Assembly (NCBI GenBank): GCA_964412455.1
Contig: CAYPOT010000009.1
Location: forward strand, 5,179-69,178
Source of the DNA: an uncultured Nitrospiraceae bacterium
GTDB taxonomy: Bacteria; Nitrospirota; UBA9217
Reading direction: 5' to 3'
DNA: 64,000 nucleotides
The first letter of the stretch is position 1. Each line of letters opens with the position of its first letter. The position numbers and the translations under genes are program-made. The notes below the pieces were generated by a model that saw only the letters and a program-made list of their open reading frames with translations, was not told the origin of the DNA and did no database searches. Below are positions 1 to 64,000 of this stretch, piece by piece.

Positions 1-440
1 CGCTAAAATGGGTCGAAAAGGCCGCCGCCGAGACCGCTGAGAACACCGGCATGGTCCTGAATCTTGCGCTCTCCTATGGCGGGCGCGGCGAGATATTGGA
101 GGCCGTCAGGCGCATGCAGGACTCCGGCGGTGTTCCCGGGGACCTCACGGAGGAGCGTTTCGCCTCCCATCTCGACACGGCGGGACTGCCCGATCCGGAC
201 CTGATCATCCGCACGAGCGGGGAGAAGCGGATCAGCAACTTTCTTCTGTGGCAGTCGGCCTACGCAGAGCTCTATTTCACGGACGTCCTGTGGCCGGATT
301 TCGATGAGAAAGAACTTCTCACGGCGTTCCTTGATTACCAGCGCCGGCAGCGCCGCTTTGGTCTCACCGAGGAGCAGCTTGGCGGAAATGCCGGGCATCC
401 TTCCGGGGTCCTGTCGTCCGCGAACAAATTACGGCAGTAA
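1..440 (+). CDS. uppS: Undecaprenyl-diphosphate synthase (isoprenyl transferase), 5'-truncated at window edge (reading phase from nt 3)
   Basis: Translation ...LNLALSYGGRGEI...RTSGEKRISNFLLWQSAYAELYFTDVLWPDF matches the UppS C-terminal consensus. It is followed by cdsA-dxr-rseP, the classic conserved cluster. Confidence 0.85.
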   Translation, partial: LKWVEKAAAETAENTGMVLNLALSYGGRGEILEAVRRMQDSGGVPGDLTEERFASHLDTAGLPDPDLIIRTSGEKRISNFLLWQSAYAELYFTDVLWPDFDEKELLTAFLDYQRRQRRFGLTEEQLGGNAGHPSGVLSSANKLRQ

Positions 441-452
441 CGGAGTCCTTCG

Positions 453-1259
453 ATGAGCTCTACCCGTGTACTGACCAGTATCGTGCTGGTCCCCGTTCTT
501 TTCGTTGTCGTCTGGTACCTGCCGTCAGGGTATTTCGCAGCGTTGGCGATCATCGCCGCCGCGATCGGTCAATACGAGCTGTACAAGATGGCGCGGGTGC
601 GGGGTGGGATCACACCGTTGGCGCTCCTTGGAATCTTGCTCGGGGCCCTTGTTGTCCTCAATGTCTACCGCCCCATCCTTACCTACCGCGGCGGGCCGTA
701 CGTCTGGATCGCCCTGTGTGTGATGGCGGTCATCGTGGCCCGTCTTTTTTCCCGGCGGCCGGTGGAAGGAGCCCTTGATGATATTGCGGTCACGGTATTC
801 GGCATCGTTTACGTGGCCTTGCTGTTCGCGTTTCAGGTCGCGATCCATGCCGGTCCCTCCGGGAAGAAGTGGCTGGTATTCCTCTATCTGGTGATCTGGG
901 CGTCGGACACCGGCGCCTACTATGTGGGCACGGCCTTCGGGAAGCACCGCCTCTACGAGAAGATCAGCCCGAAGAAGAGCGTCGAGGGGCTTCTCGGCGG
1001 GCTCCTCGCTTCGGTCCTCGTCGCGGTACTTGGTAAACTATGGCTCGTGCCTTCGCTCGGGATCATCGAGGCCGCTGTTCTCGGGGCCGTCCTTGCGCTG
1101 GCCGGGACCGCGGGCGACCTTGCGGAATCGCTTATCAAACGGAGCGCGGGCGTCAAGGACTCCGGGACGATCATTCCCGGCCACGGAGGCCTCCTGGACC
1201 GCATGGACAGTATGCTGTTTGCAGCGCCGGTGCTGTTCTTTTATTTACGAATGAGATGA
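453..1259 (+). CDS. cdsA: Phosphatidate cytidylyltransferase (CDP-diglyceride synthase)
   Basis: 268-aa polytopic membrane protein with a CdsA-like C-terminal region (GHGGLLDRMDS); conserved position between uppS and dxr. Confidence 0.85.
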   Translation: MSSTRVLTSIVLVPVLFVVVWYLPSGYFAALAIIAAAIGQYELYKMARVRGGITPLALLGILLGALVVLNVYRPILTYRGGPYVWIALCVMAVIVARLFSRRPVEGALDDIAVTVFGIVYVALLFAFQVAIHAGPSGKKWLVFLYLVIWASDTGAYYVGTAFGKHRLYEKISPKKSVEGLLGGLLASVLVAVLGKLWLVPSLGIIEAAVLGAVLALAGTAGDLAESLIKRSAGVKDSGTIIPGHGGLLDRMDSMLFAAPVLFFYLRMR

Positions 1260-1283
1260 ATAATTTCGGTTTCTGAATGAACC

Positions 1284-1342
1284 GTAGGGGCAACCCTATG
1301 TGGTTGCCCTGCTCCAGGGCGGCCACGCAGGGCCGCCCCTAC
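1284..1342. repeat. REP-A intergenic repeat, copy 1 (GTAGGGGCAACCCTATGTGGTTGCCC-N-GGGCGGCCACGCAGGGCCGCCCCTAC)
   Basis: Near-identical ~60-bp element also at 15530-15576, 34149-34213 and 52586-52644. It has terminal inverted repeats GTAGGGG/CCCCTAC and two internal hairpins. Confidence 0.8.
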
Positions 1343-1356
1343 CTGTTCCTGATCAT

Positions 1357-2517
1357 ATGATTAAAAGGATATCCATACTCGGCTCCACCGGCTCCATCGG
1401 CACTTCCACGCTTGCCGTGGTCGAACGATTCCCGGACCGATTCGCTGTCGTCGCGATCGCGGGAGGGAACAACAGCGAGCTGCTGGAGTCCCAGATCCGG
1501 AAGTTCAAACCCTCGATCGCCGCCATTGCGGGTGAGAAGGCCGCGGAAGAACTGCGGAAGCGGTGCGCGGACCTTCCGGTCACGATCCTCTCGGGCGTCG
1601 AGGGGACGATCCGGGTCGCCGCCGCGGAGAACGCGGACATCACGGTCTCTGCCATTGTCGGCACGGCCGGGCTGGTCCCGACGATGGCCGCGATCCAGGC
1701 AGGCAAGGACATCGCCCTGGCGAACAAAGAGGTGCTCGTCACCGCCGGCGAGCTGGTCATGGCCGAGTGCCGCAGCCGGAAAGTCAGGCTCTTTCCGGTG
1801 GACAGCGAGCACAGCGCCATATTCCAGTGCCTCCATTCCGGCGAACGGGGTGACGTCAGACGTCTCATCCTCACGGCGTCGGGCGGGCCTTTCCGGAACC
1901 ATACGAAGAAGGATCTCGCGAAGGCGACCCTGGCCCAGGCGCTGAAACATCCGAACTGGAACATGGGAAAAAAGATCACCATCGACTCGGCCACCCTGAT
2001 GAACAAAGGCCTCGAGGTGATCGAGGCGCACTGGCTTTTCGGCATGGGACCGGAACAGATCAACGTGCTGGTCCATCCGCAGAGCATTGTGCACTCGCTC
2101 GTCGAATACCAGGACGGCTCCGTCGTGGCCCAGCTCGGAATGCCCGACATGAAGGGGCCCATCGCGTACGCCCTTTCCTATCCGGACCGTCTTCCCGATG
2201 TTGCGCCGGGGCTCGACCTCGCGTCCATCGCAACGCTCACGTTCCAGGAGCCGGACCGCGACCTGTTCCCCTGCCTCGGCTTCGCCTATGACGCCCTCAG
2301 GGCAGGAGGCAGCATGCCGGCGGTGCTCTCCGCCGCGAATGAAGTTGCGGTCAGGTATTTTCTTGAAGAGAAGATCGGGTTCATGGACATCCCCCGCGTG
2401 CTCAAGGCGACCATGGACGCTCATACGCCGGTATCTTTCAAAAGCGTGGACGAGGCGCTCAAGGCGGACCTCTGGGCACGGCATGAAGCCGAGAAGATCA
2501 TTGCGGAGTGCGGGTAG
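1357..2517 (+). CDS. dxr: 1-deoxy-D-xylulose 5-phosphate reductoisomerase
   Basis: MIKRISILGSTGSIGTSTL N-terminus (NADPH-binding) and LANKEVLV motif. ATG at 1357 chosen over the upstream in-frame codon at 1300, which lies inside the REP-A repeat. Confidence 0.9.
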   Translation: MIKRISILGSTGSIGTSTLAVVERFPDRFAVVAIAGGNNSELLESQIRKFKPSIAAIAGEKAAEELRKRCADLPVTILSGVEGTIRVAAAENADITVSAIVGTAGLVPTMAAIQAGKDIALANKEVLVTAGELVMAECRSRKVRLFPVDSEHSAIFQCLHSGERGDVRRLILTASGGPFRNHTKKDLAKATLAQALKHPNWNMGKKITIDSATLMNKGLEVIEAHWLFGMGPEQINVLVHPQSIVHSLVEYQDGSVVAQLGMPDMKGPIAYALSYPDRLPDVAPGLDLASIATLTFQEPDRDLFPCLGFAYDALRAGGSMPAVLSAANEVAVRYFLEEKIGFMDIPRVLKATMDAHTPVSFKSVDEALKADLWARHEAEKIIAECG

Positions 2518-2518
2518 A

Positions 2519-2640
2519 CATGACCCTCACCCCTGCCCCTCTCCCCTGGAGGGAGAGGGAAAAAGGGAGAGGGGGCTTTTTCAACGCCGAGTGCGGAATG
2601 AAAGCCGTCATTCCCCCGAACGCGGGAATCCAGGGTTGTT
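2519..2640. repeat. Two REP-like hairpin repeats: R1 (CACCCCTGCCCCTCTCCCCTGGAGGGAGAGGG...) followed by R2 (GTCATTCCC-N-GGGAATCCAG)
   Basis: R1 is repeated almost exactly at 54903-54975, with variants at 23375-23410, 53213-53265, 57782-57815 and 58160-58192. R2 is repeated at 39673-39700, 39724-39752, 57107-57140, 57160-57195 and 63608-63640. Confidence 0.75.
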
Positions 2641-2759
2641 GCTTGAATATCACGCAGGGTCTTTGACGTATCCGCTTTTATCATAGCTTTTATCGGCTTC
2701 TATCCGTGTCAAAGATTTTGCTCTTAATCTGTGGTCACAACGGTATTTAAGGAGAGACA

Positions 2760-4043
2760 ATGACGCTTATCTATTTTTTGATCGTGATCGGCATCCTCGT
2801 GTTCGTGCACGAGTTCGGCCATTTCATCATGGCGAAGCGGGCCGGCGTGCGGGTGGAGAAGTTCTCCCTCGGCATGGGACCCCGGTTGTTCGGCTATAAG
2901 AAGGGCGACACGGACTACATCATTTCGGCGCTGCCGCTCGGCGGGTACGTGAAGATGGCGGGCGAGAACCCCGACGAGGAACCCACGGGCGCGGCGGACG
3001 AATTCCAGTCCAAGACCATCTGGCAGCGGGCGAAGATCGCGGCGGCCGGTTCCGTGACCAACATCGTCCTCGCGTTCCTGCTGATGCCGCTCGTGTTCAT
3101 GATCGGCACCTATACGTTGGGATCTTCGAGGGTAGGGGGTGTGGTCAAGGGATCTCCTGCTGAGCAGGCAGGGTTTTTGGCGGGGGATACGATCGAACGG
3201 ATAAGCGGCAAAGTGGTCACTGAATGGGAAAAGGTGGATATGTTGATCGCTGTGAATCCCAATACGGAAATCACGGTGGTGATCGATCGTAACGGGGAAA
3301 AAAAGACATTGACGCTCACGCCTCAGTTGGATGCGGAACGCAATATCGGCACTGCGGGCATATACCCTTCATTGTCAGCTGAAGTGGGACGACTTCGCCC
3401 GGGGCTGCCTGCGGAAAAGGCGGGCCTTAAGGTTAACGATAAGATCCTGGCTGTGGACGGCACGACCGTCTATTATTGGAATCAATTCTCCACCATGGTG
3501 AAAGAGAGCGGGGGAAAAAAGCTTTCCTTGCTGATCGAGCGGGAAGGAAAGCGCATGACGACTGCAATTACCCCGATCATGGACAGCGGCCGGCATGTCA
3601 TCGGCGTTGAGCCGTATGTTCGCCTGGATTTCAAGAAATATGGATTTTGGGAGTCCCTTCAGCTTGGTTTCATGAAGACCCTGGAGATCGCGGACCTGAC
3701 GTTCATCACCCTGAAGAAGCTGTTCTCGTTCTCGATCTCCATCAAGGCGCTGGGCGGGCCGGTGATGATCGCCCAGATGTCAGGACAGGCGGCGGCAGCG
3801 GGCCTGTCGGCCTTTATCGCGCTTATGGCCACCATCAGCCTGTCTCTCGGCATGCTGAACCTGCTGCCCATTCCGGTGCTGGACGGCGGCCTGCTCGTGT
3901 TTCTCGCCATCGAAGCGGTCCGGAAGAAACCCCTGAGCCAGAAGGTCATGGAAGTTTCCCAGAGCATCGGCGCCGCTTTGCTGATCACCCTGATCGCGGT
4001 GGTGTCGTACAACGATGTGATGAGGCTGTTCTTCAGTAAATAG
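2760..4043 (+). CDS. rseP: RIP zinc metalloprotease (site-2 protease) with PDZ domains
   Basis: HEFGHFIMAKRAGV (HExxH) near the N-terminus and PDZ-like internal region. Conserved position downstream of dxr. Confidence 0.85.
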   Translation: MTLIYFLIVIGILVFVHEFGHFIMAKRAGVRVEKFSLGMGPRLFGYKKGDTDYIISALPLGGYVKMAGENPDEEPTGAADEFQSKTIWQRAKIAAAGSVTNIVLAFLLMPLVFMIGTYTLGSSRVGGVVKGSPAEQAGFLAGDTIERISGKVVTEWEKVDMLIAVNPNTEITVVIDRNGEKKTLTLTPQLDAERNIGTAGIYPSLSAEVGRLRPGLPAEKAGLKVNDKILAVDGTTVYYWNQFSTMVKESGGKKLSLLIEREGKRMTTAITPIMDSGRHVIGVEPYVRLDFKKYGFWESLQLGFMKTLEIADLTFITLKKLFSFSISIKALGGPVMIAQMSGQAAAAGLSAFIALMATISLSLGMLNLLPIPVLDGGLLVFLAIEAVRKKPLSQKVMEVSQSIGAALLITLIAVVSYNDVMRLFFSK

Positions 4044-4160
4044 AGAAACACCAAATCTCAAACATCAAATAACAAATAATTTTCAATGACCGAAATTTTA
4101 AACATTGGTCATTGGAGTTTGGTGCTTATTTGATATTTGTATTTTGTAATTTGGAATTAA
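4044..4160. repeat. AT-rich imperfect hairpin repeat (arms of CAAAT / ATTTG motifs)
   Basis: Left arm caccaaatctcaaacatcaaataacaaataa, right arm ttatttgatatttgtattttgtaatttgg. A sister element lies at 51180-51300. Confidence 0.6.
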
Positions 4161-4164
4161 AGCA

Positions 4165-5262
4165 ATGAACCTTATCCCCCGCAAGAAGACTCGTTCGATC
4201 GCCCTCGGCAGCGTGAAGATCGGCTGGGGCTCGCCGGTTGCCGTCCAGTCCATGTGCAACACGGACACTCGGGACGCCGACACCACGCTCGTGCAGATCC
4301 GGCGTCTTGAAGCAGCCGGTTGCGAGATCGTCCGGCTTGCCGTGCCCGACACCGAGGCCGCGAAGGCCATCGGGAAGATCCGGAAAGGTACGACCGTTCC
4401 GCTCGTGGCCGATATCCACTTCGATCACCGGCTTGCCCTCGAAGCGGTGAAGCAGGGCGTTGATGGCCTTCGCATCAATCCGGGCAATATCGGAGGCAGG
4501 GACAAGGTCGCGGAAGTAGTGAGCGCCTGCAAGGACCGGCGTCTTCCCATTCGCATCGGGGTGAACGCGGGATCGCTCGAGAAGCACCTGCTAGAAAAGT
4601 ACGGCCACCCCACTCCTGAGGCTATCGTCGAGAGCGCGTTCGGCCATATTCGCATTCTTGAGGACCTGGATTACCGGGAGATCAAGGTCTCGCTCAAGGC
4701 GTCGGACGTTCTGACCACGGTCGAGGCCTACCGCCTGTTTGCGAAGCAGTCGGACTATCCTCTGCACATCGGCATCTCCGAGGCGGGCACGATCCACTCC
4801 GGCACGATCAAGTCGAGCGTCGGCCTCGGGATCCTGCTCGCCGAGGGCATCGGCGACACCATGCGGGTGTCGCTTACCGCGGACCCGGTCGAAGAGGTCC
4901 GCGTGGCCTACGGGATCCTTAAATCGCTCAAGATCCGTGAGCGGGGAGTGAATCTTATCTCCTGCCCCACCTGCGGCAGGACCGAGATCAATATCATCGG
5001 CCTTGCCGAAGAAGTGGAGCGCAGGCTCGGCCATATCACCGAGCCGCTCACCGTCGCGGTCATGGGCTGCGTGGTGAACGGGCCGGGCGAAGCGCGCGAG
5101 GCCGACATCGGCATCGCCGGCGGCAAAGGCGTGGGCATGCTGTTCAAGCACGGCGAGATCGTGAAAAGGTTCGACGAGAAAGAACTGGCGGATGTGCTGG
5201 TGAGGGAAGTTGAGAAGATGGTTCAATTACGTTCAAAGTTCAAGGTTCAAAGTTCAAAGTAG
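4165..5262 (+). CDS. ispG: 4-hydroxy-3-methylbut-2-enyl diphosphate synthase
   Basis: 365 aa; GcpE family features (RIGVNAGSLE, CPTCGRTE Fe-S cysteines). Confidence 0.9.
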   Translation: MNLIPRKKTRSIALGSVKIGWGSPVAVQSMCNTDTRDADTTLVQIRRLEAAGCEIVRLAVPDTEAAKAIGKIRKGTTVPLVADIHFDHRLALEAVKQGVDGLRINPGNIGGRDKVAEVVSACKDRRLPIRIGVNAGSLEKHLLEKYGHPTPEAIVESAFGHIRILEDLDYREIKVSLKASDVLTTVEAYRLFAKQSDYPLHIGISEAGTIHSGTIKSSVGLGILLAEGIGDTMRVSLTADPVEEVRVAYGILKSLKIRERGVNLISCPTCGRTEINIIGLAEEVERRLGHITEPLTVAVMGCVVNGPGEAREADIGIAGGKGVGMLFKHGEIVKRFDEKELADVLVREVEKMVQLRSKFKVQSSK

Positions 5263-5374
5263 GACTTCATTTTGCCGGATACCATTCCTTTTCGTTTGCA
5301 ATCAACGGGGTTCTCTGATAAATTAACACTATCGGCTGTAGGAGCGGTTAAAGCGCGCAGCCTGGAGGCATGCG

Positions 5375-5665
5375 ATGTCGACTATATCGATCAAAGGTGA
5401 TTCTTCGGAAACAGTCAGGTCACTCCTGACAAGTGCGTTGGACAGGGAAAAGCGCATTATTACTGACAGTTTGCGAACAACACGCGATAAGGTGAATGCC
5501 CTGGCAATAATGCTGTCGGTTGATGTTGAAAAGCTGATGCGGGGCGAGATCGAGCATGCTGAATCAAAGGACATGCAATTAATCGAACTCGAAGGGGAAG
5601 TCGAACTGCTCAGGCATCTTGAGACAGAGCTCAGGGAACTTGAAACCCTTGAAATATGCAGATAA
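5375..5665 (+). CDS. Small coiled-coil protein, putative antitoxin partner of the downstream DUF6516-like gene
   Basis: 96-aa ORF overlapping the next ORF by 10 nt, indicating translational coupling. Sits in an accessory-looking region of lower GC. Confidence 0.35.
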   Translation: MSTISIKGDSSETVRSLLTSALDREKRIITDSLRTTRDKVNALAIMLSVDVEKLMRGEIEHAESKDMQLIELEGEVELLRHLETELRELETLEICR

Positions 5666-6051
5666 AGGCATACCTTGACGGAATTCTCGATACACTTGCC
5701 GCGAATCCCCATGTGGAAGCCCAAAGTATTTCCTTTGAAGAACGCCCTCCCGATGCAGTCATCATAACAGGTATTGTCGCATTCATCGACGGCTCAAAAC
5801 TGCATATCAAAGAATTCCTGGTCCTGAAACCCGCTCATGCGGCTATCCTCAAGTATGGCTATCACTACGTGTCGAGTAAAGGTGAATTGATCTTCCGATA
5901 CGACAATGCGCTCGATCCCAAGGCGAGGGGATTGTCGACCTATCCGGAGCACAAACATGCTCCCGACGGATTAAAAGAAACCCGAAGACCATCGTGGCAG
6001 GATATTTTACGAGAAATTTCGAGCTCAATAGGCCAGTACATCAGGAAATAA
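5656..6051 (+). CDS. DUF6516 / TumE-family-like putative toxin
   Basis: 131 aa with ...IFRYDNALDPKARGLSTYPEHKHAPDG, resembling the RYDNAPHh..PHHKH signature I recall for DUF6516 (from memory, not searched). Confidence 0.4.
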   Translation: MQIKAYLDGILDTLAANPHVEAQSISFEERPPDAVIITGIVAFIDGSKLHIKEFLVLKPAHAAILKYGYHYVSSKGELIFRYDNALDPKARGLSTYPEHKHAPDGLKETRRPSWQDILREISSSIGQYIRK

Positions 6052-6069
6052 AACATTTTCGGAGACCCC

Positions 6070-6171
6070 ATGCGTTATTCCCGTTTGTTCATCCCCACCC
6101 TGAAAGAAGCCCCGACCGACGCCGAGGCGGTCTCGCACAAGCTCATGGTGCGCGCGGGCTTCGTGCGATAA
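6070..6171 (+). pseudogene. Displaced 5' fragment of proS (first 33 codons, then stop)
   Basis: atgcgttattcccgtttgttcatccccaccctgaaagaagccccgaccgacgccgaggcggtctcgcacaagctcatggtgcgcgcgggcttcgtgcg duplicates the start of intact proS at 13824. The GGAGA RBS is retained. Confidence 0.85.
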
Positions 6172-6210
6172 TCGGCGCCCTGCGGCAGCGTATGATGTAA
6201 ATAAATTTGA

Positions 6211-6239
6211 TTGACAATGGTTAGTATGAATATTATAAT
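6211..6239 (+). promoter_or_regulatory. Sigma70-like promoter TTGACA-N17-TATAAT upstream of the vapB-like gene
   Basis: Exact consensus hexamers at 6211-6216 and 6234-6239 with a 17-nt spacer, inside a short AT-rich block about 50 nt upstream of ATG 6289. Confidence 0.5.
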
Positions 6240-6288
6240 AAAGTATGATATATATTTTTGAATCGTATCTGATGGCAGGAGCGGGACA

Positions 6289-6534
6289 ATGAAAACGCTG
6301 ATGAGCGAGAGGGGTCAGGTGGTGATCCCGAAAAAGATCCGGGAGACCATTCACCTCCATAAAGGCGACGAACTGGAGATCGAGGTGCGCGATGAGACGA
6401 TCGTGCTGAAGCCGCTTCGCAGGTTCAAGGCCAAAAAATGGCAGGATTACGCCGGAATCGGTGAAGGCATCGTGGCTGCCCATCTCAAGGACAAGAAGAA
6501 GGAAAAAGCCGATGAAGATGCTTATTCTCGATAG
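6289..6534 (+). CDS. AbrB/MazE/SpoVT-domain antitoxin (VapB-like)
   Basis: MKTLMSERGQVVIPKKIRETIHLHKGDELEIEV is a swapped-hairpin AbrB-type DNA-binding motif. It overlaps the downstream PIN gene. Confidence 0.7.
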   Translation: MKTLMSERGQVVIPKKIRETIHLHKGDELEIEVRDETIVLKPLRRFKAKKWQDYAGIGEGIVAAHLKDKKKEKADEDAYSR

Positions 6535-6931
6535 CTACGCACTGCTCTGTCTTTTCGATAAAAAGCGCAGGACGGAGAAGGAAGCGATAATGTCCTATCT
6601 TGAGGATGCGGGCAAAGGCAAGGCGAAGCTTTATATCAGCAAGATCAACGAAGGTGAAGTGTTTTATAAGCTCTATAAGTATTTCGGCGCCGAGATCGCG
6701 ACCGGATTCAGGGCAGACCTCAAGCGGGGAATGTTCCCCCTGCATGTCGTGCCCGTGAATGATAAACGAATAGACGAAGCGTCCGTGATTAAGGCGAAAT
6801 ATCCGGTATCCTACGCCGACGCATTTTGCATAGAACTTGCCAGGGACATGAACCTGCCTGTGGTGACAGGTGATCCGGAATTCGAGGCTGTGAAGGACCT
6901 GATAAAGCTACAGCCGCTTGCGGAACAGTAG
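6512..6931 (+). CDS. PIN-domain toxin (VapC-like)
   Basis: MKMLILDSYALL... (conserved acidic D near the N-terminus) ...TGDPEF; ~140 aa, overlapping the antitoxin stop. Confidence 0.65.
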   Translation: MKMLILDSYALLCLFDKKRRTEKEAIMSYLEDAGKGKAKLYISKINEGEVFYKLYKYFGAEIATGFRADLKRGMFPLHVVPVNDKRIDEASVIKAKYPVSYADAFCIELARDMNLPVVTGDPEFEAVKDLIKLQPLAEQ

Positions 6932-6949
6932 CTCCTATGCGGACTTTCC

Positions 6950-7056
6950 GCACGGCGAGATCGTGAAGAAGTCCGATGAGAAGGAATTGGCCGATGTGCT
7001 GGTGAGGGAAGTGGAAGATTTAGTTCGGCAAAAAAATAAAAGGTAAGATCGTATTT
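6950..7056 (+). pseudogene. Displaced 3' fragment of ispG (last ~35 codons)
   Basis: cacggcgagatcgtgaagaagtccgatgagaaggaattggccgatgtgctggtgagggaagtggaag duplicates ispG 5150-5215. It encodes ...HGEIVKKSDEKELADVLVREVEDLVRQKNKR*. Confidence 0.8.
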
Positions 7057-7115
7057 CGTTTGGTGTCTCTTACATTGATAAAATGCACCAATGTTGTTTA
7101 AGAGAGATTTCAATT

Positions 7116-8435
7116 ATGAAAAAATATTATGATCCTTTATATGGTGAAATCAAGCTAGATGAGCTTGTCTTTAGTATTATTGAAAAATGTCCTGAAATAA
7201 AGCGGCTCAGATATGTCGGCCTCATGAATTTCAAATCTTTGAGCATGCTACCTTTAACAAGCATCACGAGGTTAGAACATACAATTGGTCTATCGTACCT
7301 AGCACAATTATTTGCCGACTCAAATTCTTTTTCAAAAACATCGAGGAACAATTTAATCGTCGCTTCACTTTTTCATGATGTTAACAGCGCGTCATTTGGA
7401 CATGCTATTGAATGGGCAGTGGATCGCTATACGCCTTATAACCACGAAAAGGAAACCGAGTGGTTAGCTGATAAAGAAAAGACCTCGTTTTTAAACAAAA
7501 AGCCAATATTTATTGAGCAATATGGTGTGACAAGATATGATTTGGAAAAAGAATATGGATTTAACTTGACTAAGGCTTATCAAATTATTAACGGAGTGGA
7601 TTCATTTACAATTAACAATAATGGAATAGATCTAGATAACGTTGACAACGTTTTTCGTATGGGTTTATACATGGGGCTGGAACCTTTCGAAAAGGGATGC
7701 CCTGTAAGGTTAGCCAAGAGTTTAAAGATAGTTGACGGGCGTGATAATTTTGTTATTAAAGAGGAAGCTATTGACTTAGTGATGACATGGTATCAATTAA
7801 GAGCGAATATTTACGGGAGATTTATTTACTCCGAAGAGTATATGGGTTATGAATATCTTTTATTTCAACTTATTGCTGAGTATGCAAAACACGTTGAGTT
7901 TGATAGCATAAGAAATCTTTTTAATTACACGGATGAAAATCTATTGTGGCATTTTTATGATAAGAAGAATTCGCTCCCGTCGGTAAGTAATATAGCGAGC
8001 ATGTTATTATTGCATGATATTCCTAAGACATACGCAATATTGCGCTCAGATGAATTTGACAAAAAAGAAAAACTAATTAAACCTGGAATTCTAGATGCTA
8101 TTGCCCAAAGTGTGAGTGAGTATTTGCACAATTCTAAAGAGGTTTCGAACACATCATCAGGGGAAATATTTTTGCATTTAACGACAGACGATAGAAAAAC
8201 CAACAGACAAATTGACTTTTATGTAGAGAAGAGTGGAGAAGTTGTTAAGCAATCTATAGGTTTCGATAAGAGATACATTGTTATTGGTGTATTGGGGAAA
8301 AAAAATCTGTCAGAAAAAGTAAAAACGCTAATCGCAGAAAAAACCATTGAAAAGCTTAGAAGCAGTAATTTGGGTAATTTCGATAATATTGAATTCGTCG
8401 AATCAAATGCGTTAAAGCAAAAAGTGCTATTCTAG
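7116..8435 (+). CDS. HD-domain phosphohydrolase, dGTPase/SAMHD1-like (dNTP triphosphohydrolase-like)
   Basis: DPLYGEIKL...IKRLRYVGLMNF...TRLEHTIGLSYLA...LIVASLFHDV, pattern of Dgt/SAMHD1 N-terminal HD region. First gene of the AT-rich operon. Alternative ATG at 7083. Confidence 0.55.
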   Translation: MKKYYDPLYGEIKLDELVFSIIEKCPEIKRLRYVGLMNFKSLSMLPLTSITRLEHTIGLSYLAQLFADSNSFSKTSRNNLIVASLFHDVNSASFGHAIEWAVDRYTPYNHEKETEWLADKEKTSFLNKKPIFIEQYGVTRYDLEKEYGFNLTKAYQIINGVDSFTINNNGIDLDNVDNVFRMGLYMGLEPFEKGCPVRLAKSLKIVDGRDNFVIKEEAIDLVMTWYQLRANIYGRFIYSEEYMGYEYLLFQLIAEYAKHVEFDSIRNLFNYTDENLLWHFYDKKNSLPSVSNIASMLLLHDIPKTYAILRSDEFDKKEKLIKPGILDAIAQSVSEYLHNSKEVSNTSSGEIFLHLTTDDRKTNRQIDFYVEKSGEVVKQSIGFDKRYIVIGVLGKKNLSEKVKTLIAEKTIEKLRSSNLGNFDNIEFVESNALKQKVLF

Positions 8436-8451
8436 CCGCACCTTTTAATTT

Positions 8452-9660
8452 ATGGAAAAGAAAAAAGATATTTCGCATTTTGATTTGCTTGATTGGAATT
8501 TTACTAGAGAAGATTCGAGACTCTACTTGCACAATTTCTGTTGGTATCCTTCAAGATTCATCCCAATAATCCCAGCCCACTTAATTCAAGCCCTAAGCAA
8601 GACCAATGAAACTGTGCTGGATCCGTTTTGCGGAATAGGGACTACGTTAGTCGAGGCTTTGAAGCAGAGGCGAAATGCAATTGGCGTTGATTTAAATCCA
8701 ATCGCATGCTTTGTCTCTAAAACTAAAGGAAAAATATTGACAGGTCATAAAGTAAACCTGTCTCTAATTGAAGGCTTGTTAGAAAACCTGGCGCCGTTGA
8801 GTGGTGATGATCTATTCACAAAAAAACGCACAGGTAGAGGTCATTATAATTTACGGGAGAAGTCAATCCCAAATTACGCTGTCAATGTGGAATGGTTTCA
8901 TCCCGAAACTTTAAAAATGCTTTCGCATATATACTATTCTGTCGAAGATCTTCCGAGAGGACTTACGAGGGATATATGCAAAATATTTTTTATTTCAATT
9001 CTCATGCAGTCCTCCGGGCACGATTTGAATAAGCCATACACTTATTATGCAGACAATGTGAAGCCTAAAAAAGAAAAATTGATTAAAGACGCCTACAAAC
9101 TATATGTGCAAAAATTGGATAAATTTTTATGTGAATATAAGCTCATAGAGTTACCCGAGAAAAACAGGCTGGATTTTGCCGTATACAACGAAGATGCGAG
9201 AGGGTTAGAAGGTTTGGTGGATAAAAAAGTTGACCTTATAGTTACTTCGCCTCCGTATTTAAATGTTACTGACTATACAACTGGCTTTAGGTTAGCTCAT
9301 CTGTGGTATAGCTTTCAAAAGGATATGCGTATTGAGGACATTAAAAGAAGAGAAATTGGTGCTCGATACAGGCGGAAGTCACGTAACAGTTTAAATGAAT
9401 ATGTCGGGGATATGCAGTCAGTCCTTTGCAAAATGGACAGCGTTTTAAAGACCAATGGGTATCTTTGCTTGATTCTTGGTGAATCACAAAAATACTCCAA
9501 GATTGTGAATAAGATAATAATGGACTTTATGTCGAACGAATTGCGGTTAGAATATATTGATTCTTTTAGTCGTGAGATAATAAAAAAATTCTTCATTCAT
9601 CCAAATGGTGGGGGTGTCAGTACAGAAGAAATTATTATTTACAGAAAAAAAAGAAAGTGA
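8452..9660 (+). CDS. DNA methyltransferase, N4/N6 family (motif I FxGxG then motif IV SPPY)
   Basis: VLDPFCGIGTTLVEA...IGVDLNP (AdoMet motifs I-III) and DLIVTSPPY (catalytic motif IV) about 200 aa later. SPPY is typical of N4-cytosine methyltransferases. Confidence 0.65.
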   Translation: MEKKKDISHFDLLDWNFTREDSRLYLHNFCWYPSRFIPIIPAHLIQALSKTNETVLDPFCGIGTTLVEALKQRRNAIGVDLNPIACFVSKTKGKILTGHKVNLSLIEGLLENLAPLSGDDLFTKKRTGRGHYNLREKSIPNYAVNVEWFHPETLKMLSHIYYSVEDLPRGLTRDICKIFFISILMQSSGHDLNKPYTYYADNVKPKKEKLIKDAYKLYVQKLDKFLCEYKLIELPEKNRLDFAVYNEDARGLEGLVDKKVDLIVTSPPYLNVTDYTTGFRLAHLWYSFQKDMRIEDIKRREIGARYRRKSRNSLNEYVGDMQSVLCKMDSVLKTNGYLCLILGESQKYSKIVNKIIMDFMSNELRLEYIDSFSREIIKKFFIHPNGGGVSTEEIIIYRKKRK

Positions 9661-10766
9661 GGTGTGTCTGCGCTATGGAAAATCACATCGTCATGATGCC
9701 TAATATGATAATACCATATGGCTACGAAATAGTGCCAATTATGGCTTATCCTGCTGGTTTTATCTACAGATTTAGATTTGATGAGGAATGGCTTTCAGAT
9801 AGGATAAAAGCCGATGTGTCTTCATTGTCAGCGAAAAAGGGTTATATCGTTTTCAGAGATCCAGAAAGCGCTACGTTTTACCCCATAAGGCATATCACAA
9901 TCAAGGTGGCGCAAAGAATAGGTAAATACTATTATTTTGAATATGAATTAAATGAAATATTTGACTTTGATTCTAACGAAACATGGAGGACAAAGCAAAT
10001 AACTCAATTTAATGACTCTTTTAAGAGTTTTCATGAATCAGAGTTTAAAGACAACATTCCTGGTAAAGATATGAAGCCCCTCGTATTTTTGACTAATTTT
10101 GCACCAACCATAAATAATGAACATGTCCAATTTACAAATCCATTGGAAAATGAGTTGGAGCGATGGGGAAATATAATTTCAATTATTAAAAATATAAAGT
10201 TTTATGAAAACGTAGAATTTATAAAAATCCTTGATATAGTGCCAATGAAAAAGCGAGACGAGGAAGTGCAAGTTAAAGAGAATTATTTATTTGTACAAGA
10301 AGACGGCGATTATAAGTTGAGGATATTTCAGCTTAAGCCTAAAGGATCGGTAGAAAGGATCGAACCGAAAGATATTGAAGTAAGATCAGACGACAAATAT
10401 ATTAGCGTCATAAGAAATAAACAACGCGCAGTAGGGAAGTATGATGTGCTAAGTTTCGTTTTCCGCGTGCATGCCGGCAGTGGAGGCCAGAGAAGTTATT
10501 TAGATGTTCTACATGCTCCCAAAACAGAAGCAGCCCAGTACATTGCGCCGACACTGTATCTTCCAGTAGCTATTCAAGGAAAAAGAAAGCTAATGGTTAT
10601 AAGAATTTTATTTGCCTTTGTCTTAGTCTCATTCTATCTTTTTCCTGAGGCTATAAGTTTCATATCTGATCACAGGATTGTGAAGGATTTTGCTATGGTC
10701 CTCTTCACTATTTCTGTGATAGATATTCTGAAAGAAATACGGGACCTGTTTAAGGCGAATAGATAA
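9657..10766 (+). CDS. Hypothetical protein with soluble N-domain and two C-terminal transmembrane helices
   Basis: No recognisable motif. C-terminus LMVIRILFAFVLVSFYLFPEAI...VKDFAMVLFTISVIDIL is strongly hydrophobic. Start overlaps the MTase stop (ATGA) and its stop overlaps the next start. Confidence 0.45.
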   Translation: MRCVCAMENHIVMMPNMIIPYGYEIVPIMAYPAGFIYRFRFDEEWLSDRIKADVSSLSAKKGYIVFRDPESATFYPIRHITIKVAQRIGKYYYFEYELNEIFDFDSNETWRTKQITQFNDSFKSFHESEFKDNIPGKDMKPLVFLTNFAPTINNEHVQFTNPLENELERWGNIISIIKNIKFYENVEFIKILDIVPMKKRDEEVQVKENYLFVQEDGDYKLRIFQLKPKGSVERIEPKDIEVRSDDKYISVIRNKQRAVGKYDVLSFVFRVHAGSGGQRSYLDVLHAPKTEAAQYIAPTLYLPVAIQGKRKLMVIRILFAFVLVSFYLFPEAISFISDHRIVKDFAMVLFTISVIDILKEIRDLFKANR

Positions 10767-12907
10767 TGGTTATCGTTGGCCTAAACCTTGGTTCAACAGA
10801 ATTTAATAAGAAATTACACGACGGAGGCATCTGTATTGTTGTTGATGGTAAAGTAAAATTCGCAGTGGCTGAAGAGCGTATTTCGCGCAGAAAGCGCTCA
10901 GGCGGATTCAGGGAATCACTGGACTATGCTCTTTCTTGTTTGAATTTAGATAGGAGTAATATCGATCTTGTTGTTTATTCAAGCTGTTGTGAGAGTATTA
11001 ACAATAGCATTAACATCGCAGAATTACAGAATATAAAATCAATTCCCTGTGACCATCATCTATCTCACGCTTTAAGTGTGTATCTGACATCTCCTTATGA
11101 AAAGGCACTTATTGCCGTTTTAGACGCAGGAGGAAATCTTCTCGGTAATGACAACCATAGTGACTGGTGGCTTCATTCCCGAGAGCAGCAATCATACTAT
11201 GTCGCAGAAGGGAACAATGTCACGCTAATTGATAGAGATTTTATCTTACCTGAAGCAGCAGGCATAGGGGAAATATATCGTGCCTTTACATATTATCTTG
11301 GGTGGGAATCTTCTCGATTTGCAGGCAAGACCATGGCGCTTGCCGCATATGGAGATCCTGGTGCATTTAAAGGTAACAACATATTTGACTTGGACATAAA
11401 TGGGAACATACGCTCACATATAAAAAATAATCCGATAGAGCCCTTGTCTATGGTTGAGCAGTTACTCGATAGATATGGGAGAAAAAATGTGCCTCCTCGG
11501 AAAGATGGTCAACCGATTCTACAAGTGCATAGTGATCTTGCTCGCTGGATACAAAATGAAACGGAGGACATAGTAACCGCAAAACTTAACTATTTAATGC
11601 GTAAGACAGGCATTTCTAATCTTTGTTTGGCAGGAGGAGTTGCCTATAATTGCTCGATGGTTGGAAAGATAATGAATAATACTATGGCAAATAATGTTTT
11701 TCTCCAGCCGGCATCGGGTGATCAAGGTCAATGTCTTGGCAATGCCATGTTTGGATACACTCAAATTAGAAATGCTTGGATAAGAGTTAATCCATTCAAT
11801 CCATATCTAGGATGCGGTATTGAAATAAACCATGATACAATTCGAGGCGCGTTAAAGAGTAATAATCAGGTTACAATTAATGCCCCGCGTGATATAGCAG
11901 TAACAACTGCAAAATTACTCTCGCAAGGAGAAATAGTGGCGTGGTTCCAAGATCGGAGTGAATTCGGTCCTCGTGCCTTGGGCAATCGAAGTATTCTTGC
12001 AAACCCCTGTCTTTCGAAGAGTAAGGAGAAATTGAATTCAATAAAGGGTCGTGAAGACTTTATGCCTTTTGCTCCGACTGTTCTATACGAAAGTGCAAAA
12101 GACTATTTTGTGATTTCCGATGAATGTCCTTTTATGACTGCAGCAGTTAAGGTGCGCCCAAACGTCAGAGAAACAATACCGGCAGCTGTCCATGTGGACG
12201 GAACATCTAGAGTCCAAACATTGAGAAAAGAAAATAATCCGCTATTTTACGATTTGATACATGAATTCTACAAGTTGACAAAAGTGCCATTAATTATTAA
12301 TACTTCATTCAATGCAGCTGGTGAGCCTATTGTTGAAACACTTAATAATGCAATAGACACTTTTATGAAATTAGACATAAGATTTATGGTAGCTGGTTCG
12401 TTCCTTCTGGAAAAGCCATTGGTTAGAACATCTATGCCTAGTGTCAAAGATGCAGGTCGGTTGTTGGATATTGTATTTGGGGCGGATCTGATCGTCAACG
12501 AGACGGAATTAAGTGCGCTGCTTAGTGAGCGCTTTCCGGGAATTAAATCCTTTCCTAGAGATAAATTTTTGCTCAATGAAAAATTTATTAATTGGTTAAA
12601 AAACGGCAGAAAAACGACAACCATTAGGTATAAGAAAGTGGGTATAGATTTCCCAGTGGCGACATGTTTGCCGCTAATTCCGACAAAAGATTTTTCAAAA
12701 AATCGAGGTGAAGCGCCAGTTGGCTTTTTGAAAATAAGAAAATATATAATAAAAAAATATCGGGATCTTAATGAAACAGATGCTCGTAATGATGGATTTA
12801 AAACTCTAACGGAGCTAAGAAGTGTTCTTTTCGATATCTATGGTGCTATACAAGAAGATGACTATGTTTCTATATACTATGTTCAAATAAAAAATAATCC
12901 AAGTTAA
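10766..12907 (+). CDS. NodU/CmcH-type carbamoyltransferase (Kae1/YgjD-like N-domain + carbamoyltransferase C-domain) with ~170-aa C-terminal extension, possibly ASCH/PUA-like
   Basis: MVIVGLNLGST...DGGICIVVDGKVKFAVAEERISRRKR...CDHHLSHALSVY (Carbam_trans_N) and RSILANPCLSKSKEKLNSIKGREDFMPFAPTV (Carbam_trans_C). Tail INWLKNGRKTTTIRYKKV is a weak ASCH-like motif. Confidence 0.6.
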   Translation: MVIVGLNLGSTEFNKKLHDGGICIVVDGKVKFAVAEERISRRKRSGGFRESLDYALSCLNLDRSNIDLVVYSSCCESINNSINIAELQNIKSIPCDHHLSHALSVYLTSPYEKALIAVLDAGGNLLGNDNHSDWWLHSREQQSYYVAEGNNVTLIDRDFILPEAAGIGEIYRAFTYYLGWESSRFAGKTMALAAYGDPGAFKGNNIFDLDINGNIRSHIKNNPIEPLSMVEQLLDRYGRKNVPPRKDGQPILQVHSDLARWIQNETEDIVTAKLNYLMRKTGISNLCLAGGVAYNCSMVGKIMNNTMANNVFLQPASGDQGQCLGNAMFGYTQIRNAWIRVNPFNPYLGCGIEINHDTIRGALKSNNQVTINAPRDIAVTTAKLLSQGEIVAWFQDRSEFGPRALGNRSILANPCLSKSKEKLNSIKGREDFMPFAPTVLYESAKDYFVISDECPFMTAAVKVRPNVRETIPAAVHVDGTSRVQTLRKENNPLFYDLIHEFYKLTKVPLIINTSFNAAGEPIVETLNNAIDTFMKLDIRFMVAGSFLLEKPLVRTSMPSVKDAGRLLDIVFGADLIVNETELSALLSERFPGIKSFPRDKFLLNEKFINWLKNGRKTTTIRYKKVGIDFPVATCLPLIPTKDFSKNRGEAPVGFLKIRKYIIKKYRDLNETDARNDGFKTLTELRSVLFDIYGAIQEDDYVSIYYVQIKNNPS

Positions 12908-12939
12908 TTAGTTGCTCTGCTAAACGACAAAACACAAAA

Positions 12940-13782
12940 ATGACGCAATTTTTGAAAGACTTGCTGCGAAACTATGGGCTCTTGTACATAACGCTTACGC
13001 AGCTTTTGAGTGAGCGACCAGGAAACAAGTATGCTTCGCTGGACGAGTACTATCACAGTCTGGGCATGCAGACGCCTGATAACCCAATGTTTTACGTGCA
13101 TCCGAGCTCGGATGGCAAAACGCGCTACTTAGACGAGGGAGAGCACGATATTGAAGCGCGTGATGATGCGGGTAACAAGGTTGGAAAAGTAGTTGGCGTT
13201 TTGGAACTTCCGGAAGACGAATTCTATTTTTTTCAAGCATTCCGTCCTGGCATGTTCGATTTAGAAAAGGATCTTCCTTCATTTCTTTTTGAAATGGCAT
13301 TAATTTATGCTAATTCTCTATTTGAAAATTACATATCTAGCATTATTCGTCTCAGGTTTCAAAAACACCCAGAACTGATGGGTGTCAATAAACAAGTGAC
13401 TTATGGTCAAGTAATTAAGAGCAATTCGAAACAAGATGTCATCGAGCACCTGATTAATCGAGAAGTCCAACAATTGATGTATGAGCCTATCGGTGCAGTA
13501 TTGGAACGAATGCGAGCAAAATACGGATTTCGAGATCTAACCACGAAGTACGACGAGGAAATAATTTATCTGTCACTTATAAGAAATTGCGTTATGCATA
13601 ATTCTCGGAAGGTTGATTCTAAGCTTGCCACCAATAAACCTAAGCTAGTATTAGGCGAAAGATTGCCTGTTGAAAAGAGTCTCGTGGACACAGCAATTCA
13701 TACTTACCGAAAATTTTGCTATGAAGTTGATATCATGTTAGAAGCTATTGGATCACTCAAACAAACAAGTGAGCCTCTATGA
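12940..13782 (+). CDS. Hypothetical protein with HEPN-like Rx4H motif (LIRNCVMHNSRK)
   Basis: 280 aa, last gene of the AT-rich operon. R-x4-H near the C-terminal third is compatible with a HEPN RNase motif. No other recognisable features. Confidence 0.35.
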   Translation: MTQFLKDLLRNYGLLYITLTQLLSERPGNKYASLDEYYHSLGMQTPDNPMFYVHPSSDGKTRYLDEGEHDIEARDDAGNKVGKVVGVLELPEDEFYFFQAFRPGMFDLEKDLPSFLFEMALIYANSLFENYISSIIRLRFQKHPELMGVNKQVTYGQVIKSNSKQDVIEHLINREVQQLMYEPIGAVLERMRAKYGFRDLTTKYDEEIIYLSLIRNCVMHNSRKVDSKLATNKPKLVLGERLPVEKSLVDTAIHTYRKFCYEVDIMLEAIGSLKQTSEPL

Positions 13783-13823
13783 GGAATGTCGGCATATAGA
13801 AATTGCATGCACAGGGGGTATTG

Positions 13824-15518
13824 ATGCGCTACTCGAAACTGTTCATTCCTACATTAAAAGAGGCGCCGACCGACGCCGAGGCGGTCTCGCACAAGCTCAT
13901 GGTGCGCGCCGGCTTCGTGCGCCAGCTCGCGGCGGGGCTCTATATCTACCTTCCGCTGGGCATCCGGGTGATGGAGAAGATCAACCGCATTATCCGCGAG
14001 GAAATGAACGCCATCGGCGGCCAGGAAGTGACCATGCCGGTGCTGAATCCCGCCGAGGTGTGGCAGCAGACCGGGCGGTGGGATGCCATCGGCGGCGAGA
14101 TGTTCCGTCTCAAGGACCGCGGCGGCAGGGACATGTGCCTGGCCATGACCCACGAGGAGACCATGACCTGGCTCGCGGCGCACGATATCCGTTCCTACCG
14201 GGAACTGCCCCAGATCTGGTACCAGGTGCAGACGAAATTACGGGACGAAGCGCGGCCCAAGAGCGGCGTACTCCGGACGCGCGAGTTCACCATGAAGGAC
14301 TCCTACAGCTTCGACGCCGATGAGGCCGGGCTCGACCGGTCCTATCAACTTCATCTCGAGGCCTACAAGAAGATCTACTCCCGCTGCGGAATTCGATTTC
14401 ACGTGGTCCAGAGCGACACGGGCATGATGGGCGGCAGCATGGCGCACGAGTACATGGCGCCTTCTCCGGCGGGCGAGGACGACGTGGCGCTCTGCGATGG
14501 CTGCGGGTACGCGGCGAACACGGAGCTCGCGCTGTCCGTGCCGAAGGCGGCTGCATCATCGAACGACAGTTACGAGGAGATCGCTACGCCGGAACGGCGA
14601 ACCATCGACGAGGTGACCCGCTTCCTGAAGGTCACGCCGGACCGTTTGCTCAAGTCCATCCTCGTCACGACCGACCAGGGACCGCTGCTGGCGCTGGTGC
14701 GCGGCGACCAGACCCTGCATGAGAAGAAGCTGGCCAAGCTTATCGGACCCCATCGGCCCGCGCAGAAGGACGAGGTGAAGGCCGCTCTCGGCGTGCCTGT
14801 CGGATTCATCGGCCCCATGGGCCACAAGATCCGGAAGATCGCTGACCTGGTGCTGAAACAGGGGACCCACATCGCCGGCGCGAACAAGGAAGGCTTCCAT
14901 GTGAAGGGTGTCTCCGCGGACAAGCATTTCAGCGACGCCGAGTTCGCGGACATCCACACCGCGGCGGAAGGCGACGCCTGCGCCCAGTGCGGCAAGCCGC
15001 TGCGCATCGAGCGGGTCATCGAGATCGGGAACATCTTCAAGCTGGGCACCAAGTACTCCGTCCCGCTCAAGGCGAACTACCTTGACGAACAGGGGAATGA
15101 GAAGCCCATCATCATGGGGAGCTACGGCATCGGCCCGGCGCGCATCGCCGCCGCGGCCATCGAGCAGGGGAACGACGAGAACGGCATCATCTGGCCGGCG
15201 GCGATCGCGCCCTACCAGGTCCTGATCGTGCCGGTGAACGTGAAAGACCAGCGCTCCATGGACGTGGCCGAGGAGATGCACACGGCCCTTGAGGAAAAAG
15301 GGTTCGAGGCGCTCATGGACGACCGCGACGAACGGGCCGGCGTCAAGTTCAAGGACGCGGACCTTATCGGCATTCCGTACCGGGTCGTCATCGGCGAGAA
15401 GAACCTGAAGGAAGACCTGGTGGAGCTTAAGGAGCGGAAGACCGGGGTCGTGGTCAAGGTGAAGGTCGCCGACGCGGTGGCGGCGATCGTGAAGAAGATC
15501 GTGATGGAGAACGCGTAA
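13824..15518 (+). CDS. proS: Proline--tRNA ligase
   Basis: [32 protein letters not shown]-terminus and class II aaRS motifs. ATG 13824 preferred over TTG 13803. The first ~45 nt are notably AT-richer than the displaced copy at 6070. Confidence 0.9.
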   Translation: MRYSKLFIPTLKEAPTDAEAVSHKLMVRAGFVRQLAAGLYIYLPLGIRVMEKINRIIREEMNAIGGQEVTMPVLNPAEVWQQTGRWDAIGGEMFRLKDRGGRDMCLAMTHEETMTWLAAHDIRSYRELPQIWYQVQTKLRDEARPKSGVLRTREFTMKDSYSFDADEAGLDRSYQLHLEAYKKIYSRCGIRFHVVQSDTGMMGGSMAHEYMAPSPAGEDDVALCDGCGYAANTELALSVPKAAASSNDSYEEIATPERRTIDEVTRFLKVTPDRLLKSILVTTDQGPLLALVRGDQTLHEKKLAKLIGPHRPAQKDEVKAALGVPVGFIGPMGHKIRKIADLVLKQGTHIAGANKEGFHVKGVSADKHFSDAEFADIHTAAEGDACAQCGKPLRIERVIEIGNIFKLGTKYSVPLKANYLDEQGNEKPIIMGSYGIGPARIAAAAIEQGNDENGIIWPAAIAPYQVLIVPVNVKDQRSMDVAEEMHTALEEKGFEALMDDRDERAGVKFKDADLIGIPYRVVIGEKNLKEDLVELKERKTGVVVKVKVADAVAAIVKKIVMENA

Positions 15519-15529
15519 TTGCAGGGGAA

Positions 15530-15576
15530 ACCCTATGTGGTTGCCCTGATCCGGGCGGCCACGCAGGGCCGCCCCT
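15530..15576. repeat. REP-A repeat, copy 2 (variant GCAGGGGAAACC...)
   Basis: aaccctatgtggttgccctgatccgggcggccacgcagggccgcccctac immediately after the proS stop. Confidence 0.8.
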
Positions 15577-15607
15577 ACATTAGATCAGGCGAGAGGGGCA
15601 AGGGGAA

Positions 15608-15871
15608 ATGCTAGAGCAGGACATCGACACAATCAAGGCGATCATCGCAAAAAAGGCGGAACGATTCAATGCCCGGGCGGGCGACGTGATCTTTGCGGGC
15701 GTCGAGGGCGGCACCGTCAAGATCGCTCCGTCGGGCTTCTGCTGGCGCTGACACGTGACCCGGATAGCCCTGGTCGAGGGCTTACAAAAGGAGCTCGCCG
15801 CGACGTTCCCCTGGGTGGAACAGGTTATCGTGGTACGGCCGGAGCAGGCGGAAACGGGAAAAAAGACTTGA
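15608..15871 (+). CDS. Nfu/NifU-like Fe-S scaffold domain protein with in-frame TGA (candidate selenocysteine, CxxU) at 15749-15751
   Basis: ...GDVIFAGVEGGTVKIAPSGFCWR-TGA-HVTRIALVEGLQKELAATFPWVEQVIVV. The TGA sits where the second Cys of the Nfu CxxC motif is expected, and the frame stays open 39 codons to a TGA at 15869. Good RBS AGGGGAAATG. Confidence 0.45.
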
Positions 15872-15920
15872 ATTCCCGCTGTGAAGTGCCTATAATTTGA
15901 ACCATGGAGGGCGCATACCA

Positions 15921-16151
15921 ATGGCCGATGATTCTTTTACGCTGACACTTACTCCTCAGCAGTGCGTCGAGATAAAGAAACAGATCGGTTTCGACCTCAC
16001 CGAGATCCATATTACCAAGCGGTCGCTGAACAAGCTCAGGGTCTTCCGGCTCCGGCTGAGCGAAGAGCAGCAGCAGACCATCGCCGATGCCTGGGGCCAG
16101 AAGGTGAAAGAGCTGACGGTGACGCGCTCGGTGGCGACGCGGATCATGTGA
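15921..16151 (+). CDS. Small hypothetical protein
   Basis: GGAGG RBS 7 nt upstream of ATG 15921; 76 aa, no recognisable motif. Confidence 0.4.
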   Translation: MADDSFTLTLTPQQCVEIKKQIGFDLTEIHITKRSLNKLRVFRLRLSEEQQQTIADAWGQKVKELTVTRSVATRIM

Positions 16152-16243
16152 TACCGGTCATTTGCGGGGAGGCCCGCAATTCTCTCAAATCAGTTAACCC
16201 GGTTCATTCAGCAACCATGCCATGAAAGAAGGAGGTGAACCCC

Positions 16244-16432
16244 TTGAAAAAACTGTTTGCTGTCATGCTTTCATTGCTTATCGTAGCGGCATTCGTCTTT
16301 ATCGGCTGCGAGAAGAAACCCGAACCGCCGAAGCCCGCACCGGCCCCGGCAGTAGCACCGCCGCCTCCGGCACCAGCACCGGCCCCGGCTCCGGCCCCGG
16401 CACCCACGCCTGCGAAGCCTGCAAAGAAGTAA
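16244..16432 (+). CDS. Small lipoprotein with Ala-Pro repeat tail
   Basis: LKKLFAVMLSLLIVAAFVFIGC (lipobox FIGC) then (PA)n repeat. TTG 16244 or GTG 16235 start after GGAGG. Confidence 0.5.
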   Translation: MKKLFAVMLSLLIVAAFVFIGCEKKPEPPKPAPAPAVAPPPPAPAPAPAPAPAPTPAKPAKK

Positions 16433-16467
16433 TGTACCGCGGGATCTATCAGCTTGTGACCCTATTG

Positions 16468-16494
16468 TGGCCCCCGTCAGGGGGCCTTTTCTTT
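16468..16494 (+). terminator. Rho-independent terminator
   Basis: ggcccccgtcagggggcc hairpin followed by a T-run. Confidence 0.6.
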
Positions 16495-16653
16495 GGAAAG
16501 TACGCCATCATTTTAAAAAGCATTTGGACACGGAAGCATTAGGATTAACGCCTGATAAGGGCGGATAAAAAAACAGGAGACTCTCGCTGACAAAAGTTAA
16601 AGTACCTTCCCCTGAAATATCCGTTTTTATCCGGTTATTATCAGATTTGAGCC

Positions 16654-18498
16654 GTGACAAAAGTCGTTAGTAGGATCATCAAGGAAGCAAGAGAAAACCC
16701 TATGACCAGGCTTACGACGGACATGCTCGGCGAGATTCTCCTGAAGGCGGGGAAGCTTACGCCTGAGCAGGCGAAAGAGATCAGGATCAAACAGGACCAT
16801 CAGCGGATGAAGATCCTGAAGTCACGGGGCGAGACGATCCACCGCGGCAGGGTCCACCTCGAGGACGAAGTGTCAGCGATCGAGGTCGCCGCTTCGCTGG
16901 AGTTCGAACAGGCCGGTGCGCCGGGAAAGGTCCTTACCGAGGACCTCATTACCGAGGCCGTCGCCCTGCACGTCGGCATGCCCTTTAGAAAGATCGATCC
17001 CTTGAAGCTCAATCCGGAGATCGTCACCCAGATCCTGCCGCGGGCCTTTGCCCGCAGGAACGGCGCAGTGCCGATCGGTCGGGGTGAGGACAAGCTCACG
17101 GTCGCCGTATCGGACCCCTTCAACCTCGAGGTCGTGGAAAACATCGAGCGGATGGGATTCAAGGTTTCCCGGGTCCTCTCCCCCCGGACGGACATCCTGA
17201 AGATCATTACCGAGTTCTACGGGTTCCGCTCATCGGTGAGCGCCGCGGCCAAGGAATTGGGCTCCGAGGTGGATCTCGGGAACCTCGAACAGTTCGTCAA
17301 GATGAAGGCCGTGTCCGAGATCGAGGCCACGGACAAGCACATCGTGACCGCCGTGGAGTTCCTGTTCCGCTACGCCTTCGACCAGCGGGCCAGCGATATC
17401 CACATCGAGCCCAAGCGCGACGTTTCCGAGATCCGGTTTCGGATCGACGGCATGCTCCATGTGATCAACAAGGTCCCCAAACAGGTCCATCCCGCCTTCG
17501 TGTCCCGCATCAAAATGCTCTCCCGCATGGATATCGCCGAGAAGCGCCGGCCCCAGGATGGCCGTATCAAGACCGAATACAAGGGGCGTGAGGTCGAGTT
17601 TCGCGTGTCCACGATGCCGGTCGCGTTCGGTGAGAAAGTGGTGCTCAGGATCTTCGACCCCGATATCATCCTGCAGGACCTGGAGGAACTGGGTTTCTCG
17701 AAGCGGGAGTATGAGCTCTTTCGTTCCTTCATCGCCCGGCCTCATGGCATTGTTCTTGTCACGGGCCCCACGGGAAGCGGCAAGACCACCACGCTCTATT
17801 CCGCGCTCAAGACCGTCTCGACTCCCGAAGTGAACGTGATCACTGTCGAGGACCCCATCGAAATGGTCTACGACCGTTTTAATCAGGTGGCCGTCCAGCC
17901 GCAGATCGGCGTCACGTTCGGCACGACGCTTCGCACGATCCTCCGCCAGGACCCGGACATCATCATGGTGGGCGAGGTACGGGACCTTGATACCGCGGAG
18001 AACGCCGTCCAGGCGTCCCTGACCGGTCATCTGGTCTTTTCGACCCTGCACACCAACGACGCGCCGAGCTCCATCACGCGTCTCCTGGACCTGGGACTCC
18101 CCGCCTTCCTTATCGCGTCGACCGTGGTGGGGATCATGGCCCAGCGGCTGCTGCGGAAAGTCTGCAAGAACTGCGAACGGACGTACCAGCTTCTGCCCGA
18201 GGAGGCCGCGGCCGTCGGCCTTTCGTCCGATCTGAACCAGAAGATCATGGTAAAGTACGGCGAGGGCTGCGGTCAGTGCCGGGGCACCGGTTATCTCGGA
18301 AGGACCGGGATCTTTGAGGTCATGGAAGTGAACGAGAAGATCCGGCCGCTCATCACCGAGAAGGCGGACTCCGAGTTCATCAAGCGCACGGCCATCGGCG
18401 ACGGAATGGTGACGCTCCGCGAAGGCGCGGTGCGGAAGATGCTGAGCGGTGAGACCACCTTTGACGAGGTCATCCGCGTAACGGGGGAAAAAATCTAG
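16654..18498 (+). CDS. GspE/PilB-family secretion ATPase (orphan, with N-terminal GspE_N-type domains)
   Basis: LGEILLKAGKLTPEQAKEI (T2SSE_N), Walker A GPTGSGKTTTLY, tetracysteine CKNCER...CGQCRG. GTG 16654 or ATG 16702 start. Confidence 0.8.
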   Translation: MTKVVSRIIKEARENPMTRLTTDMLGEILLKAGKLTPEQAKEIRIKQDHQRMKILKSRGETIHRGRVHLEDEVSAIEVAASLEFEQAGAPGKVLTEDLITEAVALHVGMPFRKIDPLKLNPEIVTQILPRAFARRNGAVPIGRGEDKLTVAVSDPFNLEVVENIERMGFKVSRVLSPRTDILKIITEFYGFRSSVSAAAKELGSEVDLGNLEQFVKMKAVSEIEATDKHIVTAVEFLFRYAFDQRASDIHIEPKRDVSEIRFRIDGMLHVINKVPKQVHPAFVSRIKMLSRMDIAEKRRPQDGRIKTEYKGREVEFRVSTMPVAFGEKVVLRIFDPDIILQDLEELGFSKREYELFRSFIARPHGIVLVTGPTGSGKTTTLYSALKTVSTPEVNVITVEDPIEMVYDRFNQVAVQPQIGVTFGTTLRTILRQDPDIIMVGEVRDLDTAENAVQASLTGHLVFSTLHTNDAPSSITRLLDLGLPAFLIASTVVGIMAQRLLRKVCKNCERTYQLLPEEAAAVGLSSDLNQKIMVKYGEGCGQCRGTGYLGRTGIFEVMEVNEKIRPLITEKADSEFIKRTAIGDGMVTLREGAVRKMLSGETTFDEVIRVTGEKI

Positions 18499-18581
18499 AA
18501 CGTAAGGTGATAGGTCATAGGGCACGGCAACTGGTTTTGCGGCCCTAACCTTTCACCTTTGACCTCTGACCTGGAATCATT

Positions 18582-19862
18582 ATGGACACCATCATCACAT
18601 TCCTCTCCGACAACTGGCTGCTTTTCTGCGGCGTATTCACCAGCATCCTGCTCGCGGCGTTCTTCGCCGCCTCGGAGACGGCCATGCTGTTCGCGAACAA
18701 GGCGCGTCTGCACCAGCTTGCCGATGAGGGCAACGTGCAGGCCGAAGCGGCGCTCGGACTGGCATTGGAGCGGAACCGCCTCCACAGCAGCCTGCTGCTG
18801 GTGGAGAACTTCTTTCTGGTCCTCGCGGTGGTCCAGTGCACCGTTATTGCCCTCATTCTCTTCAACGAAACGCTGCCAGCGGTCGCGGCCACCTCGGTCG
18901 TAATGAGCATCGTGGTGGTGGTGTTTGCCAAGCTCGCGCCCAAGGGCCTTGCCGCGCGGGACCCTGACCGCTTCGCGCTGGTGGTCGCGCGTCCGATGCG
19001 GTTCCTTCTGAAGCTGATCTCCCCGGTGTCCCGTGTCGTTACCGCCACGGCCGACTTTTTCTCCGGCTCTGCGTCATCCAGGGGCCTGTCGTGCACCGCG
19101 GTGGTCACGGAAGAGGACATCAAGGCGATGATCAACCTTGGTGAGGAGGAAGGGACGCTGGAGGAGGAGGAGAAAGAGCTTCTGCACAAGGTCTTCGAGT
19201 TCGGCGATACCCTGGCTGCGGAGGCCATGCGCCCGCGGACGGAGGTCGTCAGCATACCTGCCGCCGCGGCCATCAAGGACGTGCTCGCGCTTGTCTCCGG
19301 GTTTGGCTATTCCCGATACCCGGTCATTGAAAACACCGTGGACACGGTTATCGGAATCCTGTACGTGAAGGACATTCTCATCGCGATGTCCGCGGGTGAC
19401 GTGAAAGGCGACGATCCTATCCAGCGCTTCATTCGCCCGGCTAACTTCATTCCCGAAAACAAGCGCGTGAGCGAGCTCCTGGCCGAGATGCAGAGGGACA
19501 AGTTCCAGATAGCCATCGTCATCGACGAGTTCGGCGGCACTGCCGGTCTGGTGACCCTGGAGGACCTTATCGAGGAGATCGTCGGCAATATCCACGATGA
19601 GCTGGACTCGGTGGACAAGGACGTGGAGATCGTCGACGAGAAGAACTTCATGGTCTCCGGCCAGTCCGAGATCGACGAGGTGAACGAGCTCCTGGATGTC
19701 CGTCTCCAGACGAAGGATTTCAACACCATCGGAGGGTTCGTCTTCGGCCTTTTCGGCAGGATGCCCCGGGTGGGCGAGCAGCTCAAGTACAAGGACCTCA
19801 AGTTCGAGATCCTGGAGCTGGACGGCAGGAAGATCGACAAGATGAAAATTACAAAACTATAA
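18582..19862 (+). CDS. CNNM/HlyC-CorC family transporter (DUF21-CBS pair-CorC_HlyC)
   Basis: N-terminal four TM helices, then CBS region and C-terminal transporter-associated domain. Confidence 0.8.
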   Translation: MDTIITFLSDNWLLFCGVFTSILLAAFFAASETAMLFANKARLHQLADEGNVQAEAALGLALERNRLHSSLLLVENFFLVLAVVQCTVIALILFNETLPAVAATSVVMSIVVVVFAKLAPKGLAARDPDRFALVVARPMRFLLKLISPVSRVVTATADFFSGSASSRGLSCTAVVTEEDIKAMINLGEEEGTLEEEEKELLHKVFEFGDTLAAEAMRPRTEVVSIPAAAAIKDVLALVSGFGYSRYPVIENTVDTVIGILYVKDILIAMSAGDVKGDDPIQRFIRPANFIPENKRVSELLAEMQRDKFQIAIVIDEFGGTAGLVTLEDLIEEIVGNIHDELDSVDKDVEIVDEKNFMVSGQSEIDEVNELLDVRLQTKDFNTIGGFVFGLFGRMPRVGEQLKYKDLKFEILELDGRKIDKMKITKL

Positions 19863-19867
19863 AGATT

Positions 19868-20020
19868 TACCACGGAGGCACGGAGACACGGAGGAAAGCA
19901 GTAGGGGGCAAGATCAAATAATTCAAGCTTAAGAAAAAGCGTTGTCTTTATACGTTTGGATCTAACGCGTATTTATTGATTTTCTTCTGGTGTTCTCCGT
20001 GCCTCCGTGTCTCCGTGGTA
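19868..20020. repeat. Long inverted repeat: 25-bp arms (ACCACGGAGGCACGGAGACACGGAG / CTCCGTGCCTCCGTGTCTCCGTGGT) around a ~100-bp AT-rich spacer
   Basis: Arms at 19869-19893 and 19995-20019 are complementary except for two swapped positions, and each arm is built of CACGGAG-like heptamer repeats. Confidence 0.75.
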
Positions 20021-20051
20021 GATTACATGTTGTTATTTTGGGAGGTGTATC

Positions 20052-20975
20052 GTGCGGAAGAAAGTAACGGTGGTCGGTGCAGGACATGTCGGGGCAACGC
20101 TCGCGCAGCGGATCGCGGAGATGGACCTCGCGGACGTGGTGCTTGTGGACGTGGCGGAGGGCGTTCCCCAGGGAAAGGCCCTGGACCTCATGGAGTGCGG
20201 TCCAATCCTGGGCTATGACTCGACGGTGACCGGCTCGAACGGGTATGACGAGACGGCCAACTCGGACGTGATCATTATCACGGCCGGCCTGGCAAGGAAG
20301 CCGGGTATGAGCCGGGACGACCTCCTGGCGGCGAACGGCGATATTGTCAAGGTCTGCGCAGCGAAATCCGGGAAGCGGTCGCCCAACGCGGTCATGATCG
20401 TCGTGACCAATCCCATGGATGTCATGGCGTTCGTGGCCATGAAGGCGACGGGATTTCCGCGGGAGCGGGTCTTCGGTATGGGCGGAGTGCTTGACTCGGC
20501 CCGGTTCCGGACGTTCATCGCCATGGAACTGAAGGTGTCGGTCGAGAACACCCATGCCTTCGTGCTCGGCGGCCACGGGGACACCATGGTCCCGCTGCCG
20601 CGCTATTCCACGGTGGCCGGGATACCGATCACGGAGCTCCTGAGCGCCGACCAGATCAACCGGCTCGTGGACCGGACGCGGAACGGAGGCGCCGAGATCG
20701 TCGCCCTGCTCAAGACCGGGAGCGCGTACTATGCACCTTCGGCCGCCGCGGCAGAAATGGTGGAGGCGATCCTGCTGGACAAAAAGAAGATCCTGCCCTG
20801 CTCGGTGCTCCTGGAGGGTGAGTACGGGGTCAAGAGCGTGTTCGCCGGGATCCCGGTGAAGCTGGGCGCGAAAGGGATCGAGCAGTTCGTTGAGGTGAAG
20901 CTCAATGCCGAGGAGACGTCTGCGTTCATGAAGTCCGTGGAGGCGGTAAAATCGGGATGCGCGAAATTCATGTAG
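20052..20975 (+). CDS. mdh: Malate dehydrogenase (LDH-like family)
   Basis: [19 protein letters not shown] Rossmann N-terminus. GTG start after GGGAGGTG. Confidence 0.85.
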
Positions 20976-21796
20976 ACGAGATACGGGACAACGTCGCGCA
21001 GATCTGCATTGACGCGGCGTACGATCTCAGCCAGGATGTCCTGACGGCCTTCGACCGGGCGCAGGAGGCAGAGACCTCGCCAGCGGCGAAGGAGGTCATC
21101 GGCCTCCTGAAGGAGAACGCGGCCGTCGCCCGCGAGGACCGCATTCCCATCTGCCAGGATACGGGCATCGCGGTCTTCTTCATAGAGATCGGCCAGGACC
21201 TTCGCATCAAGAACGGTTTCCTTATCGACGCTGTCAACGAGGGTGTGCGGAAGGGCTACAAGGAAGGGTATCTCAGGCGGTCCGTGGTGGACCCGCTTAC
21301 GCGGAAGAACACGGGCGATAACACTCCGGCGATCATCTACACGGAGCTGGTGCCCGGCGACAAGCTCAGGATATCCTTCATGCCCAAGGGCGCGGGAAGC
21401 GAGAACATGAGCGCCATCAGGATGCTTCGCCCCACTGAGGGTATCGAGGGCGTCAGGGCGTTCGTCCTGGAGTGCGTGAAAAACGCGGGTGCCAATCCCT
21501 GCCCGCCGATCGTCGTTGGCGTCGGCATCGGCGGCACGTTCGAGAAGGCCGCGGTCATGGCCAAAAAGTCGCTGCTCCGTCACATCGGTAGTCCCAATCC
21601 GAAACTGGAGCTCGCCTCGCTCGAAGAGGAACTGCTCAAGGCCGTGAACCGGACCGGCATCGGGCCTGCGGGGCTCGGCGGCAAGGTGACGGCAATGGCC
21701 GTGCATGTGGAGACCCACCCGTGCCACATCGCGAGCCTGCCGGTGGCGGTGAACATCAACTGTCACGCGGCGCGGCATAAAACAATAATTCTATAA
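20957..21796 (+). CDS. fumA: Class I (Fe-S) fumarate hydratase / tartrate dehydratase alpha subunit
   Basis: Fe-S hydro-lyase alpha-type N-terminal region (IPICQDTG). Overlaps the mdh stop. Confidence 0.75.
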
Positions 21797-21804
21797 ACGC
21801 TTTC

Positions 21805-21977
21805 ACCGCAGAGGACGCAGAGGAAAGCGAAAAGAACGTCATTGAAAAAAAGCAGCCAGATATATAGGTTGAAATCTCTAAAACCAAATGGCGTTGCTCC
21901 CTTGAATGCTGTTAAATACCAAATGAATAGTTTGTCAGATTTCCGGTTGTTAAGGTGTCCTCTGCGTCCTCTGCGGT
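21805..21977. repeat. Long inverted repeat: perfect 20-bp arms (ACCGCAGAGGACGCAGAGGA / TCCTCTGCGTCCTCTGCGGT) around a ~130-bp AT-rich spacer
   Basis: Arms at 21805-21824 and 21958-21977; same architecture as the element at 19868-20020. Confidence 0.75.
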
Positions 21978-21991
21978 AAAAAAGGTGAATT

Positions 21992-22561
21992 ATGAGCGTT
22001 CCCATCAAATTGACTCCTCCCCTGACTGACGAGGTCATCCTCAAGCTCAAGGCCGGCGACCGCGTCCTGATCACCGGGGTGATCTACACTGGCAGGGACA
22101 TGGCGCATAAATACATGGTCGAAGGACATGGAAAGGGCCAGGCATTTCCTTTCGACCTCAAGGGCCAGATCCTCTACTACACGGGCCCCACGCCGGCGCC
22201 GCCGGGAAGGCCCATCGGCGCTGCCGGACCGACCACGAGCTATCGGATGGACAAATACGCGCCCTATCTGCTTGAGCACGGTCTCAAGGCCATGATCGGA
22301 AAAGGCCCGCGCGGTGCGGAAGTTAAGGAATCCATCAAAAAGAACACAGCCGTCTATTTCGCCGCCATCGGCGGGGCCGGCGCTCTCATCTCCAAGGCCA
22401 TTAAAAAGGCTGAGGTCATCGCCTACCCGGAACTCGGCACCGAGGCAGTGATGCGGCTTGAGGTGGAGGATTTTCCGGTCTTCGTGGTGAACGATATCCA
22501 TGGCGGCGACCTGTACGAGAAGGGTGTGGCGGAGTACGGTGAAGAAAAAAACTACAAGTAA
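21992..22561 (+). CDS. fumB: Class I fumarate hydratase beta subunit
   Basis: 189 aa with KAGDRVLITGVIYTGRDMAHK...Fe-S hydro-lyase beta-type domain. Confidence 0.75.
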   Translation: MSVPIKLTPPLTDEVILKLKAGDRVLITGVIYTGRDMAHKYMVEGHGKGQAFPFDLKGQILYYTGPTPAPPGRPIGAAGPTTSYRMDKYAPYLLEHGLKAMIGKGPRGAEVKESIKKNTAVYFAAIGGAGALISKAIKKAEVIAYPELGTEAVMRLEVEDFPVFVVNDIHGGDLYEKGVAEYGEEKNYK

Positions 22562-22720
22562 CCACAGGCGGCTTTGCCGCACACGGTAAAGCGTTTTGTA
22601 AATAAATCAAAAAGTCTTTGTTTTAACCCGAATCCATCTGTGTGTCGCGTACACGCGACCCGTGGTTATGAGGTATTAATCCGAGTAGTTTTAAGGATTT
22701 TTGATATTCCTGGAGGATAA

Positions 22721-23254
22721 ATGACGATCAAGTCGAGGATCAGGACCGTGCCCGATTACCCCAAGAAAGGCATCATGTTCCGTGACATCACCACGCTCAT
22801 CAAGGACCCGGTTGGGTTCCGGCTGGTGATCGACACCATCACCCAGCGGTACATCACGGGCGACCATGACTTTAATGTCATCGTGGGCATCGAATCCCGG
22901 GGCTTCATCATCGGCGGCGCGCTTGCCTACACGCTCGGGAGGGGGTTCGTGCCCATCCGGAAGAAAGGGAAACTGCCCGGCGAGGTCGAGTTCCAGGAGT
23001 ATGAGCTCGAATACGGCACGGACCGCATCGAGATACACAAGGACGCGTTAAAGAAGGGCGACCGGGTGCTTCTGATCGACGACCTCCTCGCCACCGGCGG
23101 TACGGCCCTGGCCGCGGCGGCCCTGATAGAAAAGCTCGGCGGTACGGTCGTTGAAATGGCATTCATCGTGGACCTGCCGGACGTGGGCGGGAAGAAAAAA
23201 CTTCTGGACAAGGGCTACAGGGTCTTTGCGCTCACGGAGTTCGAAGGGGATTAA
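22721..23254 (+). CDS. apt: Adenine phosphoribosyltransferase
   Basis: IRTVPDYPKKGIMFRDIT...VLLIDDLLATGGT PRPP-binding motif. Confidence 0.85.
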   Translation: MTIKSRIRTVPDYPKKGIMFRDITTLIKDPVGFRLVIDTITQRYITGDHDFNVIVGIESRGFIIGGALAYTLGRGFVPIRKKGKLPGEVEFQEYELEYGTDRIEIHKDALKKGDRVLLIDDLLATGGTALAAAALIEKLGGTVVEMAFIVDLPDVGGKKKLLDKGYRVFALTEFEGD

Positions 23255-23321
23255 GTGGCGTAGCAAAGGCAATTGGACGCGGATGTACGCGGATTTGCGC
23301 GGATTGAACGTCAAGATAACA

Positions 23322-23368
23322 ACAAAGCGGAGCAGGGTCATCATGCTCCGCTTTGTTGCGTTTTCATT
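23322..23368 (+). terminator. Rho-independent terminator of apt
   Basis: caaagcggagcagggtcatcatgctccgctttg hairpin then ttgcgttttcattt. Confidence 0.6.
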
Positions 23369-23430
23369 TGCCTCTCCCCTCGCGGGAGAGGGCAGGGTGA
23401 GGGGGCATGGTTAGATAATCATACACTATA

Positions 23431-23459
23431 TTGACAGAATATCGTACACATGGTAATAT
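23431..23459 (+). promoter_or_regulatory. Sigma70-like promoter TTGACA-N17-TAATAT for the XRE-Panacea gene
   Basis: TTGACA at 23431-36 and TAATAT at 23454-59; GAGGGAGGG RBS before ATG 23484. Confidence 0.45.
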
Positions 23460-23483
23460 GGTGCCACAGAGGGAGGGTTTACC

Positions 23484-24272
23484 ATGAGTGTGTCCAGTAA
23501 AATAGGGCTCCGGATCAAAGAGCTGCGGGAAAAGGCCGATATGAGCCAGGAGTCATTGGCGCAGAAGATGAAGATGTCCCGCCCTGCCATAACGCAGATC
23601 GAGAAAGGTACGAGAAAGGTCTCTGCCGAAGAACTGGTGAACTTTTCGCAAATGTTCCACGTACCTGTTGATGGCATTTTGAATCAGGGAAAAGAGCCGG
23701 AAGTCTTTCTTCAGGAGGAAAGGGCTGCAAAGGCGGCCAAGCCGCAGATGCGTATCAGCGTTCCGCAGAAGAACCTTCAAAAGTTCAAGGAGGTGCTGTT
23801 GTACATCCTGAACAAGGTGGGCGCAAAGGAGAACATCGGCGAGACCGTCGTCTACAAGCTGCTCTACTTCATAGATTTCGATTTCTACGAGAAATATGAG
23901 GACCAGCTGGTCGGCGCCACGTACATCAAGAACAAATATGGTCCTACACCGGTCGAGTTTGCTAAGATCGTCGAGAAGATGATCAAGGACGGTGAGATCG
24001 AGAAGGTCAAGAGCGAATACTTCAAGCTCCAGCAGACCAAGTACCTGCCCCGCCGGAAGCCGGACCTCACGAAGCTCCAGGCGACCGAGATCGAGGTGAT
24101 CGACGACGTGCTGAACCGGCTCTCGGAAATGAACGCCAACCAGATCAGCGCGTACTCGCACAGCGATGTTCCCTGGATGTCGACGAAGGACGGCGAAACC
24201 ATCGATTACGAATCGGTCTTTTACCGCACGCCGCCCTATTCCGTGCGGGCCTACACGGATGAGAACGGATGA
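23484..24272 (+). CDS. XRE-family HTH fused to Panacea (DUF4065) domain antitoxin
   Basis: N-terminal HTH_XRE (IKELREKADMSQESLAQKMKMSRPAITQIEKG). C-terminal KLLYFIDFDFYEKYEDQLVGATYIKNKYGPTPVEF matches the Panacea/SocA-like signature. Confidence 0.65.
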   Translation: MSVSSKIGLRIKELREKADMSQESLAQKMKMSRPAITQIEKGTRKVSAEELVNFSQMFHVPVDGILNQGKEPEVFLQEERAAKAAKPQMRISVPQKNLQKFKEVLLYILNKVGAKENIGETVVYKLLYFIDFDFYEKYEDQLVGATYIKNKYGPTPVEFAKIVEKMIKDGEIEKVKSEYFKLQQTKYLPRRKPDLTKLQATEIEVIDDVLNRLSEMNANQISAYSHSDVPWMSTKDGETIDYESVFYRTPPYSVRAYTDENG

Positions 24273-24784
24273 GCCGATCGTTCTACAGTGAATTCGACGG
24301 GACGCTGTTTGAAAAGATCACTCATGTCCCGGAGTTCGAGAAAGATCTAAAAAAGCTCTCCAAGCGATTCTCTTCGCTCGAAAAGGACCTGCAGACCTTC
24401 ATCAAGGTCGCGATGCATCTATTTCACAAGCAGAAGATCGACAGCAATGCGATCTTTCATATATCCGATCTCGGGATCAAGTCTCCGAATATATACAAGG
24501 CCAAGAAGTTTGCGTGCCGGGCGTTGAAGGGCAAAGGAGCGCAATCGGGAATCAGGGTTATTTATGCATATCATGAGGAAGCGGATTGGGTAGAGTTTGT
24601 CGAGATTTATTATAAGGGCGATAAGGAGAGCGAGGGCAGGGAGAGGATAGCTCGAATATATGGTAAACCTCGACAGGTAGGCGGACCGCTTGCGAGCCGC
24701 AAGGCCTTGAGAGAATCGCTCCGCGCCAAAGGAAAAGCGCCGTCCGAAGTCGTGATCGCATCGAGAAAACAGGAGAGGGATTAG
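24269..24784 (+). CDS. RelE/ParE-superfamily-like toxin partner (4-bp ATGA overlap with antitoxin)
   Basis: ...ACRALKGKGAQSGIRVIYAYHEEADWVEFVEIYYKGDKE resembles the RelE/HigB core (sGiRviY...v.fl.i..K.d); basic tail. Confidence 0.45.
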   Translation: MSRSFYSEFDGTLFEKITHVPEFEKDLKKLSKRFSSLEKDLQTFIKVAMHLFHKQKIDSNAIFHISDLGIKSPNIYKAKKFACRALKGKGAQSGIRVIYAYHEEADWVEFVEIYYKGDKESEGRERIARIYGKPRQVGGPLASRKALRESLRAKGKAPSEVVIASRKQERD

Positions 24785-24839
24785 ATGCCCTCCCTATACG
24801 TTGACACGGCGTCGCGCAGAAATTATGCTGCCAACACCC

Positions 24840-24874
24840 TTGACAATGGCTTCAAGGCTGTTGTATTATAAATA
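24840..24874 (+). promoter_or_regulatory. Promoter (TTGACA-N18-TATTAT) overlapping a perfect palindrome TTGTATTATAAATACAA, likely operator
   Basis: TTGACA 24840-45; the 17-bp palindrome at 24858-24874 lies immediately upstream of the HTH gene at 24893. Confidence 0.45.
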
Positions 24875-24892
24875 CAACAGTAAGTAAGGGAG

Positions 24893-25276
24893 GTGCTCAC
24901 CATGTCAACCAAAGCGACTTTCGGGGAATTCTTCAAACAAAAAAGGATCGAGCAGAAAAAGACCTTGCGGCAATTCTGTGCGGAGAACAAGCTGGACCCC
25001 GGCAATATCAGCAAGCTCGAACGGGGGCTCATGCAACCGCCGCAGGGGAAAGACAAACTCGAAGAGTATGCCAGGTATCTTACAATCAAAAAAGGAACCG
25101 ACGACTGGTATAAGTTCTTCGATCTGGCCGCTATTGAGGCCGGCCGGATACCTGAGGAGCTGCTGAGCGATGCTAAGATGGCCGCAAATCTGCCGATCCT
25201 GTTCCGGACCTTGCGGGGAAAGAAAATATCGGAAAAGAAACTCGACGAACTGGTGGAGATGATTCGCAAGGCATAG
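24893..25276 (+). CDS. Small XRE-like HTH DNA-binding protein
   Basis: LRQFCAENKLDPGNISKLERG helix-turn-helix; 127 aa. Confidence 0.5.
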   Translation: MLTMSTKATFGEFFKQKRIEQKKTLRQFCAENKLDPGNISKLERGLMQPPQGKDKLEEYARYLTIKKGTDDWYKFFDLAAIEAGRIPEELLSDAKMAANLPILFRTLRGKKISEKKLDELVEMIRKA

Positions 25277-25487
25277 CCTATCCATTTCTCAGTCTGTTTA
25301 ATTAGGTTTTCGAAAGAATGCGTATATCCAAGTAATGACATGGCAAACCAAGCGAAAAAGACAGAGCACTCAGGATCGAAGAAAGGTTGCGGCTCATACT
25401 GGGGACGAAAGAAGGACGCAAAGACAGAAAGCAACCGCAAGCGCCGCGAAGACGGCAAGAGATTGATTCGAGAGACAGCGAGAGTAT

Positions 25488-25751
25488 ATGAACCGAAGAA
25501 ATAAATCCAGACCACAACGCACCGCTGATGCTCTTTGCCAGAAACACAAGGTCAGCGTCACGGGGAAATCCCATGACGTTGTACTCCATGCCGATACAGA
25601 AGACGGCGGCTTCTGGGTCGAGTGCCCCTCGCTTCCCGGCTGCGACTCGCAGGGCGACGCGGTAGAGGATGCGCTAAAGATGGTGAAGGACGCCATCAAG
25701 GGACATCTGGAGGTCGCGGCAGAGCGGAAGAAGAAGAGGGCGGCCGCGTAA
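25488..25751 (+). CDS. HicB-like (UPF0150) antitoxin-domain protein
   Basis: VVLHADTEDGGFWVECPSLPGCDSQGDAVEDALKMVKDAIKGHLE matches the HicB N-domain consensus. Its stop directly abuts the DUF3800 start (TAAATG). Confidence 0.6.
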   Translation: MNRRNKSRPQRTADALCQKHKVSVTGKSHDVVLHADTEDGGFWVECPSLPGCDSQGDAVEDALKMVKDAIKGHLEVAAERKKKRAAA

Positions 25752-26387
25752 ATGCCCTATATTTTCATGGACGAGTCAGGCGACCTTGGATTTGATTTCA
25801 CCAAGAAAGGGACTTCGCAATATTTTCTGATTACGTTCCTGTTCAGCAACAATAAGAGGGACATTGACAAATGCGTCAAAAAGGTCCATGCGGGCTTGCG
25901 CAAACGGTATAAGAGAGTTGGCGTACTGCATGCATATAAGGATGAACCGGTAACCAAAAAGCGATTACTTTCGCTACTTGCGGAGAAGGATTGCACTATC
26001 ATGGCAATCGTGCTGAACAAGAGAAAGGTCTACACAAACCTTCAGGATGAGAAGCCGGTCCTTTACAATTACGTGACCAATATCTTGCTCGACAGGATAT
26101 TCTCAAAAAAACTGCTGCGCGGCAACGAACCAATCGAGATCATCGCCTCGCGTAAGGACACGAGCAGGTTCCTGAATTTGAACTTCAAATCCTACCTGCA
26201 GTCGCAATTGGCCAAGAATCACAATGTGACGGTAAGCGTTACGATCAAGACCCCGGCGGAAGAGAAAGCACTTCAGGCGGTGGATTTCGTGAGCTGGGCG
26301 ATATTCAGGAAGTATGAGTCGAAGGACGAAGAGTACTACAGGATCATCAAAGGGCTGATCGTCGAAGAGAAACCGTTGTTCCCCTAG
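25752..26387 (+). CDS. DUF3800-domain protein
   Basis: MPYIFMDESGDLGFDF... is the characteristic DUF3800 N-terminus (iy.DESG). Confidence 0.6.
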   Translation: MPYIFMDESGDLGFDFTKKGTSQYFLITFLFSNNKRDIDKCVKKVHAGLRKRYKRVGVLHAYKDEPVTKKRLLSLLAEKDCTIMAIVLNKRKVYTNLQDEKPVLYNYVTNILLDRIFSKKLLRGNEPIEIIASRKDTSRFLNLNFKSYLQSQLAKNHNVTVSVTIKTPAEEKALQAVDFVSWAIFRKYESKDEEYYRIIKGLIVEEKPLFP

Positions 26388-26484
26388 AAACAACAAAGCC
26401 CCGTTCGCTAGTTTCGAGGCGCCCTGCGGTACCCCACGAACGAGGACTTACTTGTTGCTATTATGATAATGCAGGGGCGGAAGT

Positions 26485-26692
26485 ATGTCAAGGGTTTTGA
26501 GCAGTTTAATTCTCGGTCCGAGTGCAGCATAAAGGCTGGCGCGGCAGTCATGTGAAGCTGATGAAACCGGGTAATCCCGTCATTTTGTCGATCCCCCTGC
26601 ACAAGGGGAAACCGGTCAAGAAAGGCTTGCTGGTTGCTCAGGTCAAGAAGGCGGGGATGACGGTGGAGGAGTTCTTAAAATTGTACAAATAA
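26485..26692 (+). pseudogene. Degenerate HicA-like toxin (frameshifted, with internal stops)
   Basis: Frame 1 MSRVLSSLILGPSAA* (stop 26530). Frame 2 continues ...GWRGSHVKLMKPGNPVILSIPLHKGKPVKKGLLVAQVKKAGMTVEEFLKLYK*, the HicA GSH..KL...P.H.GK...GtL..I.KqAG signature, with TGA/TAA just upstream in that frame. Confidence 0.55.
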
Positions 26693-26734
26693 GCAATATG
26701 GTATCCAGTAAGATGTTGAAAATGAGTAGGCAAT

Positions 26735-27682
26735 TTGTTGATGACAGTTGGATTCTTACGAGCGAATGAAAATATGCCGATAGTAACTGATTCTAGACTG
26801 AACTCTGAAGCAGATATTAAATTCGAGACGTATCGCGGTTACCTCGATGCTGTCAGAAGGCACATATATCAAACATACGGATCTTGGAAGCACTTCGGAC
26901 GGACCTGCATTGATCAAACGCTACATATGCAAGGGATAGGTGTCTTTGATCAACCCTGGGTAGAACGGTTTCTCAAAATAGCATGGAATACTGAATTCAT
27001 TTTGTCTGACGGAGCCAAAGATGTAGAATTGGTCCGCATCAATAATCAGTGGTCACCGATTCAGGCGTATTATGCAATATATGCATGCGGGGAAGCCTTG
27101 GCCTATGTTCTTGACGGAAATAAAGCAGACGGCCATCAGAAAACTCTAACGAAGCTGACAGATTATTTTGAAAAAAACAGTCTCTCACCATGGAATCTAT
27201 CCTACGAGGGGCCACGAGGAAGGACTTGCCAGGACCACAAGCCTCATAATTTTTCTGCTGACATAAGAATACCGCATAACTTGCAGAGAAGCGACGTGAC
27301 ACCGCAGGAGTTGATTGCAAAGTGCCTTAAGGCAGAGCATGCCAACCGTGTTGATGATACATGGCAAAAAAGAAGGTGTCAGTTCAAATACAACTTCGAC
27401 CCGGGTCGGACCAGCCTATTGCACTTCATGTATAGACTCCGGATCAAATCCAACTACAAAGAGATTGATCTTTTCGTATCGCAGGCCCCGGCAGCTAAGA
27501 TCCTCAATTTCAACACATCTTTACAGTATATTTGTTTTTATACGCTTCTGTATATGGAGGTCGCGCTGGCCAGAAAATGTAAAAAGAGTTTTCTTCTTGC
27601 TCTGGGGGATAAGTATTTGACTGTGAATCCAAGAGCGCATAAATTAAAGCGTCGACTGGAATTCTATAATTCCCAGATATAA
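26735..27682 (+). CDS. Hypothetical protein (315 aa), accessory region
   Basis: No confident motif. Lower GC than the core. Immediately upstream of the nuclease-helicase gene. Confidence 0.4.
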   Translation: MLMTVGFLRANENMPIVTDSRLNSEADIKFETYRGYLDAVRRHIYQTYGSWKHFGRTCIDQTLHMQGIGVFDQPWVERFLKIAWNTEFILSDGAKDVELVRINNQWSPIQAYYAIYACGEALAYVLDGNKADGHQKTLTKLTDYFEKNSLSPWNLSYEGPRGRTCQDHKPHNFSADIRIPHNLQRSDVTPQELIAKCLKAEHANRVDDTWQKRRCQFKYNFDPGRTSLLHFMYRLRIKSNYKEIDLFVSQAPAAKILNFNTSLQYICFYTLLYMEVALARKCKKSFLLALGDKYLTVNPRAHKLKRRLEFYNSQI

Positions 27683-27722
27683 ATCTACCCGAGGTCAACG
27701 TCCTTCAAAGAGCACATTAACC

Positions 27723-30569
27723 ATGTCAAAGATGGACATCGCACGGAGCATTTCCGCATGTAACTGCTGGCAGGACTTCAAAGAAGCAATGCAGCCCTTG
27801 TCGAAGAAGGAAAAGGGTGACTGCTTTGAAGAACTGACCAAACAGTATTTGCTTATCGAGCCGAAGTATCAGACCCAGTTGCGTCACGTTTGGCGGCTCG
27901 AAGAAGTACCATCGAAGACCAGAAAGCATCTCAATCTCCCCGATTTAGATGAAGGGACCGACCTTGTAGCAGAAACAGTAGATGGAGGTTATTGGGCGAT
28001 CCAATCCAAGTATCGTGAAGACGAAACAACCTCCCTCACTCGCCGCGAACTCAGCACATTCACCGACCTGGCTTTCTCCATCTGTAAGAACATCGAACTT
28101 GGCCTGATATGTACCACCGCGGACCGCTTCAGCCACAAGCTGCGGCTTCATGGAGAGCGGCTCTCCTTCTGTGCCGGCGATGTCTGGTCAGCTCTTGATA
28201 AAGAGTTTTTCGGTCGTCTGCACGCTGTCCTTAAAGGCAGGGAAGTAAAGCTACGCCCCAAACATCCACGGGACCATCAAAAAAGCGCCATTCAGAACGC
28301 CTTTGATCATTTCATCCAGAATGGCAATGACCGCGGCAAGCTGATCATGCCATGCGGAACTGGGAAAAGTCTGGCCGCATACTGGATAGCCGAAAAACTG
28401 AACGCCCATTCGATCCTCATTGCGGTCCCGAGCCTTTCCCTTATCAAACAGACTCTGGAGGTCTGGGCGCGGGAATCGGTTGCTAATGGTCGGGCCATTC
28501 ACTGGATGGCTGTCTGCAGCGATGAAACCGTCGCGAAAAGCGAGAAAAAGGATATTGCAGTGCTGACCCAGGATCTTGGCGTCCTTGTGCATACAGACCC
28601 GGTGGAGATAGCCGACTGGCTCAGGAAAAAGGAGAAGGGAACGACGGTCGTATTCAGCACGTACCAAAGCGGAAAGGCCATAGCCGAAGCGGCCAAGATA
28701 GCGAAAGTCACCTTTGACATCGCGATCCTCGATGAAGCGCATAAAACAGTAGGCAAAAAGCAGGGATTGTTCAGTTATCTTCTGCATGATGAGAATATCC
28801 CGATCCGGAAGCGGATATTCATGACTGCGACTGAAAGGCGCTACCGGGGGCAGAGCGACGACATTGTCAGTATGGATGACATATCCCTGTACGGAGAGAC
28901 CTTTGAGCTGCTGAGTTTTAAGAGAGCGCTCGAATACAAAGAACCTATCCTGAGCGATTATAAGATCGTGACCGTAGCCGTTTCGCGACAAGAGATAGCC
29001 GACATGGTTAAGCGCAATGTCTTCGTAAGGCCGGACAAGGGTGAATGGGACGAGGATGTTGAAGCGGAATCGCTTGCGGCTCTGGTTGCCCTGCGAAAGG
29101 CCATGAACTCATATCCCATCCGTCACGCAATCTCCTACCACAGCAGTATTGCCCGCGCAAAGATGTTTAAAACAAATCAAGAGCAGTTCTCAGATACATT
29201 TTCTGAATATAACCGTATAAACACCTACCATGTTTCCGGAAAAACGCCCACTGCAGTCCGTGCCCGAGAGATCAGAGATTTTGCAAGCGCAGACCGCGCA
29301 CTTATAACGAATGCTCGTTGTATGGTCGAGGGAGTGGATATTCCTAATGTTGACTGTGTTCTTTTTGCCGATCCGAAGAACAGTATAGTGGATATTGTGC
29401 AAGCGGTTGGGCGTGCATTGAGACCGGCAATAGGAAAAGACTATGGCTATGTGATTGTTCCTGTCCTTCTGGAAAGAAACGACGGTACGGATGTATCAAT
29501 GCCCCAGAGCGCATACGCTACGATCATCACAGTCCTGCGAGCGCTGGCCGAGAATGACGAGAGGATTATAGAATATTTCAGAGGGATTTCGCAGGGAGCA
29601 CGGCGCGAGGGCAAGGAAAATGTATTTGAGATCAACATTCCAGAAAGTTTGCATATCAACCTGCCGGATTTCGTCCAATCTGTAGAACTTCAAGTCTGGT
29701 CTCGCATTGCACGTCTGGCATGGCGGCCGTTTGAAGAGGCCCGCGCTTTCGCCCGGTCGTTGGCACTAAGAAACCAAGATGATTGGAAATCCTATTATAA
29801 AGGCTACTTGTCACGCATGTATAAAAAGCCAGTGGATATTCCTGCAGCTCCCAATGAAGTGTATAAGTACAATGGCTGGAAGAGTTGGGTAGACTGGTTA
29901 TGGATAGAAGGCCTCGCGCCAAGTGATTATGCATGGCGGTCGTTTGAAGATGCCCGTGCTTTTGTACATTCATTGGGGCTCAGAGGTATAAATGACTGGA
30001 GGCTTTATTGTACGGATAAGCTGCCAGATAAAGGTAGTAAACCAGCGGACATACACGCAGACCCATATAAAGTATATAAAGACAAGGGCTGGAAGAATTG
30101 GGGGGATTGGCTAGGGCTTGGCGCGGGAACTATTGAACCCAGAAAACAATTATATCGGTCGTTTGAAGAAGCTCGTTCTTTTGTGCGATCGTTGGGGCTC
30201 TCTGGCCAAACGGAATGGACTCTCTACTGTAAAGGTCAATTGCCCGGCAGGGATAAGAAGCCGGATGATATACACTCTAATCCCTATAATACTTATAATA
30301 ACATATGCTGGAAGAGCTGGGATGACTGGCTTGGAACGGAAACCATAGCACCACAAAATCGAGTATTTCGGCTTTTTGAGGAAGCCCGCACTTTTGCGCG
30401 TTCGTTGGGGCTTCCAAGCGAAAAAGAATGGCGTCTCTACTGTAAGGGTGAGTTACCTGGTAAGGGAAAGAAACCTGATGACATACCGTCTGCTCCATGG
30501 TTAACTTATAAGGACGATGGCTGGAAGAGTTGGGGTGACTGGCTTGGAACTAGACGCGTTAAGAAGTAA
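27723..30569 (+). CDS. Mrr-like restriction endonuclease domain + SF2 (DEAH) helicase + four C-terminal ~70-aa tandem repeats
   Basis: DLVAETVDGGYWAIQSKY (Mrr_cat-like PD-(D/E)xK), Walker A MPCGTGKSLAAYW, DEAHK. C-terminal repeats share the pattern RSFEEARAFVRSLGL..EW.LYCKG.LPGK.KKPDDIPS.PY..YKD.GWKSWGDWLG. Confidence 0.65.
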   Translation: MSKMDIARSISACNCWQDFKEAMQPLSKKEKGDCFEELTKQYLLIEPKYQTQLRHVWRLEEVPSKTRKHLNLPDLDEGTDLVAETVDGGYWAIQSKYREDETTSLTRRELSTFTDLAFSICKNIELGLICTTADRFSHKLRLHGERLSFCAGDVWSALDKEFFGRLHAVLKGREVKLRPKHPRDHQKSAIQNAFDHFIQNGNDRGKLIMPCGTGKSLAAYWIAEKLNAHSILIAVPSLSLIKQTLEVWARESVANGRAIHWMAVCSDETVAKSEKKDIAVLTQDLGVLVHTDPVEIADWLRKKEKGTTVVFSTYQSGKAIAEAAKIAKVTFDIAILDEAHKTVGKKQGLFSYLLHDENIPIRKRIFMTATERRYRGQSDDIVSMDDISLYGETFELLSFKRALEYKEPILSDYKIVTVAVSRQEIADMVKRNVFVRPDKGEWDEDVEAESLAALVALRKAMNSYPIRHAISYHSSIARAKMFKTNQEQFSDTFSEYNRINTYHVSGKTPTAVRAREIRDFASADRALITNARCMVEGVDIPNVDCVLFADPKNSIVDIVQAVGRALRPAIGKDYGYVIVPVLLERNDGTDVSMPQSAYATIITVLRALAENDERIIEYFRGISQGARREGKENVFEINIPESLHINLPDFVQSVELQVWSRIARLAWRPFEEARAFARSLALRNQDDWKSYYKGYLSRMYKKPVDIPAAPNEVYKYNGWKSWVDWLWIEGLAPSDYAWRSFEDARAFVHSLGLRGINDWRLYCTDKLPDKGSKPADIHADPYKVYKDKGWKNWGDWLGLGAGTIEPRKQLYRSFEEARSFVRSLGLSGQTEWTLYCKGQLPGRDKKPDDIHSNPYNTYNNICWKSWDDWLGTETIAPQNRVFRLFEEARTFARSLGLPSEKEWRLYCKGELPGKGKKPDDIPSAPWLTYKDDGWKSWGDWLGTRRVKK

Positions 30570-30607
30570 TAGTAATATCAATAGACGAAAGGTTAAACAG
30601 ATACGAA

Positions 30608-31408
30608 ATGAAAATCGAAGGTAATGGGTTTTTGACCACTCTTTTGCCAGACATATCGCAGACGGTTCCCGGCGTCAATAAGGCTTTATTTTGCTTACTG
30701 CAAGATGTCATCAATTATGCAGAGAGCCTAAAAGAATCATTGCAGGTCGCCAAACAGGAAACAGATCAAGAAAAGCAGAAAATTATCGCGACAGTTACTT
30801 ACATTCGACTTTTAGAAGTCGTTGAAGCGGCGTTCATCCTTTCCGCTTATGGAATTAGAGAAGAGTTGCAGTCGCTATTTCGCATATTCTTAGACGCTTA
30901 TTTTGTGCATGCCAACTGCTGTAGCAGCCCAGAATTTATCCCTGCCTATATTCTTAGTGACGAACAGTCACGTCTTAAAATGCTTAATGTGGCGACGAAG
31001 TATGATAGCGAGATGTTCAAAGCGACAAAAGAATATGCAACAGCCGAATTGAAAAACCAACTTGAAAACAAGATACGCGAGGAAAAAATTGAAGCATTCA
31101 ACTCGTACCTCTATGCGAAAAATGTTAATTGCGAACAAATATACGATTCTCTATACAGGCTGATGAGCGCCTCAGTGCATACAACTCCCAGATGTTTAAG
31201 CAATTATATAGAAACTGACGAACATGGGGTCATATTGCAAGTCTTGCATGGCTCTAGGCCGGAAGACACCAACCACGCATTGTTTGATATGTCGTGGTTT
31301 TTCTTAAAGGCTATACGCGGGATCTGTGAATTGTTCCAGCTCCCCATGGGGACGTTAGATTGTTTTGACAAACGGATAAAGGAATATGAAACCGAAAGAA
31401 AAGATTGA
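30608..31408 (+). CDS. Hypothetical protein (266 aa), downstream of the nuclease-helicase
   Basis: 39-nt gap after the helicase stop; no recognisable motif. Confidence 0.4.
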   Translation: MKIEGNGFLTTLLPDISQTVPGVNKALFCLLQDVINYAESLKESLQVAKQETDQEKQKIIATVTYIRLLEVVEAAFILSAYGIREELQSLFRIFLDAYFVHANCCSSPEFIPAYILSDEQSRLKMLNVATKYDSEMFKATKEYATAELKNQLENKIREEKIEAFNSYLYAKNVNCEQIYDSLYRLMSASVHTTPRCLSNYIETDEHGVILQVLHGSRPEDTNHALFDMSWFFLKAIRGICELFQLPMGTLDCFDKRIKEYETERKD

Positions 31409-31578
31409 GAATGAGAGTCGAATATTGAATGTAATTTCGTTCATGGTCAGCCGAAAATTAGGCGCGAACGGATCCTGTATTTATTGATTCATGATGCGGA
31501 CTGAAAGCACTTATACTGAACTAAAAATAAGCGGCAGGCCATCTGGCCTGCCTTTGTCGTCTTCCGCATGCGCATCGC

Positions 31579-31827
31579 TCAATGCACCGAGCACGATATG
31601 CAAAGGTCGTAGGAGCGCACGAGCATCTGGGCGAGGAGCTCGATGTCCCGGTCCTTTTTCCCTTCCCGGGCATACTGCTCGGCAAGCGCCATCAGGTCGT
31701 GCTGAATATTGGCATGGTTCTGGCTCGTGGGGATCACGCAGTCGCTCTTGACGATCCCGCCTTCCTTGTCGAACTCGTAGCAATGATATAAGATCCCCCG
31801 GAGTATGCCTTGATTCTCGTATTGCAA
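31579..31827 (-). pseudogene. Displaced 3' fragment of the [NiFe] hydrogenase large-subunit gene (last ~75 codons plus terminator)
   Basis: Encodes ...GILYHCYEFDKEGGIVKSDCVIPTSQNHANIQHDLMALAEQYAREGKKDRDIELLAQMLVRSYDLCISCSVH, ~90% nt identical to hydA 32775-33000. The direct repeat spans ~31500-31800 vs ~32702-33003. Confidence 0.8.
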
Positions 31828-31943
31828 ATTTGCCGCTAATCGGCTAAATTTCTGCCATGTTCTGAATCTACGTGTGTCATTTCAACTCTGGAAACTGAAA
31901 TTATTGATAGATGCGTAAAAATGAAATGGGGTGAATCGACGTC

Positions 31944-32276
31944 ATGATCAACCGATCAATTCTGGTAGTCAGGGCGAAAGAGCCGTTCGTGCAATGGATC
32001 AACTCCCTTCCCGATCCTGCTGGAGTCTCCCGGAAGCAGGTCGATCTCGATAATACAGCCTATCTTCTGCCGGAATACGCGTATGACGAAGAAAAAGAGG
32101 AGCTTCTCGCTCAGTTCTTCGATCTGATCTTTCAGGAACAATTGAGCGGCTGGTGGACTGATGAGAGTGGCTGGCCGCAGAAGCGGGACATTGCCATGTT
32201 CAACAAGTGGTTCGAAGTAGATTTTCATTCGGCAGTGCTCGATCTTGTTGATACGCCGCTGGAAGAGGACGAATAG
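31944..32276 (+). CDS. Hypothetical acidic protein (110 aa) within the hydA-3' duplicated insert
   Basis: No recognised motif. Paired with the downstream wHTH gene. Confidence 0.4.
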   Translation: MINRSILVVRAKEPFVQWINSLPDPAGVSRKQVDLDNTAYLLPEYAYDEEKEELLAQFFDLIFQEQLSGWWTDESGWPQKRDIAMFNKWFEVDFHSAVLDLVDTPLEEDE

Positions 32277-32315
32277 CGGTTAGTCAGTCCCGCTTGCTAC
32301 TGAGAGAGGTGAGTT

Positions 32316-32690
32316 ATGAAAGTGAAAAAGATCAACATAGGCATCAAAGATCTAGCGGAAAGCTTGAAGGATTTTGCCGCGACGTGGAAAAAGTCGGAAT
32401 CCGGCAAGAAGACGAGGAAAGAGGAGGGCATTTACTTTGACTCCATCGATTCGATGCGGTCTGTGTTGACGAACAACCGGCTGCTTATCCTGAAAACGAT
32501 CCGGGACCGCAATCCGGGCTCCGTCTACGAGTTGGCAAAAATACTGGAACGGGACCTAAAAAACGTTAACCAGGACCTGAAGCTCCTAGCCGACATCGGC
32601 CTGGTTACTCTGGTGAAGACGGACGCCGATAAGAAGCGTGTTGTGCCCCATGTTGATTACGGTAAGATCATGCTTGAAATACCGGTGTAA
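32316..32690 (+). CDS. Winged-helix DNA-binding protein (MarR/ArsR-like)
   Basis: NRLLILKTIRDRNPGSVYELAKILERDLKNVNQDLKLLADIGLV wHTH. Confidence 0.45.
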   Translation: MKVKKINIGIKDLAESLKDFAATWKKSESGKKTRKEEGIYFDSIDSMRSVLTNNRLLILKTIRDRNPGSVYELAKILERDLKNVNQDLKLLADIGLVTLVKTDADKKRVVPHVDYGKIMLEIPV

Positions 32691-32719
32691 TGACTTTCAT
32701 GGAAGCACTCATACTGAAC

Positions 32720-32750
32720 TAAAAAAGAGGCAGGCCATGTGGCCTGCCTC
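32720..32750 (-). terminator. Rho-independent terminator of hydA (minus strand)
   Basis: gaggcaggccacatggcctgcctc hairpin followed by a T-run on the minus strand. A degenerate copy at 31527-31556 lies in the duplicated fragment. Confidence 0.6.
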
Positions 32751-32774
32751 TTCTGTTCATGTGATGTTTGACGC

Positions 32775-34049
32775 TCAATGCACAGAACATGATATGCAGG
32801 GGTCGTAGGACCTGACAAGCATCTGGGCGAGGAGTTCGATGTCCCTGTCCTTCTTGCCTTCCCGGGCATACTGCTCCGCCAGCGCCATCAGATCGTGCTG
32901 GATGTTGGCGTGGTTCTGGCTCGTGGGGATCACGCAGTCGCTTTTGACGATCCTGCCTTCCTTGTCGAACTCGTAGTAATGATATAAGATGCCCCGCGGT
33001 ACTTCTACCGCTCCGACGCCGATCCCTTCCCGCGGCACCACCTTCTGTCGTGGCTCCTGCCATGCCCCATCCAACATTCCGTTGATCAGGTCGATCGAGT
33101 CCATCACCACATGCACGCATTCCACTAACTGGGCGACATTGTTCATGAAGGGATTGTGGTTCACCGGCTTGAGCCCGAAGCTTAGGGAGAGCTCTTTCGC
33201 GGCAGGATGCAGGAAGGCGAAGTTGTTGTTCAGGCGGGCGAGCGCGCCGACTGCCAGCGACGACCGCGAGAGCTTGCTCCACTTGGACGTGGACTGTCCG
33301 ACCATATACTCGTTCGTCATCAACCGGTACTCGTGCTCTTTCCTGACCACGCCGTCCGTCGAGACCAGGTCTCCGCCGATGAAAGGATAACTCCCCTTGC
33401 CCTTGAGCGAAACGAATTCGGTCTCCCGCTTGAAGTCAGGAACAACAAATTGCCGGAACAGGTCCGCGGTGAGGGTGAGGTCATCCACGACATCCTGCAG
33501 GCGGTACTTGAACTTCACCAGTTCATTTTTTTCCGGCAGCATGGTGAACCCGCCGATCACGGTCCGCGTGGGATGCATCCTCCGGCCGCCGACGCAGTCG
33601 CACATATCGTTCGCGAGCAGCTTGATCTTGGCCGCGCGTTTTATTACATCGGGATGGGAATCGATGAGCGGGAACACGCTTCCGACGTTCAGGAAGTCCG
33701 GGGCAGCCAGGAAATACAGGTGCAGGATATGGCTCTGGAGCGTTTCCATGTGCTTCAGCAGGAGCCGCAGTTTCCCCGTTTGCTCCGTGGGAACGATGCC
33801 GAAGGCGTTCTCGACCGCCCGGATGCTGGCCAGCGTATGGCCGATGGAGCAGATGCCGCAGATCCTGCCGCAGATCCAGGGAGCGTTCTCCCATTTCTTC
33901 CCGACCAGCATCGCCTCGAAGAAGCGCGGCGTCTCCACGACCTCCCAGGTCGCGTCTTCGACCTTTCCGTCTTTGATGGAGATCTTGATGTTGCCGTGGC
34001 CTTCCACCCGGGTGAGGTGGCGTATGTCGATGGACTGCGATAGCTTCAT
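32775..34049 (-). CDS. hydA: [NiFe] hydrogenase large (alpha) subunit, group 3-type (sulfhydrogenase/Mvh-like)
   Basis: N-terminal RICGICSIGH and C-terminal DPCISCSVH Ni-binding cysteine pairs. Cys, not Sec, is used. Confidence 0.85.
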   Translation of the reverse strand: MKLSQSIDIRHLTRVEGHGNIKISIKDGKVEDATWEVVETPRFFEAMLVGKKWENAPWICGRICGICSIGHTLASIRAVENAFGIVPTEQTGKLRLLLKHMETLQSHILHLYFLAAPDFLNVGSVFPLIDSHPDVIKRAAKIKLLANDMCDCVGGRRMHPTRTVIGGFTMLPEKNELVKFKYRLQDVVDDLTLTADLFRQFVVPDFKRETEFVSLKGKGSYPFIGGDLVSTDGVVRKEHEYRLMTNEYMVGQSTSKWSKLSRSSLAVGALARLNNNFAFLHPAAKELSLSFGLKPVNHNPFMNNVAQLVECVHVVMDSIDLINGMLDGAWQEPRQKVVPREGIGVGAVEVPRGILYHYYEFDKEGRIVKSDCVIPTSQNHANIQHDLMALAEQYAREGKKDRDIELLAQMLVRSYDPCISCSVH

Positions 34050-34148
34050 TGCTGCCTCTCGGTTGTACGTATATCGTCAGATCTATTTACTGAATATCAT
34101 GCATTGCGGATTTCGGATTCCGGAATGAAGACCGTTCATACCGTTGTC

Positions 34149-34213
34149 GTAGGGGCAACCCTATGTGGTTGCCCTCATTCGGCGTTCGGGCGGCCACGCA
34201 GGGCCGCCCCTAC
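34149..34213. repeat. REP-A repeat, copy 3, overlapping the 3' end of hydD
   Basis: gtaggggcaaccctatgtggttgccctcattcggcgttcgggcggccacgcagggccgcccctac. The last ~13 codons of hydD (...VGAALRGRPNAE*) are encoded by the repeat. Confidence 0.8.
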
Positions 34214-35017
34214 TGTCTTCCGCATTTCCGAAGCGTGCCCCGCGAACCCGCCGAAGCACTCCAGCCGGTCGAGCATGGTCTCCTCGGAGAACCCGTACTT
34301 CTTCATGATCTCTTGCATCTGCTCCACATTGGCGTCCACGGTCGGGCCGCGGCAGCCCCAGCAGCCGAAGCGGCTGTTCGGGCACCAGGAGTCGCACCCG
34401 CCGCGGGTGATGGGGCCGAGACAGGGTTCGCCCAGGTCGAAGAGGCAGGTATTCTCGTTCGCCTTGCATTCCATGCAGACGGGATACTTGGGCTGGACGA
34501 TGGACTTGCCGAGCACTACGTTCGTGACGATCTTCTCGACCTCTTCCTTCTTCACCGGGCAGCCGAAGATCTGGAGATCCACTTTCACGAAGTCCTCGAG
34601 CGGCCTTGCGGTGTCGTTGGTCTCGATGGGGTGGGCGCCGTACACCTCTTTTTTCACCCAGGCGGGGTCCTTGAAGCGGTTCTTGAGCTGGTTCACGCCG
34701 CCGAAGCAGGCACAGGACCCGAAGGCTACGAGTACCTTGGCCCTTTCCCGTATTGTCTTCAGCCGCTCGATCTCGTCGGCGCGGGTGACGCTCCCCTCCA
34801 CAAAGGCGATCGCGTAGTCGTCTTTCTCCTCGGTCATGGCCTCACGGAATGTCCGCACGTCGACGAGGGAAAGAAAGTCGAGAAGCGTGGCTTCGTTGTT
34901 CACGAGCTGGAGCTGGCAGCCCTCGCAGGACGAGAGCTCGAAGAAAGCGACCTTCGGACGGGGGATGGGAATGCCGAGATAGGTCCGTTGTGTCGGTTCG
35001 CTCTTATTCACGATCAT
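34175..35017 (-). CDS. hydD: [NiFe] hydrogenase small (delta) subunit
   Basis: FELSSCEGCQ N-terminal cluster-binding motif and further Cys clusters. Confidence 0.8.
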   Translation of the reverse strand: MIVNKSEPTQRTYLGIPIPRPKVAFFELSSCEGCQLQLVNNEATLLDFLSLVDVRTFREAMTEEKDDYAIAFVEGSVTRADEIERLKTIRERAKVLVAFGSCACFGGVNQLKNRFKDPAWVKKEVYGAHPIETNDTARPLEDFVKVDLQIFGCPVKKEEVEKIVTNVVLGKSIVQPKYPVCMECKANENTCLFDLGEPCLGPITRGGCDSWCPNSRFGCWGCRGPTVDANVEQMQEIMKKYGFSEETMLDRLECFGGFAGHASEMRKTVGAALRGRPNAE

Positions 35018-35334
35018 CGCTCCTATAAAGCGGCACTATGAGCTTCAGATTTTCTCCAAGAAGCTGTGAATCAAGTCTTTGACACTGACCAACAGTAGGC
35101 GCTTCTAAGCGAGACCCTGAGAACGGCTATGATAACTGCGGATACAGCAAGAACTCTAAATATTTTATTTGAGAGTATTACAGAAAAAAGATCCGATGCC
35201 AGCGGGCACTATGCCTCATCCTGTTGATCCTGCAATCTTGTCTAATCCTGCTTCTTCAGGATTTTCATCCGCTTCTTCTGTGTCAAAGGTTCAATCTGTG
35301 TCCTCAGTGTCCAAAAAACGCAGTTCTGGTTGTA

Positions 35335-36240
35335 TCAAATGGCCTCTTTCAGGTTCAACACGCTCCAGTAATCGAACACCGGACCGGACAGACAGGTATA
35401 GGTCGAACCCACGTTGCAGCGGCAGCACTTGCCCATGCCGCAGTGCATTCTCCGTTCGAGGGAAACGAACATCTTTTGCATGGGGATGCCGAGCTCAGCG
35501 AGCAACGTGCAGACCGATTTGAACATGATCGGCGGGCCGCAGACGATGGCGAACGTATTGTCGATGAACGAGGCGGAGCGGTCCTTGCTGATGTCCCCGA
35601 GGACCCTGGTGGTGAACCCGACCGGGCCGGTCCACGCCGCGTCCGCCTTCTCGACAATGACATGAAGGTCGATGTCGTCTTTTTTCCACATCTCATACTG
35701 GTATTTGAACAGGAGTTTCGCCGGGTTCTTGGTGCCGTACACAATGTCCACGTGGTCGAACATGCTCCGGTGTTCCTGCACATGGGCAATGGGCGAACGC
35801 AATGGCACCAGTCCGAGCCCCCCGGCGATCAGCAGGATGTTCCCGCCGTGCATGCGCTCCATGGGGAAGCTGGTGCCGAAGGGGCCGCGGATGCCCACGC
35901 GCGTTCCCCGCTGGGCGCGCGCGAGGACACCGGTGAGATTTCCCACCACGCGGATGCAGAGCTCGATGTCCTCGTGGTTGCTCGACGAGGACGAGATGGA
36001 GAACGGCGCCTCGCCCACCCCGGGGATCTCGAGCATGATGAACTGGCCCGGACTGAAGGAAAAGTGCTTCCGGTCCTCGGCGTCCATGATCCGGACCCGG
36101 TAGAGGTTTTCCTGCTCCGTCAGGGCGTATACGCTGGTGATCTCGGCCTTGTAGGTGAACTCGAAGCTGTCGAGGTCGCCCTTCCGGTGGAACTTGTGGC
36201 GGTGCGGGGTCACGCTATGGAACGCGAGACGGTGGTCCAT
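35335..36240 (-). CDS. hydG: Hydrogenase gamma subunit: FAD/NAD(P)-binding oxidoreductase with C-terminal [2Fe-2S] (HydG/AsrB-like)
   Basis: Ferredoxin-reductase-type fold ([25 protein letters not shown]) and [11 protein letters not shown] cluster motif. Confidence 0.75.
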
Positions 36241-36241
36241 A

Positions 36242-37285
36242 TCACTGCTCCTCTCCCCGGACGCTTGCGATCACCTCGGGGACCGTGATGCCGGCAAGAC
36301 AGGCCTCGCCGCAGCGTCCGCAGCCCACGCAGAGGGACTCTTCATAGGCCTCGACGAACCCGCGGTGCTTGTGATAATAGCGGTACTTGAGCCGGGAACT
36401 GCGCTCCGGCCGGAAATTGTGGCCCCCGGCCACCTCGGCGAAGTCCACGACGTTGCAGGAATAGAGCGTTTTGGTCTTCCGCGCCGTTTTCAGGTCCGAG
36501 GCCACGGTCTCTTCGACGCCGTAGCAATAGCAGGTGGGGCAGACGTTGGCGCAGGTCCCGCAGCCCAGGCACTTGTCGCCCCACTGCTTCCAGACCGGGG
36601 ACTGGAACTCCATGTCCAGGATCTTGGTGAGGTCCGTGGTGTCCACGTGCGTCGTGAACAGCTTGTTCTTCTCCGCCACGGTCCTCATGTACTGCAGGTG
36701 GTCCGCTTCTTTCGGCGTTTCCGTTTTCAGGTCCTTGCTGATCGCGTAGGCCTCGGCTGACAGGATCTCGATGAAATATTTGTCGCCCATATCAGTGAGG
36801 AAGAGGTCGAACCCGTGGAGCACGGTGTCGGCGCCCATGGAACGGCAGAAGCAGAAGGGCTGGGGCCGGCAGTCCATGCCGATGATGAACATGTTCTTCC
36901 GCTTGGCGGCATAGTAGGGCATGGGATAGACGGAGCCCATCAGCACCTTGTCGAGCTTGTTGAGGGCGTTGATGTCGCAGGCATGAAGACCGAAGAACAC
37001 ATAGGGCCGGTCGATATGATAGTCTCTGTCCTTGGTCCAGTCCCTGCCGGAGATCTTGAAGGTCGCGAGGTCCTCGCGGAAGGGGAGGAAGTACCGTTTC
37101 GCGGGAAGCCTGGTCGCGGTGTAGCCCAGGTCGAGTTTCCGGTAGTCCGCGACCTGCTCGAAGGCGTAAAGGGGCGCGCCGTTCCGGTCCACGCCTGTCC
37201 GCACCGGCCCGACGACCGGGTTCTTTTCGGCGAGCAGGTCAAAGAGGGCTTTCATCTCTGTTTTTTCTGCAATGCGGAACAACAT
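36242..37285 (-). CDS. hydB: Hydrogenase beta subunit: 4Fe-4S protein (HydB/AsrA-like)
   Basis: [14 protein letters not shown] and [11 protein letters not shown] ferredoxin motifs. ATG at 37285 preferred (MLFRIAEK...) with AAGGA upstream. Confidence 0.75.
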
Positions 37286-37606
37286 GGCCGGTGTCCTTGT
37301 GTCGCTGTGACGATGGAGATGGTCCGGAATGACTGTATTGACCTGACCCGGACAAGCCGGAACCAAATATGCCACGAAGTCGCTAAGGCACAAAGAATGC
37401 AAAATCTATTAGCCGCAAAGAGGCACAAAAAGCACAAAAAAGCCCATTCCTATTTTTGCGTCTCTTGCGCTTTTTTGCGGCAAAGATTCTTGCCCTTTTG
37501 ACTAGAATTTGATTCCTTAGTTCCTAAGTATAGCACAGGCAGGCAGGGGGATGCCGGTGATGGTTGCAGGATCATGATTTCAAGGGAAGGATGACGGCGG
37601 CAGCGG

Positions 37607-39556
37607 TCAGGACAGGCTCTGGACGAGATCGTAGAGGACCGGATAATCTCCGCGCGCGTTTCCGGTCTCCGACCGGAGCAGCCGGAGCGCCTCGGGAACG
37701 TACTTCAGGAAGTACTTCTTGCCCTTCTCGACAGAAAGGAACCCGTAGGCGCCGAGGGCCTGCATGTGGCGCTGGAGGCGGCAGGGGAGGAGCGTGTCAA
37801 GGAACGCGATCTCATCGAACTCCCGGGCCTCCTTGTTCATCCCCTCAATATAGTGCGCGACCAGCCGTTCACGCATGGTGTCGTCAAGCCGGTGGTAGGG
37901 GTCCCAGAGGATGGACGCGATATCGTAGGCAGGCGGGGCCATGCGCGCGCCCTGGAAATCGATAACATGAGGAGCGCCCCGCCGGACCATGATGTTCTGG
38001 CTCTGGAAGTCGCGATGAATGATCACCGGCAGGAAGGAATTGACGGTCTTCGCGAGAAGGTGGAGTTCCTCGTCCAGGGCCTTGCGATCGGAGATCTTCG
38101 CTTTTCGCAGACCCGTGACGAACCGTTCAAGAAAATAGGACGTCTCCCATCTCAGGTGGTCGTAGTCGAATATTCGCGACGCCAGGATCGGGCAGTCGAC
38201 CACATGTTCCGAGGCCCGGCTGTGGAGCTTGACCAGGATGTCGAGAACGCGGCGATACAGTGCCTCGACCACCTCGGCATCGTGAGGAAATCTGAGGTAG
38301 GAGTGCAGGGAAAGGTCGCCGAGGTCCTCGAAGAGCGCCCGCCTGCCCGGCTCATCCGTTCCGAGCAGCTGCGGGACCGGGATCCCCTGGGCATGGAAGA
38401 ACTTGGCGTAAAGGAGATGGCGCTCATAGTCGGGGTCGTCGCGTTTGCACTCCATCATGACCGCCGTCATTTCGCCTTTCAGCACGCGGAAATACCGGCG
38501 GTCCGAACCGCCGAGGCCGATGAGGACCGCTTTCGCGATGCTTCCCTTTCCCGCAGCCGGCGCTTCGAAGAAGGAGAAAAGGGGGCCTGCGAGGCCGACG
38601 TCCTTTCTCATCGCCGCCTGCGTCGATGGCTGCATCTCGACCTCCGTGAGCGGGAGCTCATAGCCGGGCCCGATGATGCAGTTCTCGTGGGCGCCCGTGA
38701 CCTCCGCGCCCGGCATGACGACGCAGTTCCGGAGGCGGCTGCCGCCCCGTACGGAACTGTTCTGTTCGATCACGGCATAGCCGTCCACGTCGATCTCGCC
38801 GACCCGCGCCGAGTGGGAGCAAAAGACCGTTTCACCGATCATCCCGAGCGTGTCAAGGACGGCGGCGGTGTAGCTCGCGGGCGTGCCGATATCGCTCCAG
38901 TAGGAGCCGGTGAAGTCCAGGGTCTTCACCTTGTAGCCGGCCTTCGACGCTGCGATCCATGCTTCCGTGGCGTGGGAGACACCGGGTGACAGGAACCGGA
39001 GGATGTCGGGCGAATAGACCGCGACGCCGGTGTAGGCGACCTTCCTCGCGATGCGCGCCGGATCGGGCCGCGAGGCGCCGGGATTCTCCACGTCGATCAC
39101 GCAGTCATTATCGTCGATGACGACATTGCTCAGGTCGGGATGCCGGTGGGTCACGAGCGTGGCGATGTTGCCCGAGGCGAAATGGTCCTCCACGAGCTTG
39201 TTGAACGAGATGTCCAGCAGGATGTCCGCGTTATGGACGATAAAATGTCCGCCGGCGAGAAATGATTCGGCGTTCTTGAGCGCGCCGCCGGTGCCCAGAA
39301 TGGTATTTTCCTGAAAGAACGTGACCTGATCCGCATAGGGCGAGCCCTGGAACCATTCGCGGATCATCTCCGGCTTGTGATGGAGGTTGACGCCGATCTG
39401 CCCCTCGCAGATGGAGGTGAGCTTTCCGAGGATTATCCCGATGAGGGGCCTGCCGAGAAGCGGCAGCAGCGGCTTCGGGATGTGGTTCGTGACCGGCCTG
39501 AGCCGTTCGCCGAGGCCGGCCGCGGGGAGGAATATGTTAAGAGGTATTTTCGGCAT
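37607..39556 (-). CDS. Bifunctional sugar-1-phosphate nucleotidyltransferase (MurU-like, with LbH) / phosphotransferase-family kinase (AmgK/APH-like)
   Basis: N-terminal LPAAGLGERLRPVTNHIPKPLLPLLGRPLI (NTP_transferase G-x-G-x-R) and C-terminal APH-like kinase region (HRDFQSQNIMV). Adjacent to namZ. Confidence 0.6.
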   Translation of the reverse strand: MPKIPLNIFLPAAGLGERLRPVTNHIPKPLLPLLGRPLIGIILGKLTSICEGQIGVNLHHKPEMIREWFQGSPYADQVTFFQENTILGTGGALKNAESFLAGGHFIVHNADILLDISFNKLVEDHFASGNIATLVTHRHPDLSNVVIDDNDCVIDVENPGASRPDPARIARKVAYTGVAVYSPDILRFLSPGVSHATEAWIAASKAGYKVKTLDFTGSYWSDIGTPASYTAAVLDTLGMIGETVFCSHSARVGEIDVDGYAVIEQNSSVRGGSRLRNCVVMPGAEVTGAHENCIIGPGYELPLTEVEMQPSTQAAMRKDVGLAGPLFSFFEAPAAGKGSIAKAVLIGLGGSDRRYFRVLKGEMTAVMMECKRDDPDYERHLLYAKFFHAQGIPVPQLLGTDEPGRRALFEDLGDLSLHSYLRFPHDAEVVEALYRRVLDILVKLHSRASEHVVDCPILASRIFDYDHLRWETSYFLERFVTGLRKAKISDRKALDEELHLLAKTVNSFLPVIIHRDFQSQNIMVRRGAPHVIDFQGARMAPPAYDIASILWDPYHRLDDTMRERLVAHYIEGMNKEAREFDEIAFLDTLLPCRLQRHMQALGAYGFLSVEKGKKYFLKYVPEALRLLRSETGNARGDYPVLYDLVQSLS

Positions 39557-39659
39557 AGGTCTTTACTTCAGGAGACAGGAGCCAGGAGTCAGGAGTCCAG
39601 AAGAAAAGCGGGTACCGGCCTTCCTCCTGCATTCAGAATCTCGATTACGTATGATTGTT

Positions 39660-39760
39660 CAGTAAAAAAAGTCGTCATACCCGCGAAAGCGGGTATCCAG
39701 GGAGCAAGAATATGCTAGAGAATACTGGATTCCCGTTTACACGGGAATGACGGAATATAC
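39660..39760. repeat. Pair of R2 REP hairpins in opposite orientation (BIME-like)
   Basis: gtcatacccgcgaaagcgggtatccag and ctggattcccgtttacacgggaatgac. Confidence 0.7.
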
Positions 39761-39787
39761 AAGAAGTCGACTTTTTTTGCGAGTTCA

Positions 39788-40972
39788 TCACGTATACAAT
39801 AAGTATTTTTTCCTGATCTTCTCGAACTCCTTCAGCTCGTCCTTCCACCACACTTCCATGTCCCTGATGTCCTTCCAGGATTCGATGTCCGTCCGGAGCT
39901 GCCCGCTGCCGGCAAGGATATCGATCGGCATCTTTATCTCTTCATATTCATAGGGAGGTTGTTTCCAGGCGAAGTCCCTCGGCCAGGTATTATGGACCGC
40001 CTTCAGGATGGCAACGCCGGTCTTGAAGGGCTTGAACTTTTCCCGGTCCGTTACGTGGATCTGGGCGCCGCCGCAGAGGATGCCTGTGTGCTTCTGAAAG
40101 GTCGGCTCGAAAAAAAGCGGACGGAACATCACGCCGGGAAGCTTGAACTCCCGGAGCTGGTCCACAAGGGTCTGCGGGTGGATGAAGGGAGCGCCGAAGA
40201 TCTCGAAGGGGCGCGTCGTGCCGCGACCTTCGGACAGGTTCGTTCCCTCCAGGAGGCACATCCCGGGATAGACGAGCGCCGCGTCCAACGTCGGCATGTT
40301 GGGCGAAGGCATGACCCAGGGGAGCAGGGTCTGGTCGAACCATGACTTCCGCTTCCAGCCCTGCATGGGGACCACGCGGTAGTGGATGCCGGGATGGAAG
40401 GTGTCCTCAAGGTAATGACCGATCTCCCCGATGGTCATGCCGTGCCGGACGGGGAGCGGTCTGAGGCCGACAAAGGAATGGTAGCCCTGCCGCAGGACCG
40501 GTCCTTCGGTGATATGCCCGCCGATGGGGTTCGGCCGATCCAGAACAACGACCGTTTTCCCCGCCTCGCGGCAGGCCTGCATGCAGAGGTCGAGGGTCCA
40601 GATGAAGGTGTAATAGCGGGTGCCCACGTCCTGGAGGTCGATGGCCAGGACGTCGATGTTCTCGAGCATGGCGGCAGTTGGTTTGCGTACGGACCCATAA
40701 AGGCTGGCGACCGGCAGGTCCGTGGCCGTATCGCGGAAGCCCTCCCATTCGACCATATTGTCCTGGGTCTGGCCGTAGATCCCGTGCTGCGGGCCGAAGA
40801 GTGCGGCGAGCCGGAACTTCTTCGAGCGGCGGAAAACGTCCACTGCGTGCCCGATCTTCCGGTCCACACTGGCGGGATGCGCCACGAGACCGACGCGCGC
40901 GCCTTTCAGGTCCCTGGGCCAGAGCTTCTCGACGAGGTCGAGGCCGGTGAGTGTTGCTTTCTTGACGGCCAT
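39788..40972 (-). CDS. namZ: DUF1343 protein, exo-beta-N-acetylmuramidase NamZ-like
   Basis: 394 aa; VGLVAHPASVD...LFGPQHG N-terminal signature of the DUF1343 family. Confidence 0.65.
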   Translation of the reverse strand: MAVKKATLTGLDLVEKLWPRDLKGARVGLVAHPASVDRKIGHAVDVFRRSKKFRLAALFGPQHGIYGQTQDNMVEWEGFRDTATDLPVASLYGSVRKPTAAMLENIDVLAIDLQDVGTRYYTFIWTLDLCMQACREAGKTVVVLDRPNPIGGHITEGPVLRQGYHSFVGLRPLPVRHGMTIGEIGHYLEDTFHPGIHYRVVPMQGWKRKSWFDQTLLPWVMPSPNMPTLDAALVYPGMCLLEGTNLSEGRGTTRPFEIFGAPFIHPQTLVDQLREFKLPGVMFRPLFFEPTFQKHTGILCGGAQIHVTDREKFKPFKTGVAILKAVHNTWPRDFAWKQPPYEYEEIKMPIDILAGSGQLRTDIESWKDIRDMEVWWKDELKEFEKIRKKYLLYT

Positions 40973-41061
40973 GAGCGGATTATAGGTTGGATCAGTCCGG
41001 ATGGCAACAGAAATTTCCCCGCCCGGTTGAAAAAAGCGGAAGTATCCTCTATAATGCCGCC

Positions 41062-41268
41062 ATGATATACAAGGTTGTGGAGACGTGCACCGTCACGGAC
41101 GTCGAGATCGAACGCATTCTGAACGAGTGGACCGGGCGGGGGTACTCGTTCGCCAGCATTCAATTCGTCAGCACCGAGGCTTCGCGCAGGCCGGGGATGG
41201 CCTTTGTCTTCTTCACGCAACGGGAAGAGGGCGATCCCGCGGGCACGGCAGGGAGGACGGCCACGTGA
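41062..41268 (+). CDS. Small DUF4177-like protein
   Basis: MIYKVVETCTVTDVEIERILNEWTGRGYSFASIQFV. Confidence 0.4.
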   Translation: MIYKVVETCTVTDVEIERILNEWTGRGYSFASIQFVSTEASRRPGMAFVFFTQREEGDPAGTAGRTAT

Positions 41269-41448
41269 CCGTTCACCCTGTTCTCACTGCGTTTTGACAG
41301 GACATGCGGCACCTTCCTCTTGCCAAGAGCGGGGGAAGTATCGTATACTGTGCATGCCTTGTTTCTCCCTTCTCCGTTCAGGGAGCATCTCGCACAGGGA
41401 CGTAATTTCGCCCGCGCCGGTATGGCGGAAGTAAAGGACATCTTATCT

Positions 41449-42108
41449 ATGAAACGAAGTACGATCGCTCTCGCTCTTATCTTGTCGCTGCTGTCCCTTG
41501 CCGCCGTGGGCTTCAATGGCTGCGGGAAAGGGAACACCATCACCTCGATCACCGTGACGCCGGCAGCGCCGTTCATTGTCAAGGACACGGCGCTGCAGCT
41601 TTCCGTTACCGCTCATTTCTCCGACGGGATGACTTTGTCCTCGTGGACCCAGGTAACATGGCAATCATCGGACACCGCTGTCGCGACCGTCAGCGGCGCC
41701 GGGCTTGTCACCGCGGGTACAGCTACAACAGGTACGGTCGTTATCACGGCGATCGATAAAGCCCACCCGGAGATCACGGCCAGCGTTACTGCCACCATTG
41801 TTGATCTTACTTCTATAGAAATAAAGCCATTGAGTGCGGATGCATTCATCAGCGCCGGGACATCAACGCAATTTACCGCAACGGGGACGTACTCAGCCGG
41901 GACTACCGGGCCGTCAAACCTGACGGAGTTGGTCTCCTGGGCTTCGTCGAGCACCAATATCGCGGTGATCAGCAATGTTACGGAATCGAAGGGGATCGCC
42001 ACTGCAGGAACAACGACAGGAACAACGACGATCACGGCAAAAGTTTTGGCGACAAGCATAACGGGAACACCCATAATAGGAACCGAGACATTGACAGTCG
42101 TTCCCTAG
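41449..42108 (+). CDS. Lipoprotein with bacterial Ig-like (Big_2-type) domains
   Basis: MKRSTIALALILSLLSLAAVGFNGC lipobox, then repeated ITSITVTPAAP.../IEIKP... Ig-like units. Confidence 0.65.
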   Translation: MKRSTIALALILSLLSLAAVGFNGCGKGNTITSITVTPAAPFIVKDTALQLSVTAHFSDGMTLSSWTQVTWQSSDTAVATVSGAGLVTAGTATTGTVVITAIDKAHPEITASVTATIVDLTSIEIKPLSADAFISAGTSTQFTATGTYSAGTTGPSNLTELVSWASSSTNIAVISNVTESKGIATAGTTTGTTTITAKVLATSITGTPIIGTETLTVVP

Positions 42109-42134
42109 GAGCGTTCCGCTGCGGCAGGTGATCC

Positions 42135-42815
42135 ATGAACGTCCTCATCATCCAGAACGTGACGTCCGAGGGTCCCGGCACCATCGCGGACCACCTACAT
42201 ACGACGAATACTCCCTTTACCTGCATCGACCTCGAACAAGGTCAATCCCTCCCGCCTATCGACGCATTCACCCACCTCACTATCATGGGCGGTCCCATGG
42301 CGGTCTATGAGATGGACCGCACGCCCTACCTCAAGGACGAGGCTGCTTTCATCGAGAAGGCGATCAAAGCGGGCACGCATGTGCTCGGCGTCTGCCTGGG
42401 AGCGCAGCTGCTCGCCCATGTCCTCGGCGCCCGCGTCTATCCCGGCGGCACGCAAGAGGTCGGCTGGGGAGAGGTGACGCTCACCGGCGAGGGCATGGGG
42501 GACCGGTGCATGCGGTACCTCGCTGTTGACGGAAGGAATATCTCGCAGGTCTTCCAGTGGCATGGTGACACCTTCGACCTGCCCGAGGGCGCGGTGAGGC
42601 TCGCGTCATCGGACGTCTATCCAAACCAGGCATTTCGTTATGGCGACCGCGTCTACGCGCTCCAGTTCCACATCGAGGTCACGCCGGCTATCGTGAGCGG
42701 CTGGCTCAGGAATGAACAAGGGATCGATCTTCCCGTGATCGACAAACGGTCGCAGGAGATCTACGGCCCTTATCGCGAACGGGCAGAGGGTTTTTACAAG
42801 AGTTTTTTCCAGTAG
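42135..42815 (+). CDS. Class I glutamine amidotransferase-like protein
   Basis: GVCLGAQLL catalytic Cys context and a C-terminal His/Glu region. Confidence 0.7.
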   Translation: MNVLIIQNVTSEGPGTIADHLHTTNTPFTCIDLEQGQSLPPIDAFTHLTIMGGPMAVYEMDRTPYLKDEAAFIEKAIKAGTHVLGVCLGAQLLAHVLGARVYPGGTQEVGWGEVTLTGEGMGDRCMRYLAVDGRNISQVFQWHGDTFDLPEGAVRLASSDVYPNQAFRYGDRVYALQFHIEVTPAIVSGWLRNEQGIDLPVIDKRSQEIYGPYRERAEGFYKSFFQ

Positions 42816-42977
42816 ACCGCCTGCGCGCAATTCCCTGTCCGTCATCGCGCCGATTGCATTCACACTATTATTTGGCGGATATTGTTTTGTTTGACAGCGC
42901 CGGGATTAGTTGCTATACTTTTAAAACCGTTAAGGGATTATCGGTGAGACCAATTCGGCGATCATAAGGAGGAGAAG

Positions 42978-45566
42978 ATGAAAAGCATCAAATGGCTCTT
43001 TGCAGGTGTGCTGCTTCTGGGTATTTCGTTCGTCCTTGCGGCATGCGGAGGAGGCGGAGGTGGAGGAAGCGCCCCACCGGCGACGTACACCATTTCGGGC
43101 GTGGTAAGCGGCGCCACCACGACGGGGGTGACGATCAACCTGACCGGCGCGTCAACGGCGACTACGACCACCGCTACGGACGGGAGCTACAGTTTCACGG
43201 GGCTCGCGAACGGTAGTTATACGGTGACACCATCCAAGTCCTTGTTTACCTTCAATCCAACAAGTTTGGCTGTAAGCGTGAGCGGTGCGAACGTGACCGG
43301 CAGGAACTTTACGGCCATATCCAACCCAACTGGTATAACCTACAGCATTTCCGGTACGGTAAGCGGGGCCAGCGGTGTGACGATCAACCTGAGCGGCGAC
43401 AACACCGGATCCGTGGTAACGGGCGGGACATACACTTTCTCCGGCCTTGTGGCAGGGAGCTACACGGTGACACCTTCCCTCTCCGGTTATACATTCAGCC
43501 CCACAAATAGAGCCATAACGTTGTCAGCGGATTCAACGGCGAATGATTTCGTTGCGATGGCGATACCGGTGGCCTACAGCATCTCCGGCAATGTCAGCGG
43601 CACAACGGGCGTGACAATCACTGTGACCGGCGGCACGGCCAATACGGGCGCCATCACTGACGGTTCTGGCAACTACACCGTCACGGGCCTCTATGACGGA
43701 AACTACACGGTCACGCCGTCCAAGACGGGATTTACGTTCAACCCAATTAGTACCGCCGTACCCATTAGCGGTGCGAACGTGACCGGCAAGAACTTTACGG
43801 CTACGGCCAATACCGCGCCCACCTACACCCTTTCCGGCGCGGTAAGCGGTCCTTATTTCGAGGGCGTGACGATCACGATGACCGGTGACGGGACCGGGAC
43901 GACGACCACCAACGCGAGCGGAAATTACAGCTTTGCGAACCTGCCGGCGGGGACGTATACCCTTACCCCGTCTCTGGCGGGCTACACCTACAGCCCTGCC
44001 GCTCCGGCGGTTGCTGTCAGCGCAAACACGGTACAGAACTTCACTGCTTCGTCAGCGGTAGTTTCCTATAGCATCTCCGGCACGGTGAGCGAGACCACCG
44101 CGAAGACCGGCCGTATCTATATCCAGGCGTACTGGAGCACCTGCCCGGATTGCGGTCCCGTCGCGGGAACGAGCCTTGCCTCCGCGGGGACGTACACGAT
44201 CAGAGGCCTCCAGTCCGGAGACTATGTGGTGGTTGCGGGAATGGATTATATGGACACGGGAGCAATAAATGCCACTAACCCGGCTGGGGGTCCGGTTGCG
44301 GCTACTATTGCATCGGCCAATCTTGCCGGTGTCAACATTACTGTCGCCGACCGGACGCTCCCTGCGCCGGTAACCCCGACCGGGCTGATGATCTTTCCGT
44401 CAAGCGGCGCGGCATTTGTTGTCTGGGATACGCCTTGGAATGCTAACTACGAAGAGATCGCTACATCGTATAAGATTTACTGGGGCACGGACACTGCCGC
44501 ATCGAACGGCGGTACCATAACCGTCGCCGCGCGTGACGATGCCCACTATCTCCAGGCCGGCCTCACCAACGGTGCCATGTATTACAAGATAACCGCGCTG
44601 GTGGACGCCACGGAAAGCACGGCGTCTACGGTAGTAGCGGTGACCATCGGCGCCACGACCGGAGCCAACACCGTGTCCGGCACGGTCACTTTCCCCGGAA
44701 CGGCCACGGGACCGATGGTGGTCGGCGTATACAGCGATACCATCGGTATTTATTTCACCACCATCGCGAGTCCCGTGAGCCCCCAGTCGTACAGCGTTGC
44801 CGGGGTCACTGACGGGAGCTACGATGTTTTCGCCGTCATTGACATGAACAGCAACGGAGTGTTTGGCAGCGGGGATATAGGCAGCACGGAGGACAATCCG
44901 GTTACGGTGAGCGGCAACACCAACACAACGAAGAACCTCACCCTCTCCTCGGCCAGCGCGAGCGCCAAAGTCACCACGGACCACCAGTTCGATGGGACGA
45001 ACCACAACTACCAGGTCCAGTCCGAAGTGGAGGATGGGGTCAAACGCGCTGTTGCCGTGACGCTGGTCTCGGGTCTGAACGTGGCCGTGCCGTCCGACAT
45101 GGGCAAGGAATGGAACTTCCAGATGAATCAGTGGCTTGGCGCCACAAGCCCGACCGTGGGGGATAGCTATGTATTCAAGGTGACCTACTCCGACGCGACC
45201 ACTGAGACCCTATCGGGCAGCGTGACCGCGGTGCTCGGAACGACTGCTATGGCGCAGAACCTGGCAGCCGTGACAGATGGGACGGGTGGCAGCAGCGCTT
45301 CGGTTCCGTTGTTCACCTGGGCCGCGCCCGCATCTCCCCCGGCGACCTACACTTATAGAGTGAATCTCTATGGCAATGACGCTAACTGGTGGTACCCGCA
45401 GGATAACGGTCTGCCGAGCACGACGACTCCGCTTCAAGTGCTGTATAATGCGGATGGCCGGGCTTCCAAAGCAAGCCTGACGCAGGGGACCACGTACACC
45501 TGGCAAGTTAAAGTTCAAGACGCCGCTAGGAATAGCGCGACGCGTCAAGCCACCTACAGTTATTAG
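42978..45566 (+). CDS. Large surface lipoprotein with ~6 carboxypeptidase-regulatory-like/Ig-like repeats and fibronectin-III-like region
   Basis: Lipobox LAACGGG, then repeated TYTISGVVSG...GSYTVTPSKSLFTFNP...VSGANVTGRNFTA modules. Confidence 0.7.
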   Translation: MKSIKWLFAGVLLLGISFVLAACGGGGGGGSAPPATYTISGVVSGATTTGVTINLTGASTATTTTATDGSYSFTGLANGSYTVTPSKSLFTFNPTSLAVSVSGANVTGRNFTAISNPTGITYSISGTVSGASGVTINLSGDNTGSVVTGGTYTFSGLVAGSYTVTPSLSGYTFSPTNRAITLSADSTANDFVAMAIPVAYSISGNVSGTTGVTITVTGGTANTGAITDGSGNYTVTGLYDGNYTVTPSKTGFTFNPISTAVPISGANVTGKNFTATANTAPTYTLSGAVSGPYFEGVTITMTGDGTGTTTTNASGNYSFANLPAGTYTLTPSLAGYTYSPAAPAVAVSANTVQNFTASSAVVSYSISGTVSETTAKTGRIYIQAYWSTCPDCGPVAGTSLASAGTYTIRGLQSGDYVVVAGMDYMDTGAINATNPAGGPVAATIASANLAGVNITVADRTLPAPVTPTGLMIFPSSGAAFVVWDTPWNANYEEIATSYKIYWGTDTAASNGGTITVAARDDAHYLQAGLTNGAMYYKITALVDATESTASTVVAVTIGATTGANTVSGTVTFPGTATGPMVVGVYSDTIGIYFTTIASPVSPQSYSVAGVTDGSYDVFAVIDMNSNGVFGSGDIGSTEDNPVTVSGNTNTTKNLTLSSASASAKVTTDHQFDGTNHNYQVQSEVEDGVKRAVAVTLVSGLNVAVPSDMGKEWNFQMNQWLGATSPTVGDSYVFKVTYSDATTETLSGSVTAVLGTTAMAQNLAAVTDGTGGSSASVPLFTWAAPASPPATYTYRVNLYGNDANWWYPQDNGLPSTTTPLQVLYNADGRASKASLTQGTTYTWQVKVQDAARNSATRQATYSY

Positions 45567-45593
45567 CGAATCTGTGATAAAGCCGTAAATATA

Positions 45594-45620
45594 AAAGGGG
45601 CCTTCGGGCCCCTTTTTTTT
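45594..45620 (+). terminator. Rho-independent terminator
   Basis: aaaaggggccttcgggcccctttttttt. Confidence 0.7.
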
Positions 45621-45861
45621 GGTATGCCAGGCATGACGCTCTGTACTTCGATACAGGCCGGTCAGGTGTGGCGCCTGACTGGCGACTTGGAGGTGCAAAT
45701 CCTCTACGGACCTTGATGGGAGGAACCGTTAGCCGAACAGCAAGGGTGTCCGGGGCGACCCGGAATCTGAAGGAAGCTGTAAGCAAAGTCCCGGCCTGAC
45801 GAACAGAAATCGCCTATCCGCCCATTGCACAGCGGACCTTAAAGCTATGCGGGGGAGGTCA

Positions 45862-45890
45862 TTGACATCCTGCTCGCCGGTCCGTATACT
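45862..45890 (+). promoter_or_regulatory. Sigma70-like promoter TTGACA-N17-TATACT upstream of the T2SS operon
   Basis: TTGACA at 45862-67 and TATACT at 45885-90, ~40 nt before gspC ATG 45929. Confidence 0.45.
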
Positions 45891-45928
45891 GCTTTCGGAA
45901 AGGCGGTATAGCGCGCTGCCGGTGCCTG

Positions 45929-46486
45929 ATGAAGATCGACAATGACAGGATGCACAAAGTATTCGCAGCTCTTCTATTCATAGCGGGGAGCATGCTCGCC
46001 GCCATGGCCGCGCCTGTACCGGTCTGCCATGCGCAGACATCGGCGTACCGCCTGGTCGGAACGGTCGAGAGCGGGCCGTTCACCGGCGCGGTGCTGGACG
46101 ACTCCACGGACGGCCAGACCTTTTACCGGTTGAACGAGAAACTGGCTGACGAATCGCGGATCGTGAAAGTGAAGAGCGATCATGTCGTCCTGAAATGGCC
46201 GGACGGCGCAACGACCGAGCTTTACGTATCACAGGGAAGTGCGGTCAGTGCGGCCGGAGCTGCGCAACCGCGATCAACGCCGGACGTTCGGAACAGAGTG
46301 AAGCCTGTTCAGCCGCCATCGGTCCGTCCGGAGCCGAGCCCGGGCGGCGACGCCTTGGAGGAAAGACGCGCAAGGATAGAGCAAAACCGCAGGGATCTGG
46401 ATGCCAGGTTTGACAAGCAGAAAGGCCCGAGACAGGGAAGCAGCAGAAAGAGGAGCCGCTCCTCCGGCACAGACGAGGGGGACTGA
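45929..46486 (+). CDS. GspC-like protein 1 (GspC N/HR domain only, no PDZ)
   Basis: Signal-anchor plus YRLVGTVESGPFTGAVLDDSTDGQTFYRLNEKLADESRIVKVKSDHVVLKWPDG, paralogous to the next gene's HR domain. Confidence 0.55.
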   Translation: MKIDNDRMHKVFAALLFIAGSMLAAMAAPVPVCHAQTSAYRLVGTVESGPFTGAVLDDSTDGQTFYRLNEKLADESRIVKVKSDHVVLKWPDGATTELYVSQGSAVSAAGAAQPRSTPDVRNRVKPVQPPSVRPEPSPGGDALEERRARIEQNRRDLDARFDKQKGPRQGSSRKRSRSSGTDEGD

Positions 46487-46593
46487 CGACGCCTTGTGCG
46501 GCAAGCAAAAAACACCCGTTTTTCCATGATGTTCCGCACCAAAAAAATTGACAATGCAGGAGCATGAGAGTATAATTTTTCAGGTGGCTTATT

Positions 46594-47427
46594 ATGAAGG
46601 AAGGCAGCAAACTATACACATTGGCCCTGCTCGCGCTCCTGACGCTGTCGGCGTACCTGCTTGCCGATACGGTGGACGCCATGATCGGCAGAAGCCTTGA
46701 CGCGTCCGCGAAGGTTTCGACGCCGGTCAACCAGGAGCGGGCGGGCATCGAGCCGCGCAAGGAACTATCCGATTATTCTTCGATCCTGGAGCGGGGGCTG
46801 TTCGGCGACGGCAAAGGGCCCTCGAGCGGTCCCGCGGCGGCGGAAACGTACACCACCCATACCCTCATCGGCACGGTCGAGGGCGACAGCTTTGCCGGCG
46901 CCGTGCTTGCCGATGCGGCGAACCTGCAGGCCTTCTACCGCCGGGGCCAGAAACTGCCCGACGGCGCTCAACTCGTCAAGGTGAACCGCGACCATGTCTC
47001 GCTCAAGCGGCCCGACGGCGTGATCGTCGAGATCCAGCTCGTCGACGATACGAAGATCGTGAACATTGCGAAGGCGGTCCCGGACAGCGGCGTCAGGAAA
47101 CTATCCGAGGGCAAGTACGTGGTCGATCAGCGCGAGGTCGCGTCCAGCACGGAGAACCTGAGCCAGCTCCTGACGCAGGCCCGCGCCCTTCCTTTTATCG
47201 AACAGGGAAAGACCGTGGGGTTCCGCATCAGCGAGATCGTACCCGGCAGCCTTTACGAGAAGATCGGACTGGTGAACGGCGACGTCATCCAGCGGGTGAA
47301 CTCGCAGGATGTGGACGATCCGGGCAAATTTTTCCAGATGTATCAGGGGCTGAAGGACGAGAGGCAGGTTTCCATCGATCTGCTCAGGAACGGCCAGCGG
47401 CAGACCGTGAACTACGATATCCGGTAA
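46594..47427 (+). CDS. gspC: Type II secretion system protein C (HR domain + PDZ)
   Basis: HTLIGTVEGDSFAGAVLADAANLQAFYRRGQKLPDGAQLVKVNRDHVSLKRPDG plus C-terminal PDZ (GFRISEIVPGSLYEKIGLVNGDVIQRVN). Confidence 0.7.
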   Translation: MKEGSKLYTLALLALLTLSAYLLADTVDAMIGRSLDASAKVSTPVNQERAGIEPRKELSDYSSILERGLFGDGKGPSSGPAAAETYTTHTLIGTVEGDSFAGAVLADAANLQAFYRRGQKLPDGAQLVKVNRDHVSLKRPDGVIVEIQLVDDTKIVNIAKAVPDSGVRKLSEGKYVVDQREVASSTENLSQLLTQARALPFIEQGKTVGFRISEIVPGSLYEKIGLVNGDVIQRVNSQDVDDPGKFFQMYQGLKDERQVSIDLLRNGQRQTVNYDIR

Positions 47428-47527
47428 TAACTGCCGAAACGGGGAACAGAACGACCGTTTCTTTCCTGCTCCCCTGCTCCCCGGTCCTGATCTTCCAGCA
47501 GTTTCAGTAATTACGGAGGCCCATTAC

Positions 47528-49489
47528 GTGAAAATGATCCCGGCCCTGCTCCTCGCAGGGCTTCTTAGCATTAGTGTGACCTACGCGCAGGCCCCCGATC
47601 CCCCGGCGGCCGACCAGCAGGACCTTCCGAAGATCACCCGGACCAGGGATGATTATATCACGCTGAACTTTTCGAACATCGACATCGCCGCGCTGGTGAA
47701 GGTCATGAGCGAATTCACGCGCAAGAACTTCATTCTCGACGAAAAGGTCGCCGGGAAGGTGACGCTGATGACACCGACCAAGATATCACCGGAGGAGGCT
47801 TACCAGATATTTCTCTCGGCGCTTGAGATCAAGGGTTTCACCGCCGTGGAGGACGGCAGTATCATCCGTATCGTTCCCACTGCCCAGGCCCGGCAGAGCG
47901 GCCTCAGGGTGATGCTGGAAGGTGATATGCAGGGCGAGGGCTACGTCACCAAGATCATCCGCCTGTCCTATGTGAACCCCCAGGAGCTCGTCCGGACGCT
48001 TACGCCGCTCATCACCAGGGACGGCAACCTCATCGCCTCTCCCTCCACGAATTCGCTCATTATCACCGACTCCGTGTCCGCCATCAGGAAGATCGAGCAG
48101 CTGGTCGCCGCCCTGGACGTCCAGACCCCCACGGGCCAGGGCAAGATCAATGTGTATTACCTCAAACACGCGAGCGCGGAGGACATCTCCAAGGTGATGC
48201 AGGCGCTGGTGTCCCGGCTGCCGGTGCCGCCGCCGGGCGGCGCGGCCCAGCCCGCGGGCCCGGCAACGATCCTGGAGGGCGCGGTCACCATCACCGCGGA
48301 CAAGCTTACCAACTCGCTTATTGTCGTCGCCTCGCCCATCGACTACGAGACCATGAAGGACGTTATACAGAAGCTCGATATACGGCGGCGGCAGGTGTAC
48401 GTCGAGGCCGCCATCGTCGAGATGGGGCTCTCCAAATCGCGCGAGCTGGGATTCGAGTTCCAGGCGGCGAACCTCAACAAGCTCGAGGGAAGCAACCAGA
48501 CCAGCATCATTGGCGGCACGAACTTCGGCAATATCGCTACTGCGGCAAGCGGCCCGGTAGGCCTCGCGATGCTGCCCGGATTGAACGTAGGCGCCGTGAA
48601 GGGTACCTTCACGTACGATGGCCGGCAATTCCTGAACATCGGCGCGCTGCTGCACGCTCTCCAGTCCGACGGTGATGTGAACGTGCTGTCCACGCCCAAC
48701 ATCCTGACGAGCGACAACCAGAAGGCAGAGATCATGGTGGGCGAGAACGTGCCGTTCAAGACCGGCCAGTCCCAGAACGCGGCGACAGGCGGCAGTTCGA
48801 TCCTGACCACCATCGAGCGGAAGGACGTGGGCATCAGCCTCAAGATCACGCCCCAGATCACCTCCGAGGACAACGTGCGGCTCGAGATATACCAGGAGAT
48901 ATCGAACGTGGTCGAGAGCGCGACGCCTAACGCCGACGGCCCCACCACGAGCAAGCGCTCGGCGAGCACCACGGTGGTGATCAAGGACCGTGAGACCATG
49001 ATCATCGGCGGACTGATCCGCGACAACGTGACCACATCGGAGCGCAAGGTGCCGTTCCTGGGAGACATCCCTCTTCTCGGCTGGCTCTTCAAGTATAAGA
49101 GCACCAGGGTCGAGAAGGTCAATCTCATGATCTTCATCACGCCCTACATCATCAAAAACGAACAGGATGCCGCCGAGATCACGCGCCGGCAGAACGCGAC
49201 ACAGGAGGACTTCCGGAAGGACCAGCGCTTCGAGAAGAAGGGCATGGAGCCGGTCATGCCTGCACCTGATAAGCAGGACAGGGAAAAGAAGGATGCCGAA
49301 AAGAAGGCCCTCGTGACGCCGCCGGCGGCGGAACAACCGGTCGCTGTTGAAAGTGCGCCTGTCCCTGCGCCGAAAGCGGCGGAGGCCGGGAAAGAGGAGC
49401 CCGCCGCGACATCTGCTTCCCCCGCTTCTGCGGAACAGCCGGCAGCGCCTGCCGGGAATATCCCTGTCCCTGCCGAGGGCGCGCGGTGA
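47528..49489 (+). CDS. gspD: Type II secretion system secretin
   Basis: N0/N1 domains and C-terminal secretin domain (VPFLGDIPLLGWLFKYKS). Confidence 0.85.
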   Translation: MKMIPALLLAGLLSISVTYAQAPDPPAADQQDLPKITRTRDDYITLNFSNIDIAALVKVMSEFTRKNFILDEKVAGKVTLMTPTKISPEEAYQIFLSALEIKGFTAVEDGSIIRIVPTAQARQSGLRVMLEGDMQGEGYVTKIIRLSYVNPQELVRTLTPLITRDGNLIASPSTNSLIITDSVSAIRKIEQLVAALDVQTPTGQGKINVYYLKHASAEDISKVMQALVSRLPVPPPGGAAQPAGPATILEGAVTITADKLTNSLIVVASPIDYETMKDVIQKLDIRRRQVYVEAAIVEMGLSKSRELGFEFQAANLNKLEGSNQTSIIGGTNFGNIATAASGPVGLAMLPGLNVGAVKGTFTYDGRQFLNIGALLHALQSDGDVNVLSTPNILTSDNQKAEIMVGENVPFKTGQSQNAATGGSSILTTIERKDVGISLKITPQITSEDNVRLEIYQEISNVVESATPNADGPTTSKRSASTTVVIKDRETMIIGGLIRDNVTTSERKVPFLGDIPLLGWLFKYKSTRVEKVNLMIFITPYIIKNEQDAAEITRRQNATQEDFRKDQRFEKKGMEPVMPAPDKQDREKKDAEKKALVTPPAAEQPVAVESAPVPAPKAAEAGKEEPAATSASPASAEQPAAPAGNIPVPAEGAR

Positions 49490-51174
49490 GACGCCTGCTC
49501 GGCGAGATACTCGTTGAGTCAGGACTTTCCCCCGAACGGCTCAATAAGACCCTTGAACTCCAGAAAAAACGGGGTGGCCGCATCGGCACGCTCCTCATGC
49601 GGCTGAACTTCGCCACCGAGGCCGAGGTGCTCACGGCCCTGGGCGCCCAGCTCGGCCTTCCCTTCCAGCCAACGATCGGCGAGCTCGACCGCGAGCTTGC
49701 TCTCAAACTTCCCATCACCTACGCCAAGAAAGCCGTTGTCATTCCCCTTCGCCGGGAGGACGGGACCGTCCTCGCCGCGACGGCGGAGCCGCTCCTCCTG
49801 TCCACGGTGGACGACCTTGCCGTGCTGTTCGCTTCGCCTGTCGAACTTTGCCTCGCTCCGTCCGATGCGATCCTTGACAATCTGAACCGGCTGCACAGCG
49901 AGGGGCTGAACAAGGCCGAGGACACGGCGCAGGAAATGGAGGAGGAAGACCTGTCGTTCCTGGCCGCGGAGCTCGAAGAGCCTACGGACCTTCTTGAGGC
50001 GACCGACGACGCGCCGATCATCCGGCTCGTGAACTCGCTCCTGTCCCAGGCCATTCGCGAGCGGGCCAGTGATATTCACATCGAACCGTTCGAGAAGGAG
50101 GTCGTGGCGCGGTTCCGCATCGACGGCATCCTGTACAACATCCTGACCATCCAGAAGCGCTTCCAGGTCAGCATCGCCTCGCGCGTCAAGATCATGTCGG
50201 GGCTGAATATCGCCGAGAAACGGCTGCCCCAGGACGGCGGCATGCGGATCAAGATCGGCGGCAAGGACGTGGACATCCGCGTTTCCATCGTGCCCACGGC
50301 CTTCGGCGAGCGCATCGTGCTGCGCCTCCTGTATCGGGAAAGCGCGCTCCTGCCGCTGGACCAGATCGGTTTCACCGGCGAGACCCTCCGGCGGTTCGAA
50401 GAGTTCATCACCAAGCCGCACGGCATCATCCTCGTCACCGGTCCGACCGGCAGCGGCAAGACCACGACGCTCTATGGCGCGCTCTCCAAGATCAACTCGC
50501 CGGACAAGAACATCATCACCATTGAAGATCCCGTGGAATACCAGCTCAAGGGCATCGGCCAGATCCAGGTGAACGCCAAGATCCAGCTGACCTTCGCCGC
50601 CGGCCTCCGGTCCGTGCTGCGCCAGGACCCGGACGTGATCCTCGTGGGCGAGATACGGGACTCCGAGACCGCCGAGATCGCGATCCAGGCGGCGCTCACC
50701 GGTCACCTCGTCTTCTCCACGCTCCACACGAACGACGCGGCCGGGTCCATAACGCGCCTCCTGGACATGAAGGTCGAACCGTTCCTTATTTCCTCATCGG
50801 TCATGGCCATTCTGGCCCAGCGGCTGGTGCGCGTGCTCTGTACGCAATGCCGCGAGATCTATGAGCTGACGCCGCTGGAGATGAAGGAGCTCGAGGTCGT
50901 CCCGACCGGCCAGAACCCCATGGCGTACCGCGCCAAGGGATGTCCGGTGTGCTTTCAGACCGGGTATCTGGGACGGTCCGCCATATATGAACTGCTGGAG
51001 ATCGACGACGAGGTCCGCCAGCTCATCATGAAGAACGCCGACGCGTCGACGATCAAGGCCCTGGCGGTGAAGAAGGGGATGACGACCCTCCGCCAGGACG
51101 GCGCCGACAAGGTGCTGAAAGGCATCACGTCGGTGGACGAGGTCGTGCGGGTGACGCAGAAAGAAACGCAATAA
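49486..51174 (+). CDS. gspE: Type II secretion system ATPase
   Basis: Walker A GPTGSGKTTTLY, Asp/His boxes and a tetracysteine zinc motif. Overlaps the gspD stop. Confidence 0.9.
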   Translation: MRRLLGEILVESGLSPERLNKTLELQKKRGGRIGTLLMRLNFATEAEVLTALGAQLGLPFQPTIGELDRELALKLPITYAKKAVVIPLRREDGTVLAATAEPLLLSTVDDLAVLFASPVELCLAPSDAILDNLNRLHSEGLNKAEDTAQEMEEEDLSFLAAELEEPTDLLEATDDAPIIRLVNSLLSQAIRERASDIHIEPFEKEVVARFRIDGILYNILTIQKRFQVSIASRVKIMSGLNIAEKRLPQDGGMRIKIGGKDVDIRVSIVPTAFGERIVLRLLYRESALLPLDQIGFTGETLRRFEEFITKPHGIILVTGPTGSGKTTTLYGALSKINSPDKNIITIEDPVEYQLKGIGQIQVNAKIQLTFAAGLRSVLRQDPDVILVGEIRDSETAEIAIQAALTGHLVFSTLHTNDAAGSITRLLDMKVEPFLISSSVMAILAQRLVRVLCTQCREIYELTPLEMKELEVVPTGQNPMAYRAKGCPVCFQTGYLGRSAIYELLEIDDEVRQLIMKNADASTIKALAVKKGMTTLRQDGADKVLKGITSVDEVVRVTQKETQ

Positions 51175-51179
51175 TAAGC

Positions 51180-51300
51180 GCCAAATGACAAGAATCAAAT
51201 CACAAATAAATTTCAATTTTCAAACGCCAAATTCCAACCGTTTGGGATATTGATATTTGAATTTTGGAGCTTATTTGAGATTTGCTATTTGTAATTTGGA
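51180..51300. repeat. AT-rich CAAAT/ATTTG hairpin repeat (sister of 4044-4160)
   Basis: caaatgacaagaatcaaatcacaaataaatttc ... atttgaattttggagcttatttgagatttgctatttgtaatttgg. Confidence 0.6.
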
Positions 51301-51314
51301 GCTTGTACCAATCC

Positions 51315-52532
51315 ATGCCCATCTACGAATACAAAGGCGTCAACGCAATCGGCAAGAGCATCTCCGGCGTCCTGGACGGCGAGAGCCTGAAGACCGTGAA
51401 GGCGAAGCTCAGGAAGGACGGCATCGTCGTTCTTGAGGTCCGTGAGGGCAGCGCGGTGCGGGCGGCGCGCTCACGGGAGTTCCACTTCGGCGGGGGAAGG
51501 GTCAAGGCCGGTGACCTCGCCAATGCCACGCGCCAGCTTGCCACGCTCCTTTCGGCCGGCCTCCCGCTCATGGAGGCGCTGAACGTGCTTGTGGACCAGG
51601 AGGAGGGCCAGGCGCTCAAAGGAGCGCTCGCGTCGGTGCGCGATTCGGTGCGCGGCGGATCCTCCCTCGCCGACGCCCTCAAGACGAACGCAAAGGTCTT
51701 CTCCCCGCTCTATGGGAACATGGTGACGGCCGGCGAGGCGAGCGGGACCCTCGAGATCACGCTGGACCGGCTCGCCGATTTTCTCGAGGAGCAGGTCCGT
51801 TTCCAGGGCAGGCTCACGGCGGCGCTGGCGTATCCCGCGCTCATGACCGTCATCGGCATCGGCGTTCTGTTCTTCCTGTTCAGCTTTGTCCTGCCCCGGG
51901 TCGTCGGGATGTTCGAGGATATGCGGCAGCAGCTCCCGTTCATTACCGTGGTCCTTCTGGCGGTGGTGCGGGTCCTGTCGGGATTCTGGTGGCTGATCCT
52001 GCTTACGGTGGGTGGCGCGGGTTGGTACGTGCAGCGGTATTTCAGCACGGCCGCGGGCAAGGTGAACCTGGACGGTTGGCTGCTACGCATGCCGGTGTTC
52101 GGGACGCTCATCCGGATGATCGCCGTGTCGCGGTTCACCCGGACCCTGGGGACGCTGCTGCAGAGCGGGGTGCCGACGCTCACGGCGCTGGACATCGTGC
52201 AGAACGTCATCGGGAACACGGTGCTTGCCGAGGCGGTCCGGAAGGCGCGCGAGAACGTGCGCGAGGGCGAATCCATCGCCGATCCCCTGCGGCGGAGCCG
52301 CCTCTTCCCGCCCGTGGTGGTCCAGATGATCTCGGTCGGTGAAAAGAGCGGCGAACTGGAAAAAATGCTCCTTAAAGTGTCGGATTCCTTCGACCGGACC
52401 GTGGAGTCGCGCATCGCCGCACTGATGTCCCTCGTGGAACCGGCGATCATCCTGGTGATGGGGCTCATTATCGGATTCATCGTCATCGCCATCCTGCTGC
52501 CGATCCTGCAGATGAGCTCGGCGGTGAGATAA
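51315..52532 (+). CDS. gspF: Type II secretion system inner-membrane platform protein
   Basis: MPIYEYKGVNAIGKSISG N-terminus, two GspF repeats. ATG 51315 preferred over 51282. Confidence 0.85.
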   Translation: MPIYEYKGVNAIGKSISGVLDGESLKTVKAKLRKDGIVVLEVREGSAVRAARSREFHFGGGRVKAGDLANATRQLATLLSAGLPLMEALNVLVDQEEGQALKGALASVRDSVRGGSSLADALKTNAKVFSPLYGNMVTAGEASGTLEITLDRLADFLEEQVRFQGRLTAALAYPALMTVIGIGVLFFLFSFVLPRVVGMFEDMRQQLPFITVVLLAVVRVLSGFWWLILLTVGGAGWYVQRYFSTAAGKVNLDGWLLRMPVFGTLIRMIAVSRFTRTLGTLLQSGVPTLTALDIVQNVIGNTVLAEAVRKARENVREGESIADPLRRSRLFPPVVVQMISVGEKSGELEKMLLKVSDSFDRTVESRIAALMSLVEPAIILVMGLIIGFIVIAILLPILQMSSAVR

Positions 52533-52585
52533 GTCGATTGCGGATTGCGGAGTGCGGAACGAGAACAGCCGATCCTGCGGTAAAC

Positions 52586-52644
52586 CGTAGGGGCAACCCC
52601 ATGTGGTTGCCCCCGGGCGGGCGGCCACGCAGGACCGCCCCTAC
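52586..52644. repeat. REP-A repeat, copy 4
   Basis: gtaggggcaaccccatgtggttgcccccgggcgggcggccacgcaggaccgcccctac between gspF and gspG, preceded by GATTGCG heptamer repeats. Confidence 0.8.
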
Positions 52645-52700
52645 GAATAGGGTTTCACCCGTGTCCATCTGTCGTTACTAAGGTTGTCAGGAGGTTCTTC

Positions 52701-53135
52701 ATGAAAAACCAGAAAGGTTTCACCCTCATCGAGATCATGGTCGTGGTGATCATTCTCGGGCTCCTGGCGGGTCTCGTCCTGCCGAAGATCCTCGGCCGCG
52801 AGGAAGAGGCGCGTGTCAGCTCTGCCAGGCTGCAGATCAAGTCCCTGGAGAACGCCCTCGACGGGTACAAGCTGGACAATGGTTTCTATCCGACGACGGA
52901 CCAGGGGCTCGAGGCGCTCATCAAAAAACCGGAGGCCGGCCGAATTCCGAACAAGTGGCGCGAGGGAGGATACCTGAAGCCGGCGCGCATTCCCAAGGAC
53001 CCCTGGGGCATTGACTTCCACTACTATTCCCCCGGCAACGAGAACCGTGAGTACGAGATCATTTCGTACGGTCCCGACGGCGAGCCGGGCGGCGAGGGCA
53101 AGAGCGCCGATGTTGAGAGCTGGAAGATAGAATAA
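52701..53135 (+). CDS. gspG: Type II secretion major pseudopilin
   Basis: MKNQKG|FTLIEIMVVVIILGLLAGLV prepilin motif. Confidence 0.9.
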   Translation: MKNQKGFTLIEIMVVVIILGLLAGLVLPKILGREEEARVSSARLQIKSLENALDGYKLDNGFYPTTDQGLEALIKKPEAGRIPNKWREGGYLKPARIPKDPWGIDFHYYSPGNENREYEIISYGPDGEPGGEGKSADVESWKIE

Positions 53136-53139
53136 AGAA

Positions 53140-53757
53140 ATGGGGATTGCGGATGGTTCGACGGGGCTCACCATCATGAGTGTGTCGACTGATTGCGGAT
53201 TGCGGAATGCCCCCTCACCCTGCCCTCTCCCCTCAGGGGAGAGGATTAAGGTGAGGGGTGGTGTTTCTTCCGGCTTCACGCTCATCGAGCTGGCGATGGT
53301 GATCGTGGTGCTGGGTGTCATGATCTCGCTCGTGATCCCGACCCTGGGCGAGATGACCGGGGCGAACCTGAAACGGAGCGCCCGGCACCTGACCGGCATG
53401 ATCCGTTTCCTGCGGGACGAGGCCGAGGCGAAAAAAACCGTGTACCGGCTCCGGTTCGATGTCACCGGCGGACACTACTGGGCCGAGACCCTGACCGTGA
53501 CCTCTGACCGGACCGCCGAGTTCAAACGGCTGTCGTCGGCCATTTCCACAGAAGGGAGCCTTTCGGGCAATACCACGTTCAAGGACGTCAAAGCCGGGAG
53601 CCATCCAGACGACCCGTATATCCTGTTCACCCCCGACGGCTGGGTGGAGAAGACCTTCATCCACCTGCGGGACGGCAATGGGAAGGATTTCACACTCCTC
53701 GTCCAGCCGCTCACCGGAGAAACCGAGCTCCGCGAGGGAGAGGTGGAGGAGAGATGA
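53140..53757 (+). CDS. gspH: Minor pseudopilin GspH-like (start uncertain: ATG 53140 or GTG 53251)
   Basis: ...GVSSG|FTLIELAMVIVVLGV prepilin motif. Sequence upstream of GTG 53251 is built from R1/GATTGCG repeats. Confidence 0.65.
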   Translation: MGIADGSTGLTIMSVSTDCGLRNAPSPCPLPSGERIKVRGGVSSGFTLIELAMVIVVLGVMISLVIPTLGEMTGANLKRSARHLTGMIRFLRDEAEAKKTVYRLRFDVTGGHYWAETLTVTSDRTAEFKRLSSAISTEGSLSGNTTFKDVKAGSHPDDPYILFTPDGWVEKTFIHLRDGNGKDFTLLVQPLTGETELREGEVEER

Positions 53758-54185
53758 GGCATTGCGGATTGCGAATTGCGGATTGCGAATTGCAAAAGAC
53801 GGATTTAAATCCACAATCCGCAATTCGCAATCCGCAATTAAATGGTTTTACCCTCCTTGAAGTGATGCTGGCGGTGGCGATCTTGTCCCTCGTGGTCGTT
53901 TCGCTGATGGGACTGAGCAGCCGAAGCACGCAGGATGTGATGCTTGCCGAACACATCACGACGGCGACGCTTCTGGCGAAGCGGGTCATGACCGAGACGC
54001 TCTTGATCCGCATCCAGCTTCCCCGGGAGGATGAGGGCGAGTTCGAAGAGGAGGAGTTCGGGGACTATGCCTGGAAGATGATCGTCGCTCCCACACCGGT
54101 GCCGCTTATCATGGAGGTGCGGGTGGCGGTCCTCTGGAAGGAAGGGGAGCGGGAAGAGAAAGTTGAGCTGGTGAGCTATGAATAG
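53754..54185 (+). CDS. gspI: Minor pseudopilin GspI-like with a 31-aa repeat-encoded leader
   Basis: ATG overlaps the gspH stop (ATGA). Leader MRHCGLRIADCELQKTDLNPQSAIRNPQLNG|FTLLEVMLAVAIL. Confidence 0.65.
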   Translation: MRHCGLRIADCELQKTDLNPQSAIRNPQLNGFTLLEVMLAVAILSLVVVSLMGLSSRSTQDVMLAEHITTATLLAKRVMTETLLIRIQLPREDEGEFEEEEFGDYAWKMIVAPTPVPLIMEVRVAVLWKEGEREEKVELVSYE

Positions 54186-54879
54186 GACCAGTTCGGAGTT
54201 CGGAGTTCGGAGTGCGGAATGGAACAACAGGTGCTCTGGCGATCATGATCATACTCCGCAATCCGCAATCCGCAATCCGCACTCGAGTGGCTTCACGCTT
54301 CTCGAAGTGCTCCTGGCGCTGTCGATCCTGGCGGTCATCGCGACCACGATCTACAGCAGCTTTTCGACCGCTGGAAGGAATGTGGAGAGCGCCGAAGAAG
54401 TCCGTGACGGGACGGACCGGGCGCGGACCCTGCTTGCCCGGCTGACAAACGACATTGCGAACGCTTACGTCGGAATGAGCGGGACTTTCCTTTACGGCAA
54501 GAAGGTCGAGACGGAGGAGGACAAACTGCGTTTCGACAGCATCTATCTCACGACGCTGACGAACTGGCGGAAGCCGGACTCGAAAGAGATGGAGCTCTGG
54601 GAAGTCGGATATTTCTTCCAGGAGAGGCCCGACGGCAGCGGCCGCGTTCTGATGCGCAAGGAAAAGCGGGAGCTATCCAGCGACGTTCCTCCCCGCGAGG
54701 GCGGCATTGACTACGAGTTAACGGATACTGTTGCGGGTCTTCAACTTCGATATTCCTCTGACGGCGCGAAGTGGACCGATGAGTGGACCCAGGGTGGTCT
54801 GCCCAAGGCAGTGGACATCGTCCTGACCCTTGATGACGGCAGGGTCTACGCGACGAAGGTCGACATCGGGCATCAATAA
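54178..54879 (+). CDS. gspJ: Minor pseudopilin GspJ-like with a 38-aa repeat-encoded leader
   Basis: ATG overlaps the gspI 3' end. Leader ...HTPQSAIRNPHSSG|FTLLEVLLALSIL. Confidence 0.65.
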   Translation: MNRTSSEFGVRSAEWNNRCSGDHDHTPQSAIRNPHSSGFTLLEVLLALSILAVIATTIYSSFSTAGRNVESAEEVRDGTDRARTLLARLTNDIANAYVGMSGTFLYGKKVETEEDKLRFDSIYLTTLTNWRKPDSKEMELWEVGYFFQERPDGSGRVLMRKEKRELSSDVPPREGGIDYELTDTVAGLQLRYSSDGAKWTDEWTQGGLPKAVDIVLTLDDGRVYATKVDIGHQ

Positions 54880-54902
54880 AAAGAAAGTGCGGAGTGCGCG
54901 TA

Positions 54903-54975
54903 GACATGACCCTCACCCCTGCCCCTCTCCCCTGGAGGGAGAGGGAAAAAGGGAGAGGGGGGCTTTTTCAATGCG
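54903..54975. repeat. R1 REP-like hairpin repeat (near-identical to 2519-2590)
   Basis: gacatgaccctcacccctgcccctctcccctggagggagagggaaaaagggagaggggggctttttcaa. Confidence 0.8.
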
Positions 54976-55777
54976 GAGTGCGGAAGGACGAAATATAAGC
55001 AATAACAACCGCGGGGTAGCGCTTCTGATCGCGCTGCTGGTCACGACGCTGCTCATGGCGCTCATTGTCGAGTTTGCCTACGGGACGCGGGTGAGCCTCC
55101 GCGCGGCGGTGAATTTCCGGGACAGCCAGCGGGCCTACTTTCTTGCGCGGTCCGGCGTGAACTTCGCGGGTAAGATCCTCGCCGAGAACCTGAAAAATGG
55201 AAAGCTCCAGGACAACCTGGAACAACGCGAGTGGCAGGTGGTGCCTATCGTGAGCGAAGGCGACACCGAGCTCCGGGTGCGCTGGGAGGACGAGGCAGGA
55301 AAGATCAATATTGCGCCCCCGTTCTACAATAACAACCAGGATTGGTTCGGGGAACTATTGTTCAATACGGTCGTCAGTCAGGAGGTCGTCGATAAGATCA
55401 AGGACGCAACAGGAAACAAGGTCTATCTTCTCGGCCAGCTTCATCAGGTCATGAGTGACGAGGAATACGGCAAAGTGCAGGATTTCCTGACAACGTACTC
55501 TGCCGGAGCGATCAACGTCAATACCGCAACGGAAACGGTCCTCAGGAGCGTGTTGAAAGGCAAGATAGCAACTCCGGACTTTATCATGATGAAGCGGAAA
55601 GATAAACCTATCCCCGATCTGGGCGGCATGGACATAAATAACGAGAGGTACTCGACGACAAGCAACACGTTCTTTGTCCAGTCCTACGCGACAGTCGGCG
55701 GGTATACGAAGAAGGCGGAAGCCATGATAACAAGGCACAGCGGGGGATTCACCGTTCAGTACTGGAAAATATTATGA
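54971..55777 (+). CDS. gspK: Type II secretion minor pseudopilin GspK
   Basis: MRSAEGRNISNNNRGVALLIALLVTTLLMALIVEF. ATG 54971 preferred over ORF-track start 54830, which overlaps gspJ and runs through the R1 repeat. Confidence 0.7.
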   Translation: MRSAEGRNISNNNRGVALLIALLVTTLLMALIVEFAYGTRVSLRAAVNFRDSQRAYFLARSGVNFAGKILAENLKNGKLQDNLEQREWQVVPIVSEGDTELRVRWEDEAGKINIAPPFYNNNQDWFGELLFNTVVSQEVVDKIKDATGNKVYLLGQLHQVMSDEEYGKVQDFLTTYSAGAINVNTATETVLRSVLKGKIATPDFIMMKRKDKPIPDLGGMDINNERYSTTSNTFFVQSYATVGGYTKKAEAMITRHSGGFTVQYWKIL

Positions 55778-57099
55778 AAGTTGTTGGCTTGAACATAGAC
55801 ACGGGGCGGCTTGCGGTCTCCGTGGTGCAGCGAAAGTTCGGCAAGTCCGAGCTGATGGATTCGTTCATCCGCTCCTTCGTCACCGACGCCGAACTGGTTG
55901 AGGTCCTCCGGGAGCAGTCTGCGGTCTGGGCAGGGGCGAAGATCGTCCTTGCCATCCCCGGCCGGTTCTTCAGCCAGCGCGTGCTCACGCTCCCTTTTGC
56001 CGACAGGAAACGCGTCGAGAAGGCCCTGCCTTTCGAGGTCGAGGACATCATACCTTTTGATCTCGAAGACGTCGTGCTTGATCATCTCGTGCTGGGGAGC
56101 GCGGGGGTCGGGAAGGAATCGGAAACGCAGGTGCTCTGCATGATGCTGCCGAAGGCGGTCCTGCGTCAACACCTGGACCTGCTGGCGGGCGCGGGGATCG
56201 ACCCCCAGGCCGTTGTGCCGTCCTATGCCGGGCTCTTTTCCATCGCGAACATGATGCCTATAGAGTCCGGCACGCTCCTGCTCTGCGGTTCCGACGCCTG
56301 CCTCAGGTCCCCGGTCGCGCTGAAGGCCCTCCGGAGCTTCTCCGGCAGCCAGTCCACCGGTGGTCTCCGTCATGTTCTGCAGGCGCTCGTGACCGAGCAT
56401 CGGGAGCCAGTGGAGAAGGCGGCGCTGCTGATCGACAATGAGGCTGCGCTGGCGGTCCTTGTCGAGGCCGGTGTTGCGGCGGAGCCGGTGACGCCGGAGA
56501 TCAACGGGAAGAAGGCGCAGGACCCGGTCAGCCTGGGGATCGCGCTCCTGGACGAGTTGAACTTCCGCAGGGGCGAGTTTGCGTATCGTGCGGCGGACGA
56601 AGGTACACGCCGCAAGAGGCGCATGCTCATCATCGCCGGGGCGGTCGCTGCCGTCCTGTTCACCGTGAATGTCGCGGTGAAACTGTCCATCGTCCGTTCC
56701 GGCTATGGAAAGCTCGACGCCGAGATCAAGGAGCTCTATCGTCAGACCTTTCCCGACGGCAGGCCGGCTGACGATCCAGTGAGGCAGATGCAGGACAAAA
56801 TGAACGAGGCGAAGAAGCGTTTCGGGGTTTTGGGCTCCGGGACATCGGCGCTGGACGTGATGAAGACGGTCACCGACGGCATCCCGAAAGAGGTCCGGGT
56901 CAATTTTACCGAATTCGTCCTGGAGAGCGAACGGCTGAAGCTCCAGGGAGAGGCGTCCTCGTTCGAGGCCGTGGACAAGATCAAGGCCGAGCTCCAGAAA
57001 TCGCCGCTCTTTGCCGATGTCGCGGTGCAGGATACCCGCATGGGTGTTGATAACAAGGTGAAGTTCCGGTTCGAGATGAAGTTGAAGCAGGGGATGTGA
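55774..57099 (+). CDS. gspL: Type II secretion system protein L
   Basis: 441 aa, PilM/actin-like N-domain, central TM segment (MLIIAGAVAAVLFTVNVAV). Overlaps the gspK stop. Confidence 0.7.
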   Translation: MKVVGLNIDTGRLAVSVVQRKFGKSELMDSFIRSFVTDAELVEVLREQSAVWAGAKIVLAIPGRFFSQRVLTLPFADRKRVEKALPFEVEDIIPFDLEDVVLDHLVLGSAGVGKESETQVLCMMLPKAVLRQHLDLLAGAGIDPQAVVPSYAGLFSIANMMPIESGTLLLCGSDACLRSPVALKALRSFSGSQSTGGLRHVLQALVTEHREPVEKAALLIDNEAALAVLVEAGVAAEPVTPEINGKKAQDPVSLGIALLDELNFRRGEFAYRAADEGTRRKRRMLIIAGAVAAVLFTVNVAVKLSIVRSGYGKLDAEIKELYRQTFPDGRPADDPVRQMQDKMNEAKKRFGVLGSGTSALDVMKTVTDGIPKEVRVNFTEFVLESERLKLQGEASSFEAVDKIKAELQKSPLFADVAVQDTRMGVDNKVKFRFEMKLKQGM

Positions 57100-57106
57100 A
57101 CTCTTT

Positions 57107-57195
57107 CGTCATTCCAGTGGAAACGGGAATCCAGTCTTTGCATGCTGTTCCTTGGGTCCTGGGTACCCGCTGTCGCGGGTATGACGACATATAGT
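57107..57195. repeat. Pair of R2 REP hairpins
   Basis: gtcattccagtggaaacgggaatccag and ggtacccgctgtcgcgggtatgacgac. Confidence 0.7.
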
Positions 57196-57259
57196 GAGTA
57201 CATTGCAGTTCGAAAGAAGGCTGACCGTGTTCATCCGTGGTTGCCCTTAGAGGTTTTAT

Positions 57260-57763
57260 TTGAAGCTGGAATCGAAGGATAAAAAGACACTCATCATCGG
57301 CGGATCGATCGCGGCGGCGATCCTGCTGTACGCGTTCGTCCTGTCTCCGTTCATGGAGGACCTTGGCCGGAAGCGCGACCTCATTCCGAAAAAGCAGCGC
57401 GACCTCGAGGACATGAAGAAGCTCCGCGACGAGTACGGGGAGATCCAGAAACAGCTGCAGCTGGTCCAGGACGCGGCTGCCAAGCGCGGCCCGCTCCTGA
57501 CGGAGATCGAGAACATCACGAAGCGAGCTAACCTGAACAGCAAGATCGTATCCCTCAAACCCCAGCCAGGGGCCCAGACCGACGGTTTCAAGGAGAGCAT
57601 CGTCGAGATCAAGCTCGACAACATCACGCTCTACGACGTGGTGAACTATGTCTACCTCCTGGAGAAAGCGACAGTCCGCGTCCGGAAGCTCTCGTTCAAA
57701 CCCCGGTATGATAACCCGAAGATCCTGAACGCCACGCTGCTCGTATCAAGCGCCGGTTTATGA
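57260..57763 (+). CDS. gspM: Type II secretion system protein M
   Basis: TTG start; N-terminal TM (LIIGGSIAAAILLYAFVL) then a GspM-like periplasmic domain. Confidence 0.6.
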   Translation: MKLESKDKKTLIIGGSIAAAILLYAFVLSPFMEDLGRKRDLIPKKQRDLEDMKKLRDEYGEIQKQLQLVQDAAAKRGPLLTEIENITKRANLNSKIVSLKPQPGAQTDGFKESIVEIKLDNITLYDVVNYVYLLEKATVRVRKLSFKPRYDNPKILNATLLVSSAGL

Positions 57764-57823
57764 TGGGTCAGTATTTTTTCACCTCCCCCTTGAGGGGGGA
57801 GGGTAGGGTGAGGGTGAAGAGAT

Positions 57824-58204
57824 TTGAAGAATAATCTTTTAGTACTCGCCAAAGACCTCAGGAAAAACTCAACTGACGCAGAACGACTATTGTGGAAACA
57901 TCTTCGAGGCAAGCAATTTGACAGGATGAAATTCAGAAGACAACAGCCGATTGGCAGGTATATTGTTGATTTCGTCTGTTTCGAAAGGAAAATAGTCGTT
58001 GAAGTCGATGGTGGTCAGCATACAGATGCGAAAGATCAGGATGCAATCCGGGATTCCTGGTTGCATGGTCAAGGGTACACGGTGTTTCGCTTCTGGAACC
58101 ATGATGTTTTGCAAAATATCGAAGGTGCGTTAATCAAAATCCTGAATCACCCTCCCCAAACCCCTCCCCTCAAGGGAGGGGATAATTATTATCATGATCG
58201 ATAG
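57824..58204 (+). CDS. DUF559 (Vsr-like endonuclease fold) protein inserted in the T2SS operon
   Basis: LAKDLRKNSTDAERLLWKHLRGKQF...VDFVCFERKIVVEVDGGQH...RFWNHDV is the DUF559 signature. Flanked by R1-variant hairpins at 57782-57815 and 58160-58192. Confidence 0.65.
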   Translation: MKNNLLVLAKDLRKNSTDAERLLWKHLRGKQFDRMKFRRQQPIGRYIVDFVCFERKIVVEVDGGQHTDAKDQDAIRDSWLHGQGYTVFRFWNHDVLQNIEGALIKILNHPPQTPPLKGGDNYYHDR

Positions 58205-59024
58205 AACAACGCTCATTCGCAGGCTTTCCTTTGCCCTCTACTTCGTCATTGCCTTTCTGACGTTCCTTGTATTCCTGTTCCCTTTTGAGCGGATCAAAAC
58301 CAGGCTGGAATCAGAGGTCCGGTCGCGAACTCCGCTGGAACTGAGCATTACGCGCATTTCGCCGCTGTTTATAAACCGGTTCGTGCTCTCGGAGGTGGTT
58401 GTGGCCGACCGAACCGGCAGGGTGCTGTTCGAGAGCCCGTCGGTCCGCACGCATGTGTCGCTTTTCAGATTCCTCCGGGGCCTCCTGACCGTGAACATCA
58501 AGGCGAAGGCCTACGGCGGGGCCGTGTCCCTGAGAACGGAGCAGGGCGCGAAACGCCAGTACATCGCCCTGGACGCTGAAGGGCTGGACATCGGCTCGTA
58601 TACGCTCTTAAAGAACCTCGGCATCACGTTGTCGGGAAGGCTGGGCGGATCGTATGAGGCGACCGGAGATGCGGGCAAAGGACGTCTGGTGATCAAGAAC
58701 CTGGCGAGCCGCGAGCTCAAGATCATGGGGTTCCCGGTGCCGGACCTGGATTTCGATCAGGCGTGGCTCGAAGGCGAGGTCAAGGGGGACCGTTTCACCA
58801 TCCGGAAGCTGGAGCTCGACGGAAAAGAACTGAAGGTCCGGATCACGGGTGACCTGGTGATGCGGGAGCGGGGGACCCTCAATCTGGTGGTGAAGTTAAA
58901 GCCGTCGGAGCGTCTCGCAACGGAACAGGCAGGGCTTCTTTCATTCCTCAAGAACAGGGACGCCGAGGGGTTCTACCAGTTCACGCTCGGGGGAACGGTG
59001 ACTGAACCGATGCCGCGGCTGTGA
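58194..59024 (+). CDS. gspN: Type II secretion system protein N
   Basis: N-terminal TM (LSFALYFVIAFLTFLVFLF) and GspN-like periplasmic domain at the end of the gsp operon. Confidence 0.6.
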   Translation: MIDRTTLIRRLSFALYFVIAFLTFLVFLFPFERIKTRLESEVRSRTPLELSITRISPLFINRFVLSEVVVADRTGRVLFESPSVRTHVSLFRFLRGLLTVNIKAKAYGGAVSLRTEQGAKRQYIALDAEGLDIGSYTLLKNLGITLSGRLGGSYEATGDAGKGRLVIKNLASRELKIMGFPVPDLDFDQAWLEGEVKGDRFTIRKLELDGKELKVRITGDLVMRERGTLNLVVKLKPSERLATEQAGLLSFLKNRDAEGFYQFTLGGTVTEPMPRL

Positions 59025-59069
59025 TCTTTTCGCACCCCTGTCCTGTCGTTCTACCGCATCTCTTTCCGC

Positions 59070-59870
59070 TCAGAATTTCAGGATGAACTTTACGCCGATC
59101 TCGGTAGAGTTGTTGTCCGGTTCGACCAGGCCCCAACCGGTGGGTGCTCCATAGTAGGTGAGGGGCTTCATATTCGATCTGTCGATCTTCCAATACTTGT
59201 AGAAGGGTTCGATGATGATGTCTTGTTTGCCGGACCGAACGAACCGGAGGGAGACGCGATAGCCGTGGCCCGTTGACTGCTGGTTCTCAACGTCATTGAA
59301 GCCTTGATCCGCGTCGCTCAGGTAGCTCTTTTGTGTCCCCGAGATGAATAGATCGTACTCGAGGGTATACCCGAAGCTCCAGTCGTCGCGGCTCTTTGGG
59401 GCGCCTTCAATGCCGATCGGGATGTAGAGATAGGTCGATTCCCGCCTATAGCCGCCGGGACCCTTGTTCGCTCCGTCGAACAGGTACCGGTAACCGAATC
59501 CTATATAGGGAAGGTAGTATTCCGACAGGTACACGAAATCAGTCGGACCGATAACCCCACGGGTCTCGAACATCGTGTCGCTGATGCCCTTCACGGTGAG
59601 CGATGTGCCATCCTGGTAGGAACCGACATAATCCACCTTGCCGGTGGTCAGAGTGCCATCGACCTTCCACATCAGCGCTTTGCCGATCCTGGCATAAGAG
59701 GCGTTTACCCCGTACATGTATCCGCTTTCCCGCATGAGGCCCGGCTCTTTGTAAGTTATGTGCGAGAGCTGTATCCCGGCGTCGAACATCTCGGGTTTCA
59801 AGGTGAGCGCTGATGCTTCGGACATCCCGGTCAGGACGAGGCATGCAACGAGCAGGACCGATCTTTTCAT
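59070..59870 (-). CDS. Outer-membrane beta-barrel protein (MipA/OmpV-like?)
   Basis: Signal peptide MKRSVLLVACLVLTGMSEASA, alternating amphipathic strands, C-terminal ...KFILKF. GGAGGAGAGA RBS. Confidence 0.55.
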   Translation of the reverse strand: MKRSVLLVACLVLTGMSEASALTLKPEMFDAGIQLSHITYKEPGLMRESGYMYGVNASYARIGKALMWKVDGTLTTGKVDYVGSYQDGTSLTVKGISDTMFETRGVIGPTDFVYLSEYYLPYIGFGYRYLFDGANKGPGGYRRESTYLYIPIGIEGAPKSRDDWSFGYTLEYDLFISGTQKSYLSDADQGFNDVENQQSTGHGYRVSLRFVRSGKQDIIIEPFYKYWKIDRSNMKPLTYYGAPTGWGLVEPDNNSTEIGVKFILKF

Positions 59871-60130
59871 TCTCTCCTCCGCGTACATGTTGGGGTTTCA
59901 GAAAACGATCAGGCGATGGCCGATCCGGTGCCATGCTGTTCATGAGAGCAGGTCATGAAAAAATGTCAAGAATGGCCCGCCCGTCAGGCAGGACAATGCC
60001 CCCGTCGCGTCATAGGCACTGACATGGTAGAGCGTGCTTCCGTTCATGTAGCCCAGTCCGAAGCCGAACAGGCCTTCACCCGACATAACCTTCGCCGGGC
60101 GAGTGTTGTTTTCCTGTGTCGTCGAAAACT

Positions 60131-61330
60131 TCAGAACCTTAACGCCAGACTCGCCGAGGCCTGCGCTTCCTGTTCCTCGAAGTCGTACGCACCAGCAAGG
60201 TCGAAGCGCAGGAAGAACACGCGCAGACCCAGCCCGGCCGTATAAACGACATTGGCGAGGTCGTTCGCTGTGTTCTTGTAGGCGCCTGCCCGAAGGCTCA
60301 GGATCTCGTTCAACACGGTGAGCTCGATTCCGCCCGCGATGGTCTGGTCCTCGGTGCTTTCCGTGAAGGACTTGTTCTTGGACAGGTCGAAGTCCGCCGA
60401 CAGCGTCAGGTTGTCGATGGGCTTCCAGGCCACGCCCGCCCGGTACTGGGGCTTGATCTCGATCTCGCCTGCCGCCACCGCCGCGAGTGACACGTCGCCC
60501 GTCCCGTTCTTCACCGCGGCAACTCCGGCGATTGGGAACGAAGGCGAATTGAGATACCGGCCCACGACGCCGATGTCGAGGCCGGCAACGGGCTTATACA
60601 GGATGCCCGCGTCGACCGAAGCCTTGCTGCTCGTCGTCTCGCTGTTATTCATGGTGTCGCTGAAGGTGTCATAATTGCCCGTGCGGATGCTTTCCGAATG
60701 GAGGAAGGTGCTGGCATAGATCATCTTGGCGTTGGCGCCGATCAGGACGTGGTCTCCCAGCGGGGTCGCAAAGGAGATGGCCGGTTCCACCAGGACGACG
60801 CCGACCGCGGTGACCGCCGAGTTGTTGTTCTGGATGGACGGCGTTGGCAGCGCAGTGCCCAGGTTCAGTGTGTCGATGGTTGGGAATATCTCCGCGTAGC
60901 CTATGCCGATCGCACTGAACGCCAGCGCTGAACTGGAAACGGGGAACGACACGAGCAGCCCTCCCGACACATCAGCGTTCGTGACGGCGTTCGGGCGGTC
61001 CAGGTCGAGGAGAAACGCCTTCAGTTCGTTCACGGCCGAATAGTTTAAGGCGTTCATCTCGTCGTAGATGACATTAATGCGGTCCCAGTTGTTGCTGAGG
61101 TCCATGTAGTCCCGGAGCGCCACGCCGACCGGGATGCGTATGTCCACCTTCCGGAAGTTGGCCAGCGCGGCCGGGTTCCAGTATACAGCTGTCGAGTCGT
61201 TCACCGCGGCCACCGACGCGCCGCCCATCCCGAGGGCCCGCGGGCCGAGGACGGCGAACTGCGCCGCCTGCGCCAGGACCGGGACTAGGACCAGTGAAAG
61301 TGCAAGCAGGACCGAACAATATCTTTTCAT
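60131..61330 (-). CDS. Outer-membrane transport protein, FadL/TodX/PorV-like
   Basis: Signal peptide MKRYCSVLLALSLVLVPVLAQA, then LGPRALGMGGASVAAVNDSTAVYWNPAALA (FadL-family N-terminal pattern); C-terminal ...ALRF. Confidence 0.5.
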   Translation of the reverse strand: MKRYCSVLLALSLVLVPVLAQAAQFAVLGPRALGMGGASVAAVNDSTAVYWNPAALANFRKVDIRIPVGVALRDYMDLSNNWDRINVIYDEMNALNYSAVNELKAFLLDLDRPNAVTNADVSGGLLVSFPVSSSALAFSAIGIGYAEIFPTIDTLNLGTALPTPSIQNNNSAVTAVGVVLVEPAISFATPLGDHVLIGANAKMIYASTFLHSESIRTGNYDTFSDTMNNSETTSSKASVDAGILYKPVAGLDIGVVGRYLNSPSFPIAGVAAVKNGTGDVSLAAVAAGEIEIKPQYRAGVAWKPIDNLTLSADFDLSKNKSFTESTEDQTIAGGIELTVLNEILSLRAGAYKNTANDLANVVYTAGLGLRVFFLRFDLAGAYDFEEQEAQASASLALRF

Positions 61331-61454
61331 GACCATACCTCCCCTATCGAATATTGAGTGATGGAAGCATATCACGGAAGCTTTCATAAATCAAGGTTCC
61401 GGTTGGGAAATAGAATTTGACAACCCCTATGGTAAGCAATAGAATGACCGCACC

Positions 61455-62825
61455 ATGAAAGCAAAGGTCAAAACGGTCTATGTATGCCAGTCCTGCGGCT
61501 CGCAGTCGCCGCGGTGGATGGGAAAATGCCCCGACTGCAACCAGTGGAACACGCTGGTCGAGGAGCGGGTCGAGAAGCAGAAGGACATCGGGGCCGCCAA
61601 GCGCGGCAAGGGGTCGGAGCCGCTCTCCCTGAACGAGATCACGATCGGCGACGAGGACCGGTTCGTCACGAAGATCGGCGAGCTCGACCGGGTGCTGGGC
61701 GGCGGTATCGTGACCGGGTCCGTCGTGCTGATCGGCGGCGACCCGGGCATAGGAAAATCCACGCTGGTGCTTCAGATGCTCAGGCAGGTGTCGGAGCTTC
61801 GCGGCAAGGCGCTCTACGTATCGGGCGAGGAATCACCCGCCCAGATCAAGATGCGCGCGCAGCGCCTGGGCGTCAAGGCGGAGAACCTTTACGTACTGGC
61901 CGAGACGTCGCTCGACGAGATCCTGCGCGCTGCCGATGAGCTTCAGCCCCAGGTCATCGTTATCGACTCGGTCCAGACGGTCTATACGTCGGAGTTGCCG
62001 TCAGCTCCCGGGAGCGTGGGCCAGGTGCGCGAAGTGTCCGGCAGGCTCATGATCCATGCCAAGAAGACGGGCATCCCGACCTTCCTCATCGGCCACGTGA
62101 CCAAGGACGGCGCCATCGCCGGTCCACGCGTGCTCGAACATATCGTGGATACGGTTCTCTATTTCGAGGGCGACCGGGGCCATGCCTTCCGCATCCTGCG
62201 GGCCGTTAAGAACCGCTTCGGGTCCACGAACGAGATCGGCGTGTTCGAGATGAAGGAATCAGGTCTCGCCGAAGTGGCGAATCCGTCGGAGATGTTCCTT
62301 GCCGAGCGGCCGAAGGACGCAACGGGTTCCGTGGTCGTCTCGTCCCTCGAAGGCACGCGGCCCATCCTGGCCGAGCTCCAAGCGCTCGTAACCCCCACCA
62401 AGATGACCATGCCGCGCAGGACCAGCATCGGCGTGGACTACAACCGCGTATCGCTGCTCATCGCCGTGCTCGAAAAACGGGTCGGCATGCATCTCATGGG
62501 TATGGACGTGTTCGTGAACGTGGTCGGCGGCCTCAAGATCGACGAGCCCGCCGTGGACCTCGGCATTATCGCTGCTGTTGCTTCGAGCTTCCGTGATAAG
62601 CCTATCAACGCCAATACCGTCGTGATGGGCGAGGTGGGCCTTGCCGGAGAGGTCCGCGCCATCAGCCAGGCTGAGGTGCGGTTGAAGGACGCGGCGAAGC
62701 TCGGATTCACGCGGTGCATCCTGCCCGCAGTGAACGTGGAAAAGCTGGACAAGGCCGCGGGCCTCGGGAAGATGCAGCTCATGGGAGTGCGGACCGTGGA
62801 TGAAGCGATGGAGAGGTTGTTTTGA
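61455..62825 (+). CDS. radA: DNA repair protein RadA/Sms
   Basis: N-terminal C4 zinc finger CQSCGSQSPRWMGKCPDCNQW, Walker A GDPGIGKST, KNRFG motif, Lon-like C-domain. Confidence 0.9.
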   Translation: MKAKVKTVYVCQSCGSQSPRWMGKCPDCNQWNTLVEERVEKQKDIGAAKRGKGSEPLSLNEITIGDEDRFVTKIGELDRVLGGGIVTGSVVLIGGDPGIGKSTLVLQMLRQVSELRGKALYVSGEESPAQIKMRAQRLGVKAENLYVLAETSLDEILRAADELQPQVIVIDSVQTVYTSELPSAPGSVGQVREVSGRLMIHAKKTGIPTFLIGHVTKDGAIAGPRVLEHIVDTVLYFEGDRGHAFRILRAVKNRFGSTNEIGVFEMKESGLAEVANPSEMFLAERPKDATGSVVVSSLEGTRPILAELQALVTPTKMTMPRRTSIGVDYNRVSLLIAVLEKRVGMHLMGMDVFVNVVGGLKIDEPAVDLGIIAAVASSFRDKPINANTVVMGEVGLAGEVRAISQAEVRLKDAAKLGFTRCILPAVNVEKLDKAAGLGKMQLMGVRTVDEAMERLF

Positions 62826-62939
62826 GGGACGGGTCGACAAGTTCCCAGGATTCGCGAAAATTGCCGATGAATGGTGTTGGATGTCGATGCAATTTGGTAT
62901 AGTATAAAAGAGAACGATCGTAATGCGGAGGTGTCAGAC

Positions 62940-63161
62940 ATGAAATTTACGAGAATAACCGTTGATCCTGAGGTAATGTTCGGAAAACCATGCATACGCG
63001 GTTTGCGGTTTCCCGTGTCCCGTGTTCTCGGGTTGCTTTCAGCCGGAGAATCAAAAGATTCAATTCTAAAAGCCTACCCCTACCTTGAGCCGCAGGATAT
63101 CGATGAAACGCTTGCATACGCGGCGGCGTTCGCGGATGAGGAAATCATGGAGTTTGCGTGA
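62940..63161 (+). CDS. DUF433 antitoxin-like protein
   Basis: MKFTRITVDPEVMFGKPCIRGLRFPVSRVL is the typical DUF433 N-terminus; GGAGG RBS. Confidence 0.6.
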   Translation: MKFTRITVDPEVMFGKPCIRGLRFPVSRVLGLLSAGESKDSILKAYPYLEPQDIDETLAYAAAFADEEIMEFA

Positions 63162-63481
63162 GATTTCTCATTGACATGCCGCTTTCACCGGGACTTGCAA
63201 CATGGCTCAGGGAACGCGGCCACGAGGCTGATCATGCGTCTGCTGTCGGTCTTCATAACGCAAAGGACCAGCGGATCATCGAGGTCGCGCGAGAACAGAA
63301 CCGCATCATTGTTACAGCCGACCTTGACTATCCTCAACTTCTTGCCGTTAGCCGCGCCAAAGATCCGGGTGTCTTTTGTTCCGAGGCGGAAACTACAATG
63401 AGCAAGAGATGCTGCGGCTTCTGGAACGAGTTCTTGAACGCTCTCCCGAAGAGAAGCTTCGCAATACTGTTACGGTTGTAG
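63158..63481 (+). CDS. DUF5615 (PIN-like) putative toxin
   Basis: MRFLIDMPLSPGLATWLRERGHEADHA... resembles the DUF5615 N-terminus (MkfLlDenls...l...G.d). Overlaps DUF433 by 4 nt. Confidence 0.55.
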   Translation: MRFLIDMPLSPGLATWLRERGHEADHASAVGLHNAKDQRIIEVAREQNRIIVTADLDYPQLLAVSRAKDPGVFCSEAETTMSKRCCGFWNEFLNALPKRSFAILLRL

Positions 63482-63515
63482 ATAAAGTCCGGATCAGGCG
63501 TTGTCCGTTGCCGAT

Positions 63516-63682
63516 AGACTAGTACAGTGTAAATTTAATTCCTGATGGTGTCGCGCCCTTTTTCTCGTCACCCCGGCATGATTTTAGCCGGGGTCCAGAG
63601 GTTTAAATCCCTGGATTCCGGCTTAGAACGTGCCGGAATGACGGCGTTGAACCATTAACAACTATGTTTACAGTGTACTAGA
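63516..63682. repeat. REP hairpin cluster bounded by imperfect 15-bp inverted repeats CTAGTACAGTGTAAA / TTTACAGTGTACTAG
   Basis: Contains an R2-family copy (cctggattccggcttagaacgtgccggaatgac) and a further hairpin ccccggcatgattttagccgggg. Confidence 0.5.
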
Positions 63683-63843
63683 GTTGTCGAAAATCGCCTG
63701 ATACGATGCTCATGTCACCGCTTGCTGGCCGACATCCGGACCGTGGACGAAACGAGGGCGCGGCTGTTTTGAGAGGAAACTGCTCGACGAAGGCGCACCG
63801 AGTGAAAAGGCATGGTCAATTGTCGGTTCAGGAGGAAAAAGCC

Positions 63844-64000
63844 ATGAAGTGCGTTTTTTGCGATGGTGAAACGAAGAAACAGGCGGTGACGTTCAGTTAC
63901 GAAGAGGGCGACAGATACTTTCTTGTTGAACATGTTCCCGCCGAGGTATGCGAGCGGTGCGGTGAAAAGACATATTCGCCCGATGTCGCGGATGAGATGC
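63844..64000 (+). CDS. YgiT/MqsA-type zinc-ribbon antitoxin-like protein, 3'-truncated at window edge
   Basis: MKCVFCDGETKKQAVTFSYEEGDRYFLVEHVPAEVCERCGEKTYSPDV (CxxC...CxxC zinc ribbon). Confidence 0.5.
   Translation, partial: MKCVFCDGETKKQAVTFSYEEGDRYFLVEHVPAEVCERCGEKTYSPDVADEM

Follow-up and report, generated by a model that had tools for sequence, protein, structure and literature searches.

The window examined here, i.e. the whole 64-kb stretch of DNA, contains a type II secretion operon that is complete in the order gspC-D-E-F-G-H-I-J-K-L-M, and its minor pseudopilin genes raise a question. Heptamer repeats lie between the start codons of gspI and gspJ and the sites of prepilin cleavage. 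Are these repeats read by the ribosome as part of long leader peptides, or are they untranslated, and why are they there? The assignment of G-H-I-J-K-L-M is supported by matches to Pfam (including T2SSI and T2SSJ) and NCBIfam (gspH, gspI, gspJ and GspK) families, several of them below the curated cut-offs, and the homologues of GspJ carry that name in their source records. The coding features are as follows, with the bar marking the cleavage site.

52701 to 53135, + strand: gspG, the major pseudopilin, with a canonical 6-aa leader MKNQKG|F and a Shine-Dalgarno match of -11 kcal/mol
53140 to 53757, + strand: gspH open reading frame, with likely start GTG 53251 and an 8-aa leader VRGGVSSG|F
53754 to 54185, + strand: gspI, ATG overlapping the gspH stop, G|FTLLE with its G codon at 53844
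53754 to 53846, + strand: predicted gspI leader-coding segment of 31 codons, MRHCGLRIADCELQKTDLNPQSAIRNPQLNG|F, with GGAGGAGAG directly upstream of the ATG
53847 to 54185, + strand: predicted mature GspI, FTLLEVMLAVAIL...
54178 to 54879, + strand: gspJ, ATG overlapping the gspI stop, G|FTLLE with its G codon at 54289
54178 to 54291, + strand: predicted gspJ leader-coding segment of 38 codons, MNRTSSEFGVRSAEWNNRCSGDHDHTPQSAIRNPHSSG|F, with the ATG within ATGAATAG
54292 to 54879, + strand: predicted mature GspJ

The overlaps described in the initial annotation are present. The gspH stop (TGA 53755-53757) shares ATGA with the gspI start at 53754, and the gspI stop (TAG 54183-54185) lies with the gspJ ATG at 54178 in ATGAATAG. 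From these two ATGs the frames run uninterrupted through inverted GATTGCG-type heptamer arrays up to G|FTLLE, giving leaders of 31 and 38 aa that have PQSAIRNP in common, also as first described. A class III cleavage site has Gly or Ala at -1, Phe or Met at +1 and Glu at +5, followed by approximately 20 hydrophobic residues; both G|FTLLEVMLAVAILSLVVVSLMGL of GspI and G|FTLLEVLLALSILAVIATTIY of GspJ conform to this. The N_methyl (PF07963) and TIGR02532 matches are not N-terminal, lying at residues 30-51 of GspI and 35-59 of GspJ. As read from the translations, both leaders are hydrophilic and lack any hydrophobic stretch, and they are well beyond the length typical of type II secretion pseudopilins (less than about 10 aa). 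Peptides of the predicted long leaders include CGLRIADCELQK and SAEWNNR. The gspG leader is free of repeats and was used as an internal control. No gene for a prepilin peptidase (peptidase A24, GspO/PilD) was found within the 64-kb window.

The repeats themselves are located as follows.

52536 to 52558, + strand: heptamer array GATTGCG x3.3 in the gspF/gspG spacer, just past the gspF stop
52586 to 52645: GTAG-headed palindrome following the GATTGCG array of the gspF/gspG spacer
53143 to 53259, + strand: gspG/gspH junction repeat block, with heptamers at 53143-53151 and 53191-53210 and then a nested palindrome
53211 to 53259: the gspG/gspH palindrome, CCCTCACCC/CCTCTCCCC, nested as CCCCTCACC...CCTCTCCCC/GGGGAGAGG...GGTGAGGGG
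53761 to 53791, + strand: left heptamer arm of the gspH/gspI hairpin, ATTGCGG/ATTGCGA units
53808 to 53838, + strand: right inverted heptamer arm of the gspH/gspI hairpin, AATCCGC units
54190 to 54218, + strand: left array of the gspJ leader, AGTTCGG x3 and then AGTGCGG (x4.1)
54253 to 54284, + strand: inverted right-hand array of the gspJ leader, with TCCGCAA x3.9 at 54255-54281
54888 to 54985, + strand: 98-bp composite element at the gspJ/gspK junction, GTGCGGAGTGCG, the CCCTCACCC/CCTCTCCCC palindrome and then ATGCGGAGTGCGGAA
2502 to 2598, + strand: second copy of the 98-bp composite element, 96% identical, between dxr and rseP

At the gspH/gspI junction the arms are 31 nt long and 94% complementary, separated by a 16-nt loop, and the right arm stops two codons short of the cleavage-site Gly. 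Inverted heptamer arrays at this and the gspI/gspJ junction encode segments of the predicted leaders, in keeping with the palindromic repeat blocks of the initial annotation. Three heptamers make 21 nt, or seven codons, so the arrays read as repeating peptides of 7 aa; read directly from the sequence, the GATTGCG array translates as DCGLRIA and its complement as RNPQSAI. Neither contains a stop in any frame, and units of the form GANTNCG are stop-free in all six. Repeats provide start sites as well. The gspG/gspH palindrome supplies GTG 53251 together with its Shine-Dalgarno sequence, which bears out the repeat-derived sequence proposed to lie upstream of that codon, and the last heptamers of the 98-bp composite element supply the gspK start codon (ATG 54971, MRSAE...).

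The heptamers are concentrated in this part of the operon. GANTNCGGANTNCG occurs nine times in the window against 0.33 expected, eight of these within 52536-54284. The density of period-7 arrays is 10.3 per kb in the 584 nt of the pseudopilin junction zone compared with 0.37 per kb in the remaining non-coding DNA (10.8 kb), a comparison that is post hoc since the window had been flagged for this feature. Copy numbers in the window are low (2.9-4.7). Elsewhere in the window there are intergenic inverted arrays of other units and several dispersed families of GC-rich palindromes, and the copy between dxr and rseP shows that the 98-bp element is dispersed in the genome. By inspection there is no clear target-site duplication flanking 53761-53838 or 54190-54284, and no transposase gene, including RAYT, was found within the 64-kb window.

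The N-termini of the pseudopilins were compared in related genomes, as the initial annotation had suggested, and long in-frame leaders prevail. In 118 of the best 120 GspJ homologues there is a G|F motif preceded by a long leader of the same kind. The leaders are between 9 and 60 aa long, with length peaks at 29-32 and 36-38, and the common layout is left array, spacer, right array, corresponding to the pattern M[SN]x..[AS][DE][CF]G[LVF]R.. / ~10 variable aa / P[QHKN]S[AE][ILF]R[NT]P.S.G|F. Some orthologues have one arm only, or a leader of 9-10 aa. We assembled 17 related loci with 49 H/I/J junctions, combining loci that were independent of gene calling with loci reached via called GspJ proteins; two scans of large collections gave three and about eight close relatives, and most loci were fetched protein by protein. 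Because the loci are phylogenetically related, the junction counts that follow are not independent events.

At 46 of the 49 junctions no stop interrupts the gene frame between the end of the preceding gene and the Gly codon, and the two remaining frames are open at 19 and 22, although only spacers and flanks are informative in this test because the arrays are stop-free in every frame. Each of the three exceptions has its own downstream start. The junction gap is 2 mod 3 in 14/17 gspI and 1 mod 3 in 15/17 gspJ genes, i.e. in phase with the overlapping ATG, and the Shine-Dalgarno sequence GUGGAGGA precedes the gspI ATG in 13/17 loci. No canonical start yielding a leader of at most 16 aa is present in 11/17 gspI and 13/17 gspJ genes, and orthologues ending in ...PHSALRTPHSKG|F do not have even a near-cognate codon in their last 12 codons. 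By comparison the gspG leader is 6-8 aa in 14 of 15 close loci and 13 aa in L174, and the median pseudopilin junction elsewhere is 26 nt (308 junctions). Conserved ATG and Shine-Dalgarno sequences, open frame, phase and the 118 homologues together argue for the long class III-type leaders created by repeats that were first proposed for gspI and gspJ; the repeats are almost certainly translated, as predicted leader peptides of 31 and 38 residues that would be discarded.

Alternatively, translation might begin internally near the cleavage site, giving short leaders, with the arrays being untranslated intercistronic RNA and the long open reading frames artefacts. For gspH in the window this fits better. 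Its frame is open as far upstream as ATG 53140, which would give a 45-aa leader, but the Shine-Dalgarno match of GTG 53251 is better (-8.3 compared with -3.3 kcal/mol), and gspH in the window probably starts there with a normal leader of 8 aa. For gspI the only alternative in-frame starts are TTG codons inside the repeats, leaving leaders of 26 and 19 aa, and for gspJ ATG 54178 is the sole in-frame ATG, GTG or TTG start. Open frames are partly automatic given that the arrays cannot hold stops, and shorter proteins are called by some annotation pipelines; yet the other frames are open at fewer than half of the junctions, the phase with the overlapping ATG is kept, leader differences among relatives are whole codons, and the shorter calls begin in the hydrophobic helix and would drop the cleavage motif. 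The suggestion of an internal start with the repeats as 5'-UTR is to be preferred for gspH only, and for gspI and gspJ we consider it highly improbable. A different possibility is that the hairpins are selected RNA elements. The fold following the start codon would throttle independent initiation and force strict coupling, so that the tip pseudopilins would be made in amounts equal to one another and low compared with GspG, and translation would be a mere constraint. The gspH/gspI fold is indeed very stable (-57 kcal/mol at z = -7.2, and z = -8.0 in the comparison of junctions), beginning 7 nt past the gspI ATG, and the gspI/gspJ junction fold has z = -3.0. Arrays are strongly concentrated at pseudopilin junctions, the gene of the abundant subunit, gspG, is repeat-free, and the function of type II secretion depends on subunit stoichiometry (PMC9765573). 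Yet while z is below -2 at 20 of the 49 junctions, the other 29 are without significant structure, and the median z is only -0.8 for gspI and -1.3 for gspJ. For ten gspJ leaders the RNAalifold covariation term is unfavourable (+1.38), with the predicted pairs resting on an invariant CGGA/UCCG core; heptamer variation is compensated at 3 of 18 predicted pairs, in few sequences, and there are broken or gapped cells at 16 of 18. Moreover the arms are often of non-complementary unit types, and orthologues with a single arm or a leader of 9-10 aa exist. A role of the hairpins in regulating expression, as proposed early on, finds no support in the conservation of structure, and we regard selected RNA elements as rather unlikely. 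A scan for terminators and promoters revealed no terminator-like site or promoter at the repeats, and an Rfam scan of 51000-58500 at a permissive threshold returned only generic microRNA-like hairpins far below gathering scores. Sites for a CsrA-type GGA-binding regulator were also considered, and the idea was dropped, as the arrays of the window all hold GGA while those at the same position in other lineages (CAATGGT, CACTCGT, AATGACG, CCCTTGC) do not. CCUCC in the FTLLE codons could pair with the gspI Shine-Dalgarno sequence, but this idea was discarded too, as the pairing is not conserved (L177 has CCCTGCTCGAG).

The third explanation for the repeats is that of a contingency locus, in which gain or loss of 7-nt units shifts the frame and switches a minor pseudopilin, and thereby the secretion system, off and on. 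Switching might help cells to evade phages that depend on the secretion system; infection by phage can require a functional type II secretion system (PMC9765573). A 7-nt unit is not divisible by three, copy number in a discarded leader cannot affect the mature protein, arrays turn over rapidly between strains that are at least 90% identical, and the period is 7 in 78 of 88 arrays of prepilin 5' zones. Period 7 also dominates non-coding arrays elsewhere, however, and the arrays are short at 2.9-4.7 copies. No out-of-frame allele was found. The frame is kept at 46 of 49 junctions and the three exceptions have downstream starts, a suspected truncated allele is in frame, and same-strain contigs (a 68.9-kb ENA contig, two from Logan and a short one from ENA) agree across the region either exactly or at 99.9% identity. 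An assembly gives a consensus, in which rare OFF variants could be missed, and we judge such switching to be improbable. If true, environmental bacteria of several phyla would reversibly shed a machine that is costly or exploited by phage, and adaptation, not tolerance, would then account for the recurrent association of period-7 arrays with prepilin 5' ends in different phyla.

We think it likely, from the comparison of sequences, that the heptamer arrays are passengers in translated, cleaved-off leaders of gspI and gspJ, tolerated because prepilin peptidase discards the leader. Translation would begin at the ATGs that overlap the preceding stops, and ribosomes would read through the inverted arrays to make hydrophilic cytoplasmic leaders of 31 and 38 residues, both of which prepilin peptidase would cut off at G|FTLLE. 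The arrays appear to be members of a widespread hairpin-forming class (an array, a spacer and an inverted array of short tandem repeats) that occupies intergenic DNA here and in many other bacteria. Since the pseudopilin genes overlap there is no spacer for repeats to occupy, and the region between start codon and cleavage site may be the one segment available to them that is unconstrained in sequence. Repeats that land or expand there would persist if they are stop-free and keep the frame. Arrays would then turn over rapidly by slippage or conversion, selection passing only in-frame outcomes such as gains or losses of three units (21 nt). The leader would be neutral on this model, and repeats may have passed from one paralogous 5' end of the operon to another. 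A plausible addition is that where the arms are intact the hairpin 7 nt past the gspI ATG would hinder independent 30S binding, coupling translation to the upstream gene and keeping the minor pseudopilins low relative to GspG.

Such turnover can be seen when GspJ proteins are clustered at 90% identity or above. Within these clusters the leaders are strongly divergent and yet in frame. In one, leaders of 36, 29 and 22 aa differ by steps of 7 aa, i.e. by three heptamers or 21 nt; also seen within clusters are an exchange of the type of arm around an unaltered spacer and nested in-frame insertions of approximately +14 and +23 aa. A function of the leader at the level of the peptide was rejected, as strains whose GspJ falls into one cluster at 90% identity have unrelated leaders and a 7-nt periodicity is a signature of DNA, not of protein. 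Annotation obscures the variation in places. An apparently truncated gene call of 201 aa is an artefact of the gene caller, the frame being intact; several pipelines begin genes of the gspI/gspJ type inside the hydrophobic helix, with loss of the cleavage motif, and free-standing repeats have been annotated as hypothetical proteins by others.

The repeat is not confined to secretion operons. A peptide search found 387 small open reading frames without Pfam domains, from many taxa, that encode IADCGLR.../...PQSAIRN, ruling out a repeat specific to the secretion system, and the array-spacer-array layout is present in hundreds of unrelated contigs; it is a widespread intergenic element. We also examined 19 loci that are more distantly related, with 24 prepilin 5' zones carrying period-7 arrays. 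Of these zones 21 have an open frame, compared with 10 and 13 for the control frames; 19 have a start ahead of the arrays, and only four have one between array and Gly. Judged by sequence, the predicted long leaders are a clade trait that recurs in other phyla, and are not peculiar to the source genome. A full-text literature search with the repeat sequences themselves and with Nitrospirota pseudopilins returned nothing relevant.

Three observations count against passive tolerance alone. The density of arrays in the junction zone is around 28 times that in the other non-coding DNA of the window; 78 of the 125 period-7 arrays in 1.05 Mb of secretion-system loci have a G|F motif no more than 150 nt downstream; and a long leader is retained in about 90% of lineages, against the usual deletion bias. 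With 7-nt arrays enriched at pseudopilin starts, it may be asked whether they tune or switch expression of the secretion system. With the repeats as passengers, the leader would be a natural safe harbour in an operon without spacers, since the segment is thrown away. The class III cytoplasmic leader appears in nature to be almost free of constraint in sequence and length, and leaders of 9 to 60 residues on otherwise near-identical proteins bear on substrate recognition by prepilin peptidase. The locus would add a case, spanning several phyla, of repeats of non-coding type translated inside essential genes.

Heptamer repeats are known elsewhere, as TAACTGA in Beggiatoaceae and Cyanobacteria, the cyanobacterial STRR, and GGACCGG and MTYCTGA in Geobacter (PMC4679880; PMC2700814). 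Like the present arrays these have 2-6 copies and lie in or near intergenic DNA, often by start codons (PMC4679880; PMC2700814). They are mostly direct repeats located just upstream of the start codon, and TAACTGA holds stops, whereas the GANTNCG units here form inverted pairs that follow the start codon in frame and are probably translated. REP and BIME elements are similarly dispersed GC-rich hairpins between the genes of operons, but REPs are extragenic while the element here lies within an open reading frame. The CTCTT pentamers of the Neisseria opa genes, which a contingency locus of the kind considered above would resemble, lie in the signal-peptide coding region, in arrays that are long and demonstrably phase-variable, and they are translated when the frame is right. 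They share with the heptamers a unit that is not a multiple of three, placed in the part of the frame that encodes a cleaved signal sequence; by contrast the arrays here are short inverted pairs with no out-of-frame alleles among 49 junctions. Closer in kind are the Rickettsia palindromic elements (RPEs) and MITEs, dispersed palindromes inside genes that keep the frame and add a peptide (PMC10969869), and inverted arms, dispersed copies and frame-preserving insertion within an open reading frame are all seen at this locus. RPEs are about 150 bp in defined families, with a conserved peptide that is retained in the mature protein, unlike the inverted 7-nt arrays with variable spacer and unconserved peptide in a segment predicted to be cleaved, and no homology is claimed.

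A class III leader is a hydrophilic segment of variable length that lies in the cytoplasm and is cleaved off (PMC10191384). The predicted GspI and GspJ leaders resemble those of type IVb pilins and of the type IVa pilins of Streptococcus sanguinis in being hydrophilic and far longer than the usual 5-10 residues, with a Gly end, F-x-x-x-E and a hydrophobic helix, and the leaders of those pilins are removed by prepilin peptidase (PMC10191384). At 31 and 38 aa they reach the length of type IVb leaders (about 15-30 aa), a resemblance in one trait only, as gspI and gspJ belong to a canonical type II secretion operon and not to a type IVb pilus cluster or clade. Unlike those of the long-leader pilins, the leader here would derive from translated DNA repeats, and it is hypervariable between near-identical strains.

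The window is chromosomal, on a contig assembled from a metagenome; contigs of other samples and ENA ERZ27247837 (68.9 kb) have its sequence too, with 99.9-100% identity over the region. The closest taxonomically labelled relative is a genome of the Nitrospirota class UBA9217, and further GspJ homologues carry the source label Nitrospirota. The initial annotation was accurate in placing the gspI and gspJ starts on the stop codons of the preceding genes, and in finding leaders of 31 and 38 aa before G|FTLLE, with inverted heptamer arrays between start and cleavage site. This prepilin motif is reached only after 31 codons in gspI and 38 in gspJ, and ATG 54178 is the sole in-frame start (ATG, GTG or TTG) of gspJ in the window. 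The features are:

46.6-59 kb, + strand: type II secretion operon gspC, D, E, F, G, H, I, J, K, L, M (Pfam and NCBIfam)
53754, + strand: gspI start ATG, overlapping the gspH TGA
53761-53791 and 53808-53838, + strand: gspH/gspI array pair, 31-nt arms, 94% complementary, 16-nt loop
54178, + strand: gspJ start ATG, within ATGAATAG, overlapping the gspI TAG
54190-54218 and 54253-54284, + strand: gspI/gspJ array pair, the second inverted pair
54971, + strand: gspK start ATG (MRSAE...), supplied by the final heptamers of a composite element of 98 bp

Related arrays are also present in the gspF/G, G/H and J/K junctions. The motif GANTNCGGANTNCG occurs nine times against 0.33 expected, 8/9 within 52536-54284, and in a post hoc comparison the array density in the window is 10.3/kb in the junction zone versus 0.37/kb in other non-coding DNA. 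Since 7 is not divisible by 3, three heptamers make seven codons; translated GATTGCG gives DCGLRIA and its complement RNPQSAI, and units of the GANTNCG type are stop-free in all six frames.

Several other features of the operon and the window were noted. A GTAG-headed REP-like palindrome (CGTAGGGGCAACCCCATGTGGTTGCCCC...) follows heptamer arrays at 52586-52645 and 34149-34175, and the same association lies 5′ of gspG in two related loci (L086, L090). An AT-rich 32-bp tandem repeat (51241-51304; two copies, 84% matches) runs from the gspE/gspF spacer into the start region of gspF, whose start is 51315 in the metagenome annotation and TTG 51282 in the ORF list. A TTG-initiated ORF for a DUF559 protein (Vsr-like endonuclease; 57824-58204, + strand; Pfam E = 7.6e-42) separates gspM from the secretion-system gene that follows, and is flanked by CCCTCCCC/GGGGAGGG palindromes (57782-57815, 58150-58182); it is absent from the metagenome gene calls, which have a 59-aa ORF on the other strand in its place. 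In relatives the gspL-gspM interval contains a gene for a PDDEXK_3 nuclease. At 16654-18498, 30 kb from the operon, is another gene for a GspE/PilB-type ATPase, with T2SSE and MshEN domains; no pilin genes were noticed beside it. What is apparently an acquired island for DNA modification or defence lies between ispG and proS (~6000-14000; GC 36-42% vs about 59%); its products are an HD-domain protein, an N6/N4 DNA methylase, a carbamoyltransferase-ASCH fusion and two proteins without a Pfam match. A further island, also of reduced GC (~23480-32000; 45-51%), is a probable defence island and encodes DUF3800 and DUF5677 proteins, an HTH-SocA/Panacea antitoxin-like protein and a 948-aa Mrr-ResIII-helicase fusion.

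Comparison of pseudopilin N-termini in relatives, proposed in the initial annotation, revealed long in-frame leaders of common layout in most GspJ homologues. Among the best 120 (54-100% identity) the G|F motif is present in 118, and leader length ranges over 9-60 aa with peaks at 29-32 and 36-38 aa. Most comprise a left array (IADCGLRIAD, SAECGVRSAE, SSEFGVRSSE or ISDFGFRISD), some ten residues of variable sequence, a right array (PQSAIRNPQS, PHSALRTPHS, PNSELRTPNS or PKSEIRNPKS) and x-G|F. In a minority the same conserved start is followed by only a short leader, e.g. MNKVGAERG|F.

The DNA was compared in 17 related loci, 10 from tblastn scans that are independent of gene calls and the rest fetched via called proteins. 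Only the spacers and flanks are informative in the open-frame test, since stops are impossible within the arrays. From the previous stop to the Gly codon the gene frame is stop-free in 14/15 gspH, 16/17 gspI and 16/17 gspJ junctions; the corresponding values are 6/15, 5/17 and 8/17 in the first control frame, and 5/15, 6/17 and 11/17 in the second. Pooled, the gene frame is open in 46/49 junctions compared with 19/49 and 22/49, although the loci are phylogenetically linked and these are therefore not independent events. The exceptions have their own alternative in-frame start directly 3′ of the upstream stop. Junction length keeps phase with the overlapping ATG in 14/17 gspI and 15/17 gspJ (this does not apply to gspH), and GUGGAGGA is conserved 5′ of the gspI ATG in 13/17 loci. 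Any canonical start from which the leader would be ≤16 aa long is lacking in 11/17 gspI and 13/17 gspJ, and in orthologues ending ...PHSALRTPHSKG|F the last twelve positions lack even a near-cognate codon.

Within clusters of proteins with ≥90% identity the leaders are very different, yet remain in frame. In one cluster they are 36, 29 and 22 aa long, each step being 7 aa (i.e. three heptamers). In another the spacer SKSTDIGLT is unchanged while the right arm PHCALRTPHS becomes PQSAIRNPQS, a concerted change of every unit. Further clusters have nested in-frame insertions of ~14 and ~23 aa from other palindromic repeats. Such patterns are those of purifying selection on a reading frame, and an untranslated RNA would lack them.

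We note that some pipelines start gspJ of four homologues (P0128, P0138, P0158, P0179) at a Met inside the hydrophobic helix, so that the cleavage motif is lost; DNA was checked for one of these (P0138 on locus L177, 974-1100), and there the long frame runs uninterrupted from the overlapping ATG. A 201-aa cluster member was rejected as a real truncation, this being a choice of the gene caller with the long frame intact.

Homologues, DNA and microevolution thus provide three independent lines pointing to translation of the long leaders of gspI and gspJ, the alternative that the initial annotation had placed first, and genuine repeat-encoded leaders are probably the correct reading.

The other alternative in that annotation, internal starts with the repeats as 5′-UTR hairpins, was not borne out for gspI and gspJ, where the frame is conserved through the repeats. 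The gspH/I hairpin in the window is very stable (-57 kcal/mol, z = -7.2), but across loci z < -2 in only 20/49 junctions, with medians of -0.8 for gspI and -1.3 for gspJ. Left and right arms are frequently non-complementary unit types, the RNAalifold covariation term is unfavourable and the pairs are confined to an invariant CGGA/UCCG core, no terminator-like feature was found at the repeats, and Rfam gave no family match. RNA structure is therefore a by-product of the inverted arrangement. Intact stems may nonetheless have an effect: one that starts 7 nt past the ATG would be predicted to impede independent 30S loading and to make translation dependent on coupling. The most interesting alternative is phase variation, for which there is a rationale in that phage infection can require a functional type II secretion system (PMC9765573). 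It is disfavoured because the arrays are short and no out-of-frame allele was found in these consensus assemblies.

gspH differs in the window, where GTG 53251 gives a canonical 8-aa leader and has the better Shine-Dalgarno match, -8.3 kcal/mol compared with -3.3 at ATG 53140; both this GTG and its ribosome-binding site lie inside a CCCTCACCC/CCTCTCCCC palindrome. Several relatives have a long heptamer-encoded gspH leader without an alternative start, e.g. MRNQFRIADFRFRIRGKHQNPQSAIHFPQSKG|F in related locus L008.

The heptamer repeats are not specific to the secretion system. The 98-bp gspJ/K element has a second copy at 2502-2598. Analogous elements of other units are present in further intergenic regions of the window: arrays occur at 23277, 34103 and 39568, and two inverted pairs share the design of the leader hairpins but are larger, with AT-rich cores of ~100-130 nt:

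19871-20017: CACGGAGG x3 / CTCCGTGC x3 inverted arrays round an AT-rich core, between a CNNM/CorC gene and mdh
21807-21975: CGCAGAGGA x2 / GTCCTCTGC x2 inverted arrays round an AT-rich core, between the two fumarase subunit genes

Some relatives have an 8-mer array of the CACGGAGG family in place of heptamers in the gspI leader (MTDTGTRGHGDAGKHFNG|F), so that the leader site takes any member of the element class that is present. A synthetic peptide of the two translated arms matched 387 proteins (E-values up to 10); the best 120 of these are 38-90 aa long without Pfam domains, many have the array-spacer-inverted-array layout of the leaders, and the few that are source-named span several taxa. 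Palindromic intergenic repeats of GTCATTCCCGCGAAAGCGGGAATCCAG type adjoin heptamer-containing elements at 2606-2640, 39685-39745 and 57108-57190, and one copy is within the gspL/gspM spacer. A full-text literature search found no description of these repeat units; the nearest published phenomena include heptanucleotide arrays in Geobacter (PMC2700814) and TAACTGA arrays of Beggiatoaceae and Cyanobacteria (PMC4679880).

In more distant secretion-system loci the median gap at 308 pseudopilin junctions is 26 nt. Seventy-eight are ≥60 nt, many with heptamer arrays of unrelated sequence (Geobacter, Verrucomicrobiota, Desulfobacterota, Nitrospira). Over 1.05 Mb, 78 period-7 arrays lie ≤150 nt 5′ of a prepilin motif, a zone making up 7.8% of the sequence, compared with 47 elsewhere. 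Of 24 array-bearing zones from 19 distant loci, 21 have an uninterrupted gene frame across the arrays (10 and 13 in the control frames); 19 have a start 5′ of the arrays, and just four have one between array and Gly. In Nitrospira and Desulfobacteraceae, three or four different arrays (e.g. CAATGGT, CACTCGT, CACGTGT) can stand in series at one junction (distant loci L053 2333-2482, L055 2252-2380, L063 2000-3500), giving leaders of 50-59 aa in frame. The enrichment is not fully accounted for by tolerance; other contributors may be spread among neighbouring pseudopilin genes, whose 5′ ends are paralogous, or some advantage.

Class III leaders are cytoplasmic, cleaved off and variable in length (PMC10191384). 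In an operon of overlapping genes the leader-coding segment would be the only site where elements could persist, on condition that their sequence is stop-free and in frame. We found no prior description of long class III leaders combined with in-frame palindromic repeats in the literature. Each is known separately: type IVb pilins have long class III leaders like those here, and the RPEs of Rickettsia are palindromic repeats translated in frame (PMC10969869), like the present repeats. The repeat-encoded leaders of gspI and gspJ may thus be regarded as a combination of these two known things.
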